A DNA stretch of 64,000 nucleotides, from contig JAXGPL010000009.1 of assembly GCA_040766985.1 (NCBI GenBank), forward strand, positions 56,963 to 120,962, in the 5' to 3' direction. The DNA comes from Bacillota bacterium. Lineage in GTDB: Bacteria; Bacillota; Sulfobacillia; JAUYEG01. The translations under genes and the position numbers were made by a program. How positions within the stretch are numbered: position 1 is the stretch's first letter; every line of letters starts with the position of its first letter. The notes beneath the pieces were generated by a model that searched no databases, was not told the origin of the DNA, and was given only the letters and a program-made list of their open reading frames with translations. This document shows positions 1-64,000 of the stretch, piece by piece.

Positions 1-197
1 TCGGCCTGAAGGAGTACCGTCCCCTGGTCTGGCCCCTGGTGGGCCTTGTGGTTGTCGCCGCCGCCGGCATGATTCGCGAATCGTCGATCATCCCGGCCAT
101 TACCACCAAGAGCCTGACGATCATCTTTCAGATACCGCTTATCTACATCTTCCCGCCTCTGGCGCTGGGGATCGCAAGGCTGGGGAGACTGCCCACA
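1..197 (+). CDS. 3' end of a polytopic membrane protein (partial, enters from upstream)
   Basis: Open frame 3 from the window edge to TGA at ~195-197. Hydrophobic helices (PLVWPLVGLVVVAAAGMIRESSIIPAITTKSLTIIFQIPLIYIFPPLALG). Overlaps the next ORF start by ATGA. Confidence 0.35.
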
Positions 198-211
198 GGG
201 AGGGCGGGAAG

Positions 212-436
212 ATGATCGCCGGCGCCGTGGCAGTCGCTGTTGTCTACGTGCTTGTCGCCTGGTTCGAGGTGCCCGGCCTCGTCCAGAGGCGGCTCTGGGG
301 AGAACTGCGGGCCTTCCTGGTTCTCGATGTCCTGGCGATGGTGCTCTCCATCCTCTATGCCCTCGACGTCCCCTTGCCCAACATCATTAGGGGCATGCAG
401 TATCTGATCGAGGACGTCCTACACCTCACCTACTAG
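212..436 (+). CDS. small membrane protein (2 predicted TM helices), hypothetical
   Basis: 74-aa ORF, hydrophobic, translationally coupled (ATGA) to the upstream partial membrane-protein gene. Confidence 0.4.
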   Translation: MIAGAVAVAVVYVLVAWFEVPGLVQRRLWGELRAFLVLDVLAMVLSILYALDVPLPNIIRGMQYLIEDVLHLTY

Positions 437-680
437 GTTCTTCGGGTTCCGGATCGCCTGTGAGCGGCTCCAGCATCCTGCCGCAATAGGGGCATTGCGA
501 GGGGGCGCTGGATGCCGAGTACGACGGCAAACCGCACGCCGGGCAGGTGCATTTGATCACGTCCTATCGCCTCCCCGGGGCCCCTGACGGGCCCGATGGC
601 TCTGATACTCCCCGCACCGGGCTAGTGTATGCGAGGGCAGGCAGTGACAGGCGGGCCGGCGAAAAGGTCTCCCACGGAGG

Positions 681-3600
681 GTGATCATGGGGCGACCGTT
701 TGTTCATTTGCACGTTCATACCGAATACAGCCTGCTTGATGGCTATTGCCGCCTTGACCGGCTGGCCGAGGCAGCCGCCGGCATGGGCATGCCGGCCGTG
801 GCTATGACCGACCACGGGGCGATGTACGGGACGATCGACTTCTACAAAGCCTGCGAGGCTGCAGGCGTCAAGCCCCTCGTCGGGTGCGAGCTCTACGTAG
901 CTCAACGCACCCGGTTCGACCGGGTGGCGAAGCAGGATGACGACCCGTACCACCTGACAGTCATCGCCGAAAACCAGCAGGGCTACAGCAACTTGCTCAA
1001 GCTGGTTTCGGCTGGTTTCACCGAAGGGCTCTACTACAAACCGCGCATCGACGAAGAACTGCTGGCACGGTACAACAGCGGCCTGATCGTTCTTTCGGGG
1101 TGTATCGCGGGGCAGATTCCGCGCCTGATTCTCGCCAACAACCTCGCCGAGGCCAGGTCGCTGGCTGCACACTACCGCGATTTATTCGGCAAGGGCAACT
1201 TCTTTCTTGAGCTGCAGGACCAGAGGATCGACGGACAGCGCCAGGTCAACCGGGCCTTGCTGGAGATGGCGAGGGGTCTTGACCTCGGAGTCGTCGCAAC
1301 CAATGACGCGCACTACATCCGGCGCGAGGACGCCCGGGTCCACGATACCCTGCTTTGCATCCAGACCCTCAAGACAGTGGACGATCCGGACCGGATGCGG
1401 TTTCCGAATGACGAGTTTTACCTCAAATCTGGCGACGAGATGGCCGGCCTGTGGTGGGATCACCCGGAGGCGATCGACAACACCCTGGCGATCGCCGAGC
1501 GCTGCAACGTGACATTCGATCTGGGCAAGGTCTTCCTTCCGCACTACGAGATCCCGCCTGGTCACGATGCGGATTCCTTCCTGCGCCACCTGTGCATGGA
1601 GCGGATCGCGAGTCGCTACCCGGACCCGCAGCCCCTGCACCTTGAGCGGCTGGAGTACGAGCTGGGACTGATCAAGCGTACCGGGTACGCGGGTTACTTC
1701 CTGATCGTCGCCGACTTCGTCGACTTCGCCCGCCGCAACGAGATCCCGGTCGGGCCGGGCAGGGGAAGCGGCGCGTCGAGCATTGTCGCCTACATCCTGG
1801 GCATCACCAACATCTGCCCGCTCACGTACAATCTTCAGTTCGACCGCTTCCTGAACCCCGAACGCGTGGACCCGCCGGACTTTGATATCGACTTCTGCTA
1901 CGAACGTCGCGACGAGGTCATCAAGTACGTGTTCGAAAAATACGGGCGCGACAGCGTAGCCCAGATCATCACGTTCGGGACAATGGCCGCCAGGGCTGCG
2001 GTGCGGGACGTCGGGCGCGCGCTGAATATGACCTACGCCGAGGTCGATAGGATCGCCAAGCTGATACCATTCGGGGCGCCGACGGTCGAAAAGGCCCTGG
2101 AGATGTCGCCCGAGCTGGCCGACGCGTCCGCCAGCGACGCCGCCGTCAAGGATCTGCTGGACCTGGCGGCCAACGTCGAGGGGCTCCCGCGCCACGCCTC
2201 GGTCCACGCGGCGGGCGTTGTGATCTCGCCCGATGCGATCACCGAGCACGTGCCGCTGCACCGTACCGGCGACGGCGTGGTGATGACCCAGTTCGGCATG
2301 GACACCCTCAAGGAAATCGGTCTGCTCAAGATGGATTTCCTCGGGCTTCGGACCCTGACCGTGATCGACCATGCCGTCAAGCTGATCAGGCACTCCACGG
2401 GCCGCGACTTTGACATTGAAACCATCCCGCTCGACGACCCCGAGGTGTACGCAATGCTGCAGCACGGCGACACCCTCGGCGTGTTCCAGCTCGAGAGCAG
2501 TGGAATGCGCGACCTCGTCCGCGAGGTCAAGGCCAACTGCTTTGAGGACATCGTGGCCTGTGTCGCGCTGTATCGCCCCGGACCGATGCGCAATATCCCG
2601 GAGTACGTCAAGGCTAAGCACTCACAGGTGCGCCATTACCTTCACCCGTTGCTTGAACCGGTTCTCCGCGACACCTACGGGGTAATTATCTACCAGGAAC
2701 AGGTCATGGCTATCGCCCACATCATGGCCGGATTTACGCTGGCCCAGGGTGACATGCTCAGGCGGGCCATGGGCAAGAAGAAGAAGGAGATCATGGACGA
2801 GTACCGGGCCAAGTTCGTTTCGGGATGCATCGCCAACGGGCACCCCGAGGAGTTGGCCGGCAAGCTCTATGACCTGATCGAGGAGTTCGCGGGTTATGGT
2901 TTCAACAAGGCTCACACCGCCCCGTACGGCCTGCTCGCTTACCAGACGGCGTACCTCAAGTGCCACTATCCCGTGCAGTTCATGGCGTCGTTCCTGTCGA
3001 GCATCATCGGCGATACCGACAAGATCGCCCGTTACGTCGAGGAGTGCCGGCGGCTCAACGTGGCCGTGCTGCCGCCCGACGTCAACCGGTCGGAGGCCAA
3101 CTACACGGTTGAGGACGGCAAGGTTCGCGTGGGTATGGCGGCACATTAAGAACGTCGGCATCGGGGCGATCAACAACCTCGTTGAAGAGCGTACGGCCAA
3201 CGGCCCGTTCCGCGGCCTCGGCGACCTTTGCCGTCGCGCCGACACCCGGCAGCTCAACAAGCGAGCTCTGGAGAGCCTGATCAAGGCGGGGGCGATGGAC
3301 TCGTTTGGGGCCACGCGAAGCCAATTGCTGGCCGTACTCGACCAGACCCTTGAGCGTTCGGCCGCGGCCCAGCGCCGGAGGATCAACGGGCAGGTATCGC
3401 TGTTTGACATTGCTCCGTCCGAAGCAGCCGCCGTCGTGGACGATGACGTGCCCCTGCCGGCCGATCAGGCCGAGTTTCCGACGAGCATGCTCTTGAACAT
3501 GGAGAAGGAGTTGCTCGGCATCTATGTCAGCGGCCACCCTCTCGGCCAATACGAGAGGGCCATCCGCGAGCGGACAACGGCGCAGGCGGCGGATCTGGCG

Positions 3601-4098
3601 GAGATGGCCGAGGGCGGCAGGGTGACCCTCGGCGGCTTGGCCGTCCAGATGCGGCGCATCACGACCAAGAACGGCGAGCCGATGGCCTTCCTCACCCTCG
3701 AGGACATGACGGGGCAGGTCGAAGTGGTGATTTTCCCCCGCGTCTACGCTCGCTCGGCGAAGGCCCTCGACGGGGACTCGCCCGTCCTCCTGGTGACCGG
3801 CAAGCTCCAACTGCGCGACGACGAGCCGAAGATCCTCGCTGAAGAGCTCATTCCCATCACCACCGCGGGGCGTTCAAAGGTGTACCTGCGCGTTCCCAAG
3901 AACGACCAGCGCCTCCTGGAGCGGCTACGCGCCACGCTGCAGCTGTGTCACGGGGCTTCGCCGGTTTATCTGTGTTTTGTCCAGCCCAAAAAGACGCTTC
4001 TCACCCACGAGGAGTATTGGGTTGAGCCCGGTCAGGAAATGGTGGAGATGATAGAGGATGTGCTCGGCAGAGGGGCGGTGAGCATTGTTGGACCATGA
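681..4098 (+). CDS. dnaE: DNA polymerase III alpha subunit DnaE, with a +1 frame break near 3143
   Basis: N-terminal PHP-domain signature (FVHLHVHTEYSLLDGY). The C-terminal part (IKNVGIGAINNLVEERTANGPF..., OB-fold region) continues in another frame. The break ...VRVGMAAH* versus ...AAIKNVG fits a 1-nt insertion in gcggcacattaag (~3138-3150). Confidence 0.9.
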
Positions 4099-4342
4099 CC
4101 GGCAATGGGAGGTCGTATTCGACGCCCGCAACTACGCTCAGGCGGGAATGGTCAAGGGGCTCTTGGAGGCCGAGGGGCTTACCGTCACCATGCGTTCACT
4201 TCTGGGGGTCCCCCATCTGGGCTCCAGCGGGCAGGTAAGCGTGCTGGTACCTGACGGGCAGGCGGGCCGTGCCCGCGACCTGATCTCGGCCTACCTCCGC
4301 CATGCGCCCGGGGACCGGCAGGAAGGGTCCGATCCGCAGTGA
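4085..4342 (+). CDS. DUF2007-like small protein (putative signal-transducing domain), hypothetical
   Basis: 85-aa ORF overlapping the dnaE 3' end. Its hydrophobic/charged pattern resembles DUF2007. Weak call. Confidence 0.35.
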   Translation: MLDHDRQWEVVFDARNYAQAGMVKGLLEAEGLTVTMRSLLGVPHLGSSGQVSVLVPDGQAGRARDLISAYLRHAPGDRQEGSDPQ

Positions 4343-5106
4343 GCCTGCGGCCCCGCGCGGGGCAGGGCGCCGGACTCCTTGTGCGGTTTGGAGCAATTAT
4401 CATCATGCTGGGCGTGGGATTTGCGGTACCGGCCTGCGGACCCAAACCGCAGGCCCTGCCGGTGGCGTCCATTCCGTGGTCCGACGGCGAAACCTCAACC
4501 TACATTTGGGTCGAAGGCGGCAACCAGATCGGCACGGGGGTTTTCAGCCAGAGCCTGTCCGAACGCGGCTGGCTGATTCACAACACCGCCGTGATCGGGG
4601 AAATGCGGCATACCGGCGATGTCCTAGCCGACCAGCAGACGTGGGCCCCGGTCAGCTCGACGGTGGCCAACGAGGGATCGCTCCCCGAGTTCGCGATCGA
4701 AGCAACGTACGACGGGGCCGCCGGTCGGGTTCAACTCGTGGCCCATACCCTCCAGGGCGATCACGAGTTGGCGGTCAGGCTTCCTGCGGGGCACTACATC
4801 GATAACGAGCAACTCCTGACGACGATCCGCGCGTTTCCCCTTCGCGAGGGCTATAGGTTCACCGTCAACCTGATCAACACCGCCGGAGGGCAAAAGGTCA
4901 CCGTGCCCCTTGAGGTCAAGGGTGTCGAAACCGTCGCCCTCGCGGTCGAGGGTTTGCCCGGCGAAGAGCACCAGGCGTACCGCGTGTCTTTGCTCGGCGG
5001 CGTGCAGACAGCGTGGTACACGGTTGACCCGGCCCATCTCCTGCTGAAGTACGACAACGGTCAGCGGCAGACGTTACTGACCGGGTATATTCCGGGCTTG
5101 CGCTAA
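4339..5106 (+). CDS. secreted or lipoprotein-like hypothetical protein
   Basis: N-terminal hydrophobic segment followed by Cys (GFAVPACGPKPQ). Overlaps the upstream stop (GTGA). No recognisable catalytic motif. Confidence 0.45.
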   Translation: MSLRPRAGQGAGLLVRFGAIIIMLGVGFAVPACGPKPQALPVASIPWSDGETSTYIWVEGGNQIGTGVFSQSLSERGWLIHNTAVIGEMRHTGDVLADQQTWAPVSSTVANEGSLPEFAIEATYDGAAGRVQLVAHTLQGDHELAVRLPAGHYIDNEQLLTTIRAFPLREGYRFTVNLINTAGGQKVTVPLEVKGVETVALAVEGLPGEEHQAYRVSLLGGVQTAWYTVDPAHLLLKYDNGQRQTLLTGYIPGLR

Positions 5107-5174
5107 GCTCAGCTCCGGGCTGGAGTGGGTAAGTCCGGCAACTCCGAGGCCTGTCCTCGGGGCACGCTAAGGAC

Positions 5175-5588
5175 ATGGAGGTTCCGGGTCGCATGGGTCC
5201 CGACGGTCTTCGTTTGTGGCCGGCCGCCGAATGGCTCCGCCCGCTCCTGATTGTCGCGGGAGCGCTCGAGGTCGGCCTGTTCGGTCTGCCCCTGATGTTC
5301 TTCGGCCAGTACATCCAGCCGTTTGTTAGGCACTGGGACCCCCACATTTACAAGGAGTACGGCGTCGCCAGGATCGTGTTCGGCATTGCGTTCCTGCTGG
5401 CAGCGCGCCGCGATGCGGGGGCGCGCCGGTTTGGCGGGATTGTGGCGCTGCTGTTCTATGGCCTCAACATCGCAGTCTCGCTCTTTGACCTCGCCACCGG
5501 CAACGTCGCGCGGATTGAGTGGGCGGTCGTGCTGTATAGCCTCGTCTTGGCCACGGGCTTTGCGGCGGCGACTGCCCGCGGCCGCTGA
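5175..5588 (+). CDS. integral membrane protein, hypothetical (4 TM)
   Basis: 137 aa, strongly hydrophobic helices. Confidence 0.4.
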   Translation: MEVPGRMGPDGLRLWPAAEWLRPLLIVAGALEVGLFGLPLMFFGQYIQPFVRHWDPHIYKEYGVARIVFGIAFLLAARRDAGARRFGGIVALLFYGLNIAVSLFDLATGNVARIEWAVVLYSLVLATGFAAATARGR

Positions 5589-5705
5589 CCAGGGGTGGAC
5601 CAGGCCGGGGGGAGCCGGCCGTGGGGAGCCAGGCTAGCGGGCCATGGTGGTTTTCGTCCATAGTGTACAGGTCATTGTCGTGAGCACCTCGCTGAAAAGG
5701 GGTAT

Positions 5706-6332
5706 GTGGACATGGAAGTGCAAGAGGCCATCCGCCGCCGGCGGTCGATCCGTAGGTTCGTAAGCACTCCGGTGCCCGAGGAGGCGATCGAGGCCATGCT
5801 TGAGGCCGCCCGACTGGCGCCATCGGGCGGCAACGGGCAGGGTTGGGCCTTTGGTGTCGTGACCGACAGGGGACAGATCGAGCGCCTTGCGCGGGCGGCC
5901 GGCAACCAATCCTGGATCGCCTCGGCGCCCCTGGTTTTCGCACTCTGTGGCAGGATCGACTTCGTCCTCGCCGACCTCCCGGAAGACGACTATGCTCTCG
6001 AGGTCAACCGGGACCGCTTCGGAAGAGATTTCATCGACTACCTTCGGGCGTTCCCGGGTCAAAGGCAGGTTTCCATGCTCTTCAACAACGCGGCCCCGGT
6101 GATCCCGGGCGAGCATATCGCACTCACGGCCGCATCGCTTGGCCTCGGCAGTTGCTGGATCGGGCACCTCAATGTGCGTGAGGCATCTGCAGTGCTCGGG
6201 CTCCCACCTGAAATCGCCTGCCTGTTCCTGTTGCCGGTCGGCTACCCCGACGCGCCTCCGCGACCGCTAACGCGCAAGCCGCTTGCGGAAATCACCTTTA
6301 GGGACCGGTGGCCAGGGCCTGCCGCCGGTTGA
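5706..6332 (+). CDS. nitroreductase family protein (FMN-dependent)
   Basis: RRSIRRF...GGNGQGW motif and length typical of NfnB/nitroreductase-fold proteins. Confidence 0.8.
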   Translation: MDMEVQEAIRRRRSIRRFVSTPVPEEAIEAMLEAARLAPSGGNGQGWAFGVVTDRGQIERLARAAGNQSWIASAPLVFALCGRIDFVLADLPEDDYALEVNRDRFGRDFIDYLRAFPGQRQVSMLFNNAAPVIPGEHIALTAASLGLGSCWIGHLNVREASAVLGLPPEIACLFLLPVGYPDAPPRPLTRKPLAEITFRDRWPGPAAG

Positions 6333-6519
6333 CGTAACACGTCGGCGACCGGCCCCATTGCCCAGATATATCAGACAATTACGATTTGTCCTCTCACCTT
6401 TGAGTCAGTACCGCAAGTAATTGAAAAACATGGCGGAATTGCCCCTTAGAAAATGAAACCCCTTCCCGCACGACTCGTATCACTTCAGGTTTTCACACAC
6501 ACCGGACGCGAAGAAGAGG

Positions 6520-6744
6520 TTGGACATGATGCTCACACCCACCGAAGTCGTCCACGAAGGCACGATCGCCCCCGAGGTCGTCACCGGGCTGGTTAGAGAC
6601 CTCGGATCCCTAGGATACGAAGCACGGCCCGTACTCGTCCAACCCGGTGTCGCGGCCCGCGGCCCGAGGTGTGGCAGGGGATCCCGGTTCGGGCATGGCG
6701 ACCAGTGGCAAGTGGCGAGTTTCGGGACGCACAGCAACCTGTAG
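6520..6744 (+). CDS. small conserved protein A (copy 1) of duplicated cassette
   Basis: 74-aa ORF with an RBS (aagagg) behind an AT-rich island. Paralogous to ORF 20308..20523 along its whole length (EVVHEGTIAPEVVTGLVRDLGSL..GY...RCGRGSRF vs EVICDGSIGPRLATMMVRDRGQL..GY...RCALGTRL). Nucleotides are diverged, so coding selection is implied. Confidence 0.5.
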   Translation: MDMMLTPTEVVHEGTIAPEVVTGLVRDLGSLGYEARPVLVQPGVAARGPRCGRGSRFGHGDQWQVASFGTHSNL

Positions 6745-6804
6745 CAGCCGATACTACACAGTCGACACAATCCTCAGCACGTATAGCAGAAGGGAAGGAA
6801 GAAC

Positions 6805-6936
6805 ATGGACATCCAGGCGATCATCTCGAAGAAGCTCAACTCGTTCTACATTCCGAGCCTCAACACGACGATCACCACCGGCGATGATCCGACCGCCCAG
6901 GCCAATTGGCTTGACGGGACCCGGCTTTCCCGGTAA
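6805..6936 (+). CDS. small peptide B (copy 1): MDIQAIISKKLNSFYIPSLNTTITTGDDPTAQANWLDGTRLSR
   Basis: 43-aa ORF. Paralog at 20573..20710 shares the MDIQAI..KL start, a DDP motif and WLD near the C-terminus. Conserved RBS-like GAAGGGA.GGA upstream. Too short for the ORF track. Confidence 0.45.
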   Translation: MDIQAIISKKLNSFYIPSLNTTITTGDDPTAQANWLDGTRLSR

Positions 6937-7020
6937 GACACTGAAGGGAAGAACGACGCGGCACAGAACAGGAGAGCCCAAGGCTTTCCTGTTCTGCATC
7001 TTGGCCCGACGGAGGTGCAA

Positions 7021-7737
7021 GTGGTGACCGGCCTTGATGGCTTTCGCAAAGCGCTCAAAGCTAAGGGCAAGAAAGAGCACGTCATCGACGACCTCTGCGC
7101 CCGGGTCCAGGCATTTGAGTCAGCATTGGCAGTGGCGCGGATCCCGCTCAGCGAGGCCGGATTGGAGGACGTCCGGGCTTGGGGATCATCCACAGCGGGG
7201 CCCGGCGCAGCCGGCCCCTCCAAGAACGACCTGCGCGCGCTGGCTCTCTACTACAGCTGGGCGGGCCGTACCGAGTTCGCCAAGGAGCTCTCGCAGTTGC
7301 GCGAGGCGGCCATCGCCAAGACGCGCAAGACCTTTGCGATGCGCGCTTTCCGTGGGGTTGACCAGGACCATATGGACCGCCTCGAACGCGAGGGTATTGT
7401 GGACGTAAGGCAGATGATCGCTGCGGGCGCGACGCCGGCCTTGCGCCGCGCGCTGGCCGACCGCACGGGGATACCTCCGGCTGCCATCGAGGAGTACGTC
7501 AAGCTGGCCGACATCAGCCGCATCGGTGCGGTCAGGGAAGTTCGCGCGCGGTTGTACGTGGATGCGGGCCTGGATACCGTCGACAAGGTCGCCGCTCTTG
7601 ACGCCGAGGAGTTCCGGCGGATTGTCCTCGACCATGTCGAGCGTACGGGCTTTGACGGCGTCGCAACGCTGCCCAAGGAGGCGGCCAACGCAGTGGTGAC
7701 GGCCAGGGCGATTCCGCGGCTGGTAAAGTGGGAGTAG
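7021..7737 (+). CDS. DUF4332-like (helix-hairpin-helix repeat) hypothetical protein
   Basis: GGAGG RBS at 7011-7015 then GTG. Repeated GI.PA.IEEYVKLADISRIGAVRE / GLDTVDKVAALDAEEF motifs typical of DUF4332. Confidence 0.5.
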   Translation: MVTGLDGFRKALKAKGKKEHVIDDLCARVQAFESALAVARIPLSEAGLEDVRAWGSSTAGPGAAGPSKNDLRALALYYSWAGRTEFAKELSQLREAAIAKTRKTFAMRAFRGVDQDHMDRLEREGIVDVRQMIAAGATPALRRALADRTGIPPAAIEEYVKLADISRIGAVREVRARLYVDAGLDTVDKVAALDAEEFRRIVLDHVERTGFDGVATLPKEAANAVVTARAIPRLVKWE

Positions 7738-8207
7738 GGACCGGCCCTCACTCACGCCTCCCCGCCCGCCGGCCTCAGCCAAAACCTGTTCGTCGTACGA
7801 CAGACGGCCCTCCGGTCCATCGCCGCGTCCGGACTGCTCCAGCGCAGCGGCTGGCACGTCCGCTCTCTGCGGGTCATAGGCTCGCGATGCTCGCAGCAGT
7901 CCCTTTCCGCTCCCCGACCATTGGCAGTTCGTGGCGAGGAGAATGGTGGACCAGGTCCGACCCTTCCCCTCTTGTGGTGGGCTGACGAAGACATTCCCCT
8001 CGCCGGCGTGGCGGGGACTTCCCACCGCCTCTCTTGCGGCCCTGCCTGTCCGGACAACTTACGTGCGGCGGCAGGGCATATACTTGCCTCACGGCTGGGT
8101 TACGCTCTGATTGAAGGGAGCCTATCGACCTGCTGTCACTGATTCTCGGTATTCTGGTATCGGCTGCCATCGTCGTCAAAGGGGCGGATTGGTTCGTCGA
8201 GGGTGCG

Positions 8208-9068
8208 GTGTGGCTCGCGCAGCGGATTGGGATCTCCGAGTTGGCCTGCGGCGCGACGATCGTTTCCTTCGGGACCACGCTCCCTGAAGCCGCCGTATCC
8301 ACATATGCTTCGTGGTCCGGCCATCCTGAACTGGCTTTGGGCAACGCACTGGGTTCCTGCATGGCCAACGGGGCGCTGATTCTCGGCGTCTCGGTGGTTC
8401 TCGCAGGTTTCACCCGAGCCGGCCCCGATTTCCGGCGGCGCTGCCTTCAATTGCTGCTGGTGAGCGCCGGCATCTTCGTGGTTTCCAGGCACGGAGCGTT
8501 GGGGCGCCTCGCGTCGCTGGTGCTTCTTCTGGTCATGATCTGGTCCACGGCCAGCGCCTTGCGGAGTACAAATGATGGGAGGGTGGCCTCACGGCCGGCC
8601 GAATCCCCGCCAGGCGAGGAGCATGAAAAGGGCGGTCAAGTGCTCCGGCTCCTGGCCGGCTCTCTCATGATCGCCCTGGGCAGTCGCCTGTTGGTCGGTG
8701 CTGCGACGCAACTGGCGGCGGGGCTCGGCGTAAGCGAGTCGGTCATCGGCCTCTCCCTCGTCGCCGTCGGGACGTCACTCCCGGAACTCGCAACCGCCGT
8801 AACCGCGGGCGCAAGGGCACACGGACAACTGGCGCTGGGCAACGTGCTCGGCGCGAATTTCCTCAACCTGACGCTTGTGCTCGGGCTCGCCGGAGTGATC
8901 CGGCCCGTGCCGGTGGACCAGATCGCAAGAACCTCTTACCTGCCGATTTTTGCGCTGCTTACCTTGGCCCTGTGGGCGATGGCGAAATGGCGGCGCGGCT
9001 TCGGCAGGTTCCACGGAGCTATACTCCTGGGGGCCTATGCGCTCTACATCATGTCGTTGTGGAGGTGA
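8208..9068 (+). CDS. sodium/calcium exchanger (CaCA, YrbG-like) family membrane protein; true start probably upstream (~8124)
   Basis: Two alpha-repeat regions (GTTLPEAAVS..., GTSLPELATAV). The protein-like sequence continues upstream to ~8124 (LLSLILGILVSAAIVVKGADWFVEGA) with no canonical start, so a non-canonical start or an indel is likely. Confidence 0.8.
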   Translation: MWLAQRIGISELACGATIVSFGTTLPEAAVSTYASWSGHPELALGNALGSCMANGALILGVSVVLAGFTRAGPDFRRRCLQLLLVSAGIFVVSRHGALGRLASLVLLLVMIWSTASALRSTNDGRVASRPAESPPGEEHEKGGQVLRLLAGSLMIALGSRLLVGAATQLAAGLGVSESVIGLSLVAVGTSLPELATAVTAGARAHGQLALGNVLGANFLNLTLVLGLAGVIRPVPVDQIARTSYLPIFALLTLALWAMAKWRRGFGRFHGAILLGAYALYIMSLWR

Positions 9069-9074
9069 GGCTCA

Positions 9075-9097
9075 GCGGGCGCGGTCAGGCCGCCCGC
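9075..9097. terminator. GC-rich hairpin between convergent genes (possible bidirectional terminator)
   Basis: gcgggcg-N9-cgcccgc inverted repeat between the CaCA stop (9068) and the peptidase stop (9114). No clear U-tract. Confidence 0.3.
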
Positions 9098-9113
9098 ACC
9101 AACCCCCTGGCGC

Positions 9114-10310
9114 TCAGGCCCTCAGTTGGGCCGCGAAATCCGCCGCCACCGGTTGGCCGCTGATTTCTTCCAGCAGGCAAAGGAACCGCTCTGTGTTGTT
9201 CACTCCGCTCAGGTACATCTCGCGTAGGAGGCGGGACATCGCCGCCTCGCCGATCCGCGCCGCCAGGTCCCAGAGCAGGACGCAGCCCTTGCCATACAAC
9301 ACCGGGTAGGCCTTTTCGTGGCTGCGCGGCAGCCTGAAGATCGGCGGAAGTCCAGCCGTCGCCTCGCGCTTAGCGGCGATCAGCTCCTCTGCCGCGGCCG
9401 ACCCGTAGCGTTCTCTGACTGCCGCCAGCGCACTGTACTCAGCCACAGATTCGTTAAGCCAATCCTCCCACGTCGTCACGTCCGCGCGCCACCACCACAG
9501 ATGCGCAGTCTCGTGGCCGACCCACTTGAACATTCGCTCCGGCTCGATCTTCTCGGGAGTCAGTACAACCAGCCCCGGCCGAGTATAGCCCCCTCCCTTC
9601 TCACGTGGAGCGAGGACGATCCGCAACTGGCCGCTGTGCCGTCCGAACCACCTACCGAACCGTTCCATCACCCATTTGCCGTCGCTCAGAATGGCGGAAG
9701 CCAATTCCCCATCGGACGTCCGCGTGTGAACGACGCTCAACTCCGCCTCCCGTAGTTCGCGGAGCTCCGGCGCAGCAATGATAACGCAGTCGTTGCCCGG
9801 CCCGGCCGAAGCCAGGCGCCAGCCCTTGTTGCTGAACTGGATGGTGCCGCTGCCCGTGACCTGGTAACCCGGTATCGGCCCGATCTCGACGATGTACTCA
9901 AACGGCGCGTATGCCACGTCAAACGGAAACCAGGGGGTATACAGCCCCAGCTCCACCCATTCGGGCGTGAGCCGGTTAACCTCCCAGGTCTGGACGATAC
10001 CGAACGTCAGCCGGTACGCCATCTCAATCCGCAGGGAGGACCTCAGGGCAAGCCCGTCCTTAGGTCTCAGCACAAGCGTGGATGCCTCCTCGGCATATTG
10101 AGCCGGCGAGCCGGGCCGCAGTTCCCAGGTCACAGGAGGGTCGCATTGCAGGCGGAGGATATCCGCGCTCTTGTGCAGGGCAAACACTGCCTCGCGCGCA
10201 CCCTCGGGCCACTGCCATTCGACGGCCGCCGTGACCAAAGCAGTTCCCTTCGCAGGTTCGAGGTTGACCTCGAATCGGTAACGATTTGGCTCAGGCTTGG
10301 AGTGAGTCAT
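9114..10310 (-). CDS. M1-family-like zinc metallopeptidase (HExxH...E gluzincin)
   Basis: HETAHLWWW plus the downstream WLNESVAEY glutamate. Start chosen at the internal MTHSKPEP, which overlaps the upstream cupin stop (ATGA). The longer ORF to 10454 is probably an upstream extension. Confidence 0.7.
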   Translation of the reverse strand: MTHSKPEPNRYRFEVNLEPAKGTALVTAAVEWQWPEGAREAVFALHKSADILRLQCDPPVTWELRPGSPAQYAEEASTLVLRPKDGLALRSSLRIEMAYRLTFGIVQTWEVNRLTPEWVELGLYTPWFPFDVAYAPFEYIVEIGPIPGYQVTGSGTIQFSNKGWRLASAGPGNDCVIIAAPELRELREAELSVVHTRTSDGELASAILSDGKWVMERFGRWFGRHSGQLRIVLAPREKGGGYTRPGLVVLTPEKIEPERMFKWVGHETAHLWWWRADVTTWEDWLNESVAEYSALAAVRERYGSAAAEELIAAKREATAGLPPIFRLPRSHEKAYPVLYGKGCVLLWDLAARIGEAAMSRLLREMYLSGVNNTERFLCLLEEISGQPVAADFAAQLRA

Positions 10311-10666
10311 GCGGGCAGATAGTCCTCTCGTACCGGCGTGAACGCGTCGGTGATCACGCAGTCCTCGACCACAAGCGCGCCGTGCGGTTGATTGGGCCGG
10401 AAGATCATGCAAGTACCGGCAAGGCCGTCTATATCCCTCCCGTCCACGGTCCACCTTACCGATCCGCTGATGATGTAACTGGACTGCTCATGCGGGTGCG
10501 AATGGACCGGCAGGCGGGTACCCTGCTTCATGGCCGCCCAGCACTGCATCAAATTGGCGCCGACCGCCACGACGTGGACGGTGATGCCGGGGGCCAGTTG
10601 CTTCTGGCAGATGTACTCGGCGGGTTGGTGATCCACTTGATCAGCCTCCTTGGAGGAAAGGTCCAT
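10307..10666 (-). CDS. cupin domain protein
   Basis: 119 aa with a cupin two-His motif (PVHSHPHEQSSYIISG). Translationally coupled to the peptidase. Confidence 0.65.
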   Translation of the reverse strand: MDLSSKEADQVDHQPAEYICQKQLAPGITVHVVAVGANLMQCWAAMKQGTRLPVHSHPHEQSSYIISGSVRWTVDGRDIDGLAGTCMIFRPNQPHGALVVEDCVITDAFTPVREDYLPA

Positions 10667-10744
10667 GGCCGCATACCGCCTCCGGTGAAGGGGCGCCGGC
10701 GGGTCCCTTTGGTCTTCTCTTCCACTCCGCTCCGTTCCTCGTCT

Positions 10745-11167
10745 CTATTCCTCACCGGCGGCCGGCTCGATGGCCTGAGAGAGGGCGGCAATGGTTACCC
10801 CTTCGAGGACCTCAAGCATCCTCGCCTGGGCCTGGGCCCAGACGCCGCGCAGGGCGCACGAATTCCGGCTGGCGCACGCCTTCTCGTCGATCAGGCAACG
10901 TGTGATCCCAACCGGCCCGTCGATCAACTCGATGACTTGACGCAACGTGAGTGTCGCCGGCTCGGCCGCCAGGCTTACCCCGCCGCCGGCGCCCCGGCGG
11001 GTGGCGACCCATCCAACCTTGGCCATTGCCGCAACAATCTGCGCGATCAGAGTGGCGGGTATGGCCCGGTTTCTGGCGAGTCCGGCGGAGGTCAGGGCCT
11101 TTCCGGGAGCGGCCTGGGCGAGCTCGACCAGAGTCGCGATGGCATACTCGGCCTTGCGGCTGATCAT
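10745..11167 (-). CDS. Rrf2 family transcriptional regulator (IscR/NsrR-like)
   Basis: MISRKAEYAIATLVELA wHTH N-terminus and three Cys (CLIDEKACASRNSCAL). Start placed at the internal MISRK. Heads the cupin/peptidase operon. Confidence 0.8.
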   Translation of the reverse strand: MISRKAEYAIATLVELAQAAPGKALTSAGLARNRAIPATLIAQIVAAMAKVGWVATRRGAGGGVSLAAEPATLTLRQVIELIDGPVGITRCLIDEKACASRNSCALRGVWAQAQARMLEVLEGVTIAALSQAIEPAAGEE

Positions 11168-11382
11168 TTCGGTTTCCTCCATGGTCCTTTGGGTGGGAAT
11201 ATTACCAATATCGTTATAGATTGTTTCCCCCCTTACGGTCAACTCCGCCGGCCGCATAACCCACACCAGGCAAGTCGCCCCGCGCACGCCAAGCCCCGCG
11301 TCTCCAACAGGTAACTCCTTACCGGCGCGGAAATCGCCTCAATGGCAGGGGCAGCCCGGCTCCGCCCCACCGAAAGGAAGGA

Positions 11383-12144
11383 GTGAGTGCCGTGCAGCCC
11401 CTGCTCTATACCGATCTGGCAGAGTGGTTTCACCTTCTTACCCGGCCGGAGGACTACGCCGAGGAGGCAGGCATGTACGCACGGGCGATCCGCGACACCG
11501 TGCCCGGCGCCCGGGAGGTGCTTGAGCTTGGGTCCGGCGGCGGCAACAACGCGTGGCATCTCAAGCGGCACTTTCAGATGACCCTCAGCGATCTATCGCC
11601 GCAGATGATCCGGGTTTCGCGCCGGCTGAACCCGGATCTGGAGCATATTGAAGGCGACATGCGCAACCTCCGCATCGGGCGCACCTTTGATGTCGTCTTT
11701 GTCCACGACGCGGTGATGTATCTGACCGGCGAGGACGATCTGCTGGCGATGCTAGCCACAGCTAACGCGCACTTGGCGCCTGGCGGGTTGGTCTTGATCC
11801 AGCCGGATTGCACAAAGGAAACCTTCCGCGAATCCGCCGTTTCGGGAGGCCACGACGGGGGCGACGTTACTCCGCCCCAACCGGGCAGGGCTCTCCGCTA
11901 CCTGAGTTGGACCTACGATCCCGACCCCGGCGACACGACCTTCATCTCGGACTTCGCCTATCTGCTGCGGGAAGGGACGCACTCGGTGCGCGGCTTGACC
12001 GACCGGCATATCAACGGGCTGTTCCCGCGTGCGACATGGGTTGCGTTAATGGAGCATGCAGGTTTCGACGTCACGGTACGCCCCTTTGACCACTCCGAGG
12101 TCGAGGGGGTCATGGACACGTTCGTCGGACACAAACGCAGGTGA
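11383..12144 (+). CDS. class I SAM-dependent methyltransferase
   Basis: VLELGSGGGNNA motif I, DVVFVHDAV motif II, 253 aa. Confidence 0.8.
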   Translation: MSAVQPLLYTDLAEWFHLLTRPEDYAEEAGMYARAIRDTVPGAREVLELGSGGGNNAWHLKRHFQMTLSDLSPQMIRVSRRLNPDLEHIEGDMRNLRIGRTFDVVFVHDAVMYLTGEDDLLAMLATANAHLAPGGLVLIQPDCTKETFRESAVSGGHDGGDVTPPQPGRALRYLSWTYDPDPGDTTFISDFAYLLREGTHSVRGLTDRHINGLFPRATWVALMEHAGFDVTVRPFDHSEVEGVMDTFVGHKRR

Positions 12145-12158
12145 TACCGGCGTTACTG

Positions 12159-13193
12159 CTACCGGAGCATAGAGGCGACTCCGTGGTGGAGCAGGTACGC
12201 TATTGTGGGTACCAGCCCGGCGATGTTGGCGGCGGGCACCACGCCTATCTGCGGCACGGGGCCGGAGGAAGGTGAGCCCACAGGGCTGATAGCCACGTGG
12301 CCTGAGGCGACCTCAATCCCGGCGGCCGGTTCCACCTGACCGTCGCTTCCCCCGAGGGCCACGACACGGCCGATTGCGATGGGCGAGGGGAGGACCGACC
12401 TGCGGCGGAACGCAGGCGCTTCCCTGTCCTGGTAATAGGCCACGAGGTCGCCAACGGCGGGGCCGTTGCGCAGGCGCAGCACCGGCATGGTTGACCCGAC
12501 ACCCGCCATGGCGGTGCCGAGCCTGGGCAGTTGCTCCAACACGGAAACCACGGCCGGATCGGCGCCTAGCGCCGCGTGCAGGTACCAACCGACATCGGCG
12601 GTTTCCGCCTCCTGAATCAGACGGGCACTCCCCAGAGGCAGTGCCAGGAGCGACGCGATGAGGATGATTGCGAAGGCTCCTCCCCAGGTAACCAGATAGG
12701 CGGTCCGTATCAGCCGAAGGGTGAATACCCAGGACCAGACTGTGCCGGCGATGGCAAGGCCGGCGACGGCGTAGAACACCGCGCTCGCCAAGCCGATCGA
12801 GCCGGTGTGCAGGGCGGGAATGAGCACCCACTGGAGGGCTCCAACCAAGGCCGACGGCAGGCCAAGATACCCCCCCATGCGCATGAACGTAGAGAACCGC
12901 CCGCCCATCACCGGACTCGGCCCTGCACGCCATTGCAGCACGGCGGCGGCGTGCATGGTGAGCATGTCGACCAAGAACATCGCCGCCGCGCAGGCGATGC
13001 CGGCCAGCACCGATGCCCAGAGCGGCTGGGTGTGTCCGGTCGCGGCCTCAAGGACATGTCCCGCCGACCAGCCCCAGGCGCCGACGACCGCGGCCGTCGC
13101 GACCGACATCGGGATGGTGCCGTCTTCGCGCAGTTTCCACATCGTGGCCGAAGGCTTCCAAATCAGCCCCCGGATCGTCGTGTAGGGATTCAT
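12159..13193 (-). CDS. polytopic membrane protein (Yip1-like) with a Pro/Gly-rich C-terminal tail, co-operonic with the ECF sigma/anti-sigma pair
   Basis: Start at the internal MNPYTTIRG, overlapping the upstream gene stop (ATGA). Multiple TM helices. The ORF track's longer N-terminal extension runs into the neighbour. Confidence 0.5.
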   Translation of the reverse strand: MNPYTTIRGLIWKPSATMWKLREDGTIPMSVATAAVVGAWGWSAGHVLEAATGHTQPLWASVLAGIACAAAMFLVDMLTMHAAAVLQWRAGPSPVMGGRFSTFMRMGGYLGLPSALVGALQWVLIPALHTGSIGLASAVFYAVAGLAIAGTVWSWVFTLRLIRTAYLVTWGGAFAIILIASLLALPLGSARLIQEAETADVGWYLHAALGADPAVVSVLEQLPRLGTAMAGVGSTMPVLRLRNGPAVGDLVAYYQDREAPAFRRRSVLPSPIAIGRVVALGGSDGQVEPAAGIEVASGHVAISPVGSPSSGPVPQIGVVPAANIAGLVPTIAYLLHHGVASMLR

Positions 13194-13501
13194 TTGCCCA
13201 CCACACCCGAGGGCTCCGCTGCGCCGTTGACCGGTAGGACCTCCGCCCGCGCCGCGTATGCCGACCGGTCGGGCCCGCGGGCAGGCCGTACCTCGACCGG
13301 CTGCCCTTCGCACCATGCCCGGAGCGAGCGGTCGATCGCCGCAAACTCCCGGAGGCCGGACCGGGCTGCTGCGTCGGAACCGAGCAGCCGGCTGGCCCTG
13401 CGGAATGCCCAAGGCGGGGCCTGCTTGTCGACGATTGCCCAGAGCAGCAGGTCAACCGTGTCCGTAACTGCGCTGTGTGGCGTATCACCAGGCCGACGCA
13501 T
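13190..13501 (-). CDS. hypothetical protein, candidate anti-sigma factor (by position only)
   Basis: ~100 aa immediately downstream of and overlapping an ECF sigma gene. No zf-HC2 Cys/His motif. Confidence 0.35.
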   Translation of the reverse strand: MRRPGDTPHSAVTDTVDLLLWAIVDKQAPPWAFRRASRLLGSDAAARSGLREFAAIDRSLRAWCEGQPVEVRPARGPDRSAYAARAEVLPVNGAAEPSGVVGK

Positions 13502-14039
13502 TGCCGTCACCTCCGCCGGATGGTTCGGATAGCGCCTTCGCAAGCTTACCCCGTGCTGCCGCCAACCGTGACATCACCGTGCCTACCGGGCAGCCCAGCA
13601 GCCCGGCTATTTCGCGGTAGCGCAATCCCAGGAAGTAGTGCAGGACCAGAGGGACGCGCTGGGCGATGGGGAGTGCGCCGATTGCCAGGCGCAAGTCCAG
13701 ATGGTCGTCGTCGGTTTCTACCATGGATGATCCACCCTTGGCGACGACTGCATGGGCCAGCGCAGCCTCTTCGCGGTATTTCTTGCGGAGCCAATCCCGA
13801 AACCGGTTGCGCGCAACCTCCTTGAGCCAGGGCCGGAACGCCTGGGGGTCGTGCAGAGTGCTGAAATAGCGGCAGGCGACGGTCATCACTTCTTGCGCGA
13901 GTTCCTGACCCTCTTCGACATCCCCGGTGAGAGAGGCGCACATCCGCTGGACCCATGGGTAGTGGGCTTCGGCGAGGGCCTCGATAGAGCGGGCAGAGAC
14001 AGAAGCTGTAGCGGTTTTGCCGCCGAGGATCTCGGTCAC
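13485..14039 (-). CDS. RNA polymerase sigma-70 factor, ECF subfamily
   Basis: Region 2 (..RYFSTLHDPQAFRPWLKEVARNRFRDWLRKK) and region 4 (LPIAQRVPLVLHYFLGLRYREIAGLLGCPVGTVMSRL). Confidence 0.85.
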   Translation of the reverse strand: MTEILGGKTATASVSARSIEALAEAHYPWVQRMCASLTGDVEEGQELAQEVMTVACRYFSTLHDPQAFRPWLKEVARNRFRDWLRKKYREEAALAHAVVAKGGSSMVETDDDHLDLRLAIGALPIAQRVPLVLHYFLGLRYREIAGLLGCPVGTVMSRLAAARGKLAKALSEPSGGGDGNASAW

Positions 14040-14269
14040 GGCGAACCCCCTCCCAAACCCATTCTACTTACAGAGACGGACGGGGAAGGTGTTCTATTCG
14101 GCGAGGATTGCGTCTGCGTGGTAGTGCCAGAAGGACACACAGTCGTGTGGCGCGCTGTGGATCTCCCTCAGTTGACGGTGCGCCCTCAACGGGGCATTGA
14201 ACCCTCCGGCGCCGGGTGGACGCCAGTAGGGTCTTCTGCCCTCCAAGCCCGATGCAGCTGGGCCGGCCC

Positions 14270-14377
14270 TTACCACCAGCGGCGGTGGAACGGCGGACGG
14301 AACCACCAGAACCACGGCGGGAGAAAAGGCCAGCCGAAGAAGAACGGAAAGCCGAAGAACGGCCGCCTCCAGAACAT
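14270..14377 (-). CDS. 35-aa Trp/Phe/Pro/Arg-rich small ORF (MFWRRPFFGFPFFFGWPFLPPWFWWFRPPFHRRWW) with a perfect SD
   Basis: AGGAGGTG 7 nt upstream of ATG, TAA stop. Lies in an otherwise unassigned 415-bp spacer between the ABC-2 exporter operon and the ECF sigma gene. The underlying DNA is a purine-rich low-complexity tract, so a chance ORF is possible. Confidence 0.25.
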   Translation of the reverse strand: MFWRRPFFGFPFFFGWPFLPPWFWWFRPPFHRRWW

Positions 14378-14454
14378 GAGGGCACCTCCTATCTGCGGGT
14401 GACTACACTATCATGGTAGAACGCAGTTAGGAGTCGGTAACTCCTCCGGCAGGG

Positions 14455-15255
14455 CTAAAGCCGCGGCCCCAGGAGGTTGCCGGATTCGTACCGCCGCAGG
14501 CCCGCCCGAAAGGCGAGCTGTCCCGCGGCGATCCAGCCCACCGCGACGAGCCAGAGCAGGCCGAGGAAGGCGAGGTTTCCGTGACGCATGACCGTGACGG
14601 GGACGCTGTTGATAAAGCCCGCCGGGATCACCGTAAACAGCACCACCCGGACCGCACCGTCGAAGATTGCCCCGGGATAGGTGCTGAAGTGGATGACTGC
14701 GTTCTCCACCTGGTGCGCCAACGACTCGGCGCTGCCGACATAAAACGCCAGGCTGTGCGCTACGATGTTGAAACCCAGCAGCACACCGCCTACCGCCAGG
14801 CAACATAACCCGTACACGATCGTTCGCGGCCACGTCGGCCCGCCCCAGATCGCGAACACGACGAGGCCAAACACCAGGTCGCCCCAGCCGGTGGGAGCCG
14901 CCCGGCTCATCAGCGCATGCCAGAGCGGGCTCTTGGGCAGAACGAGGTAGTAGTCCAGTTGGCCGTTCGCGATCAACCCGGACAACTCGCGCCAGGCCCC
15001 GAACAGGACTGTGCTCAGGCCAAACCCGGCCGCGATGACGGCCCACAGCATCAGGACGTCGGCCCGCTCCCAGCCCTTGACCACCGGAAACCGGTAGAAG
15101 AACAGCGCCCAGTAGGCGAGCCAGAGCGAATTGTTGAGGAGCATGCCGAAGACCTGCGAGAAGAAGGCCGCCCGGTATTCCATCGCCATGGACAGGTTGG
15201 CCCCGAGGTATGTCAGGAGTAGCCGTGCGTGGCCGGCGAGGCGCTTACCCGCCAT
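14455..15255 (-). CDS. ABC-2 family transporter permease
   Basis: 266 aa, 6 TM, ABC-2 type. Last gene of a three-gene exporter operon. Confidence 0.7.
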   Translation of the reverse strand: MAGKRLAGHARLLLTYLGANLSMAMEYRAAFFSQVFGMLLNNSLWLAYWALFFYRFPVVKGWERADVLMLWAVIAAGFGLSTVLFGAWRELSGLIANGQLDYYLVLPKSPLWHALMSRAAPTGWGDLVFGLVVFAIWGGPTWPRTIVYGLCCLAVGGVLLGFNIVAHSLAFYVGSAESLAHQVENAVIHFSTYPGAIFDGAVRVVLFTVIPAGFINSVPVTVMRHGNLAFLGLLWLVAVGWIAAGQLAFRAGLRRYESGNLLGPRL

Positions 15256-16075
15256 TGACGTTCACCCGCCTGACCCCCGCCCTGAAGACCAGCGCGCATG
15301 TCAGTGCGGAGATCGCGAGCCAGGCCAGTTGCGTTATGACAATGCGGCCCGGCTGGAGGGTCTGCGCACCGACCAGAAGACGCGCCGGGGCATAGATGAT
15401 CATGCTCATCGGCAGCCAGGCGGCGATTGACCGCAGAAAGCCCGGGAATATCTCCAGGGGCAACATCATCCCGCCCAACAACATGAGCAGGCGCTCCTGG
15501 ATGAAGGCGAAGGGGCCGGTTTCCTCGACCCAGAATGCGAGGAGGCCGACCGCCAGACTGAACATGAAGTCGATCGACGAACCAAGCCACAGGACCACGG
15601 CGAAGATTCCGAGGTTGGCTACGTGGAATGGCGGCGGGCCCACCAGCATGCCCACCACCGCTCCACCCACGCAGAAGCTGAGCAGCCCTCGCGCCGCAGC
15701 CTCCCCCAGGGTCTGCGCGTAGTGAAACCAGACGTAGCTATACGGCCGCGCCAGGGTATATGCAAGGCTGCCCGATTTGACCTCGGCATCGATCCGGCCG
15801 GCAAGGCGGGGCCTGGCGAAGATGATCGATTCGGTTATCACCAGGTACCAGAGCATGTCCGGCAACGCGAACCCCTCGATCACCGTCGCACCTGTCACCC
15901 CGTATACCGTGCGCCAGAGGACCGTGAACACGTACAGCACCAGGACCAGAGTAAGGCAGCGGAGCAGGTACTCTCCGCGGTAGGCGATTGCTGTGGAGAA
16001 TCCCACTCTGCCAACGGCGAGGTATTTAGCCAGTTTACGAGGCATGACCGTTGCAGACGGCAGGTGACTAGACAA
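15245..16075 (-). CDS. ABC-2 family transporter permease
   Basis: 276 aa polytopic protein. Overlaps neighbours by 8-11 nt. Confidence 0.7.
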   Translation of the reverse strand: MSSHLPSATVMPRKLAKYLAVGRVGFSTAIAYRGEYLLRCLTLVLVLYVFTVLWRTVYGVTGATVIEGFALPDMLWYLVITESIIFARPRLAGRIDAEVKSGSLAYTLARPYSYVWFHYAQTLGEAAARGLLSFCVGGAVVGMLVGPPPFHVANLGIFAVVLWLGSSIDFMFSLAVGLLAFWVEETGPFAFIQERLLMLLGGMMLPLEIFPGFLRSIAAWLPMSMIIYAPARLLVGAQTLQPGRIVITQLAWLAISALTCALVFRAGVRRVNVNGG

Positions 16076-17135
16076 CGCGCTCGCCTCCCCCCGCTCTGTC
16101 CTGGGCCCCTCCGTCTCCGCTGCCGCTCACGCCGCCGGCTTCACCCTGGACGGCCGGGTCCGCCTGCCGGTAGATCATCCCGATTACGCGTTCGAGCGGG
16201 GGATCCGTAACGCTCACATCGAGGACGTTGTTGACCTCGAGGAGCCGCGCCACGACCTCCCTAATCGGCTGGACTGCCGCGTTGACCTCTAGCTTGATGC
16301 CCACCTGGGTATGCTTGAGGACTGTAACGCCGCCCATCTCCGGGACCGACCCAGGGCCGTCGAGCAATAGGTCGATCACCTTCGTGCGAAGCAGCATGTG
16401 TTTGAGGTGGGAAACCCGGTTGTCGTAGATTACCTGGCCGTGGTTGATCACGATCACCCGCCTGGCCAGTTCCTCGATATCGCCGACGTCGTGCGAGGTG
16501 AGGAAGACAGTCACCTGTTCCCCGCTGTTAAGCTCGCGCAGGGTCGAACGGATGGTCCGCTTCGCCAGCACGTCCAGGCCGATGGTGGGCTCGTCGAGGA
16601 ACAGGACCCGCGGCCGGTGGAGCAAGGCGGCAGCCAACTCGCACCGCATGCGTTCGCCAAGCGAGAGTTTGCGGACAGGGGTCGTGAGGTAGTCTCCGAT
16701 CCCGAAGACTCCAACCAACTCATCGCGGCGTGTGCGGTACGCCCGTCCGTCAAGCTCGTATATTCTCGCCAGCAGGTCGAAGCTGTCCAGTGGCGGGAGA
16801 TGATACCAGAGCTGCGACTTCTGTCCGAACACCGCTCCGATGTGGTATGCGAGCTGCTCGCGCTGAGTCCAGGGCCGGAGGCCAAGGACCGATGCAGAAC
16901 CCGCGCTGGGATGGAGGATGCCGGTGAGCATCTTGATGGTCGTGGACTTGCCGGCGCCGTTCGGGCCGATGAACGCCACCAATTCGCCCGGCTCAACCGC
17001 GAGGCTGACGCCGCGCACCGCCGGGACGTCACGGTACTCGGACCGGAACAGGGCCTGGACGCTGCCCCGCAGCCCCGGTTGCTTGACTCTGGTCCGGAAA
17101 GTCTTGCTCAACCCCTCAAGGACGACGGCCGGCAT
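16068..17135 (-). CDS. ABC transporter ATP-binding protein
   Basis: Walker A GPNGAGKST, signature LSLGERMRCELAAALL, Walker B VLFLDEPTIGLD, plus a C-terminal extension. Confidence 0.9.
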   Translation of the reverse strand: MPAVVLEGLSKTFRTRVKQPGLRGSVQALFRSEYRDVPAVRGVSLAVEPGELVAFIGPNGAGKSTTIKMLTGILHPSAGSASVLGLRPWTQREQLAYHIGAVFGQKSQLWYHLPPLDSFDLLARIYELDGRAYRTRRDELVGVFGIGDYLTTPVRKLSLGERMRCELAAALLHRPRVLFLDEPTIGLDVLAKRTIRSTLRELNSGEQVTVFLTSHDVGDIEELARRVIVINHGQVIYDNRVSHLKHMLLRTKVIDLLLDGPGSVPEMGGVTVLKHTQVGIKLEVNAAVQPIREVVARLLEVNNVLDVSVTDPPLERVIGMIYRQADPAVQGEAGGVSGSGDGGAQDRAGGGERVV

Positions 17136-17385
17136 GCGTTAGCCCTCCCGTGCGGCGCTTTTGGCAATTATAGCACTCGCTCGCATGGTCCGGGATAGGA
17201 CTGCGGCTATCTGTGCCGTGGCTATCCTGCTGAGGCTATCCATAGTGCAGGAGCTATCACCAACGGGTCCTCGGTGTAACCGCCGCAGGGGAAGGAATAG
17301 TGAGCGAGAAGCAGTAGGCACGAGTCTGATGGCATGCTGGACCTCGAGGCCGCCGGTCGGCCCGCTACGGGAGGTGCCGAATCGA

Positions 17386-18282
17386 ATGCCGGAACTCCCT
17401 GACATCACAGTCTACACCGAGCGCATCGCCGCCGTTGCGGGCGGCTCGCCGCTGCAGGCCGTCCGCATCGCCAATCCGTTCATTTTGCGCTCCGTCGATC
17501 CGCCGCCGGACAAGCTTGGCGGCCGCATCCTGCTCGGCGCGGGCCGTATCGGCAAGCGCATCGTCCTCGAGTTCAGCGATGAGTACTTCGCCGTGATCCA
17601 CCTGATGATCGCGGGCCGGCTTCATTGGCGCAGGCCGGCTGCGCCGATCCCCAGAAAGAACGGTATGCTGGCCTTCGACTTCGAGCCCGGCAGCCTTGTA
17701 TTGACCGAGGCCTCCACCAAACGCCGGGCTTCCCTTCACCTGGTCAGGGGGCGGGATGGTCTAGCCGCGTTCGACCGCGGCGGCGTAGATATTGTGCGCT
17801 GCAGCGCGGTAGACCTGGCCGCGGCTCTGCGCCGCGAGAACCGCACCCTCAAGCGTGCGCTCACCGATCCGGCGATCGTCGACGGCATCGGCAACGCCTA
17901 CTCCGACGAGATCCTCTGGCGCGCCAAGCTTTCGCCGTTCTTCCTCACCGGAAACCTGCCCGACTCAGACGTCGCCCGTCTGCACGCCGCCGCCCGCGAG
18001 GTGATCACGGAATGGGTTCTACGGCTGCGGGCGGATGCGGGAGACGGGTTTCTGGAAAAGGTGACGGCCTTCCGTACCGAGATGGCCGTGCACGGCAAGT
18101 ACGGGCGGCCGTGTCCCGCCTGCGGCGCCCCCGTTCAGCGCATCGTCTACGCGGAAAACGAAGCCAACTACTGCCCGGGCTGCCAGACCGGCGGCCGGGT
18201 CCTGGCTGACCGCTCGCTGTCCCGGCTGCTCAAGGACGACTGGCCGCGCACCCTCGACGAACTTGAACGGAAAAGGCCATGA
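17386..18282 (+). CDS. Fpg/Nei family DNA glycosylase / AP lyase
   Basis: N-terminal MPELPDI (catalytic Pro2-Glu3) and C-terminal zinc finger CPACGAPVQRIVYAENEANYCPGCQ. The ORF-track start at 17161 is an upstream extension. Confidence 0.85.
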   Translation: MPELPDITVYTERIAAVAGGSPLQAVRIANPFILRSVDPPPDKLGGRILLGAGRIGKRIVLEFSDEYFAVIHLMIAGRLHWRRPAAPIPRKNGMLAFDFEPGSLVLTEASTKRRASLHLVRGRDGLAAFDRGGVDIVRCSAVDLAAALRRENRTLKRALTDPAIVDGIGNAYSDEILWRAKLSPFFLTGNLPDSDVARLHAAAREVITEWVLRLRADAGDGFLEKVTAFRTEMAVHGKYGRPCPACGAPVQRIVYAENEANYCPGCQTGGRVLADRSLSRLLKDDWPRTLDELERKRP

Positions 18283-18667
18283 AGTCGGTCTCCGTATCGC
18301 GCTTGCTGGCCTCCTCCTGCCATGCTCTGCGCGCGGCTGGGCAATCTCGGTCTTGCCGAGCCGTATTGACCTCACAGTAACCCCTCCCATCCCCACCGCC
18401 GAAGCGGGGCCGCTATGTGCTGATCACAGGCAAACGGACGCCCAATCGTCCGCGACCAGCGAGTTGTAGCGCTCGACGGAGGACAGCGGCCCCGCGGCTA
18501 TTGTCTCCGGGGCATCGTTGCTCCTGCTCACCCAGGGCTGCCGGCAGTCCAGCGGGTGCAACATTACCATTCAGGTTAGATTCGTGGGAAGCACCCATCC
18601 TACCCCGTTTCACGGTGGACAGAACGGTAAGAACGAGTAAGATGGAGGTAAGAAAAAGCACGATGGA

Positions 18668-19078
18668 GTGAACGCTATGCTGTTAAGCGGACGGACGCGT
18701 GTATCGAGCCGAGGGCAAGTGGTGATCCCAAAAGCTTTGCGGGATGTGGCTGGGCTGGTCGAGGGCGATGAGGTTGACGTGCTCTTCGACGGCGAGAGGA
18801 TATCGCTCTCCCGTGTTGAGCCCGATCAAGCAAGTAACCCTGCGGCTCCGGCCGGCCCTTGCGCGGCCGACCGGCTCGCTGAGGCCCGCACTCGGTACGG
18901 TCCCAGGCGAAGAGCACAGGCGACGCACGGCATATTGGGCGCGACCCCTGTCTCCTCCATCTGGGCGGACCGCATCGCGGCAGTTGCCGCGATCAGGCAG
19001 CTCTCAACCGAGTTCTCGGGGACCTCCGCAAGTGAGATCCTTCGTGAGTCCCGTGACGAGCTTGAGAGGCGGGGGTAG
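18668..19078 (+). CDS. AbrB/SpoVT-type antitoxin (VapB-like) with extended C-terminus
   Basis: SpoVT/AbrB swapped-hairpin motif (RGQVVIPKALRDVAGLVEGDEVDVLFDG) directly upstream of a PIN gene. Confidence 0.6.
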   Translation: MNAMLLSGRTRVSSRGQVVIPKALRDVAGLVEGDEVDVLFDGERISLSRVEPDQASNPAAPAGPCAADRLAEARTRYGPRRRAQATHGILGATPVSSIWADRIAAVAAIRQLSTEFSGTSASEILRESRDELERRG

Positions 19079-19082
19079 CTAG

Positions 19083-19541
19083 ATGGAGCTGCAGCCGGCG
19101 GTATCCGTTGACGCAAGTGTAGGGGCCAAGTGGTTTTGGCCTGACGAGGACGATTGCGGTGAGGCCTTGGCCCTTCTGGAGCTGTTCGGCGCAGGCAGGA
19201 TTGCCATTATCGTGCCTGAGCTCTTCTTCTCTGAGATGGGCAACCTGTTGCTGTCGCCGCCCGTCGCTTACAGGTACCCGCGGCCACCGCCCGTTGCGTC
19301 GCTCCAAGAGCTCGACCGGCTGGGGCTGGAGAGGTTCTCCTCCGCGGGTCAGCTGCGCTCGGCGATGGCTTTTGCCCAGCACCTCAGAGTGTCATTCTAT
19401 GACGCCCTATATCTCGCCACCGCCGAGGTGGCCGGAGTACCCCTGGTCACCTGTGACCAAAGGCTTGTCTCGACGGTTTCCGGCCAGTTGGATTGGGTGA
19501 TGAGCCCCACGGCCGCCCTCACGCGGTTCTATCCCAAATAG
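19083..19541 (+). CDS. PIN-domain ribonuclease toxin VapC
   Basis: VDASVGAKWFWPDE (first acidic residue) and YDALYLATAEVAGVPLVTCDQRL (C-terminal PIN motifs). Confidence 0.75.
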   Translation: MELQPAVSVDASVGAKWFWPDEDDCGEALALLELFGAGRIAIIVPELFFSEMGNLLLSPPVAYRYPRPPPVASLQELDRLGLERFSSAGQLRSAMAFAQHLRVSFYDALYLATAEVAGVPLVTCDQRLVSTVSGQLDWVMSPTAALTRFYPK

Positions 19542-19559
19542 CCATTGCCGGCAAGCCAT

Positions 19560-19992
19560 CGGAGAGATGCTTCCTCTTCGGCACACTCCAGCGTCATCGT
19601 GGCGGCCGGGGCCGAGCACGGCAATCCACTCCGCGACGGGCACCCGCGAGTTCTTGTTGGCGTGCCCCACATCCAGACATGCGGCGAACCGTCTGTCCGC
19701 GACCGCATCGACGAGGTCCCGCAGTATCTCGGGCCGTTCCTCACTCACGTTCTCTGGCCGGATCGACAGTGCCGGGATTAAGGTCGTCAAACGGGCCGTG
19801 AACCATCAGGCCTGTCTGGCCGCCCGCGGCGTAGCGCTTCGCGGCGTCTACGTGACCCGGATCATCGAGCCGCGAGGCAATAGAAAAGAGTCGAGGATCT
19901 CCAGTCCGAAGCCCCAGCGACCCGCGATTTCCTGAGCGTCCGCCGCAAACGTGTCGACATAGAGGCGCGACGTAATGTCGCAGTGCGCCATG
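19560..19992 (-). pseudogene. degraded sugar-phosphate isomerase/epimerase (xylose-isomerase-like TIM barrel) gene fragments
   Basis: Family-like pieces lie in three different minus-strand frames: MAHCDITSRLYVDTFAADAQEIAGRWGFGLEIL, then LDDPGHVDAAKRYAAGGQTGLMVHGPFDDL, then LDVGHANKN. The 3' end overlaps vapC. Confidence 0.4.
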
Positions 19993-20307
19993 GTCTCTCC
20001 TCTTTCCGGCATAGATCAGCCCCCGCTCTCTTATGCGCCCGGAGCCCGGGTTCTCCTCTCTTGCAGGATCTCTCCGAATCGGAAACCCGCCGCTCACCTG
20101 AAGCGTAGTACTCGTGCACCGACCTCACTTCGTGCCGGCCCAACCTGATTCCCGGTCCCGGCAGGTGTCCCCGCGCAAGATGTTGTTCCCAACATTAATT
20201 TTTACGTTGTTGAGGGTGCATTTTTTTGAACAAGGCGAAACAAATCATCAACTACCCAGTAGTACAGAGCACAAGTCACTCCAACGAGAGGATCAGGAGG
20301 TAGCCCC

Positions 20308-20523
20308 ATGCTGAGGAACATCGAGGTCATCTGCGACGGCTCCATCGGCCCTCGACTGGCCACAATGATGGTTCGCGACCGGGGGCAACTCGCAGGGGTG
20401 GTTGAGCCGGCGATGGGATACGGACGACTCTACGCGCCGGGCACTCGATGCGCTCTCGGCACGCGGCTCGATCAAGCAGGAATGCACCACGCGGTCGAAT
20501 CCGGGGCGTCACAGCAGCTATAG
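20308..20523 (+). CDS. small conserved protein A (copy 2) of duplicated cassette
   Basis: 71-aa ORF with an AGGAGG RBS 8 nt upstream, behind an AT-rich island. Paralog of 6520..6744. Confidence 0.5.
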   Translation: MLRNIEVICDGSIGPRLATMMVRDRGQLAGVVEPAMGYGRLYAPGTRCALGTRLDQAGMHHAVESGASQQL

Positions 20524-20572
20524 CAGCGGCGACCCGATACGATATCCGGCAACCACGAAGGGACGGGACACA

Positions 20573-20710
20573 ATGGACATCCAGGCAATCGTCAACCGCA
20601 AGCTCGCTCGCAAAGGCAACGGCTTCAGCCCTGTATATGGTCAGACGCTCTTTGCCAACGACGACCCGCTCAGCCGATCGCACTGGCTCGACACGACAGG
20701 CCCCCGGTAA
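20573..20710 (+). CDS. small peptide B (copy 2): MDIQAIVNRKLARKGNGFSPVYGQTLFANDDPLSRSHWLDTTGPR
   Basis: 45-aa ORF, paralog of 6805..6936. The first 21 nt (ATGGACATCCAGGCAATCGTC) are near-identical to copy 1, and the RBS-like GAAGGGACGGGA is conserved. Confidence 0.45.
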   Translation: MDIQAIVNRKLARKGNGFSPVYGQTLFANDDPLSRSHWLDTTGPR

Positions 20711-21850
20711 CTGGTAGCAGGGTCATGCGCAATCAGGGAGGTGTGAGCCCTCCCCGATTGCGTCTTTACCTCCTTACCTGCCGGGCGTTCGCGGACGGCT
20801 CGCCGGGCATGCTGGTTCAATGCCGGCAGAGCTCCCTGGTCGAAAACGGAGATCCGCCAGAAGTACGCCTCCATGACCATCCGAAGCGCCCTTAGGGCGG
20901 CTTCTGGGGTCATCAGCCCCTCGCTTGCAGAGGAGCGGCCGCTGCTATCCCGGCAGTCTCTTGTGAAACCGTCCAGCAACGCCAGATAGCCCCGTAAGGG
21001 CAGTCGGACGGGCCGAATACCACCCGGCCATCGCACCTTACACTCTCGGAAAGCCAGTCGACCAGCACGAACCCTTGTCCCCCTCGATCTGCAGGTCTTT
21101 CCCAACCACGCCATGGCTCTTGCCCACGGAGAGCGTTACAATCGTGCCACCGGACTCAGCAGACGCCTCAAAGGCGGTTTCCGTGCGGTCTGGATGTGCG
21201 GGATCGTAGCCGGCCGCCTCGGCCCTAATAAAGCGCCAGTCTCTTCCCGGCATCAGCGTTAACAGGACCGACGCCAGATGGAATCCTGTGTCGATCCAGA
21301 CCCCGCCGCCGGAACGCTCGGGGTTGCGAAGCCACTCCCGGCCAAGAAGAGTGCCGGGGTCCTCAAGGATCCGTCCGCGCACCTCGCGGACCGGCCCGAT
21401 GGAGGCCACCAATTCGCTTCTGTGGCCGGTCAGAAATCGCGACGCGGGTTTTGCCAGATAGTGGTCCGCCACCCACAGTTGCGCTTGGGCCGTGCGCGCG
21501 AGACCAACGACCTGTTCTGCGTCCTTCAGCGTGTGCGCGATCGGTTTCTCCACAAGGCAAGGGCGGCGCGCCGTCTCCACTGCCCAGCGACTGTGGCGAA
21601 GGTGCAGGTTGTTAGGGGTTGCGACGATGACGCCAAGGTAGTCGCCCGGCGCCGGCACGCTGTCCAGTGAGCAGTAGTGGGCAATGACGTTGGGCGGTAG
21701 CGCGCTCCCCAAGCCCCGGGGGTCGACAACATCGGCCTGATAGCCCATCTCGCCCAGCGCGGGTAGAATCCGCTTGCGCCCAAGGTCTCCGGCTCCACCG
21801 ATGACCAGCAGTCTATCACCCATCCGCGCACCCTCCCCTGGAACGGACAT
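20641..21850 (-). CDS. Gfo/Idh/MocA family oxidoreductase (frame break near 21100; 3' end uncertain)
   Basis: N-terminal Rossmann GxGxxG (LLVIGGAGDLGRKRILPAL) and EKP motif (CLVEKPIA). The C-terminal family motif (EAALRALRMVMEAY) lies in a second frame (ORF 20641..21114). Confidence 0.65.
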
Positions 21851-22416
21851 CGCGCCTGCGTGACGACTAGCGTTCCGCCCAATGGCTGACGACTCCTGCT
21901 CAAGGGAGCTTCCCTGCCGGCCGACATGAAAAAGCTGCCGGGCGAGGTCTTCTTGACGAACCGCCGTTTACGGCATAGACTCAGTGCCAACAACACCACA
22001 GCGAAGGCAAAGGCAATGACCAGGGCTAGTAGGCCCAATGCGGACGTCTCAGAGAGCCGGCGGACGGTGCGAGTCCGGCGACGCGAGCAGGGCTGAATGG
22101 ACCTGCGAGCCGCGGCCAGAACGGCCGCCACCGCCAACATGGGCGGTGGGCGACCAAGTAGGAGCCGCCGGGCAGTCCCACCGTTGACCAGGGACGCGGT
22201 ATTGCACGCCGCCTCGGTTGAGGCGAGTGGAAGTACCGACATGAGCGAGGCGCCGCCGACGTAGCCCGAGTACGCCGCCGGTAAGCCTAAGCGGGGTGGC
22301 ACCGCGACCGGGCATTACTCCCTTCGTCCCCAAGGGGATGAAGGGCGTATTTTGTTTGCCAGGTCCTGCCGCCAGGGGCCCGAGGCCGCATGTGGTCAAT
22401 AAAGGAGGATATTCGA

Positions 22417-23673
22417 ATGGATCAGTACCACAAGACCCACCGGGGCCCCGACGCCGAAGGGCGCTACGGCAAATACGGGGGGAGTATCGTACCAGAGCCG
22501 TTGCGCGCAGCGCTACGCGAACTCGAGATAGCCTATCGCGAGGCGGCGGCTGACAAGAGTTTTCGGGATCAGTTGGAGCAACTCAGCCGCGACTACATCG
22601 GGCGTCCCACCCCGCTCTACGAGGCCAAGCGCCTCTCAGCCGAATGCGGCGGCGCGCGCATTTTCCTCAAGCGCGAGGACCTGGCGCACACCGGGGCGCA
22701 CAAGATCAACAACGCCATTGGGCAAGGCCTGCTCGCTGTGCGGACGGGGAAGCGGCGGGTCGTCGCCGAGACCGGCGCCGGCCAGCACGGCGTGGCCACT
22801 GCGACCGCCTGCGCAATGCTCGGGCTTGAGTGCGTAGTCTACCAGGGCGAAGAAGATGTCCGCCGGCAGGCCCTCAACGTGCTTCGCATGGAGATCCTCG
22901 GGGCAAGAGTGCATTGTGTCCAGGAAGGCACGAGGACACTCTCGGACGCAGTGAACGCGGCGTTTGCCGACTGGGCCGAAACCTACCCGCACACCCACTT
23001 TCTTGTCGGGTCAGCGGTCGGGCCGCACCCATACCCCATGATCGTGCGGGACTTTCAGAGCGTCATCGGCCGCGAAGCACGGGAGCAGATCCTAGCTGCG
23101 GCCGGGCGGCTCCCTACCGCAGTAGTGGCGTGCATCGGGGGCGGTTCAAACGCCATCGGGGTATTCTCGGGTTTCCTTGACGACGCGGGAGTACGGCTCA
23201 TCGGCGCAGAGGGAGGCGGCTGCGGAGTAGAAACCGGTGAGCACGCCGCAACGCTTACCCTTGGGCGGCCGGGCGTGCTTCACGGCGCCTTGACATACGT
23301 CATCCAGGACGATGCCGGTAACGTTCGGCCGACGCACTCCATTAGCGCCGGCCTTGACTATCCGGGTGTCGGCCCTGAGCACAGCCAGCTCAAGGATACC
23401 GGCCGGGCGCAGTACGTCGCCGTGACCGACGGGCAGGCGCTGGAGGCGCTGCAGCTTCTGTGCCGCACTGAGGGGATCATCCCGGCCCTCGAATCATCAC
23501 ATGCCATTTACCACGCCGTTGAATTGGCGCGCGGACTGGCGAAGGACGACATCGTGCTGGTCAACGTCTCGGGCCGCGGCGACAAGGACATGGAAACCGT
23601 TGCAGCACGCCTCCATGGCTCCCAATCGGAAGGCCAAGACCTGCTCAGGCGGCTCGCCGGGCCGATGTGCTAG
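22417..23673 (+). CDS. trpB: tryptophan synthase beta chain (PLP-dependent), standalone
   Basis: [29 protein letters not shown] (PLP lysine), [25 protein letters not shown]. No trpA adjacent. Confidence 0.85.
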
Positions 23674-23720
23674 GGCCCAAAGCTATCAAGAAGGCGATCG
23701 TTGGTGATGACCAGGCCGGG

Positions 23721-23752
23721 CTGTCCGGCCTGGTCGTTTTCACTTGTCACGA
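23721..23752 (+). terminator. rho-independent terminator after trpB
   Basis: ccaggccgg-gctgt-ccggcctgg hairpin followed by tcgttttcac. Confidence 0.55.
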
Positions 23753-23899
23753 CCGGGAGAGGTTGCGGCAGGAGCCGGGAAGAAGACCAGTCTTGCTCTA
23801 GCTTGTCGCCCTTTCAAAACATCTGGTTTCGTAGTATAAAGGTATGGGCGTATTGCTAGAAGAATAGGACCATCGCTACTTCAAGGAGGACCCAACTCC

Positions 23900-24334
23900 A
23901 TGTCCTTTGAGATCAAGCGCCCCGGCGACACAACGGGAGATGGGGCCCGGCTCTCGGCCCTCGGCAAGCGTGTCGTGATCGCCTTGGTTATTCTAGCAGT
24001 TGTGGTGAGCATCTTGGTCTTCTCGCGGGTCCAGGCCAACCGCCGTCTCAAGGAGTTGGCCGACGACGTGCTCGCCGCCATCGATCGTGCCGAGTTGGTG
24101 TGCACGAACGCTCTCAGCGCTGTGGGGGCGGGGGATCAGGCCGTTGCAACGTTGCGGGATTTGGCTGGGCGGATCGCCGGCGCGAAGCAGTTGGAGGACA
24201 AGGTTGCACTGGCGCAGGAGATGATCACCTATGCTCTTGCGCAGGCGGGCGGGAGCCAGGCTCAGGTAGACGAGCTCAACGGTGCGCGCAACCGTATTCT
24301 GCTTGCGATGCAGGAGTACGCAAAACAGCAATGA
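23900..24334 (+). CDS. membrane-anchored coiled-coil hypothetical protein
   Basis: 144 aa, single N-terminal TM (VVIALVILAVVVSILVF), Ala/Gln-rich. RBS AAGGAGG upstream. Confidence 0.4.
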   Translation: MSFEIKRPGDTTGDGARLSALGKRVVIALVILAVVVSILVFSRVQANRRLKELADDVLAAIDRAELVCTNALSAVGAGDQAVATLRDLAGRIAGAKQLEDKVALAQEMITYALAQAGGSQAQVDELNGARNRILLAMQEYAKQQ

Positions 24335-24439
24335 GATGCTTCATCGCTGCAAGAGAATAGGCTATCAAGTGCGTCATACCAGTTTGGGACTGTTCCGCGG
24401 GCCAATCCGCGGACAATTGATGGTTGAGGTGTTGACCAG

Positions 24440-24919
24440 GTGAACCGGCTGAGGCATGTCATGCTTCCGATAATCGTTGCGCTGCTCTTGCTGGCGGCCC
24501 CGGCGCATGCTCTCACGCCCCAAGATGCCTTCTACGTGAACGATTACGTCGGCCTGCTCAGCGCGGACAAGGCTGGCTACCTGGTGCAGAGGGGCGAGCG
24601 GCTGCGCGCCGAAAACGGTGTCCAGGTCGTGGCGGTCATAGTCGACAACTTCATCGGCGAGTCCTTCGACAGTTATGCCAACAAGGTGTTCAACGACTTC
24701 GGTATTGGCTCCAAGGGCGACAACAACGGCGTCATGTTGATCGTCAGCGTAGACAGCGGTGACGTCCGGATCGAAGTCGGCGATGGGCTAAGTGGTTTGA
24801 TCCCGGACTCCAAGGCCGGGGCCATCTTGATGACTACTTCTGCCTCCCGCCCGGGAAGACGATCTGGAGACGGCCGTGTACGACACATACCTCAAGCTGG
24901 TCGCTGAGGGAGCCGGCTA
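24440..24919 (+). CDS. TPM-domain (TLP18.3/Psb32/MOLO-1 phosphatase-like) secreted protein; two single-base frame breaks near 24826-24835
   Basis: Signal peptide plus TPM motifs (GVQVVAVIVDN..., GVMLIVSVDSGDVRIEVGDGLSGLIPDSKAGAIL). The natural continuation ..DDYF / LPPAREDDLETAVYDTYLKLVAEGAG* sits in the other two frames. One missing g in ttgg and one missing c in ttcc would restore a single ORF. Confidence 0.7.
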
Positions 24920-24930
24920 GCACCGGCGGA

Positions 24931-25536
24931 GTGCCGGTTGACCCTCCCGAGACATCCGGGTCCAACGCGTTCCTGTTCGCGATTATTGGCTTTGTGCTGG
25001 TCTTGTTCGGTATCATGCTGGTGATGGCGGCGCGGCGGACGTCTCGCCAGGCCGGACCGCCGTCGTATCCGCAGTACCCTTCCCAGGGACCGAGCGGTAA
25101 CCGGCCGAGCCAGACGAGCCAGCCGCAACATCCGGCTGGGGGAGGGTACATACCGATCGGGCCGATCCTCCGTGGCTATCGGCCCAGTTCAACCAACCGG
25201 CAACCGCAGTCCCGGCCTTCCACCGGCGGCACGCGGCCGGCGGGCGGCGGGACGTCAATCCCCTGTTCCCGGGTCGGCTCAGCAGAGATACCAGCAAGAA
25301 CCGGGGTGGGGGCGGTCAATCGTCTGGTGGAGGGGCGAGCCGGGGCCTGTTCGGTGGGTTCGGTTCCGGGTCGGCCGGCAGTAGGGGTTCGACCAAACGG
25401 AGCGGCGGTTCGATTTTCGGCGGCGGCGGCAGATCGTCGGGCCTCGGTGGTGGCGGGCGTTCATTTGGTGGCGGCGGGCGTTCCTCCGGCGGAGGCGGTC
25501 GCTCGTCAGGCGGTGGGGCAGGGCGCGGTTTCAAAT
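24931..25536 (+). CDS. membrane protein with Pro/Gln-rich linker and Gly-rich C-terminal tail (TPM-associated); frame break near ~25260
   Basis: TM helix NAFLFAIIGFVLVLFGIMLVMAA. A Gly-rich tail (GGGGQSSGGGASRGLFGGFGSGSAG...GGGGRSSGGGAGRGFK*) is readable in a second frame ending at 25536. Typical partner/extension of TPM proteins. Confidence 0.4.
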
Positions 25537-25583
25537 AGGCATCGACATAACCAACAGAGACAAAGCCGAGGGGGAAGAAGCAA

Positions 25584-26240
25584 ATGGGTAAGATGCTGGA
25601 CAACTTCAGGGCATGGTGGAACTCCGTTGCCGATTCATTGGGGGATCCCGGCAAGCTCGCTCAGCTGTCGGTAGCCGACCTTGAGAGGGCCATTCGCAAG
25701 GCCAAGGAAGCGGCTGCGCCAATCATCGGTAGGCCGGCTGCGCTTGAGGATTCCGTCAAGGACCTGGAGAAGACGGACGAGGAATTGACCCAACGGATCA
25801 CGGCGTTGATCGCAGCAGGCGAAGAGGGACAGGAAGCTGCCCGCAAGTACGTTACGCGTCAAGTCGTTGTGCGCAAGCAGTTGGAGGCTACCCGTGAGGA
25901 CTTTGCGGACGCCACCGCTGCAGCGGCGGAGTGGCACGACAAGATCCGTGTGCTGGAGCACGAGCTCTACAACCGCCGCCACGAAGCCAACAGGCTGCAG
26001 GCGGAGTACGAGACGGCAAAGGCTGAGCAGCGGCTGGGCAGGGAGATGCGCCGGGCCGACGCCGTGTACGGGTCGGACAACTTCAGCTCAATCAAGGCCA
26101 GGGTTGATAACGAGAAGGCCAAGGCGGCCGGATACTCGGTGATGTCAGGCCTGTCCGAAAAGGCCAAAGAAACCCGGCTGATCGCCGACTTCGAAACCGA
26201 TGCCCTGATGAAAGAGTACATGGGCAAGGCCAAGAAGTAG
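25584..26240 (+). CDS. PspA/IM30 (phage shock protein A / Vipp1) family protein
   Basis: 218-aa coiled-coil protein. The N-terminal MGKMLDNFRAWWNSVADSLGDPGKLAQLSVADLERAIRKAKE matches the PspA N-terminus. Confidence 0.85.
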   Translation: MGKMLDNFRAWWNSVADSLGDPGKLAQLSVADLERAIRKAKEAAAPIIGRPAALEDSVKDLEKTDEELTQRITALIAAGEEGQEAARKYVTRQVVVRKQLEATREDFADATAAAAEWHDKIRVLEHELYNRRHEANRLQAEYETAKAEQRLGREMRRADAVYGSDNFSSIKARVDNEKAKAAGYSVMSGLSEKAKETRLIADFETDALMKEYMGKAKK

Positions 26241-26257
26241 TCAGCTCACAGAAGTGC

Positions 26258-26291
26258 CGGCCGCGGCGCGCAGGCTCGTCGCCGCGGCCGG
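26258..26291 (+). terminator. GC-rich 11-bp stem-loop after pspA-like gene (terminator/attenuator-like, no U-tract)
   Basis: ccggccgcggc / gccgcggccgg with a 12-nt loop. Confidence 0.35.
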
Positions 26292-26309
26292 TGCCCCTAC
26301 TATCGAGGT

Positions 26310-26858
26310 GTGATGACTTTCATGGACAAGCTGGAGCGGGCAATTGCCGACGCCAAGGTCGTGATGACCGACCTGGGGATGAACTCCATCAACACCGCCG
26401 GCACCAACCTTAAGGTGGCCGGGCATCTCGGCCAACTCGAAAAGCATCTTGCGGTCCTGGACAAGTTCCGCAATCTGCCGTTGCTCGCCAGGATCAAAGA
26501 TGCCATGTACGACACCAAAGAGGACGTCGAGCGCGAGAATGCCCTCCGCCACGTCGTGAACCTTACCTACCAGCTTAATCGGTGCCTGCGTTGCCGCTGT
26601 ATCACCTGCCCGATGATCGACGAGCACTGCCGCTGCGAGGGTTGCCTTTACGGCTCACACGTCACGGAATGCGAGGGCGGCCAGGGCATGGAGACGCGCA
26701 GAATTGAAAAGGGCGTCTACATGGTCGACGGCAGGCCTGCTGTGGCAGCAACATTCAACCGAAGAGATAAGGGCACTATCATCACGCTGGTAGACCGTAA
26801 CGACGTCGAGCGGCGGTATCGATTCGACCCGGCGACGGGCAGAATGTTCCCGGTTTAG
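26310..26858 (+). CDS. Cys-rich hypothetical protein (8 Cys: CLRCRCITCP...CRCEGC...C)
   Basis: 182-aa ORF downstream of pspA. The Cys cluster suggests a zinc ribbon or metal site. Confidence 0.45.
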   Translation: MMTFMDKLERAIADAKVVMTDLGMNSINTAGTNLKVAGHLGQLEKHLAVLDKFRNLPLLARIKDAMYDTKEDVERENALRHVVNLTYQLNRCLRCRCITCPMIDEHCRCEGCLYGSHVTECEGGQGMETRRIEKGVYMVDGRPAVAATFNRRDKGTIITLVDRNDVERRYRFDPATGRMFPV

Positions 26859-27068
26859 GCCCACGACGCAAGCTGGTCGCTTCGTGGGTGCCCGGGACAG
26901 TGTTAACCAGCTTGCGTTCTCCTCCCCCTCACCCAGACGGGCTAACCAGGGTTGGCGCCGATCTCGCTTGCGCAGGTTTTCCATTTACCCCTCCCAAGCC
27001 CGCACTCATCTGCGGCCCTGCTACATACAATGCAGCAAATCCTCGTAAGGAAAGAAGGATGACGACGC

Positions 27069-27749
27069 ATGAGTCAAGTCATGTGCCCGCCCGGCAGTGT
27101 AACCCACACCATTGTGGCCGGTGACACCTGCTATCTGCTTGCCCGCCGCTATGGCACCACGGTCCAGGCAATCATCGCCGCCAACCCAGGTCTTGACTGC
27201 AACAACCTGCAGATCGGAAGGATGATCTGCATCCCGGGCCAGCCGGTCACATGCCCGCCCGGCACCACACCCTATGTCATCAGGGCAGGAGACACCTGTT
27301 ACCGGTTGGCGCAGCTTTCCGGCACTACCGTCCAGGCGATCATCAACGCCAACCCCGGCCTCAACTGCAACAACCTGCAGATCGGCCAGACCATTTGCAT
27401 CCCTCTCGGTGTCCCCGGCGGGTGCCCTACTGGGACCATGCCCTACGTCATCAAGGCCGGCGACACTTGTTGGGCCCTCGCCCAGACCGCCGGCATCTCA
27501 GTCCAGGCGCTGATTGCGGCCAACCCCGGCATCAACTGCAACAACCTGCAGATCGGCCAGACCATCTGCATCCCGTTTGGAGCGCCGACCGGTTGCCCGC
27601 CGGGCACCAGGGCGCACGTTATCGTGGCCGGCGACACCTGCTACAGGCTGGCCCAGCAGTACGGCACGACGGTTCAGGCGATTATCAACGCCAACCCGGG
27701 CATCAACTGCAACAACCTGCAAATCGGCAGCACCATCTGCATCCCGTAG
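27069..27749 (+). CDS. LysM-repeat protein (5 tandem Cys-containing LysM domains), no signal peptide
   Basis: Five ~45-aa repeats, each fitting the LysM fold (e.g. VIRAGDTCYRLAQLSGTTVQAIINANPGLNCNNLQIGQTICIP). Confidence 0.8.
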   Translation: MSQVMCPPGSVTHTIVAGDTCYLLARRYGTTVQAIIAANPGLDCNNLQIGRMICIPGQPVTCPPGTTPYVIRAGDTCYRLAQLSGTTVQAIINANPGLNCNNLQIGQTICIPLGVPGGCPTGTMPYVIKAGDTCWALAQTAGISVQALIAANPGINCNNLQIGQTICIPFGAPTGCPPGTRAHVIVAGDTCYRLAQQYGTTVQAIINANPGINCNNLQIGSTICIP

Positions 27750-27804
27750 ATGTGACAGGATCTCGACCTGCAGACCGTTCAGGGCCCGGCCACATTCGCC
27801 GGGC

Positions 27805-27896
27805 CCTGCGGCATGTCCGGGCCTTGCGGCACGTCCGGGCCTTGCGGCATGTCCGGGCCTTGCGGCACGTCCGGGGCCCTGCGGCACCCTGCGGCA
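27805..27896. repeat. tandem 18-bp direct repeat (cttgcggcaYgtccgggc) x4 plus degenerate units, preceded by a 9-bp-stem hairpin
   Basis: Direct repeats read off the sequence. Hairpin gggcccggc-cacattc-gccgggccc at 27782-27806. Confidence 0.6.
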
Positions 27897-27943
27897 GATC
27901 GGCCGACCGGCGGGTGACGATGGCGTTGGCGAGGCATGTGGGC

Positions 27944-27962
27944 TGGGGGAGTACTGGTTTCC
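27944..27962. promoter_or_regulatory. perfect 19-bp palindrome CTGGTTTCC-c-GGAAACCAG (candidate dimeric regulator operator)
   Basis: Exact inverted repeat in a ~600-bp noncoding stretch between the LysM gene and the next ORF. Confidence 0.35.
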
Positions 27963-28359
27963 CGGAAACCAGGGCGCTTTTGAGCCCCTTTCTCCCAGAA
28001 CCTGTGCATTTCGGGGCCACGAACGGCCTTCAGGGGCGTTTGGGGTATCGGGTTCCCAAGAAAGGGATCTTGAAGAGCCATGTCTTTGCCGAATCTGTAC
28101 TCGCCAGGTCCATGTCCCAACTCCGCCCCGGGCACGGAGCCGGATAGCCGGATACCCGAAACGTTGCCGCCGCCGCCGCGCCCCCTTTCCGCGAGGGTCT
28201 TTGAGTTGCCCAGATCGCCGGCGCTACTATCCGGCAGGATAGCAGGAGAGAATCGTAGTTGCACCAAAAGGGCGGCGCCCGGAGGTGTCGTCACGCAGGT
28301 CATTGAAGATGAGCTTGAACACATCATTCAGCCACGTTGTCAGGGAGGTTAGGGTCGGC

Positions 28360-28684
28360 GGTGTCACTCTGGAAGAAGATCAAGGCAAACCGAACAATCG
28401 CGACCCGGTCCGCCAGGTGCTTTCGGCTGCTGGGGACCGAGGACTTCACATATGACGTCCTGGGGATCCTCGGCTTGGAGCGAAGGTATGAGGTCCTGCT
28501 GTCCCCCGGCGATACCAAGCTGTACCTCAACGTCCTCGCCTTCGGCGCCGACTGCGAGGGCAAAGTGGGCGTCCTTGAGCAGCGCCGCAAAGAGGACGTC
28601 GCTACTCCGGCTGTGCTCGCCTGGAAGGCCTGCGAGCCGCGCCTCAACGGAAACCCGTATATCCTCTCCGACAAGGTCATCTGA
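28360..28684 (+). CDS. hypothetical protein (107 aa)
   Basis: GGGAGG RBS 12 nt upstream of GTG at 28360. No recognisable domain. Confidence 0.4.
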
Positions 28685-29033
28685 ACTCACTGAATGGCCG
28701 CTCCACCGGCGCTCGGGTGACTGTCCTGGTGGCCGCCCCCGCGGCCGCTCGGCGGGCCGCTCCGCGCGCCGAACCAGCCAACGGGTAGGGGGGCATGAAG
28801 GCATGATGGCGGATCAACCGCCGGGCCGGGAGTTCCGTAAGGCCACGTCCGTCGCCGTCATGTCTCACAGCCGGCGAGCGAAAGCAACTCCTCAGACTGC
28901 TCCGACGTGTCGAGCAGCACATCTCGGCGCTCACCCAAAGCGCCGGCGCGGAAGGTATGTCGAGCGATCATCCTGAAAGACCTCCTTTACTTGAGCAAAG
29001 CAGATAGAGCAGGAGCAGGAGGAGGATTTGACC

Positions 29034-30251
29034 ATGGGCAGCACAGGGAACAGCGCGGGCGGACACCTGGCCGTACTCAAGAAGGCCGTCGCAGCCACGA
29101 TAGACAGACTCGCGCCGCAATTAATCGCCATGTCCGACGACATCCATGCCCACCCGGAAATCAAGTTCGAGGAGCGTTACGCCGCAAAACTGCTGGCCGA
29201 CGCGCTTGGCGACGGCGGTTTGGCCGTTGACCGTGGTACAGCGGGCATGGAAACCGCCTTCCGGGGGCAGACCCACGCCGGTCAGGGCGGCCCGACGGTC
29301 GCCATCCTCGGCGAGTACGACGCCCTTCCCGGCCTTGGGCACGGCTGCGGACACAACATCATGGGCACCGCCGCAGTCGGCGCAGGGCTTGCTCTGCACA
29401 AGGTGTTCGGGAGCGACGAGGCCAGGACGGCCGGCCTTAACGGGCGCCTGCTGGTTCTCGGCACCCCGGCCGAGGAGGGTGGCGGCGGGAAGGTGATCAT
29501 GCTGCGCGAGGGCGTATTCCAGGGAGTGGACGCTGCCTTGATCGTCCATCCGGGCAACGCCAACCGGGCCCACGCGGAAAGCATCGCTTCCTACGGCGTG
29601 TACGTCCGCTTCCGCGGCCGTCCCGCCCATGCCGCCGCCTCGCCCCACGAAGGGGTCAACGCTCTCGATGCGCTCGTGATGACCTACAATGCGGTCAGCA
29701 CGCTTCGCCAGCAACTCAAGCCGGACGTTCGCATCCACGGGATCATTACCAAGGGCGGCGATGCGCCAAACATCATCCCGGAGTACACCGAGGGCGTCTT
29801 CATCGTCAGGTCCGCCGAAAAGGAGTACCACCAGGAAGTCATCGCCAAGTTCAAGGACTGCGCCCGTGGCGCGGCGCTTCAGACCGGGGCGACGGTCGAG
29901 TTTGCGGACATGGGGATTCCCTACGACCCGATGAAGTCGAACAGGGTGCTTGAAGACCTCTACCGCAAGAACATGACGACACTCGGCCTCCGTGAGCCGG
30001 CCGTGCCGCGCAAAGGAGCGGGTTCGACCGACATGGGCAACGTCAGCCAGGTTCTTCCGGCCATCCACCCGAGCATTGCGATCGGCCCGGAAACCCTCGT
30101 CGGCCACACACAGGAGATGTGCGAGGCATCACGCTCGGAGGACGGGCACCGGGCGGTGGTCAATGCCGCCAAATGCATGGCCATGACCGCGCTCGACCTG
30201 TTCATGCGGCCTGAGTTGGTCAAGAAGGCTTGGGCCGAGTTCAAGGGTTAG
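29034..30251 (+). CDS. M20 family amidohydrolase / metallopeptidase (M20D, aminoacylase-like)
   Basis: GHGCGHN metal-binding motif, GTPAEEGGGGK, HPGNANRAH, ~405 aa. Confidence 0.85.
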   Translation: MGSTGNSAGGHLAVLKKAVAATIDRLAPQLIAMSDDIHAHPEIKFEERYAAKLLADALGDGGLAVDRGTAGMETAFRGQTHAGQGGPTVAILGEYDALPGLGHGCGHNIMGTAAVGAGLALHKVFGSDEARTAGLNGRLLVLGTPAEEGGGGKVIMLREGVFQGVDAALIVHPGNANRAHAESIASYGVYVRFRGRPAHAAASPHEGVNALDALVMTYNAVSTLRQQLKPDVRIHGIITKGGDAPNIIPEYTEGVFIVRSAEKEYHQEVIAKFKDCARGAALQTGATVEFADMGIPYDPMKSNRVLEDLYRKNMTTLGLREPAVPRKGAGSTDMGNVSQVLPAIHPSIAIGPETLVGHTQEMCEASRSEDGHRAVVNAAKCMAMTALDLFMRPELVKKAWAEFKG

Positions 30252-30329
30252 GAAAGACCGCGGGCCGACTTCCGAGCCTGCTTCTCTTGTTGCTGCCCAG
30301 ACCCGCAAGGAAGCCGAGCACTGCCGTGC

Positions 30330-31164
30330 TTGCCGCTTGTGGGTCAGCAGCCAGCTCGCAGGTGGATCCAACCCCGGGACCTCGACGATGCTCGCCCGGC
30401 CGGTCAACTGCGCCAGCCCACGTAGTACCGCCCTGGCGAGCTGGTCGCTGCTCTCTTGGGCAGACGGCAGGAATAGGACCGGGCAACGAATCCGCCTGTA
30501 GTACTCCTCGAAGCGGTAACCGAAGTAGTGGCGCATGTAATCCAGCAGGTATTCGGCAAATCCATAGCAGAACCGCCCGGGCTCGACCTCCCGGATTCCA
30601 TACCGGACCATCGCCTCGAACGAAGGGTTCCAGAAGCCCTGGTTTTGGTACTTCTGCCTCTCGTGGACCAGCGATTCATCGACGGTCCCGAAGGTTGGCC
30701 TGCTCCGTGTAGCAATCTTGTCGATCGTCGCGGCGGCGTGGGCCTGAGAACCCAGCTTCGCTTCCCTGCCACAGGCTGTAGGGGCCGTACTCACTCGCGC
30801 TTGCCCCATCGCAGGTGATGGAGATGATCCTGTCCGGGTGGTTGGCGGCCAGAGCGACCGCGGTTTCTGCGCCCATCGAGCTGCCGACAATGTGCGCGCG
30901 CTCAATGGAGAGCACATCCATTGCCGCCACCACATCCCCCGCCAGGCTGTCGATGTGGTAGCCGGACGTAGGCCTATCCGACTTGCCATGTCCGCGCAGG
31001 TCGAGAAGCACCGGCCGGTATGGTTCCGTGAAGAAGGGCACGACCCCGTCCCACACCATGAGGTTTCCGCCGCCAAAGTGGAGGAAAACGATTGCTGGGC
31101 CTTCGCCAGGGTATTGCCTGACCTGCAGCCGGATATCGCCGACTGCCACCGTGTGATCGTGCAT
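30330..31164 (-). CDS. alpha/beta hydrolase fold protein (frame break near ~30750; 3' end approximate)
   Basis: N-terminus VFLHFGGGNLMVWDGVVPFF...LDLRGHGKSD and nucleophile elbow GSSMG are in ORF 30676..31164. The C-terminal part (RIRCPVLFLPSAQE...IVEVPG) is in the frame of ORF 30129..31361. Confidence 0.6.
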
Positions 31165-31323
31165 CGGCAGACCTCCTGTTGCCAGGGCTTTGAGGGTAGC
31201 GGTGATACTACGGGGTATCCTGGCGATTGGTTCCGGTCCTTCACGGGTGCGCGACGGTTGCGGCGGCCTCCGCCTGCCTCCGCCTGCCTCGGCCGATTTT
31301 TGCCGTCACTGGAGATCGATTGG

Positions 31324-31854
31324 CTAGTTGTCGCCCTGGTTGAGAAGGCCGGCCTTTTCAAGGGCGCCGCGTACCGCGGTGGACAAGGGGATCGCCACGA
31401 TCAGCCCAGCAGCGGAGGTCATCAGCGACGCTGGAGCGTTGCCCAGCGCTGCCTCCCAACGGCCGATCACGGCGGACCACGCCACGAGGTATCCGACGAG
31501 GGTCCACGCCGCTCCAGCGACGCACGCGATCAGGTTGAGGATGATGCTCCTCCCCCTGGCGCCGCCCGAGTGAGCGACGGAACCGACGACAAGACCAGCG
31601 ATGCCCTTGATCACGAACGACCAGAGAGTGTAGGGCGAGAACCCCATGATGATGTCGAAGAACGCGGAGCCGATCGCCCCCGCGTATCCGGCGTAGACAC
31701 CGCCGAACAGGATGCCCGACGTGAATATCGCGGCGCTCCCCAGGTGGACCATCGCACCGCTGCCGAAGGGAATCTTAATCATGGTGGCGATGATCAGCAG
31801 GGCAGACAGCATGCCGATCACAGCCATGTCGCGGACCGTGAGTTTGGGTTTCAC
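31324..31854 (-). CDS. ECF transporter S (substrate-specific) component, likely vitamin B6 (PdxU-like)
   Basis: 176-aa, 5-6 TM protein with an S-component-like N-terminus (MKPKLTVRDMAVIGMLSALLIIATMIKIPFG). Immediately downstream of pdxK. Confidence 0.65.
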   Translation of the reverse strand: MKPKLTVRDMAVIGMLSALLIIATMIKIPFGSGAMVHLGSAAIFTSGILFGGVYAGYAGAIGSAFFDIIMGFSPYTLWSFVIKGIAGLVVGSVAHSGGARGRSIILNLIACVAGAAWTLVGYLVAWSAVIGRWEAALGNAPASLMTSAAGLIVAIPLSTAVRGALEKAGLLNQGDN

Positions 31855-31867
31855 AGCCGATACCTCC

Positions 31868-32698
31868 TCAAGATCTGCTATCAGCAGTTGTGCCGTCGCA
31901 CGCCAGGAAGCTCAGGGCCTTTTCCAGAAGGACGCCTTCCCGCGCCGGTGCCTGGAGCTGATGTGTCAGGGCGATCGTGTGTGACAGGAACCTGGTCGCC
32001 AGCGCGGCGCTTGCCGCAAGGCGGTTTCCGGATAGAAGTCCTCCGATGAGCACGCTTGCGAAGATGTCCCCGGTACCAGGGTAGTTGACTGGTAGGCGGT
32101 CGAAGGGCACTTGCCACAGCCGGCCCTCTCTTCGGCTATAGGCGATGTTCGCGTGCCGTCCGTCCATTGTCGGCACGCTCTTGACAACTACCGTTTCGGG
32201 ACCGAGGTCGGCGAGCCGCCCGGCCATGTCCAGGATGGCTGCATCGGGCATCGGATCATCGGAGAACGGCTGACCGAGCAGGAAACATGCCTCGGTCAGG
32301 TTGGGTGTGACAATGGTCGCCCTGGCGACGAGCCGTCCCATCAGATGCTGCATTTGTGGGGTGTAAGTGCGGTAGAGCTTGCCGCCGTCGGCCATCACGG
32401 GATCGACGACGACGAGTTGACCTGGTCCTCCCCGGAAACCGTCGATGAACCGTCCGACCACCTCGATCTGCCGGGCCGACCCCAAAAGGCCGCTGTAGAT
32501 GCAGTCAAAGCTTAGGCCGATCTCCTGCCAGTGAGCCGCGTACCCCTCCATGCCGTCAGTGAGGTCAACGAACGTCATGTCTCCGAACCCACCGGAATGC
32601 GTACTCAGGATGGCTGTCGGGAGGGGACATACCTGAACCCCCATCGCTGAAAGGACCGGGATGATCACTGTCATCGAACATCTCCCAAAGCCCGCCAT
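31868..32698 (-). CDS. pdxK: pyridoxal/pyridoxine/pyridoxamine kinase (PdxK/PdxY, ribokinase superfamily)
   Basis: KVAAIHSMAGFGRCSMTVIIPVLSAMGVQVCPLPTAILSTHSGG (PdxY N-terminal pattern) and C-terminal GTGDIFASVLIGG (anion hole). Start at the internal Met. The longer ORF to 32890 is an upstream extension. Confidence 0.8.
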   Translation of the reverse strand: MAGFGRCSMTVIIPVLSAMGVQVCPLPTAILSTHSGGFGDMTFVDLTDGMEGYAAHWQEIGLSFDCIYSGLLGSARQIEVVGRFIDGFRGGPGQLVVVDPVMADGGKLYRTYTPQMQHLMGRLVARATIVTPNLTEACFLLGQPFSDDPMPDAAILDMAGRLADLGPETVVVKSVPTMDGRHANIAYSRREGRLWQVPFDRLPVNYPGTGDIFASVLIGGLLSGNRLAASAALATRFLSHTIALTHQLQAPAREGVLLEKALSFLACDGTTADSRS

Positions 32699-33030
32699 CG
32701 AGTGAATCGCCGCGACCTTCGGTACCGCGCTACCGGACAAGAAGACCCCTCCGCGCAAAGCAAAATGCCCCGGGAGAAACCCCAGGGCATAGGTCGTCAG
32801 GCGATCCATCGGAACGCAGTGAGACTGCGTTTGGTGAAAGTCTCCGCCCATCCAGACTTTACTGCCGGTACCGGATTCACACCGGTTCAACTGCTGGGGC
32901 TGTTGGACTTGTCCCCGCCGCCAGGCGAGGCATCACCGCCGATTGGGAATTGGGCCATAGCCCTCACCCTGCCCTGAAGACTCCGCACTCACATTATAGC
33001 GCAAGAGGTTCCTTCTCTGCAGGCGCTTCT

Positions 33031-33300
33031 TCACGCCCATGGGCGCACGATCTCAACCGCCCCGATGATGATATCCACGACCTCGTCGGTGATCCGCTGG
33101 GGGCAGGACTCGATGTACGTTGCGTTCCGGGCTGAGAGGTCCAGCGATTTAGCCTGTTCGCACATGACTGCTCCGCTGGTCTTCGTGCTATCGCCGAGAG
33201 AGACATGGAGCGGGAATCCCCTGTCCGTCGACGTAATCGGGCACACTATGGCGAGGTTGGTCAACTGGTCCGCGGATTGCCTATATGGCGACGAGTACCG
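33031..33300 (-). pseudogene. MazF/PemK-family toxin remnant (C-terminal ~75 aa intact; N-terminus out of frame)
   Basis: IVCPITSTDRGFPLHVSLGDSTKTSGAVMCEQAKSLDLSARNATYIESCPQRITDEVVDIII matches the MazF core and C-terminus. The N-terminal GD.vwv.FdP segment is not found in frame. No clear antitoxin ORF. Confidence 0.4.
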
Positions 33301-33543
33301 TGCTGTCTTCGCCGCCCTAGGCGATCTTGAGCTTGCGGCGGTGGGAGCGGCGGCATTTAGTAGACTGGCCCACTTTGGCGGGCTCAGGCTGGTGCCAGAC
33401 GAGCTCAAGCAGCTACGACGCATAACCGGAGACGAATGGCGACAACGCCTGGTCGACTATCTCCTCCGTCCGGACGAACCGCGGCGATGCCGGCTGGAGG
33501 GGTTGATCGGCCGGGTCAGAATCGCGGACGAGCAGCAGTCCAA

Positions 33544-34041
33544 CTAGGCCAACACCCTGACAAAGAAGTACACAACCATCGCAACCGCGATGCCCAGCTT
33601 GAGTACCGTACCGCCCAACGCCCCGATCAGGGTGCCGAAGCCCACGCGCATGGCTGCGGCGGGCTGGGCGCCCCTGGCCAGCTCAACGGCCACCGCACCC
33701 ACGAACGGGCCGACTACGATGCCCAACGGCCCCAGGAAGATCAGCCCGAGGATGGTGCCAATGACCGCTCCGATGGCTGCCTGCCTGCTACCGCCGAACA
33801 GCTTCGTGCCGACGGCCGAAGCGACATAGTCGATCAGAAGGGCGATGGCCGTCGCGGCTCCCTCCATGATGAAGAAGCTCACATCCAGCGAGGCGAAGTC
33901 CGTCATTACGCCGTAGAGGAGCATTCCGGCGAAGATGAGGCCGGCTCCGGGCAGCACCGGCAGGACGGTGCCAACAAGCCCTACGATGAAGATGATGATC
34001 GCCAAGATCAGAGCTACGATAGCCAAGCGATCCCCCTGCAA
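33544..34041 (-). CDS. DUF456 family membrane protein
   Basis: 165 aa, 4 TM, Gly-rich helices typical of DUF456/YqaE-like proteins. Confidence 0.55.
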   Translation of the reverse strand: MQGDRLAIVALILAIIIFIVGLVGTVLPVLPGAGLIFAGMLLYGVMTDFASLDVSFFIMEGAATAIALLIDYVASAVGTKLFGGSRQAAIGAVIGTILGLIFLGPLGIVVGPFVGAVAVELARGAQPAAAMRVGFGTLIGALGGTVLKLGIAVAMVVYFFVRVLA

Positions 34042-34071
34042 TCAAAGACGCGGTTCCTTGAGATCAATGTC

Positions 34072-34575
34072 TTAACGCTCGCCCCAGCGGTATTTGGGGT
34101 TCCGGCGCAGCGTTTCAAGGCCGCAACCAAGGCACAGGCCGTTGTGGCAGGAGATCACGTCACCACAGTCGGGGCAGCGCCATTTGGCCTCTTCGGTTTC
34201 CAGAAACCGCGCCATGCCGAGCTCTCTGATTTGCGTCAGGTTTTCAATCATGCTCATGTGGTACTTGGTGCGGTAGCGCTTGTCCAGGTCTTTGAGCCGC
34301 CGACAGGGGAAATCGTCGCACTCATAGCAGAAGCGGACAAGCCCCTTGCCCACGACCTCGCACCGGTTCGCCATGTGGGTGCAGTGCTCACCGCGTGGTA
34401 TGCAGCCGGGGCAGTATTTGCGGCGGAAGCCTTTACGCTGGAGGTCATTCTTCATAGCGAGATAGCTGAAGCATACACTGCAGTTCATACCGCAGGGAGC
34501 TATTAGTTCCTCGCGCACTCTGGTCACGCCCCATCCAGTCGGCATTGTTGCATTGTAGCGCGCAATAGGTGTCAC
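34072..34575 (-). CDS. DUF3795-like Cys-rich (putative metal/Fe-S binding) protein
   Basis: CGMNCSVCFSY, CPGCIPRGEHCTHMANRCEVV and CYECDDFPC clusters. Confidence 0.5.
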   Translation of the reverse strand: MTPIARYNATMPTGWGVTRVREELIAPCGMNCSVCFSYLAMKNDLQRKGFRRKYCPGCIPRGEHCTHMANRCEVVGKGLVRFCYECDDFPCRRLKDLDKRYRTKYHMSMIENLTQIRELGMARFLETEEAKWRCPDCGDVISCHNGLCLGCGLETLRRNPKYRWGER

Positions 34576-34615
34576 GTCTGCTTGGCCGCCGTGACGGTGG
34601 CCGCCGTGAGGGCTT

Positions 34616-35666
34616 CTACTCCCTAACCTCGACCTTGAGGTAATCCGGGTACTCCTTCGGCCCCCCTTTGTACCTCAGTAGGCATCGCTCGCCGTCGCGG
34701 CTGAGTTCCTCGAATCCCATCAGCTTATAGGTGATGTACATAATGCGATTGCGTCCGGTTTCGATGAAATCGGCCAGAAGCTCCACCCCGTCGCTATGGG
34801 CGGCGCGCGAAAGATGGATTAACATAGCCGAACCGATGCCACGGGTCATAACGCGACAGGACATCAAGAGCAGCTTGATCGTCAGTGCAGTAGTGGACTT
34901 CTCCGCCAGAGCCAGGCCGATCTTGCCGTAGCTGCCGAACCTGTCCGTCAACTCAGCGATGAAAAAGAGGTGCCTGGGCGAATGGATCAATGCGCGAAGT
35001 TCCTCGTAGCCATACGTGATCCCGGTGGAGTTGAGCTGGTTGGTCCGCAGCGTCAGCTCCTCGACCCGCTCCAAGTCGCCTTCCGCGACCCCGGAAAGGG
35101 TCAGGCGCATGTCAAGCGTCTGGAGAAAGGCGTCGGCATTGTCGCCGAAGCGCTGCTCCTCCTCCTGCCGCCGGAAATCCTCCACGTACATGCGACGGCG
35201 CAGCCTGGAGTCTTCACTGACGATGCTCGGCGTGAATTCCGGAAGCGCCGTAAGCCCAAGGTAATCGGCAGCATTGTAGACGCGGACCTGCGGGTGGTGA
35301 AAACGGACTTCCTCGCGCTCAAACGGTTGGTCGTCGATGAAGGCGAATGCATCCAGCCCGAGGTTTAGAAGCCTGGCAATCTCCGCGACGGAGTCCGATT
35401 TGCTGTACCAGCCAATCTGCGGTACCAGGAAGTATTCCTCCAGCCCGAAGCGCCGGAGCGCCGCGAGCGCATCGGCAGGCTCGTTCTTGCTGGCTATCGA
35501 CAGGAGGATGCCGCGGCGGTCAAGCTCCTGGATGACCTCGGTCACGCCCTCGCGCAGGGTAACCTCCTTGTTTTCCAGGAGGATTCCGTCCCATAGAGTG
35601 TTGTCCAGATCCCACACCAGGCACTTGATCGTCTTTGGTTTGGCCTTGGCCTTTGGTTCAGCCACG
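34616..35666 (-). CDS. FkbH-like HAD-IIIC family protein (carrier-protein-loading phosphatase/acyltransferase)
   Basis: HAD motif I in the FkbH signature context (KCLVWDLDNTLWDG), motif II (SIASKN), motif IV (FIDDQPFE) and a C-terminal FkbH-type extension. Start at GTG 35666 with a GGGGGAG RBS, overlapping the ACP stop by 9 nt. Confidence 0.75.
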
Positions 35667-35942
35667 GTGCTCCCCCCTAGCCCTGTTGACCACGCCCGCG
35701 ATAGACGAGATGGTTCGGAAGTTCTCCTCAGTGATCTCGGCGTTGGCAATCCGTATGCCGAACGTCTTTTCCAGGTGGACCACCATTTCGAGAGCAAAGA
35801 GCGAATTGATGTAACCGCCCCTGAAGAGGTCCGTGTCGTACCCGAGCCCCGCAGCCCTTCCCTTGTTCCTAAAGAACTCCAGGATCCTCTCCCGTTCGTC
35901 AGGGGGAGGTGGCCCTTGTTCCCTGTCGATCCGATTCGTCAT
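35658..35942 (-). CDS. acyl/peptidyl carrier protein (DltC-like ACP)
   Basis: 94 aa with a phosphopantetheine attachment motif (GYINSLFALEMVVHLEKTFGIRI). Confidence 0.75.
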   Translation of the reverse strand: MTNRIDREQGPPPPDERERILEFFRNKGRAAGLGYDTDLFRGGYINSLFALEMVVHLEKTFGIRIANAEITEENFRTISSIAGVVNRARGEHRG

Positions 35943-35943
35943 C

Positions 35944-37776
35944 CTAACGCAGCCCCTCCACGTACGCGACTAGTTGCTCGGGAGTGAGGTCGTTGCCGAC
36001 CGTGTTGCGTCTAAGGCACAGCAGGCTCTGCGGCAGGCCCTTGACCACGGTGTTCACGCCCTCTTCGACTGTGAGCGAGATCTTGATGCCCATCTCCCAG
36101 AGCAAGACCTCCGCCAGTTCCGTGTGGATCCCGAACGGATAGGCGTAGGCCGTGACCGTGGTGCCGAGCGTGCCTTCGATCTCCTCCCGGGAGGCTCCGA
36201 AGTCGGAACGGAACGCCGCGACGTAGTCGGCCTCGCTCTCATCCTGCATCCTGAGCACACCCCGCCGGAAGTGGTCGGCGTCAAGCCGGGGCGAGTGGTG
36301 CATGTCATAACTATGGCTCTGGATGTCCAACACCCCGGCCTCGATCCACGGTCTGGCCTCTTCCAGCGAGAAGTGCGGGATTATTTCCTCGTCTTTGTCC
36401 TTGTACGTGTCCTTGCCGATCGACACCCCGATGACACTAACCGTGGCACACATGCCATACTCGGCCAGGATCGGTGCCGCAACCTCAAGGTTGCTCCGGT
36501 AGCCGTCGTCAAAGGTAATTACAAGCGGCTTCGTCGGCAGAGGCGTCCCGCGCTCCACGAAGTCAACCAATGCGGATAGCGGGACGGTTTTGAAGCCCGC
36601 TTCGCTAAGGGCCTTGATTTGGGCACGGAAGGTCTGCTCCGTGACCGTGCTCTCGCCCGGCTGATCGCTGATATGGTGATAGAGCAGGATCGGCACCTGC
36701 CGGTCGTGCCCAAGGTCTTCTGGAGGAGCGCTCAAGTACCCTTTTAGCCTGGCTTCGACGTTATCTGCAGTGACCTTGACGCCGAAGTCCCCTGGTACGT
36801 AGACGCCCTCGTCGCCGAACATCCTTGCCAAAGCCATAGCCCCGACGGCGTTGCGGTGATGGTACATGTCGTAGAAGTATCGCGGTTCGTAGGCCACGCT
36901 GTGATAGCCTGTGAAGTCCCAGAAGTCAGTTACCGCAGCCAGCCTGCGGAAAAAGGCCATGAGTTCGCCCTTGGGAAACAGGTCTAGCTCCTGAGCAGAC
37001 ATCGGTGAGATGATCAGGGTAAAAGTCGCTCCGGCCGCCTCGCTGCACTGCTTGATAACCGCGATGGCCTCCAGGCAATCGTCGATATGTGGGAGCGATT
37101 CGTACGGACCGAATCCCCGCCCGAACTCCGGGTACTTGGCCATGTACTCCTCAAGGGAACCGACCGGCTCCGTGTCGCGGAGGGATTTGTCGTAGACGCC
37201 GGTCTCCGGCTGGAAGACCCTGTTGGCGTCAACCAGATAGGATCTGGAGAGCAGGCCTCTCAGTTTCTCTACGCTGTAGCTGGGATTCGATAGAAGATAC
37301 CGTGTATAGAAACGGACGAGGTTGGAGCCGTCGACTTTAGCGTGCAGGTTTCCCTTGACGGGATCGTCCACGTAGCCAAACCTGGCCAACTCCTCGAGCC
37401 CCATGTTGAGCACAATGTGGTCGGCCTTGTATCGTGACAGGACATACCTGGCCGTCATGCAGGCGTCGTAGAGGTCGCCGCCATACATCGTCAGATTGTA
37501 GAAGCTGGCCCCGCCGAAATAGCGGTTGAGCAACTCCGTTGGGTAGGAACTGGTCTTGGAGCAGCCGATGATGTAGGAATCGTAGTTGTCATGGTACCGG
37601 TCAAGGTAGCCGATCTTGGCCGTCCGGGGGTTCTGGGTCATGTCGTACGCCCACCATTCGACGAGCTTGTCCCCAAAGACTCCAAACGGGTCGACCAACG
37701 CGTTGAAGCCGGCGAATATCCCTGCGAAAAGAATGGAGCTGGCCAGAAAGACCAACAGCCACTTGTTGAGCGGCAT
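35944..37776 (-). CDS. fusion protein: N-terminal TM anchor + DltD/DHHW-like (SGNH-fold) domain + C-terminal NodB-type polysaccharide deacetylase (CE4)
   Basis: C-terminal half carries CE4 motifs (ILLYHHI, VITFDDGYRSN, ...HSYDMHH). The N-terminal half has a GCSKTSS serine motif and FYDMYHHRNAVG (DHHW/DltD-like). Start at the internal MPLNKWLLVFLASSILF. Confidence 0.7.
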   Translation of the reverse strand: MPLNKWLLVFLASSILFAGIFAGFNALVDPFGVFGDKLVEWWAYDMTQNPRTAKIGYLDRYHDNYDSYIIGCSKTSSYPTELLNRYFGGASFYNLTMYGGDLYDACMTARYVLSRYKADHIVLNMGLEELARFGYVDDPVKGNLHAKVDGSNLVRFYTRYLLSNPSYSVEKLRGLLSRSYLVDANRVFQPETGVYDKSLRDTEPVGSLEEYMAKYPEFGRGFGPYESLPHIDDCLEAIAVIKQCSEAAGATFTLIISPMSAQELDLFPKGELMAFFRRLAAVTDFWDFTGYHSVAYEPRYFYDMYHHRNAVGAMALARMFGDEGVYVPGDFGVKVTADNVEARLKGYLSAPPEDLGHDRQVPILLYHHISDQPGESTVTEQTFRAQIKALSEAGFKTVPLSALVDFVERGTPLPTKPLVITFDDGYRSNLEVAAPILAEYGMCATVSVIGVSIGKDTYKDKDEEIIPHFSLEEARPWIEAGVLDIQSHSYDMHHSPRLDADHFRRGVLRMQDESEADYVAAFRSDFGASREEIEGTLGTTVTAYAYPFGIHTELAEVLLWEMGIKISLTVEEGVNTVVKGLPQSLLCLRRNTVGNDLTPEQLVAYVEGLR

Positions 37777-37790
37777 TCCGGCCACCTCCC

Positions 37791-39209
37791 CTAAAACTCC
37801 ATGTAGAGGAAATTCGAGACGGTCCCCATCAAGAACAGCGAGGCGACCAGCGCAGCCCCGGCCAGCGCCGCATGGTACCACCTGGGGGCGAACCGCTCGG
37901 AGATATCCCTGGTGCTTGGCGCAAAGAAGCAAATGCCCGCGCCTGCCAACAGCAGGGCAACCGCCGGCCCGTTGGCCCGGACATAGGCCAGTCCCTGGGC
38001 GAAGAACGCGGAGGTTTCCGTGAACAGGGGCCGGATATCGAGGATTGTCTTATACACGGAAACCGCTTGCGACACCGAACTGCTGTCGAAGAGCACGCGC
38101 GTGAGGACCATCAGGGTGAAAGTCGTCGCCCAGCCCCAAAAAGCAGGCAGGCGCTTGCCCTTGAGGTTCATGATGTTCGCCACGCAGACCAGCACCCCGT
38201 TGGCGGCTCCCCAGAGGACAAAGTGCCAACCCGCACCGTGCCAGAGCCCGGAGACAAGAAAGGTGGCCATGATGGCCAGTACCATCTTGCCGATCCGGTC
38301 GCCGAAGCGAAAGATGCTCCGGAAGATGTGCTCGTAGAAGAAATTCGACACCGTGATGTTCCAACGCCGCCAGAAGTCGGCGAAATCGACCGCCTTGTAT
38401 GGGGAGTCAAAGTTGTGGGGCAGCTTGATGTTGAATAAGAGGGCCAGCCCCAGCGCCATGTCGATGTAGCCCGAGAAGTCAAAGTAATAGGCGAAGGTGT
38501 AGGCGAGGACACCGCCCCACGCCGCAAAGAAACCTCCGGCGGCCCCGCCGTAGAACGCCCGCGCATGGGCGATCAACGGGTCGGCCAGGATGATCTTTTG
38601 AGCGCAGCCAAGGGAGAACAGCACAATGCCCAGGGCGATGTTCCTGCCGTCGATGCCTGCGCGGGCGCCCGGCCGCGGCAGTTGAGGAACGACGTCGCCG
38701 TGGCGCGAGATCGGGCCGACGATCAAATGCGGGAAGAACGTGACAAAGGCGCAAAAATCGAGCAAAGGGCCCGGCTCGGTCCGGCCCCGGTAGGTGTCGA
38801 CCACGCACGTGATGATGATGAAGGTAAAGAAGGAGATCCCGAGCGGGAGCCCTGTGTTTTGATGCGGGATCGCCAGCCCGAGCAAGTGATTCAGGTTGTC
38901 GATGAAGAAGTTGGCGTACTTGAAGTACAGTAAGAACCCCAGGTTCTCAACGATGGCCCCCGCGAGAACGAGCTTGGCCGTTGCGGTGTCCTTTGGGTAT
39001 CGGCTGAACAGGCGGACCGCGCCGTAGTTGAGGAGCACGGTGAAGACCAACAGGGGCAAAAAGCGCGCGCTGCCCTGTGCGTAGAAACACAGCGATGCCG
39101 CCACCAGCCAGACCTTTGCCGCAGCCGCGCCGAGATACCTGGCGGCCAGCCAATAGCCGGCCAGAGCCAGGGGGAAGAAGACGAAGATGAATGCGTAGGA
39201 AGAAAAGAC
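37791..39209 (-). CDS. MBOAT family membrane-bound O-acyltransferase (DltB/AlgI-like)
   Basis: ~470 aa, >10 TM, conserved His region (LWHGAGWHFVLWG) and typical MBOAT core. GTG start at 39209 with a GGAGGA RBS. Confidence 0.85.
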   Translation of the reverse strand, partial: VFSSYAFIFVFFPLALAGYWLAARYLGAAAAKVWLVAASLCFYAQGSARFLPLLVFTVLLNYGAVRLFSRYPKDTATAKLVLAGAIVENLGFLLYFKYANFFIDNLNHLLGLAIPHQNTGLPLGISFFTFIIITCVVDTYRGRTEPGPLLDFCAFVTFFPHLIVGPISRHGDVVPQLPRPGARAGIDGRNIALGIVLFSLGCAQKIILADPLIAHARAFYGGAAGGFFAAWGGVLAYTFAYYFDFSGYIDMALGLALLFNIKLPHNFDSPYKAVDFADFWRRWNITVSNFFYEHIFRSIFRFGDRIGKMVLAIMATFLVSGLWHGAGWHFVLWGAANGVLVCVANIMNLKGKRLPAFWGWATTFTLMVLTRVLFDSSSVSQAVSVYKTILDIRPLFTETSAFFAQGLAYVRANGPAVALLLAGAGICFFAPSTRDISERFAPRWYHAALAGAALVASLFLMGTVSNFLYMEF

Positions 39210-39309
39210 CACTGCATCCTCCGGCGACCGACGTCGCAATACAGTATAGCACTAGTAGACATAAGTCGCCAAGCTGGCCTTTTGCGCCCATGCGGCACTG
39301 CGGACCGCG

Positions 39310-40030
39310 GTGGGACGGGCTGCGCGCAAAGGTGTGCCGGCCGACGTGACCGTCAAGGCCGTGCTCTTAGCTATGGAGCTGGCCGCGCCGGGCCCTTCGT
39401 TTACTGATGCGGTCTTTGAGGCGGCTCTGGCGTGCGTTGGCGAGGGCGAGGCCACCCGGATCCTATCGTACGGCCGTCGCCGCGACCGGGAAAGGTCACT
39501 GGCCGGCGCCCTCCTGTCGCGGCGGCGCTGGCCGACGCGCTGACGCAGGAGGACCAGGGCAATGGCTGTACCCCGGCCCCGTGGGAATTCTGCATCCTCC
39601 GCGGGCCGACGGGCCGCGTCCCTCGCCTGGGGGCCGGCAAGGCACCCCGCGCCGATTTCAACCTGTCCCATGCCGGAGCGTGGGTCGGTGTCTCGCGGCG
39701 CGGAGAATCCCGGGTCGGGGTGGATGTCGAGGGGTCCGCCCTGTCGAGCCTGCACTGCTTCGGCGTTGCCTTATGCCGGATGAGTATGAGCGGGTGATCG
39801 CCCTTCCGCCCCGAGAGCGGTTGGCGGAGTTCTTTCAGGCCTGGACGGCCAAGGAAGCCCGGCTCAAGGGTACCGGCGTGGGGCTTGCGACACCTCTGGA
39901 TTCGGTCCCCGCCGCTCCGCCCGACGGCTGGAGCCTGGCCCATCTCTGGCTGGATCAAAACCACCTCGTCGCGATGTGCGCTGAGCAGCCGGCTGTGCCG
40001 CCGCGGCGGGCCGGACGTCGTGACGATGGC
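39310..40030 (+). CDS. 4'-phosphopantetheinyl transferase (Sfp/EntD-type), split over three frames
   Basis: RILSYGRRRDRERSLAGALLSRR (frame A), DFNLSHAGAWVGVSRRGESRVGVDVE (frame B), FFQAWTAKEARLKGTGVGL (frame C). Divergent from the MBOAT/ACP operon. 3' end approximate. Confidence 0.6.
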
Positions 40031-40067
40031 TATGCTCCTTCAACGCCTGCCGGCGTTGCGTGGCGCC

Positions 40068-41300
40068 CTAGACCCTGGTCCGCGGTTTGCGTTTGCGCAA
40101 GTAGAGCCGCAGGTGGAGAAGGGCGCCGATTCCTGCGGCCGGCACGAGAAGCACCGCGGCCGCGGTGAGCGGTGCGCGCTTCAACAGCGGCGGCCTCGGG
40201 TCGGGCGAATCCCCCGGTTCCACCGGCGGCAATTCGGGCTCTTCCGCCGGGGGGGTCCCAGCGGGCGGGTCAGCAGGCGGCGCGGCGCTTCCGACCTTGA
40301 TGTAGTCCGGTTTGACCTCGCTATTGCTTCCCGCCTCGTTGGCTACGGTGAGGCGTACTGTGTAGGTGCCTGGCCCGTCATAGGTGTGGGACGGATTCCG
40401 GGCGGCACTGTCGGGAGTGCCGTCGCCATCGAAGTCCCACTGCCATGAGGTCGGCCCGCTGGACGACCGGTCCTCGAACTTCACGGTCAGAGGCGCGCTG
40501 CCCGACGTGACATCGGCGGCGAATCCCGCCACCGGCGCCTCGGGGGCGTCAGGCGCGGGCTCCGCGCTGCAGATAACCAACTCCGCAACGCACTGGATCG
40601 AGAGCCCGGTCGTTGTCGGATACTTCTCCCCGCCGTTGTGGAAGTAGTACCAGTACTCCTCCTCAGCCGCCTCGTGCCAATCCCAGTTGCCAAAAGATGT
40701 GCCTCTGCCACGGGTTGGCCGAGTGTCCGCAAACCAGATCAGGCATCCCCTCGCCAAACCCGCTGTCCGGCATCTGCCCGTCCTTGCACCAGCAGATCAC
40801 CATCGGGCCCTCACGTTCCGAGTACTCATAGACGTTCTTGTAAGCAAAGTCCTGCTGAGGCCGTCACTCGCCTTGACCCTCAGTTTGTCGCCCTCTGCCA
40901 TGCCCCCAACCAGTTCAGAGGTCCCTGACATTGGTGCCCTTGAGGGCTCCCATGTCCTTGACATTGGTGTCTTCGGCAGGATCCAGCGCAGCGCCTGCTC
41001 GATTGTTTCGTCCGGGCCGTTGGCAAACACCGGGCCCTGGTGGTAGTAGTGCGTAACTCCATCTCCGAGGACCGGCATGTTGCGCGGGTCCATCAGCCAG
41101 CGGTAGTCCACTGTCTTTTCCGCCAGCACCGTCTCCCCGTCGGATGCCAGCTTCTTGATAGTCAAGGCTTTGAGTTGGGAGGCGGCAGCTTGGCGGTCGG
41201 TGGAAAGATGACACCCAGCACCATCGACAAGACGAGGGGCCCCGCAGCAGGAACGCCACAGGTTCCCGCCGGCTGATCCGGCGCTGACGCAGAGCCTCTC
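40068..41300 (-). CDS. surface protein X1: SO-family-like conserved domain + PKD domain + C-terminal TM anchor; multiple frame breaks
   Basis: PKD motifs (PLTVKFEDRSS...WQWDFDGDG...NPSHTY...GTYTVRLTV) and a C-terminal TM with a basic tail. The upstream region matches the X2/SLH-protein domain (LAEKTVDYRWLMDPRNMPVLGDGVTHYYHQGPVF..., WDWHEAAEEEYWYYFHNG) but spans at least three frames. Confidence 0.5.
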
Positions 41301-41326
41301 CCTCCTTCCTTCTCCTGGGTTGCCTA

Positions 41327-42378
41327 GCTTCTGAACAACGACACCGATGCCGGCGGGATAGTCAGGTAAACCTGCTGTCCCACCTCAAGGGCCAGGCGCT
41401 CGCAGGTGTGGCGGGTGATCAGGCAGGTGAAGGCCGGCAGCAGTCGACCACGACATCGACGATCGAGCCCTTGTTGACGATGCGCGTGATCGAGCCCGGG
41501 GGAAGACGTTGGCGGCCGCCGCATCTTCGGGCCCGGACCTGGAAACGGATATTCTCCGGCCGGATCGCGGCAAGACAATCGCCGGCGATACCGGTTTCGG
41601 TGATCAGCCTTATCCCCCCGGTCGTAAAGACCGCCGTCCCACTGTCGTCCACCTCCGCAACTCCGGGGAAAACATTGACGGACATGGTGAACCGGGCCAC
41701 AAACTCGGAACCGGGCCGGCGGAATACCTCGTCGGGAGTGCCCACTTGCTTTATCGACCCGGCGCAGATGACTGCGATACGGGTGCCCATCGCCACTGCT
41801 TCCTCGAAGTCATGGGTGACATGGATGATTGTGGTGCCCAGCTCGCCGTGGAGTTGCATGATTTCCTCTCTGACCTTCTCGCGAGCCTGCGGGTCAAGCG
41901 CACCGAGAGGCTCGTCGAGGAGCAGAACCGATGGGTTGGTCACCAAGGCGCGGGCCAGGGCCACCTTCTGCTTCTCGCCCCCGCTCAGGTGCTGGGGCCT
42001 TCTCGCGAGAAGCCCGCCAATGCCGAACAAGTGCGCGACGCGGTCGAGCTCGCTACTGATTTCCGCTGCCGGCCTGCGCCGGACCTTCAGTCCGAAAGCG
42101 ATGTTCTCCGCTACCGTGAGGTGGGGGAACAACGCGCAATCCTGATAGACCATGCCGATGTTGCGCCTCTCCGACTCCAGCGAAGTCACGTCCCGGCCAT
42201 CGATCCAGATCCGACCCGAGGTCGCCTTGCGCAGTCCCGAGATGGTTTCCAGGAGCAAGGTCTTGCCGGAAGCGTACGGTCCGACCAGGACGAAGTACTC
42301 ACGGTCAAGGATGTCCAGGGTGATGTCCTGCAAAGAAAAACCGGGCATCTGCAGGCAGAGACGCTCAAGCTTGATCAT
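41327..42378 (-). CDS. molybdate/tungstate ABC transporter ATP-binding protein (ModC/WtpC-like with TOBE domain); frame break near ~41490
   Basis: Walker A GPYASGKT, LSGGEKQKVALARAL, LLLDEPLGALD. The C-terminal TOBE segment (RHTCERLALEVGQQVYLTIPPASVSLF) is in a second frame (ORF 41324..41578). Confidence 0.75.
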
Positions 42379-43193
42379 GGTCGCGTCCTCCGCAACAGGG
42401 CCTGCACCCCGATGAAGACGACCGCGCTGATGGTAATCATGATCGCCGCGACTGAGACCGCCGGCGCCAATCCGTAGGTTTCAAACCGCTCGTAGATCAG
42501 GACGGGGGCGATGGTCGGGTGGTAGGTCAGGATGATGACCGCTCCGAACTCGCTCATCGCCCGGGCCCACATCATCAGGCTGCCGGCGAGGATGCTCCGC
42601 CAGGCCAGTGGGAACGTCACCCGGGTGAAGGCTTGCCAGGGCGAGGCCCCCAAGGTGCGCGCGACCTGCTCAAGCCTCACATCAACCTTCCTGAAGCTCT
42701 GCTTGGCGGAACTGATCAGGATCGGAACGCTGACGAAGAGCATGGCGATGACGATTCCGGCCACGGTATCCACGAACTCGACCCCGATCGCCTTGAATCC
42801 CTTTCCCACGAGAAAGTTGCTGCCGAAGATGAACAGTAATGCGATGCCCGCGGCGGAATGGGGGACCACGACGGGCAGGTCGAGCAGCCCCTCGATGATG
42901 CTCTTGCCGGGAAACTGATAGCGGGCGAAGATGTAGGCCAGCGGCACTCCCAGGACGAACCCGATCCCCACGGCGATCAACGCGGCGTAGATGGTCAGCC
43001 AGATCGAACGGATCGTGTCGGAGTCGGCCAGGGTCTGCCACAAGGCTTGCTTGTCGGAGAGAAAGACCAGCTTAAGCAATGGTAGGAGGATGAACAGCAC
43101 GAGAACGACGCCGAGGACGGCAAAGGCCCCGGCAAAGGTGGCGCGGCGGACACCTGTTGCCCGTATCTTTTCCTTTCGTTCGTTTGGCTGCAT
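42375..43193 (-). CDS. molybdate/tungstate ABC transporter permease (ModB/WtpB-like)
   Basis: Polytopic protein with the MetI-type EAA-like region (MMWARAMSEFGAVIILTYHP). Overlaps the ATPase by 4 nt. Confidence 0.75.
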   Translation of the reverse strand: MQPNERKEKIRATGVRRATFAGAFAVLGVVLVLFILLPLLKLVFLSDKQALWQTLADSDTIRSIWLTIYAALIAVGIGFVLGVPLAYIFARYQFPGKSIIEGLLDLPVVVPHSAAGIALLFIFGSNFLVGKGFKAIGVEFVDTVAGIVIAMLFVSVPILISSAKQSFRKVDVRLEQVARTLGASPWQAFTRVTFPLAWRSILAGSLMMWARAMSEFGAVIILTYHPTIAPVLIYERFETYGLAPAVSVAAIMITISAVVFIGVQALLRRTRP

Positions 43194-43201
43194 TCGCTTT
43201 C

Positions 43202-44284
43202 CTAACGGACGAGCTGCCGAAGGGTCTCGGGCAGGCTGGCAGGGTTGTCGCACACCGGCGCCGGGATCAGTGGCTGCCATGATTCCTCGAATATGCGCCG
43301 CCCGTCCGGGCCGAGCAGGAACTCGATCAACCTGGACGCTTCCTCGGGATGAGGGGAGTTCTTCGGAATCGTCAGCGCGTACATGATCTGAGTGCCCTCA
43401 AAGCTTGGCATCACCGAGGCGAACCTTCTGAAATCGAGGTTCACCCGGACGCGCTGGTACTCCTCTTCAAAATCGGGGCTGCCGAGGTCGATGGCCGGCG
43501 GCAGGGCAACGAATCCCAGGCCGCGCTGTTTGGCTACGCTCTCGTACTCAAAGGAGTAGTCGAGGTCGCCTGACTCCAGCAAGGCCATCAACTGGATACT
43601 ATAGCTTCGCAGCTTGATACGGGATTGGGTCGACTTGACGACTTCCGGAACGGATATCGTCCGGATGCCGCCATCTTCCGTGATGGCCATCGGCGGATCG
43701 AATGCGGCGCCGATCGTCTTCTCGAATAAGGCATCATCCCGGTAGTGATCCTCGGCCATCTTCACCGCCATCAAGGTCCGGTACCCCATGGCGTCGATCC
43801 GGGGATCGGCCAGGCCGATTGTCACGTCGGGCCGCGAGAGAATCGCCGGCCAGTGCTCGGCGTCCATTTCGGCCGCATGGGCGCTCGTGGGCTGGCACGC
43901 AATGCCGAGCCGGTTAGTGGAAAACTTGATCGACCAGTCGGCGTACGGCGTGCCGCCGCCCGGCAGCGAGGCCGAGTACATCAACAGCGGTATCAACTGC
44001 GCGTCGGCCACGGCCACGACGTCAGCGATCTTCCCCAATTCGGTGACGCTGCGGATGACCTGTACGCTGCCGTGCCCCTCCAACTGCACGTCGATGCCGG
44101 GATTGCGGTTCTCAAACTCCCGTTCAAGGGTCTGGAAGGGCACAAGGAGGCTGCCGGCGATAATAGCCTTGACTTGCACCCGGTTGTCCTTTTCGCGTCC
44201 CCCGCAAGACATACAGCCGGCCACAAGCGCTGCGACCAAGACCAAGGCGACGGCAGTCGGCAGGAGGCGAAGCTGCCGGCGCAT
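43202..44284 (-). CDS. molybdate/tungstate-binding periplasmic protein (WtpA/ModA-like) lipoprotein
   Basis: Signal peptide with lipobox (LVAGCMSCGG) and a PBP-type-2 fold pattern. First gene of the transporter operon. Confidence 0.65.
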   Translation of the reverse strand: MRRQLRLLPTAVALVLVAALVAGCMSCGGREKDNRVQVKAIIAGSLLVPFQTLEREFENRNPGIDVQLEGHGSVQVIRSVTELGKIADVVAVADAQLIPLLMYSASLPGGGTPYADWSIKFSTNRLGIACQPTSAHAAEMDAEHWPAILSRPDVTIGLADPRIDAMGYRTLMAVKMAEDHYRDDALFEKTIGAAFDPPMAITEDGGIRTISVPEVVKSTQSRIKLRSYSIQLMALLESGDLDYSFEYESVAKQRGLGFVALPPAIDLGSPDFEEEYQRVRVNLDFRRFASVMPSFEGTQIMYALTIPKNSPHPEEASRLIEFLLGPDGRRIFEESWQPLIPAPVCDNPASLPETLRQLVR

Positions 44285-44310
44285 ATGTGTTGCTCCATCT
44301 CTGACCTGGC

Positions 44311-44919
44311 TCACGGGGCTCGGAGGACCTCGATTTTGGTGACCCATTTGACCCAGTAGCTGCCCTCGGTCAGGAGCCCCCCTGCGGGGCTGACCACTGC
44401 CAGCCGCAACGGTCTGCCCCCTTCATCGTCCAGCGGCTTGCCATCGAGGCGGTACATCAGGATGGTCTGTAGCTCCGTGTCGGGCACCTCCCTGAGGTCG
44501 GGGGTATAAGCGATGAAATCGCCCATCACCTGCTCGTAGCTCAGCACCGTCGAGTAGCCGTCCCTGGCTGAAACCATGACCGCATCGCCCTGACCCACGC
44601 CTCCGACCTGATTGCATAGCTCTTCGACGGTTACCCCACGCACAGGGTAGGGCCCGTAGACGATTCCGACGGACGAGAAGAAGCCCCCGTCACCCGCGTA
44701 CGCCGGCAGGGAGGTTACATCCTTGTACGTCAGCGTCTTGCTGGAGCCGTCTTTCCCGACCAGAGTCAGCCGCCAGGCTCTCGTATCGGCGTCCACCAGC
44801 AGATTCCATGGCTGGAGATAGGCAATCGCCGAGGCCAAGATGAGAAGCGCGCCGGCGATCAGGACGAGCCCGGACCTGTCCCTCCTCATGCCGGTCGTCT
44901 CCGTGCGTAGCAGTACCAC
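44311..44919 (-). CDS. membrane-anchored single-domain SO-family (Oxidored_molyb)-like protein
   Basis: N-terminal TM then WRLTLVGKDGSSKTLTYKDVTSLPAY...GVTVEELCNQVG...ARDGYSTVLSYEQV...GKPLDDEGGRPLRLAVVSP...YWVKWVTKIEVL. This pattern matches the C-terminal half of the sulfite-oxidase/YedY Mo-domain fold. Confidence 0.55.
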   Translation of the reverse strand: MVLLRTETTGMRRDRSGLVLIAGALLILASAIAYLQPWNLLVDADTRAWRLTLVGKDGSSKTLTYKDVTSLPAYAGDGGFFSSVGIVYGPYPVRGVTVEELCNQVGGVGQGDAVMVSARDGYSTVLSYEQVMGDFIAYTPDLREVPDTELQTILMYRLDGKPLDDEGGRPLRLAVVSPAGGLLTEGSYWVKWVTKIEVLRAP

Positions 44920-45749
44920 CCGACCAGCGCGAGCCCTGCCAGGCCTAATGCTGGCGGCAGCCAGGGCGGTGCGCCGCCGCGTTTGGCCGGGACATCAGGC
45001 GCGCCTGTCACAGCAGTCAGGTCGGCGTTTTCTGGAACGCCTCCGCTGTAAATCCTGACTTCGCTGATCCACTTGCCCGACAGGCCGTTGGTGCTGGGGT
45101 ATTGCCCCTCGAAGAAGTGCTGGTACTCCTGCTGGGGCAGGGCAATCTTCATGTCGATGTTGCCAAAAACGCGTTTTCCGGCCTGGTTTGGCTGTTCCAC
45201 CATGAAAACGATCTGGAGGGCGCTGGCGTATGCGTTGTTCGCCGGGTATCCAGTGCCGAACCGCTCCCCTTCGCCAGCCTCTTCGCCGCAGAACCAGCAG
45301 AGCGCGATGACCCCCTGTCCGGGCGGGGGCTCATACACGTTGCCGTAGGCAAACGTTGTGTGCCAGTTGTCGACGGCGATCAGGACGACCTCATCTCCTT
45401 CTGCCATGCCGCCCACCAGGTCACAGAGATCCTTCACCGCGGTACCCATCACCGCGCCCTTGTCCTTGAGGTTGGTGGTTTCGTCGGGATCCCATGAATC
45501 ACCCTCGAAGACGGGGCCCTGGTGGTAGTAGTGCGTCTCGCCGTCTCCGTAGACCCTGAGGTTGTCCTCCATCCACCGGTAATCGACTGTCTTTTCCGCC
45601 AGCAAGGTTGTGCCGTCGGCGGCGTACTTCGCGGCACGCACCGCGGTGGTTGCCCCCGCGGCAACCACGGGGGCTGGAGATAGGACCTGGGACAGGAGCA
45701 GCAACGCGATCAGAGCCACGTGGCGCAGCCGCCATACGTTCTTTGTCAT
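44886..45749 (-). CDS. secreted protein X2 (paralog of the X domain in the SLH protein and X1)
   Basis: Signal peptide (MTKNVWRLRHVALIALLLLSQVLSPAPVVAAGA), AGGAG RBS. Conserved block LAEKTVDYRWMEDNL.VYGDGETHYYHQGPVF...DLCDLVGGMAEGDEV...KWISEVRIY shared with 45850..49320 and 40068..41300. Confidence 0.5.
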   Translation of the reverse strand: MTKNVWRLRHVALIALLLLSQVLSPAPVVAAGATTAVRAAKYAADGTTLLAEKTVDYRWMEDNLRVYGDGETHYYHQGPVFEGDSWDPDETTNLKDKGAVMGTAVKDLCDLVGGMAEGDEVVLIAVDNWHTTFAYGNVYEPPPGQGVIALCWFCGEEAGEGERFGTGYPANNAYASALQIVFMVEQPNQAGKRVFGNIDMKIALPQQEYQHFFEGQYPSTNGLSGKWISEVRIYSGGVPENADLTAVTGAPDVPAKRGGAPPWLPPALGLAGLALVGWYCYARRRPA

Positions 45750-45849
45750 GATCGGACTCCTATGGAAGATGGTGGATAGGGGCGCGCAAGGCCTATCCCC
45801 CTGGTTATACGCCAAGCCCTGATATCGCTCTCTCAGGGCAGCGACGGTC

Positions 45850-48800
45850 TCAGATATCCAGAGCGTTGACCAGAGCCGTGAGAGCTTCCGCCCTGGTGGC
45901 GTTGCCGTGAGGCCGCACGGTGTTGTCGGGATATCCCTTCAGGATCCCCGCCTCTGCAGCGGTAGCCACTGCGTCAACCGCCCAATTCGAGATGTCGTCT
46001 CCGTCCGCGAAGCCGGTGGCGCCGGTGACCACGTCAAGATCCAATGCCCGGACAATCATCGTCGCCATCTGCTCGCGGGTGATCCGGTCGTCGGGGCCAA
46101 AGCTGTTGCCCCCGTATCCCTCGACAATCCCCAGGGCCGCAGCCACGGAAATGCTGTCCTTGGCCCAGTGATCGGCGGTGTCGGCAAAGACCGCGCCCGT
46201 CTCAGCAGTCAGCTTGAGGGCCTTTACCAGGATGGTAGCAAACTCCGCCCTGGTAATGGTTGCGTCGGGCCGGAAACTGCCGTCGGGATAGCCGGTTACC
46301 ACCCGTGAGGACACCAGTTCTTCGATATTCGCCTGAGCCCAATGCCCCGCGATGTCATTGAGGGCGGGAAGGGCGATCAGCTCGATGCTCGCGATCTGCG
46401 AGACCGACATTGAGCCGCTCACAGACGGGCCCACCAGCCGGAGCGGCCAGTTGCTGTCCGACTCGGGAATCGCGGCCCCGTTGAGCGTGTTGGCCACTAT
46501 GTAGTCGCTGTTGCGGATGATGTCCCTGCTGCTGATCGTGACCGAATACCCGTCCGCAGCCGTGACCGCCACTAGGTATCCCGTCGAAGCGAGTTGTTGG
46601 TTGAAGGCATTGTCGGTGTGCTTATCCGCGTCATCAACAAATCCCGCGAGGAACCAAAGGGGCATGCCTTCCCAGACGCGACCCTTCGAGTCCGTGAACG
46701 ACGCCTTGTGGTTCGCTCCGAACTGGCATGCGAGCGCCTGTTCAAAGTAGGTCTTGTTGATGTCTTCCTTCAGGCCGCCGACGGATTGGCCATCAAGCTT
46801 CAGAGTCCAATCGTTCACGGGGACCGCGAAGACCTCAATCTTGGTTATGTACTTTGCGGACAGGCCTGCGCACGACGGGTACTGGACGTTGTCGGCGTAG
46901 TAATAGTGCCAGTACTTCTCGGGCAAGGTCTCGTGCATATCCCACTGCCCATACACGTGGTCGCCGCCAGGCGCGAAGAACAAACGCATGCCGTCCTTGT
47001 ACCCCGGCACGTATTCGCCGTCGCCCCACCAGGCCAGAATGGCGTCGCCCTGGCGAGCCTGGACCGCCGGATCCGGGTAGATGGAGGAGTACGGCAGCGT
47101 TGTTTCATAGCCGTCATCGGCGACGAACACGATCTCCGTGCCTGACCCCATACCGCCGACAAGGTCGCAGAGGTCGCTGACCCGGGTGCCCTTGACGGCG
47201 TTCTCGATCTTGAAACCGCCGGGATAGGTCTCCGCCTGATCCCAGACGTCAGCCGGATTGCTGGTAATTCCCTCGTAGCGGTACTTCGTCACCCCGTCGC
47301 CGACTACGGGAAGGTTGGCTTCCATCCATAGATAGTCGACGGTCTTTTCCTCGACGACGGTGGTCTGGTCCGCGCCGTACTTGACGATATGGAGCTCCGG
47401 TATCGGAAGAGCCGTCTCAAACTCGATGAGTTCGATCTCGGCGATATTCCCGACGCTGGTTCCGCTGAACGTGCCGTCGGGCCTGATGACTCCCTGACCG
47501 ACTAGCCGTAGCGGCCCGGACTCCGTCAGCGCCTGCCCATTGAGCTTGTCAGCCACAATGTAGCTACTGCTGTTGGCGATGTCCGCGCTCGCGAACTCCT
47601 TGGCGTATCCATCCCCGGCCTTTACTACTACGGTGTAACCGGCCTGAGCTTGAGTGAAGCTAAACGAGTGCGGCTCGCGGTCATCCACCCAGCCGGCCAG
47701 GAACCAGAGGGGCATGCCGGACCAGACATTGCCGTCATTGTCCGTCCACTCCAAGAGGTGCCCCGAATTCGGGCAGGCGAGGCCGGCCTCGAACTCAGCC
47801 TTGGCGAAGACATCAGTGATCTTGCCGGTCAGGCTAAGGTTCCAGCTCCCGGCCCCGGCAGGGGGCGTAAGCAGTTCGGGGATCGCAATCTTGGCGATCT
47901 GACCAACCGCGGAGCCGCCGAGGCTGCCATCGTCCTTGGTGACGCCGGAACCGACCAGGCGGAGCGGCCACGCATCCGTGAGCGGCGCTCCGTTGACCTT
48001 GTTGGCGACGATGTAGTCGTCGCTTCCGGCGATGTCGGCACTGGTGAACGTCTTGGTAAACCCATCTGCAGCTGAAACCTCGACGCTATAGCCGTCGGCC
48101 GCCAACTGCTGGTTGAAGGTCCACCCGCTGCCCGGCTCGATGTCGTCGACTACGCTCACCAGAACCCAGAGCGGCACGCCCGACCAGACGTTACCGTCCT
48201 TGTCGGTCCACTCGCGGTAGAAACCCGAAGTCGAGGAGGCCAGATCGCTCTCAAACTCCTCTTGGGTGAGCGTGTCTCCTATCTCGCCGGACATTTCCAG
48301 GGTCCAGCCCTCGGTGGGCACGGGGAGGTCGGAAAGCTCGATCTTGACGATGTTGCCGACCTGTTGTCCGCCGAGCACCTCGGGGCCCTTAAGGTGAAGC
48401 GGCCAGCAATCCTTGCCGCTCGCGGTCTGCTCCGGCAGGGGATCTCCGTTGAAGGTATTGGCGACGATGTACCCGGCGTTGCGCGCGATCGCCGAGCTGT
48501 CGAACGTGGCTGACCACCCGTCGCCCGCGATGACATTGACCTTGTAGTCCTGGGCGGCCAGGCTGTCGCTGAAGTTGATGTGATCGCTGCCGGCATCAGG
48601 GTCATCGTCGACCATGCCGACCAGCAGCCAGAGTGGAACCCCGCCCCAGACGTTGCCTTCGGGGTCCGTCCAGTTGACCTGGTGCCCTGAGGCCGAACAC
48701 GCGAGGCCTTGCTCGAAGTACGCCCTGGTAACGCTGGACGCCTTGGCCCCAGTGAGCTGAAGCGTCCAGTCTCCGGTGGGCGCCGGTGGCGCAGTCCCGG

Positions 48801-49320
48801 TGGATGCGACGGTCTTGACGGCCGCTGTTGCTGCGGCCTTGACGGCGCTGAGGTCTGTCTCATCGTCGATGCCGGCGGCGTAGTAAAACTCAACCCGGTC
48901 GCCGGCATGCAGCTCGATGAGGTTGAGGGCGCCGGCGGCGTTGTTGTAGCCGTCCTTGAAGACGTCGTTGACATAGGCGAACCACTTGCTGCCGCCCTTG
49001 ACGTAGCCATAGGTGCCAATATTGTCCAGCAGGAGTGCGCCGGATGCCCCGATGTTCTTGTCTGTCACATCAAAGGAGAACCCTCCGGCGACACCGGCCG
49101 CACGAAGGGCCCCAAGCGGCGTCGCTTCGCTGACCTCGTACGAGGCTCCGGAGTTGTAGGCAGTCACGCTGAAGTTGCCGGTGGGGGACAGCACAACTGT
49201 GCCTTCGAAAAGCACATCGATTGTCATTGCACTCGCCTGCGCCGGCGACAACAAGACCGCTATCGCCAACAGCAGGGTAAACAGCTTTCTGCCGAATCCC
49301 TTTCGCGTAAGGTAGTTCAA
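45850..49320 (-). CDS. large S-layer-homology (SLH) surface protein with 4-5 tandem SO-family-like repeats, an X domain and 3 C-terminal SLH domains
   Basis: Sec signal peptide. Four ~150-aa repeats (WTLQLTG...WGGVPLWLL...DGWSATF...GDPL...WPLHLKGPEV...VGNIVKIEL and variants). Central X domain (TVDYLWMEANLPVVGDGVTKYRY...KYITKIEVF). Three SLH domains (IAGHWAQANIEELVSSRVVTGYPDGSFRPDATITRAEFATIL...). Confidence 0.8.
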   Translation of the reverse strand: MNYLTRKGFGRKLFTLLLAIAVLLSPAQASAMTIDVLFEGTVVLSPTGNFSVTAYNSGASYEVSEATPLGALRAAGVAGGFSFDVTDKNIGASGALLLDNIGTYGYVKGGSKWFAYVNDVFKDGYNNAAGALNLIELHAGDRVEFYYAAGIDDETDLSAVKAAATAAVKTVASTGTAPPAPTGDWTLQLTGAKASSVTRAYFEQGLACSASGHQVNWTDPEGNVWGGVPLWLLVGMVDDDPDAGSDHINFSDSLAAQDYKVNVIAGDGWSATFDSSAIARNAGYIVANTFNGDPLPEQTASGKDCWPLHLKGPEVLGGQQVGNIVKIELSDLPVPTEGWTLEMSGEIGDTLTQEEFESDLASSTSGFYREWTDKDGNVWSGVPLWVLVSVVDDIEPGSGWTFNQQLAADGYSVEVSAADGFTKTFTSADIAGSDDYIVANKVNGAPLTDAWPLRLVGSGVTKDDGSLGGSAVGQIAKIAIPELLTPPAGAGSWNLSLTGKITDVFAKAEFEAGLACPNSGHLLEWTDNDGNVWSGMPLWFLAGWVDDREPHSFSFTQAQAGYTVVVKAGDGYAKEFASADIANSSSYIVADKLNGQALTESGPLRLVGQGVIRPDGTFSGTSVGNIAEIELIEFETALPIPELHIVKYGADQTTVVEEKTVDYLWMEANLPVVGDGVTKYRYEGITSNPADVWDQAETYPGGFKIENAVKGTRVSDLCDLVGGMGSGTEIVFVADDGYETTLPYSSIYPDPAVQARQGDAILAWWGDGEYVPGYKDGMRLFFAPGGDHVYGQWDMHETLPEKYWHYYYADNVQYPSCAGLSAKYITKIEVFAVPVNDWTLKLDGQSVGGLKEDINKTYFEQALACQFGANHKASFTDSKGRVWEGMPLWFLAGFVDDADKHTDNAFNQQLASTGYLVAVTAADGYSVTISSRDIIRNSDYIVANTLNGAAIPESDSNWPLRLVGPSVSGSMSVSQIASIELIALPALNDIAGHWAQANIEELVSSRVVTGYPDGSFRPDATITRAEFATILVKALKLTAETGAVFADTADHWAKDSISVAAALGIVEGYGGNSFGPDDRITREQMATMIVRALDLDVVTGATGFADGDDISNWAVDAVATAAEAGILKGYPDNTVRPHGNATRAEALTALVNALDI

Positions 49321-49641
49321 CTACTCTTTCCTCCTTCAAACCTGTACTTCCAGTGGCTTGATCTCAGCCGCCGGCCGAGAGTCTCCGGGTCCCGACAACA
49401 ACGGGGCCCGCCGACGTCCCAAACCACGCCTCAAAGCCAAATTCGTTGGCCCAGCGTGGCATCTTCGTGAGAGAATCAATATGCTCCTGCAAGCATATCC
49501 GCGGGCGGACCCTGTGCGGCATAGAGACCGGTTGGGGTGGGGGGGGTAGGCCTTCAGTCTGGCCTTGGCGCGGCGAGGGTTCCGAGAGCGCGGGGCGGCT
49601 CGCGCTTTCCCGGGCCGCCCCGCGGATGCCTTTGAGTAACC

Positions 49642-50139
49642 TCAGTGGTTCTGGGCGTCGGCTTTCGTGAGGTGGACTGTACCCCGCGGATGCTCAGGGG
49701 GTGCGTAGATCACGTAGACCCTGAGTGGTTTCGAGCCTATGTTGATCACGTTGTGCCACTTGCCGGCCGGTATGAAGATTGCGTAGTCATCGGAGGCCCC
49801 GGCCTGATAGGTCAGCGCGTCCGGGCTGTCGCCCATCAGAACAACCGCCTGGCCCTCCTCGACTCGTATGAACTGATCGCCGTCCGGGTGCACTTCGAGA
49901 CCAATGTCGTCCCCGACGTCGATGCTCATCACGGTAAGCTGCAGGTGTTCTCCCGTCCACAAAGCCACACGGAAGGCTGGGTTGTCAGTTGTTGCCTCCT
50001 CGATGTTGATGACAAATGGGTGCGGCCCGTAGTCCGTCAGCCCTGGGGGGACCAGCGGGCAGGGTTTGTGGGAATACGGCGGACACTTGGCTGCCGGGCC
50101 GGCTGAGTAATACGGATTCCCGGGGTAAGCGTTGTACAT
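49642..50139 (-). CDS. cupin-domain protein with Tyr/Pro-rich N-terminus (spore-coat-like?)
   Basis: MYNAYPGNPYYSAGPAAKCPPYSHKPCPLVPPG low-complexity N-terminus followed by a cupin barrel (HLQLTVMSIDVGDDIGLEVHPDGDQFIRVEEGQAVV). Confidence 0.6.
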   Translation of the reverse strand: MYNAYPGNPYYSAGPAAKCPPYSHKPCPLVPPGLTDYGPHPFVINIEEATTDNPAFRVALWTGEHLQLTVMSIDVGDDIGLEVHPDGDQFIRVEEGQAVVLMGDSPDALTYQAGASDDYAIFIPAGKWHNVINIGSKPLRVYVIYAPPEHPRGTVHLTKADAQNH

Positions 50140-50209
50140 CTATCTCCATCCTTTCGCGGGTTGTTGCTGCATTCTACGTTCAGTCCCGCGAAGGGTGAAT
50201 AGCTGGGGG

Positions 50210-51286
50210 TTAGGTGCTAGCCATAGCGGCATCCTCGGCTGCCTGGATGGCTTGGATCACATCCGCTGAGAACCGGGAATTGTCTCCTCGCGCGGCTATC
50301 TCGCTATAGGCCTGCAGGAACCGCGCGGGGGAGCGGAGTAGCTCCACCAGCCCTTCCTCTCCTCGTTCCGCGGCTATCCGCCTGCACATGTCCACGCCGA
50401 GGATGTAGATCGCCGGCAGGTGCCGGCCTTCGTATGCTCCGAGAAATCGTGCGGGAAGGGTCTTCATCCCCTCGGAAACCTCAAGACGTCCCCCGATGAG
50501 GTCGCAAAGGCCGTTCTCCAGGTCCCGGTAGTGCATCGGGAGGTCCTGGACTGTCTTCTCCCATCTCTTGGGGTCCGCCATGGGGGCGTCATAGGGGGTG
50601 AAGAACATCGTGGCTGAGCCCTCCCCGGATACGGCCCCGACAAGGGCCAGGGCCAATTCTCCCGGTGTGCTGGGCGTCCTGTCCGAGGAGTAAGGCTCGG
50701 GGAGGACGGAGGCGAGCCCGATGTGATGGAGTTCATGTTTGAGCACGTTCTCGACAGGCATGCCGGTACACACCGGCCGTCCGCCTGCCAGCTTGAGAGG
50801 CCAGAAGCTGATGACCACGTCTCGCTTGAAGGCGTAGGCGTCAGTATGGGTTTCAGCGAGGAAATAGGCCGTGCTGTCAATGCTTGCGCCCGTGGGCAGG
50901 CGATTCAGAACTTCTTGCTCCAGGGTACCAGGTTGGAGTCTCCCGACGGCCTCGTAGACCTCACAGTGCCGGGGCAGGTCTTGCCGGGCTTGCTCCAGGG
51001 CCGTAACGAAACGACTGAAGAAGCGATGCCCTTCCCAGGCCCGCCCTTCGGAGTAATCATCAAGGCAGCGCTCGAGTTCCTCCGTCGTCAGCCCCTCAGC
51101 GTCCGAATCCTTGCCGCCGAACTGGCGGATGATCGCCCGCGTCCGCTCAAGGAGAAAGACGTAACCTGGATCGAACGCGATCTCCCGGATTGCCTCCCGC
51201 GAGAGTCTCCGCCCCGACCCAAGCGTGTGTAGGTAGTCAAGGACAAGCCCGGTACCACGGTGGTCGATTCTCAGCAAGGCCCACAT
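50210..51286 (-). CDS. hypothetical protein with HExxH motif (putative zinc-dependent hydrolase)
   Basis: 358 aa, LKHELHHIGLASV. No other recognisable domain. Confidence 0.45.
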   Translation of the reverse strand: MWALLRIDHRGTGLVLDYLHTLGSGRRLSREAIREIAFDPGYVFLLERTRAIIRQFGGKDSDAEGLTTEELERCLDDYSEGRAWEGHRFFSRFVTALEQARQDLPRHCEVYEAVGRLQPGTLEQEVLNRLPTGASIDSTAYFLAETHTDAYAFKRDVVISFWPLKLAGGRPVCTGMPVENVLKHELHHIGLASVLPEPYSSDRTPSTPGELALALVGAVSGEGSATMFFTPYDAPMADPKRWEKTVQDLPMHYRDLENGLCDLIGGRLEVSEGMKTLPARFLGAYEGRHLPAIYILGVDMCRRIAAERGEEGLVELLRSPARFLQAYSEIAARGDNSRFSADVIQAIQAAEDAAMAST

Positions 51287-51448
51287 CCTCCAAGACTAGC
51301 GTGTTGTTGGCTAACAGGAGATGTTTACTGCCCGACAGGGCAAGGTCCCTACAGTGCGGCTGGGACCGAGTGCCGCTGGGACATGGTTGCTCCGCCTCGT
51401 GGCCGCTTTGCTATAATCATCTTGAATGAAATCGTGGGGGCACCGGAT

Positions 51449-51970
51449 ATGAAAAGGTACCTCGGTCTGATTCTGGCGATTGTGCTGTTTATCACCATTC
51501 ATGAAGGCATGCATGCCTTGATGGCCCTGGCGTTCGACGAGTACCAGGCTTTCCGGGTCCGTCCATATGGCTACGAGGTCATCTTCAAGACCCCGGTCGC
51601 GGAGCGGGTCGGCGTCAAATGGGGTTACATTTCCGGCGTGAGCAACCTGGTCACGCTGCTGTTGGGCTATCTGTTCTTTGCGTGCAGGCATGCCTTCTCG
51701 CGTGCCAAGAACCGGTTCATCAGTAGCTCCGGGTACTGGCTGGCCTTCATCTTTATGTTGTTTGACCCACTTAACCTGTCGCTGATGCCGTTCGTCTTCG
51801 GTGGGGATATCAGTGGCATTGTCGCAGGCTTCGGTATCAACAGGTACGTGGTCCAGGCGATCGCCTTCCTGTTGCTGCTGGTTAACCGTGAGCTGATCAT
51901 CCACCGGCTCTTCCCGGCGTTCGGCGTTACGACCAAACACCCTCTGTTCCAGCCCGTCGTCAGGGGCTAG
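51449..51970 (+). CDS. membrane protein with HExxH in first TM (DUF3267-like putative zincin peptidase)
   Basis: MKRYLGLILAIVLFITIHEGMHALMALAF, 4 TM, 174 aa. The ORF-track start at 51260 is an extension. Confidence 0.5.
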   Translation: MKRYLGLILAIVLFITIHEGMHALMALAFDEYQAFRVRPYGYEVIFKTPVAERVGVKWGYISGVSNLVTLLLGYLFFACRHAFSRAKNRFISSSGYWLAFIFMLFDPLNLSLMPFVFGGDISGIVAGFGINRYVVQAIAFLLLLVNRELIIHRLFPAFGVTTKHPLFQPVVRG

Positions 51971-52088
51971 TTGCCGTGGCCAGCTCCATCTCCCTCTCTG
52001 GCGTGCATTCTTCTGCCATAAAGAAGGGGAGCCGCCGGCTTTGGGCGGCTCCCTTCTGCTTCGAGGCACCGTGTATACGGCTGCATGG

Positions 52089-55000
52089 TCAGGGTATCAG
52101 CCGGACCTCGAACTGCTCTACCTGACCGGTCTCGTTGCTTGTGATGCAAATCCGGTACACACCAGGGTCAAGCTTCTTGGTGGACCAGTTGAACACCCAC
52201 ATGAGTTCCTTGGCTTCATACCTGAGACCTGTCTTGCCAGGCGTGGCTACGGGGCGGAGTTCGGGCCCCCCAACCAAGCTGATGGTGATCGCCGGATTGG
52301 CCGTTGAGCTAGGTACGACTGCGCCCTGGAAGTCGGTGTACCGCCATCTCAGCGGTAATACCGCCCCAACCTTGGACACTCCCTCCGCGTTGTCGAAGGG
52401 GGCCAGGAGGCCTGTCATCCCGTAGTGGATCGAAAGACTGTCTCCGCCGTATTGGAGATCGTAGTCGGCCGGCAACGCGAGCGTTCCCAGCCGGATAGCG
52501 TAGATACCAGGTTTTTCGCCCGGATCCCTTGCCAATGTACCGGTGAAGTCGTCTCCGGTGACCAAGCTTCCCGATGCGACCCTGTAGGTCAGGATCGGGT
52601 CGTCCTCACCGTACAGCTTGGTCTGGGCGTCCGCGACGACCACGACCTGCCGGTGCATGATCGTTAACTGTGCTGCCACGTAGGTGAGTTTGTAGTTTGC
52701 GCTCAGAGCCAGGCTGCCCTGGCGGATTTCGTAGCGCCCGACGGCCTCGCCGGTTTCCCGGGTCAAGGTGCCCGTGAATCCGTCTGAGAACGAGAGGCTG
52801 CCGTCCGCTATATGGTAGGTAAGGTCGGGGTCTGACTGGCCGTAGATCTTGGTCTTCGCGTCCGCGGTAACGGTGACGGGCCTGGGAACGATGCTAAGGG
52901 CCGCAGGCTCGAACCGCAGATCGTAGTTGCTGTTGATGTCAATGTCGCCCCGCGCGATGCAGTAGGTGCCCACATCTTCGCCGCCTTCGCGGCTTGGGCT
53001 GCCACTGATCACGTCCCCGGGCACCACACTGCCCGAGGTGATCTGATAGGTCAAGGGCGGGTCGTCCTCGCCGTAGGTCTTCGTCTTTGGTTCGGCGGCA
53101 ATGCAGATGGACCTCGGCGTAATGGTGAAGTCTGCCGGCACATAGGTGACGGCATAGTTGTCGCCGAGGGTCAGAGTGCCCTGCAGGATCTCGTAGACGC
53201 CCACGTTCACGCCGGCCTCACGGCTCAGCGCCCCTGTGAACGTGTCCGCAAAGGCTATGCTGCCGGCCGTGATCCGGTACGTGAATTCCGGATCGCTATC
53301 GCCGTAGATCTTGGATAGCCCGGGATCTGCGGCCACCGTAACCGGCCTGGCTGTGATCGTGAGGGCCGCCGGTACGTAGGTCAACGTGTAGTGGTCGCCA
53401 AGGGCCAGGGTCCCCTGGTTGATCGAGTAACTGCCGGCATCTTCGCCCGCCTCGCGAGCGAGCTCCCCAGTCAAGTCGGCGGGCGAAACCAGGCTACCCC
53501 CTATGATCTGATAGGTAAGGGCCGGGTCGCTGTCGCCGTAGGTCTTGCTCTTGGCGTCGGCGGCAACGGTGACGACCCGCCGGGCAATGGTCAGGGTGCC
53601 CGGGACGTAGCTCAGCTGGTAGTTGGGGCCAAGCGCAACGCTGCCTTGGCCGATCGTGTATTCACCCGGCGCCTCACCCTCCTCGCGGGCGAGCGCCCCC
53701 GTAAAGGCGTCCGCGAACGCGAGGTTTCCGGACATAACCTGATACGTCAGGTCGGGGTCGCTGTCGCCGTAGGCTTTGATTTTGGAGTCGGCCGCAATGG
53801 TCACCGGCCGTGGCGAGATCGTCAGACTTGCCGGGGCATAGCTCAGCGTGTAGTTGGCGCTGAGAGCCAGGCTGCCCTGTGAAATCGGGTAGGTACCTAC
53901 TGCTTCGCCTGCGGCACGGCCGAGAGCGCCGCTGAATCCGTCGGTGAACGCCAGGCTACCCGACGTGATCGTGTATGTCAGAGGCGGATCGAGGTCGCCG
54001 TACGTCTTGCCCGCCGCGTCGGCGGAGACCGTGACCGGTTTCGGCGAGATGGTCAGGTTGGCCGACACGAAGGTAATCGCGTAGTTGTCGTCAATTGCGA
54101 CTGTGCCCTGCTGGATCGAGTAACTGCCGGTACCTTCGCCGGCCGACCGGGTTAGGGCGCCGCTGAATCCGTCGGACGGCAACAGGCTTCCCGAGGCTAT
54201 GTGATAGGTGAACGGGGGGTCGGCATCCCCGTAGACCTTAGCCGCCGGGTCAGCCGCGATGGTTATCGACCGCAATGAAATCGTCAGATCGGCCCCCACA
54301 TAGCTAAGCGCGTAGTTGGAGCTGAGGGCAAGGTCGCCCTGCCTGATCGGATAGGTCCCCGCTGATTCGCCTGCATCCCGCGTCAATGCACCGGTAAACT
54401 CGTCCTGTGAAACCACGCTTCCCGACGTGATCCGATACGTTAGCGCCGGGTCAACCTCTCCGTAGTCCTTGGCCTTGGCGTCGGCGGTAACTGTAACCGG
54501 CCTCGGCGATACGGTCAGAATACCCGGCACGTAGGTCAGTCTGTAGTTGGAGTTGAGCGCTACCGTGCCCTGCTGGATCTCGTAGCTCCCGACGTTATCT
54601 CCGGGCTGGCGAATGAGGGTCCCCGTGAAGGTATCCGCCGACACGAGACTCCCGGAGGTGATCTGGTACGTCAGGGCCGGGTCGGGATCACCGTAAGCCT
54701 TGGCCTTCGCCTGGGCGGTGATCGTCACAGGCCGGGGCTCGATTGTCAGGTTGGCCGGAATGTATGTCAGGGCGTAGTTGTTGCCCGGCGAGACGTAAAA
54801 GTAGGTGTTGGATATCTGGTACTGGCCCAGCTCCTCGCCGGCGACCCTACGCAAGCTGATCCATATGCGGTCCGAGCCGACCAGATCTCCAGATGAGATC
54901 TGCCAGGTCAGGGCCGGGTCCGCATCTCCATAGGGCTTGTTCCTGCCGTCGGCGGCGACCGTCAGCGGCCGCTGCTCAACCGTCAGGTAGGCCGGGACAA

Positions 55001-56450
55001 ACGTGACGGCATAGTTGTCACCCAGGGTCAAGGTTCCCTGCCCGATGGTATAGCTACCGGTGTTCTCCCCAGCGGCCCGGGCCATCGCGCCCGAGAACGC
55101 GTCACCTTCAAGCAGGCTGCCCGACGTGAGTTGGTACGTGAGTTCGGGGTCGGGCTCGCCGTAGACCTTGGATTTTGCATCCGCGGTAACGGTCACCGGA
55201 CGGCGGTTGATCGTCAGCCATCCGTCGGCATAGGTGACGGAGTAGTTGGCTGCCGCCAGGTCACCCGAAAGACCAATCCGATATGTGCCGGCGTCGAAGG
55301 CAGCGACGGCGTCGCCGCTGTACGTGACCGACCCAGAGAGGACGCCGCCGTCCTCGCCAGTGATAAACCCTGAGCATCCGAACTCAAAGCCATCGTACGG
55401 GAATACCTGACCATCGTAGAGCTTGCTCCTGTCAAGCGCGGCAACGGTCAGGGCTTTGCGGTTCACGGTCAGCCTTGCAGGGCTGCTTGCTGCCGGATCA
55501 CCGAAGCCATTGTCAAAGATACACCGGTAGAGATACCCGTCCCAAGCGACGGGCGGCCGGGTGATCGTCATCCGGGTTGACGTCTCCCCGGCGACGTCGG
55601 CCCAGGTCAGGCCATCGTCGGCGCTAACCTGCCACTGTATCGCGGGCCAAGGTGCGACAACGCCGTTGACCGCCGCGTAGAACTGGGCGTCCTGGCCATA
55701 GGTGACCGTCTGATCAACCGGGTTGACTACGACGACAGGTGCTGAAACGCCCTCGGGGTGGACCGCGATCATCTCCGCCAACCAGTAGTCGCCTGAACCC
55801 GTGGCGATCCGGCTTCCCGTCAGGCCTCCTATCCGCTCTTGCGTGGAGGCCAAGATACCCATCTGGGGCATGTGTGCGTAGTAGTGGTATCGCACGGTCA
55901 TGCCGGCGTCGGTGGGGGCCATCGAGGTCCCATACTTCATGGCGTAGACTGCCTGAATCACTGTGCCGGCAGGGACATTGATGTCGGGAGCGAGCATTTC
56001 GCCCCCGGCCCCCATGTTGATCGAGGAGCCGTACGCGTCATGGGCGCCTGTATATCGGATGATCGCCCCACACCAATCCAGAAATCCTGTTTCATAGCCG
56101 GTTGCCGAAAACATATACTGGCTAGGCTCGTCGGGTCCGGCGCGCCTTACGAAAGTCGCCATCTCATGCAGGTCCAGATACCTGGACACGCTTAGCCGAC
56201 GCCAGCCGTTGGGTGTGTCAATCCAGGGACTTGAGTAGTCGAGACGATACACTATCTGGGCAACCAGCAGGTCGCCTTCCACCGTGTTGGCCGGTTTGGC
56301 CAGCCAGAACTGGCTGGAGTTGCGCACTTGGGAAGCGGTGACGTCGCCCGGCCCGGACCACACCGTCGGAGCCGCCTCCGCCGCAACGGTGACTCCTAGC
56401 AGTACCAATGACAGAATGGACGCAATCAACAAGGTTCTTCGCATCGGCAT
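52089..56450 (-). CDS. giant secreted protein with ~12 tandem MBG (YGX-type) repeat domains and Ig-like N-terminal region
   Basis: Signal peptide MPMRRTLLIASILSLVLLGVTVAAEA. Repeats fit the MBG-domain pattern (K.YGD.DP.LTYQ..SGSL..D.F.G.L.R.AGE.VG.Y.I.QG.LAL..NY.L.Y.PA.LTI) about 12 times. 1453 aa. Confidence 0.8.
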   Translation of the reverse strand: MPMRRTLLIASILSLVLLGVTVAAEAAPTVWSGPGDVTASQVRNSSQFWLAKPANTVEGDLLVAQIVYRLDYSSPWIDTPNGWRRLSVSRYLDLHEMATFVRRAGPDEPSQYMFSATGYETGFLDWCGAIIRYTGAHDAYGSSINMGAGGEMLAPDINVPAGTVIQAVYAMKYGTSMAPTDAGMTVRYHYYAHMPQMGILASTQERIGGLTGSRIATGSGDYWLAEMIAVHPEGVSAPVVVVNPVDQTVTYGQDAQFYAAVNGVVAPWPAIQWQVSADDGLTWADVAGETSTRMTITRPPVAWDGYLYRCIFDNGFGDPAASSPARLTVNRKALTVAALDRSKLYDGQVFPYDGFEFGCSGFITGEDGGVLSGSVTYSGDAVAAFDAGTYRIGLSGDLAAANYSVTYADGWLTINRRPVTVTADAKSKVYGEPDPELTYQLTSGSLLEGDAFSGAMARAAGENTGSYTIGQGTLTLGDNYAVTFVPAYLTVEQRPLTVAADGRNKPYGDADPALTWQISSGDLVGSDRIWISLRRVAGEELGQYQISNTYFYVSPGNNYALTYIPANLTIEPRPVTITAQAKAKAYGDPDPALTYQITSGSLVSADTFTGTLIRQPGDNVGSYEIQQGTVALNSNYRLTYVPGILTVSPRPVTVTADAKAKDYGEVDPALTYRITSGSVVSQDEFTGALTRDAGESAGTYPIRQGDLALSSNYALSYVGADLTISLRSITIAADPAAKVYGDADPPFTYHIASGSLLPSDGFSGALTRSAGEGTGSYSIQQGTVAIDDNYAITFVSANLTISPKPVTVSADAAGKTYGDLDPPLTYTITSGSLAFTDGFSGALGRAAGEAVGTYPISQGSLALSANYTLSYAPASLTISPRPVTIAADSKIKAYGDSDPDLTYQVMSGNLAFADAFTGALAREEGEAPGEYTIGQGSVALGPNYQLSYVPGTLTIARRVVTVAADAKSKTYGDSDPALTYQIIGGSLVSPADLTGELAREAGEDAGSYSINQGTLALGDHYTLTYVPAALTITARPVTVAADPGLSKIYGDSDPEFTYRITAGSIAFADTFTGALSREAGVNVGVYEILQGTLTLGDNYAVTYVPADFTITPRSICIAAEPKTKTYGEDDPPLTYQITSGSVVPGDVISGSPSREGGEDVGTYCIARGDIDINSNYDLRFEPAALSIVPRPVTVTADAKTKIYGQSDPDLTYHIADGSLSFSDGFTGTLTRETGEAVGRYEIRQGSLALSANYKLTYVAAQLTIMHRQVVVVADAQTKLYGEDDPILTYRVASGSLVTGDDFTGTLARDPGEKPGIYAIRLGTLALPADYDLQYGGDSLSIHYGMTGLLAPFDNAEGVSKVGAVLPLRWRYTDFQGAVVPSSTANPAITISLVGGPELRPVATPGKTGLRYEAKELMWVFNWSTKKLDPGVYRICITSNETGQVEQFEVRLIP

Positions 56451-56616
56451 TTCCTCCGCCTGAGCCCGGTATCCGGCAAACCCACACTAACGGGCTCATC
56501 TAGTTGCCATACTTCGGAATCCAGTATTAAGAGTAGCGGAGCTTGGGGCGAACGATAACTATCGGAAGTGATAGTAGAGCGGCCACAAAGGTGACAGTCT
56601 GCTAGGGAGTCTCGGC

Positions 56617-57276
56617 CTAGCTGGCTTTTTCCCCAGTCGGCCGAATTAAACCGCAGCATGCACATCCGTCGCGGTCCGCGAAGAAGCGCTTGAGATTTGC
56701 AGGAAGTTCGAACTCCGTCGGCCGTTGTTCGCCCGGTCCCTGCTCAGGCGAGAAGACCTCCCTCAAGACCGCCTCGATGATCATCGCCTTCGGCGGAACG
56801 GAAGGATGCTGCCTCTGGCAGTATTGCTGCAGGTCATCGAGATACTGGTAGTCAATGATGGTTCCCAACCGGTCAAGTTCGACGCGACAACAGCCGAGGA
56901 GTTTGGCCTTGAGCTTCTTGCGGGCACGCTGGACGCGCGCTTTGGCGCCGGAGACTGAGAGGCCGCACCTGGCGGCATACTCGCGCTGGGTCATCCCGTC
57001 CTGTTCGACGAGTGTGATTGCCTCCCGATAAGGCGCGGGGAGTTCATCGATCATCGCCGCAAGACAGCCCGCAAGCCGCCGGCCCGCGTCTGCGTCCGGC
57101 TCATCCTCAGGTGAGGCCATATTGCTGTCCAGCACTTCCTGAAGGATGTCCTCAGCGTCCTCAAGGTTTCCGACACGGTGACGGATGAATGACCCAAGAG
57201 CGCGACGGAGGCTCTGCCAGATCTCGTCGGATTCCAGGATCAGCACCTCCATGTCGTCACGATCACGGCCTGCCAT
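56617..57276 (-). CDS. sigma-70 family (ECF-type) sigma factor with Cys-rich C-terminal extension
   Basis: Region 2 (ILQEVLD...) and region 4 (ITLVEQDGMTQREYAARCGLSVSGAKARVQRARKKL) then CCRVE...CACCG. Confidence 0.65.
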   Translation of the reverse strand: MAGRDRDDMEVLILESDEIWQSLRRALGSFIRHRVGNLEDAEDILQEVLDSNMASPEDEPDADAGRRLAGCLAAMIDELPAPYREAITLVEQDGMTQREYAARCGLSVSGAKARVQRARKKLKAKLLGCCRVELDRLGTIIDYQYLDDLQQYCQRQHPSVPPKAMIIEAVLREVFSPEQGPGEQRPTEFELPANLKRFFADRDGCACCGLIRPTGEKAS

Positions 57277-57412
57277 ATACAGGGCGCGGCTGCAACCAGT
57301 GTGCCTCCCTCGGACACGTTTGGATGATCCATCGCCTAGGTCAGCCTCCCAGCTCAGAGCAGATTGACAGCTCCGCGGCAGAGTGATACCTTGAGGGTCG
57401 AGGTGTATCTCT

Positions 57413-57793
57413 GTGACGAAGGATTACACGGCCAGCGGGTACTGGACCTCGATCCTCAATGCAAGTCTATGTAAGTTCTTCATCCTGCGGGCGCTCTGTG
57501 AGGGCCCGGCTCACGGATACGAGATTATCCGCCGCGTGGATACGATGACGAACGGTTTTTGCGTTCCCAACGAAGGTACCGTCTACCCCGTGCTCCGGGA
57601 GTTCGAGCAATGCGGATGTGCCACTTGTCACCAAGAAACCGTGAGCGGTCGAGTTCGCAAGGTCTACTCAGTTACGCGGAAGGGACAGGAGGCATACATG
57701 GCCGGCAGGGACATCTGGCAGAAGGGCTTGTGCTGTGTTGGCCAGGTAATCGAGGATCCTGAAATCCCAACAGGTCATCTTCCCGATTGCTAA
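57413..57793 (+). CDS. PadR family transcriptional regulator (Cys-containing)
   Basis: HGYEIIRRVD...EGTVYPVLREFEQ...RKVYSVTRKGQEA winged-helix pattern. Heads the ars-like island. Confidence 0.7.
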   Translation: MTKDYTASGYWTSILNASLCKFFILRALCEGPAHGYEIIRRVDTMTNGFCVPNEGTVYPVLREFEQCGCATCHQETVSGRVRKVYSVTRKGQEAYMAGRDIWQKGLCCVGQVIEDPEIPTGHLPDC

Positions 57794-57832
57794 GGAACCG
57801 AGGACCACGCATGGTGAAGGAGATCGTGAGTA

Positions 57833-58717
57833 GTGAATGCGCTCTATACTTCGCTCAAGTTCTTTGCCTTGATCTTCGCGGAACTAACGGTCTTGTTCTT
57901 AGGTATCAGCACGCTAGTCGGGCTTGTCTTTGCCAACCTGCGCGATGAAACCTTGCGCCGCTGGCTCTCAAGGAAGGGCATCCTCGGCAACATCCTGGGC
58001 GCCGCGCTCGGAGCCGTAACGCCGTTCTGTTCCTGTTCGACAATCCCGATGACCGTAGGCCTCTTGCGGGCCGGGGTACCCTTCGGGGCGACTATGTCCT
58101 TTGTGCTGGCCTCGCCGCTCCTCAATCCGATCATTCTTGCCATGTTCCTGGCGCTGTTGGGACCCAAGACTTGCGTTGTATACGCTACAGTCACTTTCAT
58201 CGTATCGGTCCTTAGCGGCTCACTGCTGGCCAAACTGGGCTTTGCCAAGTACGTAAAGAAGGTCCGCGTCATCGGAGGACGCGCCGAGTCTGATGTATCC
58301 GACACGTTTGGTATGAAGCTGCGGGCGGCATTTTCCAGCGCGTGGGCTGACTTTCGCGGGGTGCTCCCATATCTGATTGCTGGAGTAGCGGTCGGTGCGG
58401 TCGTCTATGGCTACGTCCCCGGCGACTTTGTCGTCAAGCTGGCCGGCCCCCGAAACCCGGCGGCAGTACCGGTTGCGGCGGTGGTAGGCATTCCCCTGTA
58501 CGTACGCGCGGAGACCGTCATACCCATTGCTGTGGCCCTGACGCAAAAGGGAATGAGCATTGGAGCTGTTATCGCTCTAGTGATTGGCGGCGCGGGGATG
58601 AGTGTGCCCGAAATGAGCATGCTGGCTGGAATCTTCAAGGCGCGCCTGGTAGCAGTGTTTGTGGCAGTCGTCTTCATGACGGCTACGTTGGCTGGTCTTG
58701 TCTTCAATATAGTCTAG
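57833..58717 (+). CDS. arsP: ArsP/DUF318 family permease (TPFCSCSTIP motif)
   Basis: Conserved TPFCSCS motif in TM region, 294 aa, adjacent to acr3. Confidence 0.75.
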   Translation: MNALYTSLKFFALIFAELTVLFLGISTLVGLVFANLRDETLRRWLSRKGILGNILGAALGAVTPFCSCSTIPMTVGLLRAGVPFGATMSFVLASPLLNPIILAMFLALLGPKTCVVYATVTFIVSVLSGSLLAKLGFAKYVKKVRVIGGRAESDVSDTFGMKLRAAFSSAWADFRGVLPYLIAGVAVGAVVYGYVPGDFVVKLAGPRNPAAVPVAAVVGIPLYVRAETVIPIAVALTQKGMSIGAVIALVIGGAGMSVPEMSMLAGIFKARLVAVFVAVVFMTATLAGLVFNIV

Positions 58718-58732
58718 GAAAGAAGGTCATCG

Positions 58733-58890
58733 CGTTGGCACAGGAGACCAAGAAGGGTGGCATCTTCAACCTGTTTGCGCCCCGGAAGAAGGCGTGTTGT
58801 TGTGATGTCAAGATCGAGGAAGTGGAAGACGAAGAAGCAGACTCCGGGCCTGCGACCGTGAGCGAGAAAGAGGAAACCATCAAGAAGTAA
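58733..58890 (+). CDS. small acidic protein with CCC motif (52 aa) between arsP and acr3
   Basis: TTG start after RBS AGGAAAGAAGG. MAQETKKGGIFNLFAPRKKACCCDVKIEEVEDEEADSGPATVSEKEETIKK. Possible metalloid-binding partner or chaperone. Too short for the ORF track. Confidence 0.35.
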
Positions 58891-58940
58891 CAAGCATTTT
58901 CAACCAAAACCGCAGCGCGGAGTAGAGAGGGGCCGCCGCA

Positions 58941-60047
58941 ATGAACACCGACCACCCGATTGCTGATCCGTCCGGCGACCGCGTCAGGCGCCTGGAGACG
59001 GCCAGGGACCTTGGCTTCTTCGAGCGGTATCTGACGGTTTGGGTCTTGTTGTGTATGGCAGTAGGCATCGGCCTCGGGGCTCTGCTCCCTGGGGCCGCCG
59101 AAACCCTCAATAGCCTCAGCATTGCCAACGTCAACTTGCCGGTAGCGGTGTTTCTGTTTGCCATGATGTATCCGATCATGGTGCAAATCGATTTCAACGA
59201 GGTAGTCGAAGCGGTCCGCAATCCCGAACCGGTGCTGCTAACCCTGGCCGTGAACTGGGCGATCAAGCCATTTAGCATGTTCTTCTTTGCTTGGTTGTTC
59301 ATGCAGCACATCTGGCGAGGACTGATCCCATCCGATATGGCCAGCTCATACCAGGCGGGGATGATCCTCCTTGGGATTGCTCCTTGCACAGCAATGGTAT
59401 TGGTGTGGAGTTACCTCGCGCGGGGTTTTATGGGCCATACCCTGGTGATGGTTGCTGTCAATTCGCTATCTATGCTGGTCCTCTATGCACCGCTTGGGAG
59501 TTGGCTGCTCGGCGCGTCCGACATCGCAGTACCCTTTGCTACTCTTTTCTTCACAATCATGTTCTATGTCGGCGTTGCTCTCGTTGCGGGATACCTCACG
59601 CGCACCCACCTTGTAAGGACGCGAGGCATTGAGTGGTACGAGAGCGTGTTCCTCAAGCACACGGGTAAGGTTTCGATGACAGCGCTACTCTTGACCCTCA
59701 TCTTCTTGTTCATGTTGCAGGGCGGGGTGATCCTTAAGCAGCCGGCAGTCATTGGGATGATTGCACTGCCCTTGATCTTGCAGACCTTGTTGATCTTTAC
59801 CACCGGGTACGTCGCAGCCAAAGCGATTGGCCTGACATATGAGGATGCTGCTCCGTCTGCGATGATAGGCGCCAGCAACCATTTTGAGGTTGCCATCGCG
59901 ACGGCATCCACTCTCTTTGGATTAGGCTCCGGTGCTGCACTAGCGACTGTGGTTGGAGTTCTAATTGAGGTTCCGCTGATGCTGCTGTTGGTCAGGATAT
60001 GTCTTGCCACAAGGTCAAGGTTCCGTTCCCGACTCGACGCGGCGTAG
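58941..60047 (+). CDS. acr3: arsenite efflux transporter, ACR3 family
   Basis: 368 aa with characteristic Acr3 segments (GIGLGALLPGAAETLN, MYPIMVQIDF, LGIAPCTAMVLVWSYLA). Confidence 0.9.
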   Translation: MNTDHPIADPSGDRVRRLETARDLGFFERYLTVWVLLCMAVGIGLGALLPGAAETLNSLSIANVNLPVAVFLFAMMYPIMVQIDFNEVVEAVRNPEPVLLTLAVNWAIKPFSMFFFAWLFMQHIWRGLIPSDMASSYQAGMILLGIAPCTAMVLVWSYLARGFMGHTLVMVAVNSLSMLVLYAPLGSWLLGASDIAVPFATLFFTIMFYVGVALVAGYLTRTHLVRTRGIEWYESVFLKHTGKVSMTALLLTLIFLFMLQGGVILKQPAVIGMIALPLILQTLLIFTTGYVAAKAIGLTYEDAAPSAMIGASNHFEVAIATASTLFGLGSGAALATVVGVLIEVPLMLLLVRICLATRSRFRSRLDAA

Positions 60048-60320
60048 CCGGGGCTGGTCTGTTGATAGAGCACGACCATTCCAGGCGCTCCTGTGATGCC
60101 GGTTCTTCTGCCATCCGCCTCCCTCCCGCGATCCCTCGAGACATATCGACTCGGATCGGAATTGCACCGCGTCCTGGCTTTGACAGTGCCATCCCAACAG
60201 CGGTCAAAAACGATGTCACTCCTCCCCACTGTCGCGCCGATCGGTTGAGCATCGGTCCAGGCCTTCCATTGAGGGCAGAATCCAGATGACTAGTCAACTA
60301 ATACGCGGTATGATTCACTG

Positions 60321-60785
60321 GTGAGTCAGGGGCTTGTTATGTCATCGATACGGGACATTTGGCTTCACGCGCATGGCATCATCCGTTCAGCCAGGCAGCT
60401 CATCAATTCCGAACTCAGACCGCTGAATCTCTCCAGTGCCGAAGGGAACATCTTGCTCCATCTGTTGGTGGCCGGTGACGGATTACGCCAAGAGCAGCTT
60501 GTCGCGCAATTGGACATCGGTAAGGCTGCCATATCCCGAGCGGTCGATTCCCTTGAGGATAAAGGGTATGTAAGACGCATCAGGCAGGTGGATGATCGGC
60601 GAGCCTCAAGCATTTCGCTTACGGAGAAAGCGATTGACGTCGGACCTGACGTTGAAGGGATCTACGACCGCGTCTACGCTCTAGCGAGGCAGGGCATAGC
60701 GGACCACGAATTCGAGCGCATCGTCGCCATGCTCTCCCGGATAGCAGGCAACTTTTCCAACAGACAGACTGTGAAGGACAACTAG
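60321..60785 (+). CDS. MarR family transcriptional regulator
   Basis: Winged HTH region (EGNILLHLLVAGDGLRQEQLVAQLDIGKAAISRAVDSLEDKGYVRRIRQVDDRR). Confidence 0.75.
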   Translation: MSQGLVMSSIRDIWLHAHGIIRSARQLINSELRPLNLSSAEGNILLHLLVAGDGLRQEQLVAQLDIGKAAISRAVDSLEDKGYVRRIRQVDDRRASSISLTEKAIDVGPDVEGIYDRVYALARQGIADHEFERIVAMLSRIAGNFSNRQTVKDN

Positions 60786-60787
60786 GT

Positions 60788-61513
60788 GTGCTCTTGGAGA
60801 ACGCGCTCGGGTTCGGGATTCTGATTGGCTACTTTGTGGTCATGGTTGCATCGTTGCTGGTGCTGAGAAGGCACCTTACGCTGCCACAGGAACTATTCCG
60901 GAAAATGCTGCATATCGTCGTGGTCCTGTCCGTGATTGTCTTCCTGTATGGCTTCCACACCTGGTATGCGGCAGCGATTTCGGCAGTCGCCCTTATTGCG
61001 CTCATCTATCCAGTGCTCTACTTTGCAGAGCTCTTACCGGGATACAGCGCCTTTTTTGCCGAGCGAAGCAGTGGCGAAGTAAGGACAAGTCTGATCGCCG
61101 CATTTCTGATGGAGGCAACCCTCATCGCAGTCTTTTGGGGATTGAGGGGCGCTGAGTCAAAGTTCATCATCCTTGCTGCGGTTATGGCCTGGGGATTTGG
61201 TGATGCCGCTGCCGCGCTGATCGGTAAGTACTACGGGCGCCGGTACATCACACACCGCCGGGTCGATGGCAAGAAGACACTCGAAGGTACCCTCGCCATG
61301 TATGGGGTTTCACTCCTCGCGATCACTGTGACGCTGTCGGTGTCAATGGCACAGCCTTGGTATGTCTGCCTCGGCATTGGGCTAGTGGTCGCGCCGATAT
61401 GCGCTGCCGTCGAGCTATTCACCCGCCGTGGCATGGATACGGTGACAGTTCCTTTTGCCGCTGCGGCCGCCGTATTCGCTCTCACCATTCTCCTTGAGCA
61501 CATGGGGTTGTAA
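60788..61513 (+). CDS. CTP-transferase-like (CdsA/dolichol kinase family) polytopic membrane protein
   Basis: C-terminal GKKTLEGTLAMYGVSLL resembles the CdsA-family K.T.EG signature. 7 TM. Confidence 0.45.
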   Translation: MLLENALGFGILIGYFVVMVASLLVLRRHLTLPQELFRKMLHIVVVLSVIVFLYGFHTWYAAAISAVALIALIYPVLYFAELLPGYSAFFAERSSGEVRTSLIAAFLMEATLIAVFWGLRGAESKFIILAAVMAWGFGDAAAALIGKYYGRRYITHRRVDGKKTLEGTLAMYGVSLLAITVTLSVSMAQPWYVCLGIGLVVAPICAAVELFTRRGMDTVTVPFAAAAAVFALTILLEHMGL

Positions 61514-61516
61514 GTC

Positions 61517-62137
61517 ATGCAGAAAGAAGCCAGCAAGGGCGAGAAGACGCTCCTTAGCTCACTGCTGCTCAGCGCCCCAGGGCCGCTGGTTACGGGATAT
61601 GCGGTACTGAACAGCTATTCTGCAACCCAACTGGCAGACTTCCTGAGACGCACAACCGAATTGGGAGTCATCTTCATCTCCTGGTTGGTCTATCGCTTGG
61701 TCCGGCGAGGTGACGTAGATGTAGCGGGAAAGGACCGGCTTGAGCGATCCGCCAATCTGAGCGTTGGCGGAGCGATGTGCTTCTCAGGGCTGGCGATGCT
61801 CTACGTTGCTCTTCACAGCTTCTCCCGGTACTCGGAGAAGGGGAACGTTATCCCGGGGCTAATCATCGCGTTTCTTGGGCTTGTGACAAACACGTGGTTT
61901 TCTTTTCGCTACCAGGCAATGAACAGGGAGAAACACGACGCGATCCTCTCTGTCCAGGCCAAGCTGTACCGGGCCAAGTCCTTTGTGGATTGTTGCGTGG
62001 TTGCGTCGCTGACCGCCGTCGCCTTCGCTCCGATGCATCCGGCGACACGCCACATAGATGCTGTTGGTTCGATTGTCGTCGCCTTCTACCTGGTATGGAA
62101 CGGCGTAACGACGATACGAAATACCCCCCGAGGGTGA
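61517..62137 (+). CDS. cation-efflux (CDF)-like membrane protein, TM domain only
   Basis: 6 TM, an HxD-containing TM5-like segment (PATRHIDAVGSIVVAF). Lacks the cytoplasmic CTD. Confidence 0.4.
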   Translation: MQKEASKGEKTLLSSLLLSAPGPLVTGYAVLNSYSATQLADFLRRTTELGVIFISWLVYRLVRRGDVDVAGKDRLERSANLSVGGAMCFSGLAMLYVALHSFSRYSEKGNVIPGLIIAFLGLVTNTWFSFRYQAMNREKHDAILSVQAKLYRAKSFVDCCVVASLTAVAFAPMHPATRHIDAVGSIVVAFYLVWNGVTTIRNTPRG

Positions 62138-62564
62138 TGGACGTTGCGCAGGCGGGCAACATCCAGTAGGTACTGCCCCCCGCAGAGCGAACAGCACGAC
62201 AGGCACGGCCTGCTATCTCCGAGCCCACGTCTGAAAGGCCCAGCGATGACTGTACTGGCCAGTGTCCTGCTCCTGCGCACGGGATGTTGCGCAGTCCAGA
62301 CTCGGTCATGCCACGGCCGCATTCACGCCGCTGGATGTGTATGTGCATGTTGACGGCCGGTAGTCTGAGGGCATTGAGTCGATCGCACGCCAGCCACAGT
62401 GGCTATGTTGGGCTCTGCTCGCCACCGAAGACCAGCTACAGGAACTGCGGGCAGGGGAAGCCCTATATGACCACCGTGCCTACCGAGGTTACGCACAGTA
62501 TGGGGCCGTCACAGGGAAATAACTGCTGAAGGGAACTTGGCAGGTTCCAGATCCCAGATGATCA

Positions 62565-63299
62565 CTAGAACTCCAAAGTTCTGTCAGCTGTTGGTACCTC
62601 AGCAGCTACCCTCTTTGTGGAGTTCTCCGCGATTTTCACCTCTAATCTCCCGTCCTCCATCCTGAGGACCCTGCCCGCGCGGTCGGCAACGGTTGGATCG
62701 TGAGTGACTATGACAACTGTATGCCCCTGGTCGCATAGATGAGCCAGTAGGTCAAGAAGTTGCTCCCTGGTCGCAGAGTCCACATTGCCTGTAGGCTCGT
62801 CAGCCAGTACTAGACGCGGCTCGTTAGCCAATGCCCGAGCGATAGCTACGCGCTGTTCTTCCCCACCTGACAGCTCAGAGGGGTAGTGGCCTAACCGGTG
62901 AGCTAGACCGACCGAAGTGAGTAGTTCCTCGGCTCGCCTGAGGCGCTTCTGTTTCGATACTCTGGCGTAAGCCATCGGCAGCGCGACATTCTCCAGTGCC
63001 GAGAGATCGGGAATCAGGTTATAGCTCTGAAACACAAACCCCACTGTCCGCAGGCGCATCGCCGAGAGCGCGTAATCGTCAAGCTTGCTGACATTCACTC
63101 CGTGCAACCACACCTCGCCTCCGGATGGTCGCATCAACCCACCTAGCAGGTACATCAGCGTGGATTTGCCAGACCCGCTGGGGCCCATGATTGCCACAAT
63201 CTCACCCTCATAGATGGCGAGACTCACGCCGTTGACCGCCTTAACCAGAGATTCACCTTTGCGGAAGTACCGGTGGACATCCTTAAGCTGCGCTATCAC
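62565..63299 (-). CDS. ABC transporter ATP-binding protein (MacB/LolD/FtsE-like)
   Basis: [36 protein letters not shown]. Confidence 0.85.
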
Positions 63300-63302
63300 T
63301 GG

Positions 63303-64000
63303 CTACTCTCCTCTCCCTAGTGCTTCCGCCGGGTCCAGCCGCGAGGCCTGGAAAGCAGGCAGCAGGGTGCCCGCGAGCGCCATGATGGATGCAGCCCCGA
63401 AAGAGATAGCTCCAGCCCTGACATGACTGACCACCCCAGCAGACTGTGAGCCGCAGACCATCACCACAGCCGCCGTTGATACGAGGAGCGCCATTAGGCC
63501 ACCCAGAGAACACAATGATAGGGCTTCCTTGATGAGCAGAGCCGCGATAGTACCACGGCTGCAGCCGATTGCCCTGCGTATGGCAATCTCCCGCCGCCTG
63601 GCCCTGACATGAACAAACATGTAGTTTGCTAGGTTGGTTATGGCCATCAACCCGGAAAGACCGGCGAAAACGAGAAAGGCGCGCTCCTGTCCCACACGAA
63701 CGTCGCGCATAGCTCCCACCTCGACCAGAGGTCTGGTGACCTGAGTATCGACATCAAACCCCAAAGCCGCCACGGCCGCGCGCAGTTCCGGTTCGCCGGC
63801 GGCCAAGGCTGCGTCATCGACGAACTCAATCGAGACCTGGTGATGTCGGTTTCCTGGGATGAACGGGAATGTGCTTTCTTGACTGGCGGGGACAATCACC
63901 GACCAGTCGGGGAGCCAGCTCCCGTCCGAAAGGTCGCTAAGGTGGTCCTCTAGGAGACCCACGACCTTATATGACGTAGGACCGATGGTCAGTGTCTGGC
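63303..64000 (-). CDS. ABC transporter permease, FtsX-like (C-terminal part; gene continues past window end)
   Basis: C-terminal 4-TM FtsX-type domain. Overlaps the ATPase start. Confidence 0.6.
   Translation of the reverse strand, partial: QTLTIGPTSYKVVGLLEDHLSDLSDGSWLPDWSVIVPASQESTFPFIPGNRHHQVSIEFVDDAALAAGEPELRAAVAALGFDVDTQVTRPLVEVGAMRDVRVGQERAFLVFAGLSGLMAITNLANYMFVHVRARRREIAIRRAIGCSRGTIAALLIKEALSLCSLGGLMALLVSTAAVVMVCGSQSAGVVSHVRAGAISFGAASIMALAGTLLPAFQASRLDPAEALGRGE

Follow-up and report, generated by a model that had tools for sequence, protein, structure and literature searches.

A small-protein operon with a predicted ECF-type promoter, apparently restricted to a rare uncultured bacterial lineage

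Introduction

Minor small acid-soluble spore proteins of Bacillus are encoded in bicistronic operons, namely sspN-tlp and sspO-sspP; prochlorosin ProcA genes are RiPP precursors encoded away from their maturases; and NepR and CnrY are class II minimal anti-sigma factors. The targets of sigma-W, in turn, are mostly membrane or detoxification proteins. In B. subtilis the ECF promoter consensus comprises a -35 element, tGAAAC, and a -10 element, which reads CGTA in the case of sigma-W and CGTC in that of sigma-M/X (PMC5758882).

Here we describe two paralogous pairs of small genes, A1 with B1 and A2 with B2, in a window of 64,000 nucleotides (the whole stretch of DNA analysed) from a Bacillota bacterium. 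These cassettes have the promoter architecture of the sigma-W regulon, TGAAAC-N16-CGTA (PMC5758882), and both systems can be viewed as compact stress-type transcription units; A and B are, however, soluble, and lack homologues in Bacillus. Like sspN-tlp and sspO-sspP, each cassette would produce two small hydrophilic proteins of ~45-80 aa from its own promoter, and ends in its own terminator, but the two systems match neither in sequence nor in family, and the cassette promoter differs from the sigma-G/F type. As among ProcA precursors, multiple diverged small ORFs combine conserved with variable segments; in contrast to ProcA, no maturase and no precursor match were found for the cassettes, B is conserved at both termini, and residues patterned for modification are lacking. 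Finally, B recalls NepR and CnrY in its very small size, its two predicted helices with a linker, and its apparent ECF-type control. This is a functional analogy only; B is not encoded beside a sigma gene, and neither NepR nor CnrY is known to have an A-like partner.

An earlier note on this DNA, made from the sequence alone, called the cassettes an uncharacterised small-protein system, which remains a fair label. Its description included neither the ECF-type -35/-10 motif, nor the terminator hairpins, nor the extreme rarity of the family, all of which are reported below.

Results

Each of the two loci (n = 2 in the window) consists of a gene for protein A followed on the same strand by a gene for peptide B (Table 1), with an A2-B2 spacer of 49 nt. 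The pairs are homologous, as the earlier note had proposed for ORFs at these positions: A1 and A2 share 31% identity (pairwise E 2e-10), and B1 and B2 share 40% (pairwise E 2e-10). Searching the window by tblastn with all four proteins matched these two loci only, and yielded no third copy of the cassette. More than one start is available to A1, as initiation at TTG 6520 would give 74 aa and initiation at ATG 6526, the start chosen by gene callers, would give 72 aa; the orthologues, on the other hand, begin with ML, matching the A1 ATG at 6529 (71 aa). A Shine-Dalgarno sequence for A1, AGAGG, lies at 6515-6519. An antisense ORF (6480-6770) overlaps A1.

Table 1. Positions of the genes and predicted regulatory elements of the two cassettes, and of the ECF sigma genes, counted from the first nucleotide of the window.
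Feature	Position	Strand	Details
AT-rich island before A1	6366..6485	+	GC 0.425; second-lowest-GC 120-nt stretch of the 64 kb; holds the predicted promoter
Predicted ECF-type promoter, cassette 1	6454..6479	+	-35 TGAAAC (6454-6459), 16-nt spacer, -10 CGTA (6476-6479); -35 begins 75 nt before A1 start
Gene A1	6529..6744	+	71 aa; dN/dS 0.34 vs L002; GC3 0.75; AF2 model
A1-B1 intercistronic spacer	6745..6804	+	60 nt; contains B1 ribosome-binding site GAAGGGAAGGAAG
Gene B1	6805..6936	+	43 aa; dN/dS 0.26; GC3 0.84; one of the 9 B clusters found in 5.8e9
Terminator-like hairpin after B1	6964..6996	+	15-bp stem, 3-nt loop; compensatory C>A / G>T stem change in L002
ECF sigma gene	13485-14039	-	match to ECF sigma models
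Distal second motif, cassette 2	20081..20107	+	GGAAAC-N17-CGTA, 227 nt before A2; conserved in L006
AT-rich island before A2	20176..20295	+	GC 0.40; lowest-GC 120-nt stretch of the 64 kb
Predicted ECF-type promoter, cassette 2	20236..20261	+	-35 CGAAAC, 16-nt spacer, -10 AGTA; -35 begins 72 nt before A2 start
Gene A2	20308..20523	+	71 aa; dN/dS 0.07 vs L006; Shine-Dalgarno GGAGG
Gene B2	20573..20710	+	45 aa; dN/dS 0.18 vs L006
Terminator-like hairpin after B2	20727..20763	+	-23.7 kcal/mol, z -4.6 (54-nt stretch 20722-20775)
ECF sigma gene	56617-57276	-	match to ECF sigma models

At the DNA level, similarity between the two loci is confined to 36 nt spanning the ribosome-binding site and start of B. 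An RNA element was considered as the source of this nucleotide conservation and rejected, because the invariant residues found here, encoded by preferred GC-rich codons, account for it. Locus 1 is flanked by genes encoding a nitroreductase (5') and a DUF4332 protein (3'), both of which had been correctly named as its neighbours. The AT-rich islands previously put forward as promoter regions stand up well, in that they are the two lowest-GC 120-nt stretches and a promoter motif lies within them. GC content is 62.3% across the window, not 65%, and is 48% in the interval originally given for the first island (6340-6500).

Both cassettes have syntenic orthologues, with ~80-85% amino acid identity, on metagenome contigs of a related organism. 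L001 and L002 are orthologous to locus 1, in the order nitroreductase, A, B, DUF4332; L006 and L007 are orthologous to locus 2, in the order AP_endonuc_2 (minus strand), A, B, minus-strand ORF, GFO_IDH_MocA (minus strand). A minus-strand ORF in the window (20641-21114), which overlaps B2 and is without counterpart in L006, is probably spurious. In comparisons of the cassettes with their orthologues, in-frame dN/dS (Nei-Gojobori) was low for each of the four ORFs (Table 1), as against ~0.9-3.8 in the other two frames. Differences were concentrated at third codon positions (31 of 45 between A2 and L006), GC3 across the four ORFs (0.72-0.84) resembles that of other genes here, and a purine-rich Shine-Dalgarno site is conserved before every A and every B.

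Because spurious ORFs are common in high-GC genomes, the shortness of these ORFs, together with the antisense ORF across A1, might suggest that they are not genes, and that the conserved unit is instead a non-coding RNA, or a set of chance ORFs. This reading is vanishingly improbable, given that dN/dS falls well below 1 solely in the named frames, that protein homology persists despite diverged DNA, and that starts, stops and Shine-Dalgarno sites are all conserved; further, Rfam returned no RNA family at either locus (E<=1), one chance miRNA match aside. Non-coding explanations are excluded, and all four ORFs are, on this comparative evidence, real genes. Moreover, the presence of orthologues of both cassettes in the related organism, together with the low dN/dS values, indicates that the duplication is older than the split between that organism and the organism of the window, and that neither copy is decaying. 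The flanking genes differ between the loci, and in the related organism a separate syntenic orthologue exists for each copy; recent segmental duplication, against which the earlier note had already argued, is thus not the origin of the two loci.

The search for homologues supported the suggested co-conservation of A and B throughout: at 10/10 distinct loci, representing three clades, A is followed by B in the same order and at a distance of 49-70 nt. Among 5.8 billion protein clusters, word-indexed profile searches found only 4 A clusters and 9 B clusters. The A profile, run with HMMER in a full scan against 1.84 billion representatives, added three distant A proteins, P0008 (E 9e-8), P0009 and P0012, each of which has a small B ORF 63-70 nt downstream; two other proteins from this search, P0010 and P0011, were discarded as repeat-protein artefacts. 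The B peptide of L008 reads VDINAIISNKI...DNPGTEAWWLD...NPR, and that of L014 reads MNIQAIINKKL...GDDPASQASWLD. One further locus, L016, came from a scan of metagenome DNA; P0018 leads to L020, in which A has a GTG start and was not called, and P0016 leads to L022, in which the contig edge retains the end of an A. No relatives were found in GTDB (185,579 species genomes, scanned with B patterns), among viral contigs (contig scan), or on plasmids (tblastn). The A-B family appears, on the basis of these searches, to be confined to a rare uncultured lineage.

The genomic setting of the family is similarly constrained. In both L008 and L017 the gene order is guaA, ahcY, MTA phosphorylase, amidohydrolase, dnaE ... 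darA ... A-B, and in the window A1-B1 is preceded by dnaE, then by genes encoding a DUF3108 protein, a membrane protein, and the nitroreductase. Position after dnaE is syntenic in the three clades. A fixed position downstream of dnaE holds the ancestral copy, and the lineage of the window has in addition a second pair which is old, diverged and strongly constrained. In the host of L008, a GerA/GerB/GerC germinant-receptor operon lies ~3 kb from A-B, from which it follows that this high-GC (60-64%) lineage probably forms endospores.

Upstream of A, all 9/9 loci for which upstream DNA is available carry the motif [T/C]G[A/G]AAC-N16/17-[C/A]GT[A/T], with a spacer of N16 in 6 loci and N17 in 3. 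Its position is 67-75 nt ahead of the start codon of A in 8/9 loci; the exception is L008, where it is found at -156, with a second copy at -276. Cassette 1 matches the sigma-W consensus, TGAAAC-N16-CGTA, exactly, and the -10 element of cassette 2 is CGTA in its orthologue L006. In alignments of orthologues the -35 hexamer and a CGTAT block are conserved and the surrounding intergenic DNA has diverged; the cassette 1 motif, for example, is kept in L002 while its flanks diverge. The motif and the position-weight matrix were derived post hoc from these same loci, and it is with this in mind that the following should be read: 12/14 matches to a relaxed motif lie no more than 300 nt upstream of an A gene (248 kb, comprising the window and the loci, both strands), the strict motif occurs three times in the window, two of these upstream of the cassettes, and the matrix scores the two cassettes highest, at 21-22 bits (the cassette 2 site being the best), against <=15.8 for the rest of the window. 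With no prior, CGTAT emerged as the most widely shared 5-mer, occurring in 7/8 upstream regions (-110..-21; p ~0.001, ~0.1% of shuffles). No sigma-70-like promoter was found in either upstream region of the window.

Together, these observations make ECF-type control of the operon probable. We infer that an ECF sigma factor would read the promoter, and that the operon would be induced by stress. The window encodes two ECF sigma factors (Table 1), and the motif was found upstream of neither; for this reason the factor encoded at 13485-14039 is unsupported as the cognate regulator.

The motif also invites comparison with sigma-I promoters, which have a CGWA -10 element and an A-tract at -35, and among which those used by SigI3 of C. 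thermocellum have CGTA (PMC10575876). Were a sigma-I-type factor to read the motif, the operon would belong to a heat- or polysaccharide-sensing regulon, and both the CGTA-like -10 element and the AAACCCC which follows the -35 element at several sites are compatible with this. The element common to all loci is, however, G[AG]AAC (GGAAC in four) rather than an A-tract, and neither sigI nor rsgI was seen in the window, which is partly annotated. In view of this common G[AG]AAC, an ECF sigma factor is favoured over sigma-I, and we regard the involvement of the latter as quite improbable.

Promoter sequence bears equally on a possible role in spores. The -10 consensus of sporulation promoters is CATA for sigma-K/E and CATnnTA for sigma-G. 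A sporulation-type small protein was among the earlier suggestions, and in this reading A and B would be spore-associated (minor SASP-like, or coat-associated) and expressed by a sporulation sigma factor. The biology of the host is the reason for retaining it, as the germinant-receptor operon near A-B in the L008 host points to a lineage that probably forms endospores; the small size of the bicistronic unit and of its hydrophilic products is also in keeping with such a role. It is disfavoured by the promoter, which is ECF-like and not sigma-F/G/E/K-like, the second base of the -10 element being always G (CGTA/AGTA/CGTT) and the -35 element being G[AG]AAC; further, no SASP, Ssp or coat family was matched. 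We consider a spore-associated function distinctly unlikely, and retain ECF-type control as the preferred account of the promoter.

At the other end of the unit, a strong hairpin lies downstream of B at every locus for which 3' sequence is available, including an equivalent of the B2 hairpin in L006. The hairpin after B1 has a predicted folding energy of -26.2 kcal/mol (z -4.4, 51-nt stretch 6955-7005), and four hairpins folded individually gave z-scores of -3.5 to -4.8. The T-tracts of these hairpins are weak, which is why a simple terminator scan misses them.

Conservation in A is centred on its N-terminal ~26-28 residues, which follow the pattern ML..xE[VAT][VIL]x[EDQ]Gx[IVL]xPx[VLI]x[TS]x[LM]x[RQ]xxG. 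According to AF2 models, which derive from shallow alignments (7 and 9 sequences), this region of A forms a beta-hairpin (strands 3-10 and 17-24, pLDDT 86-89) and residues 30-72 are disordered (pLDDT <50); B is predicted, with low confidence, to form two short helices (3-12 and 29-39). Most members of the A family have an acidic hairpin (pI ~4.4-5.5), and most have a basic tail (pI 9.5-12); for the cassette 2 pair the values are 6.5-8.0 and 7.0-8.3, respectively. Gly, Arg, Ala and Pro abound in the tail, which includes an RGxRCxR motif, of which the Cys is missing in the L008 clade; the tail is clade-specific, yet is as conserved as the hairpin among close orthologues. B is near-neutral and hydrophilic, and measures 43-51 aa across the family. 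Its two ends are conserved (MDIQAIINKKL and GDDPxxQAxWLDxTxLPx[KR]) around a variable middle of 15-23 residues, P0018 has Phe in place of the Trp, and neither a signal peptide nor a transmembrane segment was found in the peptide. As judged from these sequence properties, A and B are soluble cytoplasmic small proteins; they have no detectable relatives.

With respect to such relatives, Pfam, NCBIfam, PADLOC and PHROGs gave no credible match to A or B of all clades (none in NCBIfam or Pfam at E<=10), the best family match being to a PHROG of unknown function (E 0.004). Profile searches of the PDB returned nothing for A, and for B returned matches all at E>0.6; a Foldseek search of the PDB with the A model gave chance 20-residue hairpin matches alone (E>=3). 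A resemblance of A to CsrA or AbrB/MazE ('ML..V..G.I.PE') was rejected on the basis of a hhalign probability of 0.1% against mini-alignments of these proteins. Similarly, the DP...W.D of B resembles a ComX-type pheromone precursor, a type with a comQ isoprenyl transferase gene beside it and a modified Trp that does not vary; B was set aside as a candidate of this type as no ComQ-like gene neighbours it and the Trp is Phe in P0018.

The alternation of conserved and variable segments had led the earlier note to liken B to a precursor peptide with leader and core, and to ask whether homologues adjoin RiPP enzymes in other genomes. Were A and/or B RiPP precursors, the genes for their modifying enzymes would lie at another place in the genome, as is the case for the scattered prochlorosin precursors. 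The conserved N-terminal 28 aa and variable tail of A, which fit a leader and core loosely, the conserved N-terminus and variable middle of B, the existence of two diverged paralogous copies, and the maintenance between orthologues of variable regions that are otherwise clade-specific, could all be accommodated in this way. Nonetheless, B is conserved at both ends, its variable regions and those of A show no patterned richness in Cys, Ser or Thr, members of the L008 clade lack the one Cys of A, and the Trp of B, as noted, is not invariant; nor is there a double-glycine motif or a signal sequence, and no NCBIfam or Pfam precursor model matches, even at E<=10. No YcaO, radical-SAM, lanthionine synthetase or lasso enzyme is encoded within ~10 kb of A-B in the lineages with long contigs (the window, L003, L008 and L017), and a RiPP modifying enzyme was likewise absent from the annotated neighbours in L003, L008 and L017-L019 and from the scanned ORFs of the window. 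As no RiPP enzyme lies nearby in any lineage, the division of B into leader and core is unsupported, and we hold a RiPP precursor role for either protein to be very improbable.

A toxin/modulator pair, also raised previously, fares no better. In such a module A would be the antitoxin, its folded N-terminus followed by a disordered tail wrapping B, which would be a tiny toxin. Two adjacent genes, the upstream one encoding a protein with a folded N-terminus and disordered C-terminus, and the parallel divergence of A and B, would fit this arrangement, and cassette 2 does adjoin a VapBC pair. However, no toxin or antitoxin domain was detected in A or B (Pfam, PADLOC, PHROGs), the comparison of A with AbrB/MazE fails as described above, and B is hydrophilic and just 43-51 aa long. 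The genes are separated by 49-70 nt, without overlap, and have their own ribosome-binding sites; the pair occupies a fixed chromosomal site after dnaE, syntenic across clades, and is absent from plasmids and viral contigs; and the promoter is ECF-type, in place of an autoregulated sigma-70 promoter. In light of these differences, a toxin-antitoxin-like function is highly improbable.

Discussion

On balance, we somewhat favour the interpretation of A-B as a lineage-restricted bicistronic operon which is driven by a sigma factor of the ECF type, and which encodes two small cytoplasmic proteins that co-evolve. Comparison across loci indicates that the operon is autonomous, that its two small proteins are under selection and always paired, and that it is bounded on one side by a conserved promoter of ECF type and on the other by a terminator hairpin. 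Transcription would begin at the ECF-type promoter (-35 GAAAC/GGAAC, 16-17 nt, -10 CGTA) and proceed through a leader of ~40 nt into A; the 49-70-nt spacer, with its own ribosome-binding site, would then be followed by B, and by the hairpin, which resembles an intrinsic terminator. An ECF sigma factor may switch the operon on under envelope or oxidative-type stress.

Once produced, A and B may act together, as a co-evolving heteromeric pair. The strict co-occurrence of the two genes, the parallel divergence of their paralogues, and folded parts which are too small for stability on their own, are the rather weak grounds on which such a pair is proposed, and we judge the chances of an A-B complex to be about even. 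An enzyme or a secreted product seems less likely than a small module that regulates or protects; a regulatory or protective role in the cytoplasm is offered tentatively, as a possibility on which we would not yet rely.

Two more specific proposals, taken together, seem to us unlikely: that A-B is a small-protein switch tied to ECF signalling, with two insulated channels, or that it represents an undescribed class of RiPP with distant enzymes. In the former case, B might be a two-helix inhibitor that binds a sigma factor, in the manner of NepR or CnrY, or some other target, and A might be its cognate antagonist. Both would be transcribed by the very sigma factor that they modulate, and duplication followed by co-divergence of the pairs could have given rise to the two insulated channels.

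The significance of the A-B operon depends in part on which function is correct. Should A and B turn out to be a regulatory pair of minimal size, they would rank with the smallest two-component protein switches yet described; otherwise, they would be one more conserved orphan small-protein family, of which many exist. In either case, the cassettes provide an orphan small-protein pair which is well delimited, from promoter through two genes to terminator, and which is under clear purifying selection. Thanks to a sharply defined and conserved promoter motif, the operon should be experimentally tractable, and would offer a handle on an ECF-type regulon in organisms without genetics.

As far as sequence and profile comparisons can detect, the two protein families are new and without relatives, and the architecture of the operon that encodes them, with an alternative-sigma promoter, two small genes and a terminator, is conventional. 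At locus 1, A1 and B1 share one reading frame, with two stop codons between them.

Promoter-like motifs and sigma factor genes

Gene A2 of the second copy of the small-protein operon is preceded by a further, distal copy of the ECF-type promoter motif, which is kept in the orthologous locus on metagenome contig L006 (1508-1534); it might be an additional promoter, or might instead belong to the AP_endonuc_2 gene, which is divergently oriented. Elsewhere in the window, the sole further match to the strict pattern GRAAC-N17-CGTA lies at 31209-31234 (minus strand). A short alpha/beta-hydrolase-like ORF begins approximately 45 nt downstream of this site and is therefore a candidate member of the regulon of the A-B operon. 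The relaxed motif has a weak match at 26192, within the 3' end of pspA. The window also encodes two ECF sigma factors. Directly 5' of the first (13485-14039, minus strand) is a mini-ORF whose predicted product consists of little but W, F, P, and R residues. The second, SigZ-like ORF aligns with only the C-terminal part of its model, and thus the gene may be truncated or have a wrongly placed start.

Features of the window and of the compared contigs (L-numbers)
Feature	Position	Strand	Remarks
VapB/VapC(PIN) pair	18668-19541		Beside AP_endonuc_2 gene
AP_endonuc_2 (xylose-isomerase-like TIM barrel) gene	19407-20097	-	Adjoins cassette 2; at least three frames
Distal motif, GGAAAC-N17-CGTAGTAC	20081-20107	+	227 nt 5' of A2
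Mini-ORF, MFWRRPFFGFPFFFGWPFLPPWFWWFRPPFHRRWW	14269-14376	-	35 aa
TPM-domain gene, then pspA	24440-26240	+	pspA at 25584-26240
Alpha/beta-hydrolase-like ORF	30676-31164	-	Short
FMN riboswitch	32836-32985	-	Rfam, 66.9 bits (gathering threshold 66.2)
1156-aa ORF	45850-49320	-	NEAT/LRR-family model segment
1453-aa ORF	52089-56450	-	PxKF domain
SigZ-like ECF sigma ORF	56617-57276	-	Model match
Metallopeptidase gene	L014 2646-3878	-	M1-type by Pfam
Metallopeptidase gene	L016 6212-7444	-	M1-type by Pfam
Metallopeptidase gene	L022 351-1511	-	M1-type by Pfam

Neighborhoods of the A-B loci

The reading of the AP_endonuc_2 gene adjoining cassette 2 is broken between frames, and its counterpart on L006 (647-1405, minus strand) is whole, encoding 252 aa; the broken window copy reflects either pseudogenization or a mistake in the assembly. 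The neighboring VapB/VapC pair is present in the window but missing from L006. Within one clade of homologous loci (L012, L014, L016, and L020), the A-B spacer carries a GC-rich hairpin (e.g., GATCAACGGCC..GGCCGCGATC), with whole-spacer folds of about -14 to -21 kcal/mol, which might tune the expression of A relative to B; neither window copy has such a hairpin. The gene after B in this clade is invariably a metallopeptidase gene in convergent orientation, encoding 386-410 aa (L014, L016, and L022); in the L016 protein, the HEXXH motif reads HETAH. This gene is missing beside both window copies, and beside the A-B locus of L008.

Other features of the window

The TPM-domain gene appears to extend into a long Gly-rich (GGGRS-type) tail, and is directly followed by the PspA/IM30 gene. 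The score of the FMN riboswitch barely exceeds the Rfam gathering cut-off; minus-strand ORFs downstream of it include a membrane protein (31324-31854). Matches of the two very large ORFs to known models are confined to their C-terminal parts, and their products may be cell-surface proteins.

Follow-up and report, generated by a model that had tools for sequence, protein, structure and literature searches.

Known targets of sigmaW, an ECF sigma factor of Bacillus subtilis, are mostly membrane or envelope proteins. The B. subtilis promoters of this class combine a GAAAC or GGAAC -35 element, a spacer of 16–17 nt and a CGTA -10 element at a fixed distance from the first gene, and among the operons they serve are short ones with a terminal hairpin. 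The sigmaW consensus is TGAAAC at -35 and CGTA at -10 (PMC5758882). Precursors of ComX and of other RiPPs are short proteins without a signal sequence, in which the N-terminal part is conserved and a Trp close to the C-terminus is invariant. Type II toxin-antitoxin pairs consist of two small adjacent genes, of which a genome may have multiple copies. In an ordinary bicistronic operon, lastly, translation of the second gene starts from a purine-rich ribosome-binding site of its own, which closes an unstructured spacer, and the frame of this gene relative to the first varies.

The window, by which we mean the whole 64 kb stretch of DNA analysed here, contains two copies of a cassette composed of two small genes, A and B (Table 1), which shares something with each of these systems. 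The original prediction held that nucleotide conservation across the A-B junction reflects an RNA-level signal, for example translational coupling, an RNase site or a small RNA. We propose instead, at a probability of roughly 0.7, that each cassette is a self-contained two-gene operon, and that the junction conservation consists of the ribosome-binding site of B together with its conserved N-terminal codons.

Table 1. Features of the two A/B cassettes, in coordinates of the window
Feature	Position	Strand	Remarks
ECF/sigmaW-like promoter motif, copy 1, GAAAC-N16-CGTAT	6455-6480	+	46 nt before the ATG at 6529
A1	6526-6744	+	72-aa paralog of A2, TAG stop
Shine-Dalgarno-like block GAAGGGAAGGA before B1	6789-6799	+	sequence comparison
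B1	6805-6936	+	43-aa paralog of B2, TAA stop
Terminator-like hairpin after B1	6964-6996	+	z=-3.64
Distal ECF-like motif, copy 2, GAAAC-N17-CGTA	20082-20107	+	about 200 nt upstream of A2; same distance in ortholog L001
Proximal ECF/sigmaW-like motif, copy 2, GAAAC-N16-AGTA (ortholog: CGTA)	20237-20261	+	46 nt before the A2 start
AGGAGG Shine-Dalgarno of A2	20295-20300	+	seen in the sequence, kept in L001
A2	20308-20523	+	71-aa protein-coding gene, TAG stop
A2-B2 spacer	20524-20572	+	49 nt; conserved only in the 3' purine block
Purine block GAAGGGACGGGA, read as B2 ribosome-binding site	20557-20568	+	sequence comparison
B2	20573-20710	+	45-aa protein-coding gene, TAA stop; N-terminal MDIQAI and C-terminal DDP....WLD conserved
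GC-rich terminator-like hairpin after B2	20727-20763	+	-28.2 kcal/mol, z=-2.96

The positions first assigned to A1, B1, A2 and B2, and to the AGGAGG before A2, were all correct, and the claim that the second cassette is a copy of the first is borne out by the paralogy of the proteins, which are 31% (A, E 1e-10) and 40% (B, E 2e-10) identical in amino acids. Profiles of A and B find exactly two copies in the window, and no third. Also upheld was the reported identity of 19 of 21 nucleotides at the start of B, the remainder of the cassette being far more diverged (0.47–0.63), with the exception of 14/19 matches (0.74) over the last 15 nt of A plus its stop. An 18-mer from this block, ATGGACATCCAGGCNATC, is found at 6805 and 20573 and nowhere else in the window, with 0.2 occurrences expected from shuffles. 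The sequence TAGCAGC...GATAC does follow both A stops as described. The purine-rich element said to be common to the two copies is indeed shared, though its exact pattern is GAAGGGA.GG.A rather than GAAGGGA.GGA. The reading frames were likewise as first reported, B1 sharing the frame of A1 (offset 0, TAGs in this frame at 6742 and 6784) and B2 being in frame +1.

Homologous loci proved to be few. Apart from the source genome itself (NCBI GCA_964430585.1), word-indexed searches matched a single related organism, represented in Logan assemblies (SRR31125240/43), in which each cassette has an ortholog (L004/L005 for copy 1, L001/L002 for copy 2). An exhaustive HMMER search of 1.84 billion representative proteins with the A alignment recovered only five small A homologs, namely the two ortholog clusters and three more (P0009, P0010 and P0013, of 70, 73 and 71 aa); two other matches to the A profile were discarded as repetitive false positives. 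The contigs carrying these three homologs have a B-like ORF of 44–51 aa placed 63–70 nt 3' of A. A scan of metagenomes yielded one additional locus (L015) and a scan of genome contigs with the B profile no confirmed locus, and the A and B profiles found nothing further in 95 fetched loci. In total, six distinct further loci were recovered: two orthologs, three distant homologs and one close relative of one of these. The gene pair and its architecture are conserved across loci, in that at every one a B-like ORF follows A after a spacer of 49–70 nt, and these ORFs share an N-terminal [MV][DN]I[QN]AII.[KN]K and a C-terminal D[DN]P....W[LF][DE].

In other Bacillota, 80 loci linked to dnaE had neither A nor B. 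DnaE itself has its closest relatives in Bacillota MAGs, at only about 55% identity, which places the host in a deep, uncultured Bacillota lineage, and judging from these searches the family appears to be limited to a small number of uncultured Bacillota. The window and L006 both have dnaE upstream and fpg close by, and an M1-like peptidase and a methyltransferase are found near copy 1 as well as near the L011 cassette. Neighbours otherwise differ, and no gene consistently adjoins the cassette across loci. This loose synteny points to vertical inheritance and not to mobility.

A promoter-like motif is conserved in position upstream of A. The pattern G[GA]AAC-N16/17-CGTA is present upstream of copy 1 and in L004, L001, L010, L011 and L015; copy 2 has AGTA for CGTA, and L006 has GGAAC-N16-CGTT, 130 nt upstream of A. 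Measured from the end of the -10 element, the distance to the A start is 40–46 nt in seven of eight loci, and the surrounding upstream DNA is only 0.46–0.57 identical in paralog or distant pairs and 0.63–0.70 in orthologs. A strict form of the pattern has a single match in the 64 kb, at copy 1, with 0.28 expected. No sigma70 promoter was called upstream of A. Transcription from an ECF-type, sigmaW-like promoter is predicted as probable, and the motif agrees with the B. subtilis promoters in its -35 and -10 elements, spacer and distance to the first gene, as does the cassette with that regulon in its Bacillota setting and short, hairpin-ended operon. The differences are that the leading T of the sigmaW -35 element is missing in most cassette loci, that no homology of A or B to a known member of the regulon was detected, that A and B, unlike its usual targets, contain no hydrophobic segment (maximum 15-aa Kyte-Doolittle hydropathy ≤1.25), and that the window yielded no cognate sigma/anti-sigma pair. 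Nor does the window hold an ECF sigma gene with a matching autoregulatory motif; a 219-aa ORF with a Sigma70_r4_2 domain at 56617–57276 has no such promoter motif.

Conservation at the junction was measured as identity per segment in ten locus pairs. In the 5' part of the spacer identity was 0.38–0.53, which is background, in paralog or distant pairs and 0.65–0.73 in three ortholog pairs, against about 0.46–0.69 and 0.69–0.89, respectively, in coding DNA. The sole exception came from L011/L015, in which the C-terminal half of A is weakly conserved and its coding identity (0.69) fell below that of the spacer (0.73). The first 21 nt of B reached 0.76–0.90 in paralog or distant pairs and 0.95–1.00 in orthologs. 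The junction is therefore no more conserved than the flanking coding DNA, barring these 21 nt and the Shine-Dalgarno-like block, the very outcome under which the original prediction was to be given up. Across loci this block reads GAAGGGA, AAGGGG or GAGAGGA and ends 9–10 nt before the start of B; at every locus B has its own block and an ATG or GTG start. The motifs after the A stop fare less well, TAGCAGC becoming TAGATTGC in the copy-2 ortholog and GATAC becoming CAACAC or GAAAC in orthologs, and distant loci reading TAGA.. or TAGG..; TAGCAGC...GATAC is best read as similarity left over between the paralogs, without wider conservation.

There is no conserved secondary structure at the A-B junction. 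RNAalifold over eight junctions, which supplied the structure prediction with covariation that had been suggested as a check, gave 0 consensus pairs and an energy of 0, and single-sequence folds of the junctions compared with shuffles had z-scores between -1.7 and +1.0, those of the window being +0.6 and +1.0. Taken with the background identity of the spacer 5' part and the loss of the motifs in orthologs, this speaks against an RNA-level signal spanning the junction. Translational coupling in its classical form is argued against by the A-B distance of 49–70 nt, which is too long for it; the frame is not conserved either.

Conserved RNA structure is found at the 3' end of the operon rather than at the junction. 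A stable GC-rich hairpin lies 3' of B in all six loci folded (z -3.0 to -6.7), and between copy 1 and L004 the stem is kept by a two-sided change, from GAACAGG/CCTGTTC to GAAAAGG/CCTTTTC. In the window, the sequence behind one hairpin is CATCTTGG and behind the other a TCTTTACC tail, the first T of the latter being paired into the stem by the fold, and only in L006 is there a clear T-run behind the stem. A consensus terminator scan did not call these hairpins, since most of them lack a T-run. Neither cassette has a match to Rfam at gathering score, and at E≤1 the only match was a spurious one to a miRNA, situated on the terminator hairpin. The folding results suggest that transcription probably terminates at this GC-rich hairpin just after B.

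As to the proteins, A and B from four lineages had no family match in Pfam, NCBIfam, PHROGs or PADLOC; profile searches returned nothing, or unrelated families only at E>0.004, and searches against PDB profiles nothing significant. Public sources leave A and B unnamed or list them as 'hypothetical protein'. AlphaFold2 models of A, run with four and then with seven sequences, reached pLDDT 51 and 54, and comprise an N-terminal beta-hairpin (residues 2–23, pLDDT about 82) followed by a Gly/Arg/Ala-rich tail with pLDDT mostly below 50, which is probably disordered. A Foldseek search of PDB with the A model, itself of low confidence, gave no match at E≤0.001.

Two alternatives would give the junction a role beyond that of a spacer. 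One is that A and B are made as a single fusion, by read-through of TAG or by programmed frameshifting over the spacer, as might be imagined from the TAG which ends all eight of eight A genes and from copy 1, where B is in frame with A. The relative frame of B, however, is 0, 2, 1, 2, 0, 1 and 1 in seven distinct loci (L015 being outside this tally), differing even between orthologs (0 in copy 1 and 2 in L004; 1 in copy 2 and 2 in L001), and this variation excludes such a fusion, in keeping with the earlier statement that simple read-through is not conserved. Copy 1 also has a second in-frame TAG, and B everywhere has its own Shine-Dalgarno-like block and start codon. TAG is, moreover, the commonest stop in the window (23 of 47 long ORFs), which makes its presence at the end of A unremarkable, and no significance is attached to it here. 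A fusion is accordingly very improbable. The other alternative places an RNA element, such as a structure, an RNase site, an sRNA or antisense target or an enhancer resembling a 'downstream box', across the junction or the start of B, so that nucleotides rather than the peptide are kept. The N-terminal peptide of B is itself conserved (M-D/N-I-Q-A-I-I), and given identical amino acids and the codon usage of the window (GAC 0.67, ATC 0.70, CAG 0.74), the probability of at most one synonymous difference in codons 2–6 is about 0.2, so that the 19/21 identity is in itself unsurprising. What can be said for such an element is that the first 21 nt of B are 76–100% identical in every pair, even where A coding DNA is about 50% identical, and that at B positions 2–7 C or G is the last base of all 24 of 24 codons with two- or three-fold degeneracy, compared with 107/144 (74%) in the rest of the cassettes (five independent lineages pooled, Fisher p=0.0015). 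This C/G excess is modest, and as the sole remaining support would favour a nucleotide-level constraint slightly; selection for preferred codons at the initiation region may explain it about as well as an RNA target. A small spacer hairpin is common to L011 and L015, with one-sided changes between them. Weighing against the element are the third position of the Ala codon within the block, which varies freely (G, A, C) while the amino acids are conserved, the spacer 5' part at background identity, the want of consensus pairs and of any Rfam match to the junction even at E≤1, the failure of orthologs to keep TAGCAGC and GATAC, and the window junctions themselves, which fold worse than their shuffles. 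We consider the RNA element unlikely, and just as unlikely the compound proposal that A and B form an undescribed, ECF-sigma-controlled small soluble pair and that the first seven codons of B double as an RNA-level control element, be it an sRNA or antisense target or an initiation enhancer.

The remaining alternatives concern what A and B are. That the ORFs might be spurious and the locus a non-coding RNA or a decayed repeat is suggested by their small size, by their belonging to no known family in a high-GC genome prone to long spurious ORFs, and by an antisense ORF of 118 aa which spans copy 2. Yet dN/dS is well under 1 for both genes (A1 0.35 and B1 0.24 against ortholog L004; A2 0.07 and B2 0.18 against ortholog L001), and ortholog comparisons show an excess of third-position changes, the differences between A2 and L001 by codon position being 8/6/31. 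These low ratios, together with the concentration of substitutions at third codon positions, identify A and B as real protein-coding genes, and both are under purifying selection. ORF lengths, order and amino-acid motifs are also kept where the remaining DNA is at background identity. The antisense ORF is ruled out by the phase of substitution: from its coordinates and the per-position counts, its third codon positions fall on second positions of A2 and first positions of B2, and these are less variable than the third positions of the two genes. There is thus hardly any room for the view that the ORFs are spurious. A further suggestion is that B is the precursor of an exported or modified peptide, a ComX-like Trp-modified pheromone or other RiPP, with A as its helper or partner. 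B has the appearance of one, being about 44 aa long, with a conserved 'leader-like' N-terminus and an invariant Trp within the C-terminal DDP....W[LF][DE], a motif which we take to be loosely like the C-terminus of ComX and regard as a lead only. B, though, has no match to Pfam ComX or to another family even at E≤10, and has neither signal peptide nor hydrophobic segment; compared with the leader, its core shows no hypervariability; and the cassette has no conserved neighbour that could modify, transport or cleave a peptide (a ComQ-like or different tailoring enzyme, a transporter or a protease), the neighbours differing by locus. The 71-aa A, for its part, bears no resemblance to known RiPP recognition elements. 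No test supported the resemblance to ComX, and a precursor role for B is doubtful, somewhat more so than the RNA element.

The likeness to type II toxin-antitoxin pairs extends to the two small adjacent genes, for which co-transcription is inferred here, and to their occurrence in more than one copy. It ends with the spacing, A and B being 49–70 nt apart and not overlapping, with the lack of any toxin or antitoxin match for either in PADLOC, Pfam or NCBIfam, with the syntenic rather than mobile position of the cassette (dnaE...fpg region), and with the predicted ECF promoter, which stands in place of an autoregulated sigma70 promoter. From an ordinary bicistronic operon, on the other hand, we can point to no mechanistic difference; the second gene with its own purine-rich ribosome-binding site, the unstructured spacer and the varying frame are all there, and the oddities are the strongly conserved first seven codons of B and their uniform use of preferred codons. 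The unit is probably a previously undescribed and unannotated two-gene small-protein operon, duplicated in this genome.

Under the operon reading, transcription would start from the predicted ECF-type promoter (G[GA]AAC-N16/17-CGTA), which lies some 45 nt before A. A would be translated from its own AGGAGG independently of B, and B from its own Shine-Dalgarno-like block, 9–10 nt before its start, at the end of the unstructured spacer of 49–70 nt. The transcript would end at the strong GC-rich hairpin just after B, and the expected products, A (about 71 aa) and B (about 44 aa), are proteins that are small, soluble and inherited together. As a working view we infer that these may act together, probably as a complex, in a stress-induced, ECF-controlled response; the A:B interaction itself is purely conjectural, the models of A standing at pLDDT 51–54.

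Since the junction signal is an ordinary one, composed of a ribosome-binding site and conserved N-terminal codons, the lead which it offered can be closed. Should the codons of B after all have a dual role, this would explain the fixation of C and G in five lineages which have otherwise diverged to background identity. The cassette bears on no long-standing open question. What the work has yielded as a by-product is a duplicated and unannotated family of small-protein operons, for which relatives were detected in no more than a handful of uncultured Bacillota, and with it a further conserved pair of small proteins (about 71 and 44 aa) for the under-annotated small proteome. In organisms without genetics, the cassette could serve as a marker or reporter of an ECF stress regulon.

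Around the cassettes of the two small-protein genes A and B, gene order across distant lineages is one of loose synteny, as seen when nucleotides 681–18282 of the window were compared with L006 and L011, two of the more distant cassette loci. An upstream dnaE and a nearby fpg (Fapy glycosylase) are common to the window and L006, where the cassette is flanked by GerA and CdAMP_rec genes. Counterparts of the M1-like peptidase and methyltransferase found near copy 1 adjoin the L011 cassette. In the terminator-like hairpin after B1 (6964–6996), pairing is retained relative to the orthologous L004 (about 1097–1133) through a two-sided change from C-G to A-U.

TAG ends A in all eight loci (window 6742 and 20521; L001, L004, L006, L010, L011 and L015). 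Seven of the B genes are complete, and all of these stop at TAA except that of L015, which stops at TAG; B of L010 runs past the contig end and was left out of this count. Among 47 heuristically selected long ORFs of the window, which has a GC content of 62%, TAG is likewise the commonest stop (23 TAG, 16 TGA, 8 TAA), a preference unusual in bacteria. Against this TAG-rich background, the stop pattern of A and B departs from chance only weakly, if at all.

Immediately 5' of copy 2, a MazE/AbrB-type gene and the ORF that follows it, both also present in a further locus, L003 (1275–2193), form a possible toxin-antitoxin pair; the second ORF (152–170 aa) had no Pfam match. Elsewhere in the window, a riboflavin transporter gene lies approximately 1 kb downstream of an FMN riboswitch on the same strand, with one ORF between them. 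No sigma region 2 was detected in the 219-aa ORF carrying a Sigma70_r4_2 domain, whose neighbours are the 1453-aa and 1156-aa proteins.

Features located in the window
Feature	Position	Strand	Details
M1-like peptidase	9114–10454	-	
Methyltransferase	11383–12144		
MazE/AbrB-type antitoxin-domain gene and next ORF	18668–19541	+	PF04014 (precomputed annotation)
Second ECF-like motif	20082–20107		GAAAC-N17-CGTAGTAC
ECF-type riboflavin transporter S-component gene	31324–31854	-	PF07155
Intervening ORF	31868–32890		
FMN riboswitch	32836–32985	-	Rfam RF00050, 66.9 bits
1156-aa protein	45850–49320	-	SLH-domain/molybdopterin-oxidoreductase
1453-aa protein	52089–56450	-	13 MBG (YGX) repeats
219-aa ORF	56617–57276	-	Sigma70_r4_2, residues 71–122

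Copy 2 possesses a second promoter-like ECF-like motif approximately 200 nt upstream of A2, which is kept at an unchanged distance in its ortholog L001. The motif hints that copy 2 may be served by two promoters in tandem or may carry an extended 5' leader.

Follow-up and report, generated by a model that had tools for sequence, protein, structure and literature searches.

A conserved MBOAT-SGNH gene cassette with an FkbH-type loader and a carrier protein, and its proposed role in glyceryl modification of a cell-envelope polymer

Four close-set genes on the minus strand of a Bacillota genome (GTDB Sulfobacillia; JAUYEG01) are proposed to encode a carrier-dependent MBOAT-SGNH pathway in which a glycerate unit drawn from glycolysis is attached to a cell-envelope polymer. 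There is no biochemistry on the cassette, and we regard this reading as probable rather than secure. The genes lie at 34616–39212 of the 64,000-nt stretch of DNA analyzed here (the window; contig JAXGPL010000009.1 of assembly GCA_040766985.1, positions 56,963–120,962 of the forward strand) and encode an MBOAT, a fusion of an SGNH domain with a CE4 domain, a carrier protein, and a full-length FkbH. They are tightly packed, with the FkbH start overlapping the ACP stop by 8 nt and the other two junctions being gaps of 1 and 14 nt. A divergent gene for an Sfp-type 4'-phosphopantetheinyl transferase (PPTase) follows on the plus strand, and all five genes claimed in a preliminary description of the locus were found where it had placed them. 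The divergent intergenic region of ~100 nt upstream of the MBOAT gene contains a sigma-70-like promoter candidate (TTGGCG-18-TG-TATACT, 39243–39272, minus strand), which rests on a consensus scan only and is weak evidence, as the scan gave 2 sites in the region against 1.4 expected.

The proposed loader (34616–35665, minus strand; 349 amino acids) is a predicted glyceryl-ACP synthase of the FkbH family, with a HAD-IIIC phosphatase domain and a C-terminal transferase domain. It matches TIGR01686 with 275.7 bits (cutoff 146.65) over profile positions 2–320 of 323, and TIGR01681 with 69 bits. The candidate catalytic residues Asp19, Asp21, and Thr23 of the DxDxT motif, together with Cys270 in LLLMSCRVM, are invariant in a 19-sequence alignment that includes the PKS-context homologue P0094. 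Cys270 is presumably the glyceryl-S-enzyme acyl site, as in OzmB-type enzymes. The HAD protein had been described as FkbH-like, and the presence of the C-terminal domain with its invariant cysteine identifies it as a complete FkbH and not a plain phosphatase. Comparison with P0094, whose neighbors (an ACP, an acyl-CoA dehydrogenase, a 3-hydroxyacyl-CoA dehydrogenase, and PKS genes) form a canonical methoxymalonyl-ACP set, gave an identity of 57–59%. FkbH chemistry, described in PMC7489565 and PMC3679948, is established for methoxymalonyl-ACP and tetronate pathways; that the enzyme from the window uses 1,3-bisphosphoglycerate and forms glyceryl-S-ACP is inferred from this literature, from family membership, and from the identity to P0094. 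The cassette shares with the FkbH/FkbJ-type glyceryl-ACP systems (FK520 FkbH, OzmB, Tmn16, Mad7/Mad14) a full-length FkbH with these motifs and a dedicated ACP encoded beside it, but has no dehydrogenases, O-methyltransferase, FabH-like enzyme, or PKS, and its glyceryl-ACP would be directed to a membrane acyltransferase instead of an assembly line.

The specificity of FkbH cannot be read from sequence, which leaves room for a transferred group other than glycerate, either because this FkbH clade takes another phosphorylated acid or because glyceryl-ACP is converted by enzymes with genes elsewhere (for example to a lactyl, hydroxymalonyl, or pyruvyl group) before it reaches the MBOAT. Methoxymalonyl pathways oxidize glyceryl-ACP further, and the FkbH domains of some assembly lines feed lactate-type starters, as in the bryostatin loading module. 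We consider such a donor unlikely, though not negligibly so, since this FkbH has exactly the active-site motifs of its PKS-context relative and no dehydrogenase, methyltransferase, or other tailoring gene accompanies the cassette consistently across 57 loci or is present in the window.

With glycerate as the preferred donor, the loaded partner would be the small carrier protein (ACP) of 94 amino acids at 35658–35942 (minus strand), which matches PF00550 with 25.1 bits (cutoff 20.8). Its phosphopantetheine attachment site, Ser47 in INSLFA, is retained; in an alignment of 60 homologues the surrounding (N/D)SLFA motif shows at least 90% conservation. The identity to the FkbH-adjacent ACPs of loci L001 and L002 is 34–40%. 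Several ACP equivalogs are matched weakly; the DltC model gives 26.8 bits, short of its cutoff of 68, and is equaled or exceeded by other ACP models. Because the match to DltC is only weak, docking of the carrier to the MBOAT is assumed.

The fusion protein was used to retrieve matching species-representative genomes, and the neighborhoods in the best 80 of 354 were surveyed. The order MBOAT-fusion-ACP-FkbH was found in 50 of these 80. Six further metagenomic loci show the same order, FkbH is paired with an ACP in 50/50 complete cassettes, and many of the hosts are uncultured gut and digester Clostridia. The recurrence of the four-gene arrangement is far beyond chance, and in at least 50 species genomes the genes are conserved together as a translationally coupled unit, although the flanking genes are unrelated. 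No other neighbor, including PKS, adenylation, and FkbI/FkbK-type genes, is conserved with the cassette across 57 loci.

A sister cassette (class B), also uncharacterized, was found in 18 of the best 80 of 354 genomes and has the order amino-acid adenylation enzyme-GNAT-carrier-MBOAT-fusion. It has the same fusion architecture, a carrier, and an MBOAT with a C-terminal FIYxQF/Y, but its loader, placed upstream and usually accompanied by the GNAT, is DltA-like (TIGR01733, 318 bits; DltA models, ~270 bits). The class B fusion proteins form one clade, a monophyletic sister group. Between the classes the fusion proteins are 44–45% identical in one comparison and 42–47% in another, whereas the MBOATs are only ~30% identical, a pattern of sequence conservation that fits a shared acceptor and different donors. 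As the sister cassette uses the same type of fusion with a DltA-like enzyme, the extracytoplasmic half appears to be a platform common to both classes that can be combined with different loaders on the cytoplasmic side, and FkbH takes the loader place that belongs to a DltA-type ligase in class B. This comparison is strong but indirect evidence, and it supports the idea of the preliminary description that FkbH acts as the loader.

That description had also noted the absence of adenylation and PKS genes, which was upheld for the entire 64 kb. No AMP-binding ligase was detected there by tblastn with a DltA-like ligase or by Pfam scans of flanking and larger ORFs, and no PKS KS/AT, FabH-like, FkbI-type, or FkbK-type genes by tblastn or by Pfam scans of the larger ORFs. 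These results bear on whether the glyceryl-ACP serves a small-molecule pathway of the polyketide, tetronate, or butenolide type, in which the MBOAT and the fusion protein would have an export, resistance, or tailoring role. Every FkbH/ACP pair studied biochemically does serve a natural-product pathway, and P0094 and P0100 show such pairs in PKS and GNAT contexts. With none of the KS, AT, FabH-like, adenylation, or FkbI/FkbK-type genes in the 64 kb or conserved across the 57 loci, and with the DltA-like ligase of the sister cassette pointing to envelope acylation, we consider this explanation highly improbable.

Acylation of the envelope, the preferred reading, depends on the MBOAT acyltransferase (37791–39212, minus strand; ~472 amino acids, numbered here from the translation of 37791–39209). 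The protein matches PF03062 with 94 bits, and its sole NCBIfam match is TIGR04091 (DltB) at 135 bits, below the cutoff of 375. An AlphaFold model was obtained with a pLDDT of 88.3, and the closest solved structures are those of DltB (6bug and 8jem; E 1e-11, 22–23% identity). To our knowledge, no MBOAT other than DltB is known to work with a carrier protein. Residues W323-H324-G325 are invariant in 42 sequences, with His324 being the candidate for the catalytic histidine of the WHG motif. The C terminus ends in FLYMEF (F467-L-Y469-M-E-F472), an FxYxxF acyl-shuttle motif that was absent from the preliminary description and in which F467, L468, Y469, and F472 are invariant across 42 MBOAT sequences. 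Every cassette MBOAT carries a C-terminal FxYxxF, with the end FLYF[QNSD]F in class A and FIYxQ[FY] in class B. The motif was defined in PMC12148441, where its acyl-Tyr shuttle role was shown for PatA and DltX. A separate DltX microprotein was not seen at the locus in a small-ORF search that was not exhaustive, and none is needed because the MBOAT itself ends in the tyrosine motif. DltB, in contrast, is without this segment. In having its own C-terminal FxYxxF the protein resembles MBOATs of the PatA/AlgI type, yet it is combined with a carrier donor of the Dlt type. The PatA/PatB, AlgI-type, and WssH-type O-acetylation systems have no carrier protein (PMC12148441) and use acetyl-CoA, whereas the cassette operon encodes both a carrier and a loader. 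The features of membership in the MBOAT-SGNH systems, namely the catalytic histidine, FxYxxF, and an adjacent SGNH partner, are thus present; acyl transfer to an envelope polymer is inferred.

The SGNH partner is the N-terminal part of the fusion protein (35944–37776, minus strand; 610 amino acids), which is predicted to be membrane-anchored and extracytoplasmic, with a TM helix preceding the SGNH fold. The domain had been described as DltD/DHHW-like. It is DltD-like by fold, with its longest structural overlap being with DltD, but it has no sequence-level match to DltD and belongs to neither the Pfam DltD (PF04914) nor the DHHW family. A candidate triad is formed by Ser73, Asp303, and His306, of which the serine (in GCSKTSS) and the DxxH motif are invariant; the catalytic geometry was not inspected. 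The C-terminal domain matches PF01522 (Polysacc_deac_1) with 54.4 bits, and the invariant residues His367, Asp423, Asp424, His488, and His493 align with the PgaB motifs WH, TFDDGY, and SHxxxxH. The reported fusion to a CE4 polysaccharide deacetylase is therefore correct, with all PgaB-type metal and catalytic residues kept. The best sequence relatives of this domain are the PgaB/IcaB/BpsB poly-beta-1,6-GlcNAc de-N-acetylases, from which the cassette differs in having no PNAG synthase at the locus, in the fusion of CE4 to an SGNH domain, and in scores far below the equivalog cutoffs (PgaB, 91 bits versus 322; IcaB, 50 bits versus 248). The role of the CE4 domain is inferred.

Both the CE4 and SGNH families include hydrolases, and CE4 could be the main activity, with the SGNH domain an esterase or editor, the whole protein removing acyl groups from a polymer by de-O-acylation or de-N-acetylation, and the MBOAT, ACP, and FkbH serving another, for example lipid-directed, acylation. 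In O-acetyl-peptidoglycan clusters an esterase accompanies the transferases, and Ape1 is among the fold matches. A few loci (L010, L013, and L050) have the fusion gene without an adjacent MBOAT or loader, the MBOAT being the missing neighbor in L010 and L013. However, the fusion gene directly follows a shuttle-motif MBOAT in 68 of the 80 loci surveyed, the overlap with DltD is to a transferase, and the known MBOAT-SGNH pairs are transferases (PMC12148441). A hydrolytic role is on balance improbable, and the SGNH domain is treated here as a transferase. Its acceptor polymer is inferred only and cannot be read from gene context, with a polyprenyl-phosphate HexNAc-type GT2 and a large membrane protein nearby in only ~10 loci, plus L090.

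The PPTase gene (39310–40070, plus strand; coordinates approximate) changes frame twice, near 39522 and near 39731, and so occupies three reading frames; a third frameshift may lie near 40010. A tblastn search with the intact 274-amino acid orthologue from L004 matched three different frames in order, and the AASDHPPT_N and ACPS domains were detected only after the frames were joined (PF01648 ACPS, 49 bits; PF22624, 33 bits). In L004 and L005 an intact orthologue is found at the equivalent position. The gene for a divergent Sfp-type PPTase is thus real, as had been proposed, but it is not one intact ORF in this sequence. In the window dnaE is also split, and the PPTase frameshifts are for that reason probably assembly or sequencing errors. 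Being frameshifted here and adjoining the cassette in only ~10/57 loci, the PPTase is not regarded as a core part of it.

In the proposed pathway, the Sfp-type or another cellular PPTase would produce the holo-carrier by modifying Ser47, as inferred from the conserved serine. The HAD DxDxT site of FkbH would remove the 3-phosphate from 1,3-bisphosphoglycerate, and a glyceryl thioester on Cys270 would be passed to the carrier to give glyceryl-S-ACP, which is inferred from the enzyme family and sequence identity. By analogy with DltC on DltB, the loaded carrier may dock at the cytoplasmic face of the MBOAT, where His324 would move the glyceryl group to Tyr469 of the extracytoplasmic FLYMEF segment, as proposed by analogy with DltB/DltX and PatA. 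The tyrosyl ester would then be passed to Ser73 of the SGNH domain, and from there to a HexNAc-containing glycopolymer of the cell surface, at a hydroxyl or a freed amine. The acceptor is unknown, with teichoic acid, a secondary cell-wall polymer, and peptidoglycan as candidates. The PgaB-like CE4 domain would most likely de-N-acetylate HexNAc in this polymer, to prepare the acceptor site or as a modification made alongside acylation. Transfer of a glycerate-derived group had been suggested at the outset, and it is supported by the completeness of FkbH, the carrier serine, the lack of a ligase or PKS in the window, and the sister cassette; the glyceryl chemistry and the acceptor remain inference.

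The cassette resembles the Dlt system in placing the gene for a carrier with a phosphopantetheine attachment site beside those for an MBOAT and a membrane-anchored extracytoplasmic SGNH-fold protein, a probable transferase. It differs in the fusion of its DltD-like domain to a CE4 deacetylase and in lacking DltA, and all of its scores are below the Dlt equivalog cutoffs. An FkbH-type loader in place of DltA would supply a hydroxy acid, and not an amino acid, as the acyl group. No paper describing the system, the surface modification, or the donor route was found, and we know of no glyceroyl ester or amide introduced by an extracytoplasmic route on a Gram-positive envelope polymer. If the proposed pathway is correct, it would represent surface glycerylation with a donor derived from glycolysis, charged by a loader that does not require ATP-dependent adenylation.

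The cassette consists of four minus-strand ORFs that follow one another nearly without spacing and encode an MBOAT (39212 to 37791), a 610-aa SGNH-CE4 fusion protein (37776 to 35944), a 94-aa carrier protein (35942 to 35658), and a 349-aa FkbH-like protein (35665 to 34616), the start of which is overlapped by the carrier stop. Codon bias is of the coding type, with GC3 values of 0.75–0.83, and the start codons as chosen give the lengths of identical database proteins (P0001, 349 aa; P0121, 610 aa; P0241, 473 aa). The gap of ~100 nt between the MBOAT gene and a divergent plus-strand gene holds a sigma-70-like promoter candidate, for which the evidence is weak. Downstream, a Cys-rich DUF3795 gene (34072–34575, minus strand) begins 40 nt after FkbH on the same strand and is not conserved beside the cassette in other genomes. 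The divergent gene had been described as encoding an Sfp-type PPTase. This identity is upheld, but no single intact frame exists: the gene (~39310–40070, plus strand) is read in three successive frames, and only the joined translation matches ACPS and AASDHPPT_N. The closest relative, locus L004, carries an intact 274-aa PPTase orthologue in the same divergent position. The dnaE gene (DNA polymerase III alpha subunit; 681–4098, plus strand) is also split over two frames, at ~3145, with ORF 681–3149 stopping inside the HHH_6 domain and ORF 2896–4098 continuing it. Because this essential gene is likewise frameshifted, the frameshifts in both genes are probably, although not provably, indel errors of the assembly, and the reading of the PPTase as a true pseudogene was not adopted. 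A gene for a PKD-domain protein whose C-terminal tail is hydrophobic and basic (40068–40757, minus strand) meets or overlaps, with its 3' end, the last part of the frameshifted PPTase frame. Another frameshifted gene may lie at 30129–31361 (minus strand), where an alpha/beta-hydrolase ORF (30676–31164) spans only the first 107 of 245 profile positions and is overlapped in another frame by a long ORF without a match; two downstream ORFs have no Pfam match.

The FkbH-like protein matches TIGR01686 over its full length with 275.7 bits against a cutoff of 146.65 and also passes the HAD-IIIC model, indicating, in line with the preliminary description, an FkbH rather than a bare phosphatase. The carrier protein passes the PP-binding model and keeps the attachment serine expected of it, Ser-47, within an (N/D)SLFA motif in which this residue is conserved in at least 90% of 60 homologues. 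Thousands of relatives of the FkbH are found, and those at 57–59% identity include P0094, a database protein whose gene is surrounded by genes for an ACP, an acyl-CoA dehydrogenase, a 3-hydroxyacyl-CoA dehydrogenase, and type I PKS, the canonical methoxymalonyl-ACP set. In the alignment, the DxDxT motif and the cysteine of LLLMSCRVM are invariant in both contexts, the cassette and the PKS. Since conversion of 1,3-bisphosphoglycerate to glyceryl-S-ACP is the established chemistry of the family, glyceryl-S-ACP formation is the best prediction for the FkbH of the cassette, although an acyl group other than plain glycerate could be carried. Another non-canonical FkbH context was seen on a Streptosporangium contig (L001:3432–5238), where a carrier and an FkbH 57% identical to that of the cassette precede a GNAT acetyltransferase; the 6 kb available contain no PKS.

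The MBOAT passes PF03062, and its sole NCBIfam match, DltB, lies below cutoff. Its modelled fold (pLDDT 88.3) has DltB as the nearest among solved structures. The C-terminal end of the protein reads F-L-Y-M-E-F, a feature that the preliminary description missed. It conforms to the six-residue FxYxxF "acyl shuttle" motif, which is carried in the Dlt pathway by the microprotein DltX; PatA-type MBOATs have it as a C-terminal fusion, and its tyrosine hands the acyl group to an SGNH partner (PMC12148441). Every MBOAT of this cassette, as well as of the sister cassette described below, has this motif at its C-terminal end. MBOAT/SGNH pathways other than Dlt have no carrier protein because they use acyl-CoA (PMC12148441). 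Like Dlt, the present operon has a carrier and a loader, but its motif is fused to the MBOAT and not placed on a separate DltX. It shares the fused motif with the PatA-type systems, which have no carrier protein. With a fused shuttle motif, a carrier protein, and a loader in one operon, the arrangement therefore combines features of both known layouts, and it contradicts the current generalization that fused-FxYxxF MBOATs use acyl-CoA donors and no carrier proteins.

The C-terminal part of the fusion protein passes the CE4 model, and among solved structures it is most closely related to the PNAG de-N-acetylases BpsB, PgaB, and IcaB. The residues aligning with the PgaB motifs WH, TFDDGY, and SHxxxxH are invariant in 45 homologues; we take them to correspond to the catalytic His/Asp and the metal-binding Asp/His/His of PgaB. 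The N-terminal domain is far less readily placed. Pfam searches with the first 360 aa yielded nothing but noise, up to an E-value of 10, and a PDB profile search with this domain did not reach DltD, so that its assignment comes from fold comparison only. A full-library search with the SGNH domain returned 1100 cluster representatives, comprising fusions of ~600 aa and more distant stand-alone forms of ~350 aa, some of which give sub-threshold matches to Pfam DltD and DUF1574. On these matches the domain is a branch without a name of the SGNH superfamily, located near DltD. The earlier label of a DltD/DHHW-like SGNH domain holds by fold only, and the domain is not of the DltD family by any curated test.

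A scan of genome contigs with the single fusion protein as query found nothing, whereas an alignment-based scan of one genome per species identified 354 genomes with a relative of the fusion, of which the best 80 loci were retrieved. Nearly all of these 80 are from MAGs of Clostridia from guts and digesters, and 50 of them have the complete order MBOAT-fusion-ACP-FkbH; the cassette was also found on contigs of 2.6 Mb and 5.1 Mb. A complete sister operon is present in 18 of the best 80 (L030, L031, L034, L037, L039, L044, L045, L051, L053, L060, L061, L074–L076, L078, L084, L086, and L087; for example L051:5631–11827). Its order is a DltA-like amino-acid adenylation enzyme (318 bits to TIGR01733, ~270 bits to DltA models), usually a GNAT, then carrier, MBOAT, and fusion, and its MBOAT is more distant (~30% identity to that of the cassette) and ends FIYxQF/Y. 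This uncharacterized operon would encode a Dlt-like system for aminoacylation to which a deacetylase is fused. The remaining loci of the 80 are mostly truncated contigs. Three lack an adjacent loader or MBOAT in one form or another: the fusion genes at L010:2645–4486 and L013:10001–11833 have no adjacent MBOAT, carrier, or loader, a 640-aa unknown protein being encoded upstream of the latter, and L050:2028–5303 has an MBOAT and a fusion with no ACP or FkbH within 5.4 kb downstream. In a neighbour-joining tree the fusions of the sister operon form a single clade, and both the SGNH and the CE4 halves show 44–45% identity between the two classes compared with 48–56% within them. Our reading is that the fusion is a conserved acceptor-side platform around which the loader and its matching MBOAT were exchanged once. 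This exchange around the same fusion is the strongest support for the earlier proposal that FkbH stands where DltA stands in the Dlt pathway.

The cassette is not part of a PKS or Dlt locus. A tblastn search of the 64 kb with a DltA-like ligase, two PKS proteins, and FkbI-type and FkbK-type dehydrogenases found nothing, in agreement with the preliminary description, which had noted neither an adenylating ligase nor PKS genes in the window. A PKS/tetronate reading was rejected, as no KS, AT, FabH, FkbI, or FkbK gene was found in the 64 kb. The alternative that the cassette serves a small molecule is poorly supported. There is no sign of secondary metabolism among the neighbours, which are partly housekeeping or metabolic (dnaE, an FMN riboswitch and riboflavin transporter, a peptidase, DUF3795 and DUF456 proteins), include ABC transporters, and are partly envelope-associated (a LysM protein, a PKD protein, an SLH-domain protein, and a large MBG-repeat protein). 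The FMN riboswitch (32836–32985, minus strand; 66.9 bits, gathering score 66.2) is followed downstream by a PfkB/phosphomethylpyrimidine-kinase-like gene (31868–32890) and an ECF riboflavin S-component gene (31324–31854). Two large surface proteins are encoded at 45850–49320 and 52089–56450 (both minus strand). The first, of 1156 aa, combines three SLH domains with a molybdopterin-oxidoreductase-like domain, and the second, of 1453 aa, has 13 MBG_2 repeats. The presence of SLH domains implies that the cell wall carries a secondary cell-wall polymer.

We consider the following series of steps the most likely. The carrier would be converted to its holo form and loaded by FkbH with glyceryl from 1,3-bisphosphoglycerate. 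The MBOAT would then move the glyceryl group, in a His-324-dependent manner, to Tyr-469 at the outer face, from which Ser-73 of the SGNH domain would receive it. The basis for inferring these steps is family membership, residue conservation, synteny, and the Dlt and PatAB mechanisms as published. Finally, the glyceryl group would pass to a surface glycopolymer, while CE4 would de-N-acetylate HexNAc residues of the same polymer. The scheme is weakest on the acceptor and on what CE4 does, and the fusion protein could instead be mainly a hydrolase or editor. When conserved neighbours that might point to the acceptor were sought, no gene other than the four of the cassette proved to be broadly conserved. 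The cassettes of ~10 related loci and of L090 have as neighbours a GT2-GtrA polyprenyl-phosphate sugar synthase (AglJ and PpgS being the best NCBIfam matches) and a 620–634-aa protein without a family match (L090:14635–17636; L041:6052–7923; L073:13190–14245). This pairing resembles systems of several components by which teichoic acids are glycosylated outside the membrane. The resemblance is consistent with the title and highlights of PMC8035078 and by analogy hints that the target may be a HexNAc added extracellularly; it is a lead only and not general.

A more specific possibility, which we regard as unlikely on present evidence, is that the fusion carries out extracytoplasmic N-acyl exchange, with CE4 removing the acetyl group from GlcNAc/HexNAc and the SGNH domain re-acylating the freed amine. 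The acyl group would arrive via the MBOAT tyrosine, as glyceroyl in this cassette and as aminoacyl in the sister cassette, and the product here would be an N-glyceroyl-hexosamine on teichoic acid, secondary cell-wall polymer, or peptidoglycan in many gut Clostridia. If true, the reaction would represent a new class of cell-wall editing, one that acts after assembly and whose cytoplasmic loaders are interchangeable. Some O-antigens are known from their chemistry to contain N-glyceroyl amino sugars, and cj1302 is an FkbH-domain gene in the flagellar glycosylation locus of Campylobacter jejuni; glycerate-type glycan decoration with FkbH-like enzymes is therefore not without precedent, these cases being presumably cytoplasmic.

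Database names for the proteins are generic ("HAD-IIIC family phosphatase," "polysaccharide deacetylase family protein," "MBOAT family O-acyltransferase," "AlgI"/"DltB"). A search for literature linking FkbH or HAD-IIIC with MBOAT, DltB, or polysaccharide found no such system described in the portions of the sources available, the papers that mention FkbH together with MBOAT being, by their titles, on cyanobacterial aeruginosin and suomilide. In its overall logic the cassette is of the known MBOAT-SGNH/Dlt type. What is new is its loader, the acyl group predicted for it, the fusion to CE4, and the pairing of a carrier donor with a fused Tyr motif. If confirmed, the cassette would be a second carrier-protein-fed MBOAT pathway beside Dlt, in which the cytoplasmic loader is a swappable module, either FkbH or an adenylation enzyme, and FkbH, until now an enzyme of polyketide-precursor supply, would gain a function in building the cell envelope. 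Surface chemistry would then draw directly on glycolytic 1,3-bisphosphoglycerate, with no ATP-dependent activation step. It would further be predicted that many uncultured Oscillospiraceae and other Clostridia of animal guts and digesters bear on their surfaces a glycerate decoration that has not been described and is coupled to de-N-acetylation; such a decoration could affect resistance to lysozyme and antimicrobial peptides, phage adsorption, and host recognition.

Follow-up and report, generated by a model that had tools for sequence, protein, structure and literature searches.

The locus lies in a 64,000-nucleotide stretch of a Bacillota contig (the window) and comprises seven minus-strand genes, with open reading frames (ORFs) at the positions given in an earlier, sequence-only reading. 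They encode a wall-anchored SLH protein of 1156 amino acids (45850..49320), recognized as an ORF with Pfam matches to SLH and PF00174; X2 (44886..45749), in which a single X-type SUOX-fold domain lies between a Sec signal and a C-terminal membrane anchor; a small protein (44311..44889; 192 amino acids from MRRDR) with an N-terminal membrane anchor and a single SUOX-fold domain; the importer components WtpA (43202..44284), WtpB (42375..43193), and WtpC (41324..42378); and X1 (40068..41291). The stop of X2 overlaps the start of the small gene. The genes and domains of the sequence-only reading were upheld, but its description of X2 as secreted is incomplete, and its placing of the repeat Cys residues at the Mo-ligand position is not supported.

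In the window, X1 is not a single ORF; frameshifts divide it into two ORFs (40797-41165 and 40068-40757), and both fragments match X2 by BLASTP. The 3′ end of wtpC, encoding the TOBE region, is also frameshifted, with indels at 41546, 41499, and 41442. Contig L001, which is 99.6% identical to the window, carries an intact X1 of 408 amino acids (L001:13246-14472) and an intact wtpC encoding 351 amino acids with TOBE domains. Comparison of the two sequences gave 28 gap openings, clustering at 39.5-41.5 kb and 45.73-45.84 kb, and the frameshifts in X1 and wtpC are probably assembly errors. An Rfam scan of positions 38000-52000 at E values up to 1 found no Moco riboswitch and no other RNA element, and a promoter and terminator scan gave a number of sites no higher than the expectation from shuffled sequence.

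The transporter genes, previously called modCBA/wtp-like, are assigned by their profile matches to a WtpABC importer with predicted tungstate/molybdate binding. The binding lipoprotein WtpA (lipobox LVAGC) scored 275.1 bits against the NCBIfam model TIGR03730 (cut-off 242.75), which places it in the same family as WtpA from P. furiosus and ModA/WtpA from A. fulgidus and M. acetivorans, and it matched the solved archaeal ModA/WtpA structures 3k6u (E = 2e-66) and 2onk (E = 1.5e-62). For the permease, the best match was the WtpB model NF040839 (285.5 bits, under its cut-off of 340), accompanied by BPD_transp_1; for the ATPase it was the WtpC model NF040840 (328.8 bits, under its cut-off of 440). 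Tungsten (W) or molybdenum is needed by formate dehydrogenase, formylmethanofuran dehydrogenase, and aldehyde oxidoreductases, enzymes on which methanogenesis, syntrophy, and the anaerobic oxidation of methane depend. Uptake of these metals is thought to require just a three-component ABC system, and the characterized WtpABC and ModABC systems are, to our knowledge, described as three-component. A literature search found no SUOX-like proteins described in association with WtpABC.

The SLH protein begins with a Sec signal (residues 1-31) and an N-terminal domain (32-180), continues with R-type repeats R1, R2, and R3, an X-type domain, and repeat R4, and ends with three SLH domains (approximately residues 986-1156; Pfam SLH E = 3e-40) in a region that matches the Sap and SbsB structures. 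The repeat limits were set with an HMM built from the repeats. R1 (residues 181-334; 48319..48780) contains the Cys...His loop GLACSASGH, R3 (489-640; 47401..47856) contains GLACPNSGH, and R4 (834-985; 46366..46821) contains ALACQFGANH; in R2 (335-488; 47857..48318), the corresponding DLASSTSGF has Ser in place of Cys. The X-type domain (641-833; 46822..47400) was identified by BLASTP as a paralogue of X2 and X1. The four repeats of about 150 residues, the X domain, and the Cys motifs of R1, R3, and R4 are thus all present as first described, and Pfam bears out the three SLH domains. The whole protein matches PF00174 (Oxidored_molyb) with an E value of 2.5e-16 and 60.1 bits (Pfam cut-off 24). 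The proposed membership of the repeats in this family held for the whole protein and for R4 scanned alone (25.1 bits against the cut-off of 24), but not for the other repeats taken singly; R2 was sub-threshold (18.4 bits), and R1 and R3 gave no match to PF00174. In both the SLH and small proteins, the PF00174 match covers only HMM positions ~70-162 of 169, corresponding to the C-terminal half. The R-type profile aligned with the small-protein profile at an hhalign probability of 94%, and this result and the PF00174 matches support the initial identification of the repeats and the small protein as sulfite-oxidase-fold domains. The N-terminal domain of the SLH protein matched nothing in Pfam at E values up to 10 and nothing in the PDB by sequence; by eye, we take it to resemble a DUF4430-like β-grasp.

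The small protein was confirmed as a membrane-anchored, single-domain protein beside the importer genes, and it matched PF00174 with an E value of 1.5e-10 and 41.3 bits (cut-off 24). In an ungapped W...G register with YedY, Cys102 falls on Ser or Thr in all 73 species compared, and the D-G-Y and C-terminal K-W motifs are kept in 72-73 of the 73. The automatic name "molybdopterin-dependent oxidoreductase" is probably misleading for this protein. Among small structures, the closest match is PruR from Agrobacterium, Vibrio, and Klebsiella (PDB 7kos, 7kp2, and 7rkb; PMC11194511), which is exported by Sec, has a SUOX fold without the Cys, and binds pterins. Tat export of the small protein was considered and ruled out: the RR of its MRRDR start is not kept among orthologues, and the segment is an uncleaved anchor.

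X-type domains occur in X2 and X1 and once in the SLH protein. The copy in the SLH protein is 39% identical to X2 (BLASTP E = 5e-37) and 37% identical to the small protein over 90 residues (BLASTP), and the X domain is itself a divergent SUOX fold. X2 was compared with the small family by hhalign using trimmed alignments, since untrimmed alignments caught a fused small domain in one sequence. Neither X2 nor X1 reaches the PF00174 cut-off. X-type is a newly defined SUOX-fold domain family with 529 cluster representatives, and no Pfam or NCBIfam model detects it. X2 is 46-50% identical between Bacillota and methanogens and contains the invariant polar motifs THYYHQGP, NLKDKGA, VFGN.DM, and PSTNGLSGKW, with HYYHQ at the hairpin tip in the mapped Mo-ligand position. 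Such invariance is easier to reconcile with an active site or a highly specific pocket than with a passive relay, and it counts against the capture-and-hand-over model described below. X2 had been described as a secreted protein; the signal peptide is present, but the C-terminal membrane anchor means that the protein is not simply secreted. X1 consists of a signal peptide, an X-type domain, a PKD domain, a Pro-rich stalk, and a C-terminal membrane anchor; the PKD domain (PKD_4, E = 1.3e-18, in its 229-aa ORF) and the anchor were both found as anticipated.

The Cys is conserved in 119 of 152 R-type domains and its paired His in 125 of 152. Forced global hhalign to single SorA and YedY sequences pairs the R-type Cys with their Mo-ligating Cys, but only by deleting 11 residues, which would eliminate the β2-α1 element. 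Alignment of the R-type and small-protein profiles instead puts the Cys ~8 residues upstream of the ligand position, leaving the equivalence drawn by the sequence-only reading unsupported; the Cys probably lies ~8-10 residues upstream of the Mo-ligand position. An apparent match to SorT "Cys127," three residues before W-S-G-V-P-L, was discarded as a probable coincidence of SEQRES versus published numbering. The Cys...His pair is not accounted for by the capture-and-hand-over model described below.

These data bear on the possibility that the domains are genuine surface molybdo- or tungsto-enzymes that carry Moco, with the transporter merely supplying metal. Such a role would fit the PF00174 matches and database names, the forced pairing of the R-type Cys, and the strong residue conservation in X2, but it is quite unlikely. 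Moco insertion takes place in the cytoplasm, and proteins already folded around Moco depend on Tat for export; the accessory proteins, in contrast, carry Sec-type signals or membrane anchors and show no conserved twin-arginine motif, as was originally noted. Neither the small type nor the X type has a Cys where the Mo ligand maps, and none of the clusters examined encodes a heme, cytochrome, or YedZ-like redox partner for electron transfer. Furthermore, the domains are ~150 amino acids long, like PruR, and are devoid of the longer cleft elements of the enzymes (PMC11194511). Because the small and X types have no mapped Cys, no redox partner is encoded, and PruR is the closest match, the proteins are better regarded as putative noncatalytic binding modules, one of the two options offered at the outset.

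X2 is encoded in 301 species-level genomes, and linkage was counted in the 65 species-level loci whose sequence extends 3.2 kb or more past X2. All 65 have the small gene directly after X2, and 63 continue with wtpA on the same strand. Locus L039 has wtpCBA on the opposite strand, and wtpB and wtpC lie apart in several methanogen loci. Many proteins of ~490 amino acids are X2-small fusions. Comparison of L001 with locus L003 revealed wholly different flanks, with the seven genes kept together. The co-localization with the importer, which the sequence-only reading allowed might be chance, is conserved in these loci and reinforced by the fusions; it is not coincidental. The idea that these are generic surface or S-layer proteins sitting beside a transporter by accident draws on the frequency of SLH and PKD domains in envelope proteins, but the order kept in 63 of 65 loci over two domains of life, the fusions, and the unrelated flanks make it extremely improbable, and these neighborhood statistics effectively refute it. 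Since 63 of the 65 loci place X2 and the small gene directly before wtpA, an unrecognized step before the binding protein is suggested, and the recurrence of the pairing with WtpABC across dozens of anaerobic bacteria and archaea points to an undescribed extracellular step in uptake.

The genes are confined to strict anaerobes that live in methanogenic or sulfidic settings and belong to the Bacillota, Chloroflexota, and archaea, including syntrophic Bacillota, Dehalococcoidia, Methanomicrobiales, Methanothrix, and ANME and relatives. This restricted distribution would fit a role of the proteins as processing enzymes that turn thiotungstate, thiomolybdate, or organic complexes into the oxyanion for WtpA. 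The invariant His, Tyr, Asp, and Lys clusters of X2, enzyme-like and located at the SUOX metal-ligand hairpin, agree with such a role, and the R-type Cys...His could bind thiophilic metal species. However, the support is purely circumstantial, no homology to a known hydrolase of thiometalates was found, and the habitat bias is equally well explained by tungsten use itself; we consider a processing role unlikely.

Our preferred explanation, which we rate as somewhat better than an even chance, is that all seven genes act as a single functional unit: a surface capture-and-hand-over module for tungsten or molybdenum species that feeds WtpA. The accessory proteins would consist solely of noncatalytic SUOX-fold variants exported unfolded via Sec. 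In the wall or S-layer, the SLH protein would display its five modules; X1 would be held on its PKD domain and Pro-rich stalk, and X2 and the small protein would reside at the membrane next to the lipoprotein WtpA. The modules would bind W or Mo species outside the cell and pass them inward to WtpA, in a relay that may be likened to the wall-anchored NEAT-domain proteins handing heme to the Isd ABC importer. We infer binding rather than catalysis, W or Mo species as the ligand, and hand-over to WtpA. Candidate ligands are the free oxyanion, pterin-bound W or Mo from cofactor debris, or another complexed form. Archaeal WtpA has picomolar affinity for tungstate, so the need for a free-oxyanion antenna is not obvious.

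Additional genes accompany the cluster in some loci. A purple-acid-phosphatase-like surface gene (for example, L007:7294-9048) is present in 24 of the 34 fully flanked loci; its product has a signal peptide and an anchor, and its metallophosphoesterase motifs are largely intact. One protein of 1277 amino acids in locus L075 joins the phosphatase-like enzyme to an X-type domain. AFOR genes adjoin the cluster in locus L006, two moeA genes adjoin it in L075, and the P0132 contig carries MoeA and a second oxyanion ABC system; these W- and Mo-related neighbors favor the capture-and-hand-over model. No purple-acid-phosphatase-like gene was found in the window or in L003. These absences, together with the separation of wtpB and wtpC in several methanogen loci, count against the capture-and-hand-over model.

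A more specific version of that model is extracellular salvage. Neighboring cells would release molybdopterin-type cofactors (Moco, W-co) or products of their decay, which the modules would capture; the metallophosphoesterase would then strip phosphate or nucleotide, and WtpABC would import the freed oxyanion. The signal peptide, anchor, and frequency of the phosphatase-like enzyme and its fusion in L075 fit this proposal, as do hosts that are strict anaerobes rich in W and Mo enzymes, but the enzyme is missing from the window and L003, free Moco is labile, and we know of no precedent for salvage of W or Mo cofactors in prokaryotes. The SUOX fold is known to bind only Moco, as in the enzymes, and pterins, as in PruR; the pocket of PruR is described as too short for Moco (PMC11194511). 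PruR holds its pterin with Asn102, Tyr104, and Trp160 and has Pro-Trp at the Cys position (PMC11194511). The three pterin-contacting positions seem to be retained, judged by motif order only, as D-G-Y and K-W for the small protein and as D-x-W and K-W for X2. We think salvage improbable. Stated more broadly, it is conceivable, though improbable, that SUOX-fold receptor arrays of strict anaerobes, often with a surface phosphoesterase, capture pterin-bound or complexed W or Mo and release the metal to WtpA; the source may be, for example, cofactors shed by neighboring cells. If so, W and Mo would have their first described receptor relay, and the Moco-binding fold would have a second nonenzymatic role besides that in PruR.

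In Proteobacteria, the gene for PruR shares an operon with that for the c-di-GMP enzyme DcpA (GGDEF-EAL) (PMC11194511). By analogy, the small protein, with or without X2, might bind an extracellular pterin and regulate WtpABC or another membrane partner, but a sensing role is very improbable: no DcpA-type or other signaling partner is encoded in any cluster examined, multimodule wall proteins and a phosphatase are hard to fit to a sensor, and the PW motif of PruR was not found in the small protein in an alignment of 73 species. Returning to capture and hand-over, the cluster offers a testable handle on the competition of anaerobes for trace W and Mo, and it extends beyond PruR alone the idea that a Moco-binding fold can be reused outside the cell as a ligand receptor.

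PruR and the small protein are both small, Sec-exported, truncated SUOX folds without the Mo-ligating Cys. They differ in what occupies the Cys position, which is Trp in PruR, Ser/Thr-Ser/Thr in the small protein, and HYYHQ in X2, and in their partners and hosts; PruR is paired with DcpA in Proteobacteria, whereas the partner here is WtpA, in Bacillota, Chloroflexota, and archaea. Also unlike PruR, these systems have three paralogous domain types, module arrays, wall and membrane anchors, and often a phosphoesterase. The domains share the SUOX Moco-domain fold with sulfite oxidase, SorA, SorT, SoxC, and YedY/MsrP, but they are about half the size of these Moco enzymes, with no Tat signal and no dimerization or redox domain, and a Cys at the mapped ligand position is missing from two of the three domain types. 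The analogy with the Isd heme system of Gram-positive bacteria is one of architecture, with paralogous modules at different depths of the envelope and an ABC importer. The fold, ligand, and anchoring chemistry are different, and transfer is demonstrated between Isd components, whereas transfer between the modules described here is hypothesized.

The run of minus-strand genes described by the sequence-only reading (SLH protein, X2, small protein, importer and X1) was confirmed by ORF calling, Pfam and NCBIfam matches. All genes are co-directional: the 1156-aa SLH protein (45850–49320), X2 (44886–45749 from its likely start; signal peptide, X-type domain and C-terminal membrane anchor), the 192-aa membrane-anchored small protein (44311–44889), wtpA (43202–44284), wtpB (42375–43193), wtpC (about 41324–42378) and X1 (about 40068–41291), in whose last ORF Pfam found a PKD domain. 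WtpA exceeded the curated NCBIfam cut-off and aligned at E 2e-66 with archaeal ModA/WtpA proteins of known structure, and the best NCBIfam matches of its neighbors were WtpB and WtpC. Pfam detected PF00174 (Oxidored_molyb) in the small protein (E 1.5e-10) and, together with three SLH domains, in the 1156-aa protein (E 2.5e-16). The latter is ordered as signal peptide, N-terminal domain, repeats R1–R3, X domain, R4 and SLH anchor. Its residues 32–180 (48781–49227) had no Pfam match at E up to 10 and none among PDB sequences; a degenerate R-type repeat (27.9 bits) occupies this place in L004, another contig with a homologous cluster.

The window is 99.6% identical to the public contig L001 (GCA_964430585.1), with 28 gap openings clustered at 39.5–41.5 kb (39520–41550) and 45.73–45.84 kb (45730–45840) and only substitutions outside these stretches. 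Frameshifts affect the 3' end of wtpC, X1 and a plus-strand phosphopantetheinyl-transferase gene (39407–40168), all of which are intact in L001 (wtpC, 351 aa with TOBE domains; X1, 408 aa). Because many indels fall within one 2-kb stretch and only substitutions occur elsewhere, they probably reflect a local assembly or polishing fault rather than pseudogenization, and the L001 copy was used to analyze X1. A set resembling a surface-polymer acylation system adjoins the cluster at 34300–40170 (annotated from L001) and comprises a 4'-phosphopantetheinyl transferase, an MBOAT protein (37791–39239), a polysaccharide-deacetylase-domain protein (35944–37932), a PP-binding carrier protein and a HAD hydrolase; it is not kept beside the cluster in contig L003. 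The region 5' of the SLH gene (49642–56450) encodes a Cupin_2 protein (49642–50139), a DUF5700 protein (50210–51286) and a 1453-aa surface protein containing numerous MBG_2-type repeats of ~90 aa (52089–56450), none of them conserved with the cluster elsewhere.

The strongest result is the linkage of X2, the small gene and wtpA. When one genome per species was scanned, 301 proved to encode X2 relatives, among them genomes of Bacillota (Syntrophomonadaceae, Peptococcaceae and Moorellaceae), Chloroflexota (Dehalococcoidia and Anaerolineales) and archaea (Methanomicrobiales, Methanosarcinales including Methanothrix, ANME-1, GoM-Arc1 and Bathyarchaeia). In every look-up (L003, L004/L005, L006, L007, L008 and one JGI contig), the neighborhood recurred with unrelated flanks. 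Among the best 80 loci of the scan, 65 extended 3.2 kb or more beyond X2 on the downstream side; the small gene directly follows X2 in 65/65, and wtpA then follows on the same strand in 63, with one more locus carrying wtpCBA on the opposite strand. The importer link, earlier considered suggestive and perhaps coincidental, was thus upheld in orthologous loci. Many proteins of about 490 aa are X2–small fusions. Across the 34 loci that were flanked by 10 kb in either direction, R-type repeats were present in 29, and wtpB, wtpC and a purple-acid-phosphatase-like gene in 24 each. The accessory proteins are tied genetically to WtpA more tightly than are wtpB and wtpC.

In loci from Methanoculleus and relatives (L054, L051–L053, L064, L069, L072, L079, L082 and L087), X2, the small gene and wtpA adjoin one another, and neither wtpB nor wtpC was found within 10 kb; the permease and ATPase must come from another part of the genome or be shared. 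In L006 (10623–13372), wtpABC 3' of the small gene is broken into short ORFs of 64–131 aa, so either the transporter has decayed or the assembly is poor. Two aldehyde:ferredoxin oxidoreductase genes lie beyond these fragments. The Methanoregula locus L075 has two moeA genes divergent from the cluster (4289–7353), one of which carries a fused PBP_like oxyanion-binding domain; beside another cluster lie MoeA and a further oxyanion ABC system. The purple-acid-phosphatase-like protein carries a signal peptide and is anchored either in the membrane or by SLH domains, and most of its metallophosphoesterase motifs are intact; in L075, this domain is joined to four PKD and one X-type domain in a single 1277-aa protein (15938–19771).

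Fold comparison gave scores of 17.4 for chicken sulfite oxidase, 17.3 for SorA, 16.5 for SoxC, 15.7 for PruR (133/138 residues), 12.9 for YedY and 5.4 for the best unrelated fold, PruR being the closest small structure. R-type repeats aligned with the small family at 94% probability. The R-type and X-type domains join the fold of the small protein, and the accessory proteins are therefore all made up of three paralogous sulfite oxidase (SUOX)-fold domain types: R, small and X. PF00174 sees only G-x-P-L-R-L and V-K-W, the C-terminal motifs that the types have in common (HMM positions about 70–162). The family assignment proposed from sequence stood for the small protein and the repeats; when the repeats were scanned one by one with Pfam, R4 alone exceeded the threshold. 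Searched for among 1.84 billion representatives, the X-type family proved compact, with 529 members at E up to 1e-3 and 306 at E up to 1e-30; giant multi-module proteins belong to it.

Evidence points away from the accessory proteins being Moco enzymes. Each has a Sec-type signal or membrane anchor, and the RR of MRRDR in the small protein is not conserved among orthologues, in agreement with the earlier remark that twin-arginine signals are lacking. None of the clusters examined encodes a haem, cytochrome or YedZ-type partner. The W-x-L-x-x-x-G strand and the G-x-P-L motif are equally far apart in Escherichia coli YedY and the small protein; in this register, YedY Cys102 maps to Ser/Thr, adjoined by a second Ser/Thr, in the small proteins of 73/73 species, and the X2 hairpin tip at the mapped ligand position is an invariant T-H-Y-Y-H-Q-G. 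Judged by sequence, the accessory proteins are without hallmarks of catalysis. PruR is a non-enzymatic protein of the SUOX fold; it is secreted through Sec, lacks the Cys and binds a pterin between Tyr and Trp (PMC11194511; PMC13259868). Compared by motifs rather than superposition, the small protein and X2 resemble PruR in the order of an invariant Asp-x-aromatic and a C-terminal Lys-Trp, which may be counterparts of its pterin contacts.

The cysteine noted earlier in the repeats is real and conserved, occurring in 119/152 R-type domains from 52 species-level loci, and His lies 1–5 residues after this position in 125/152. Its proposed placement at the Mo-ligand position is doubtful. In a profile–profile alignment with the small family, it falls at the end of helix α1, ~8 residues before the ligand position, and the hairpin tip of the repeats is a conserved [W/Y]-T-D-x-x-G. 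Forced global alignment to single SorA and YedY sequences pairs it with their cysteines but requires deleting 11 residues, which would cost the domain a core strand and helix; the profile–profile alignment is considered more reliable. Cys-less repeats (L004, L006, L007 and L008) have a shorter loop, and A-L-W-R consistently replaces P-L-W after the W-x-G motif, a covariation suggesting that the Cys…His loop packs against this segment.

The accessory proteins are most likely receptors feeding WtpA, given their graded extracytoplasmic placement, a fold whose known ligands are Moco and pterins only (PMC11194511), the lack of catalytic hallmarks and the WtpA linkage. From outside inward come the SLH protein in the wall, stalked X1, and membrane-anchored X2 and small protein beside the lipoprotein WtpA; as putative receptors they would capture a W/Mo species outside the cytoplasm and deliver it to WtpA. 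A free oxyanion is the simplest choice of ligand, but it would leave both the X2 pocket, elaborate and highly conserved as it is, and the phosphoesterase without a ready explanation. Pterin-bound W/Mo, as cofactor debris, would fit both the ancestry of the fold and the phosphoesterase, although to our knowledge its capture is without precedent. Thiometalates or organic complexes agree with the habitats and with nothing else.

Databases name the small protein "molybdopterin-dependent oxidoreductase" or "YedYZ catalytic subunit" and X2 "hypothetical"; both names miss the genomic context. The full texts searched did not describe SUOX-like proteins as partners of WtpABC; they form a limited collection, in which absence is not proof. 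The cluster matters because of the organisms that carry it and because direct tests are possible. The accessory proteins are probably a variant of PruR-type non-enzymatic SUOX-fold binders and the cluster would be a variant of ABC importers with surface receptors, and the architecture of the proposed W/Mo receptors parallels that of the relay by which NEAT-domain proteins of Gram-positive bacteria pass on haem.
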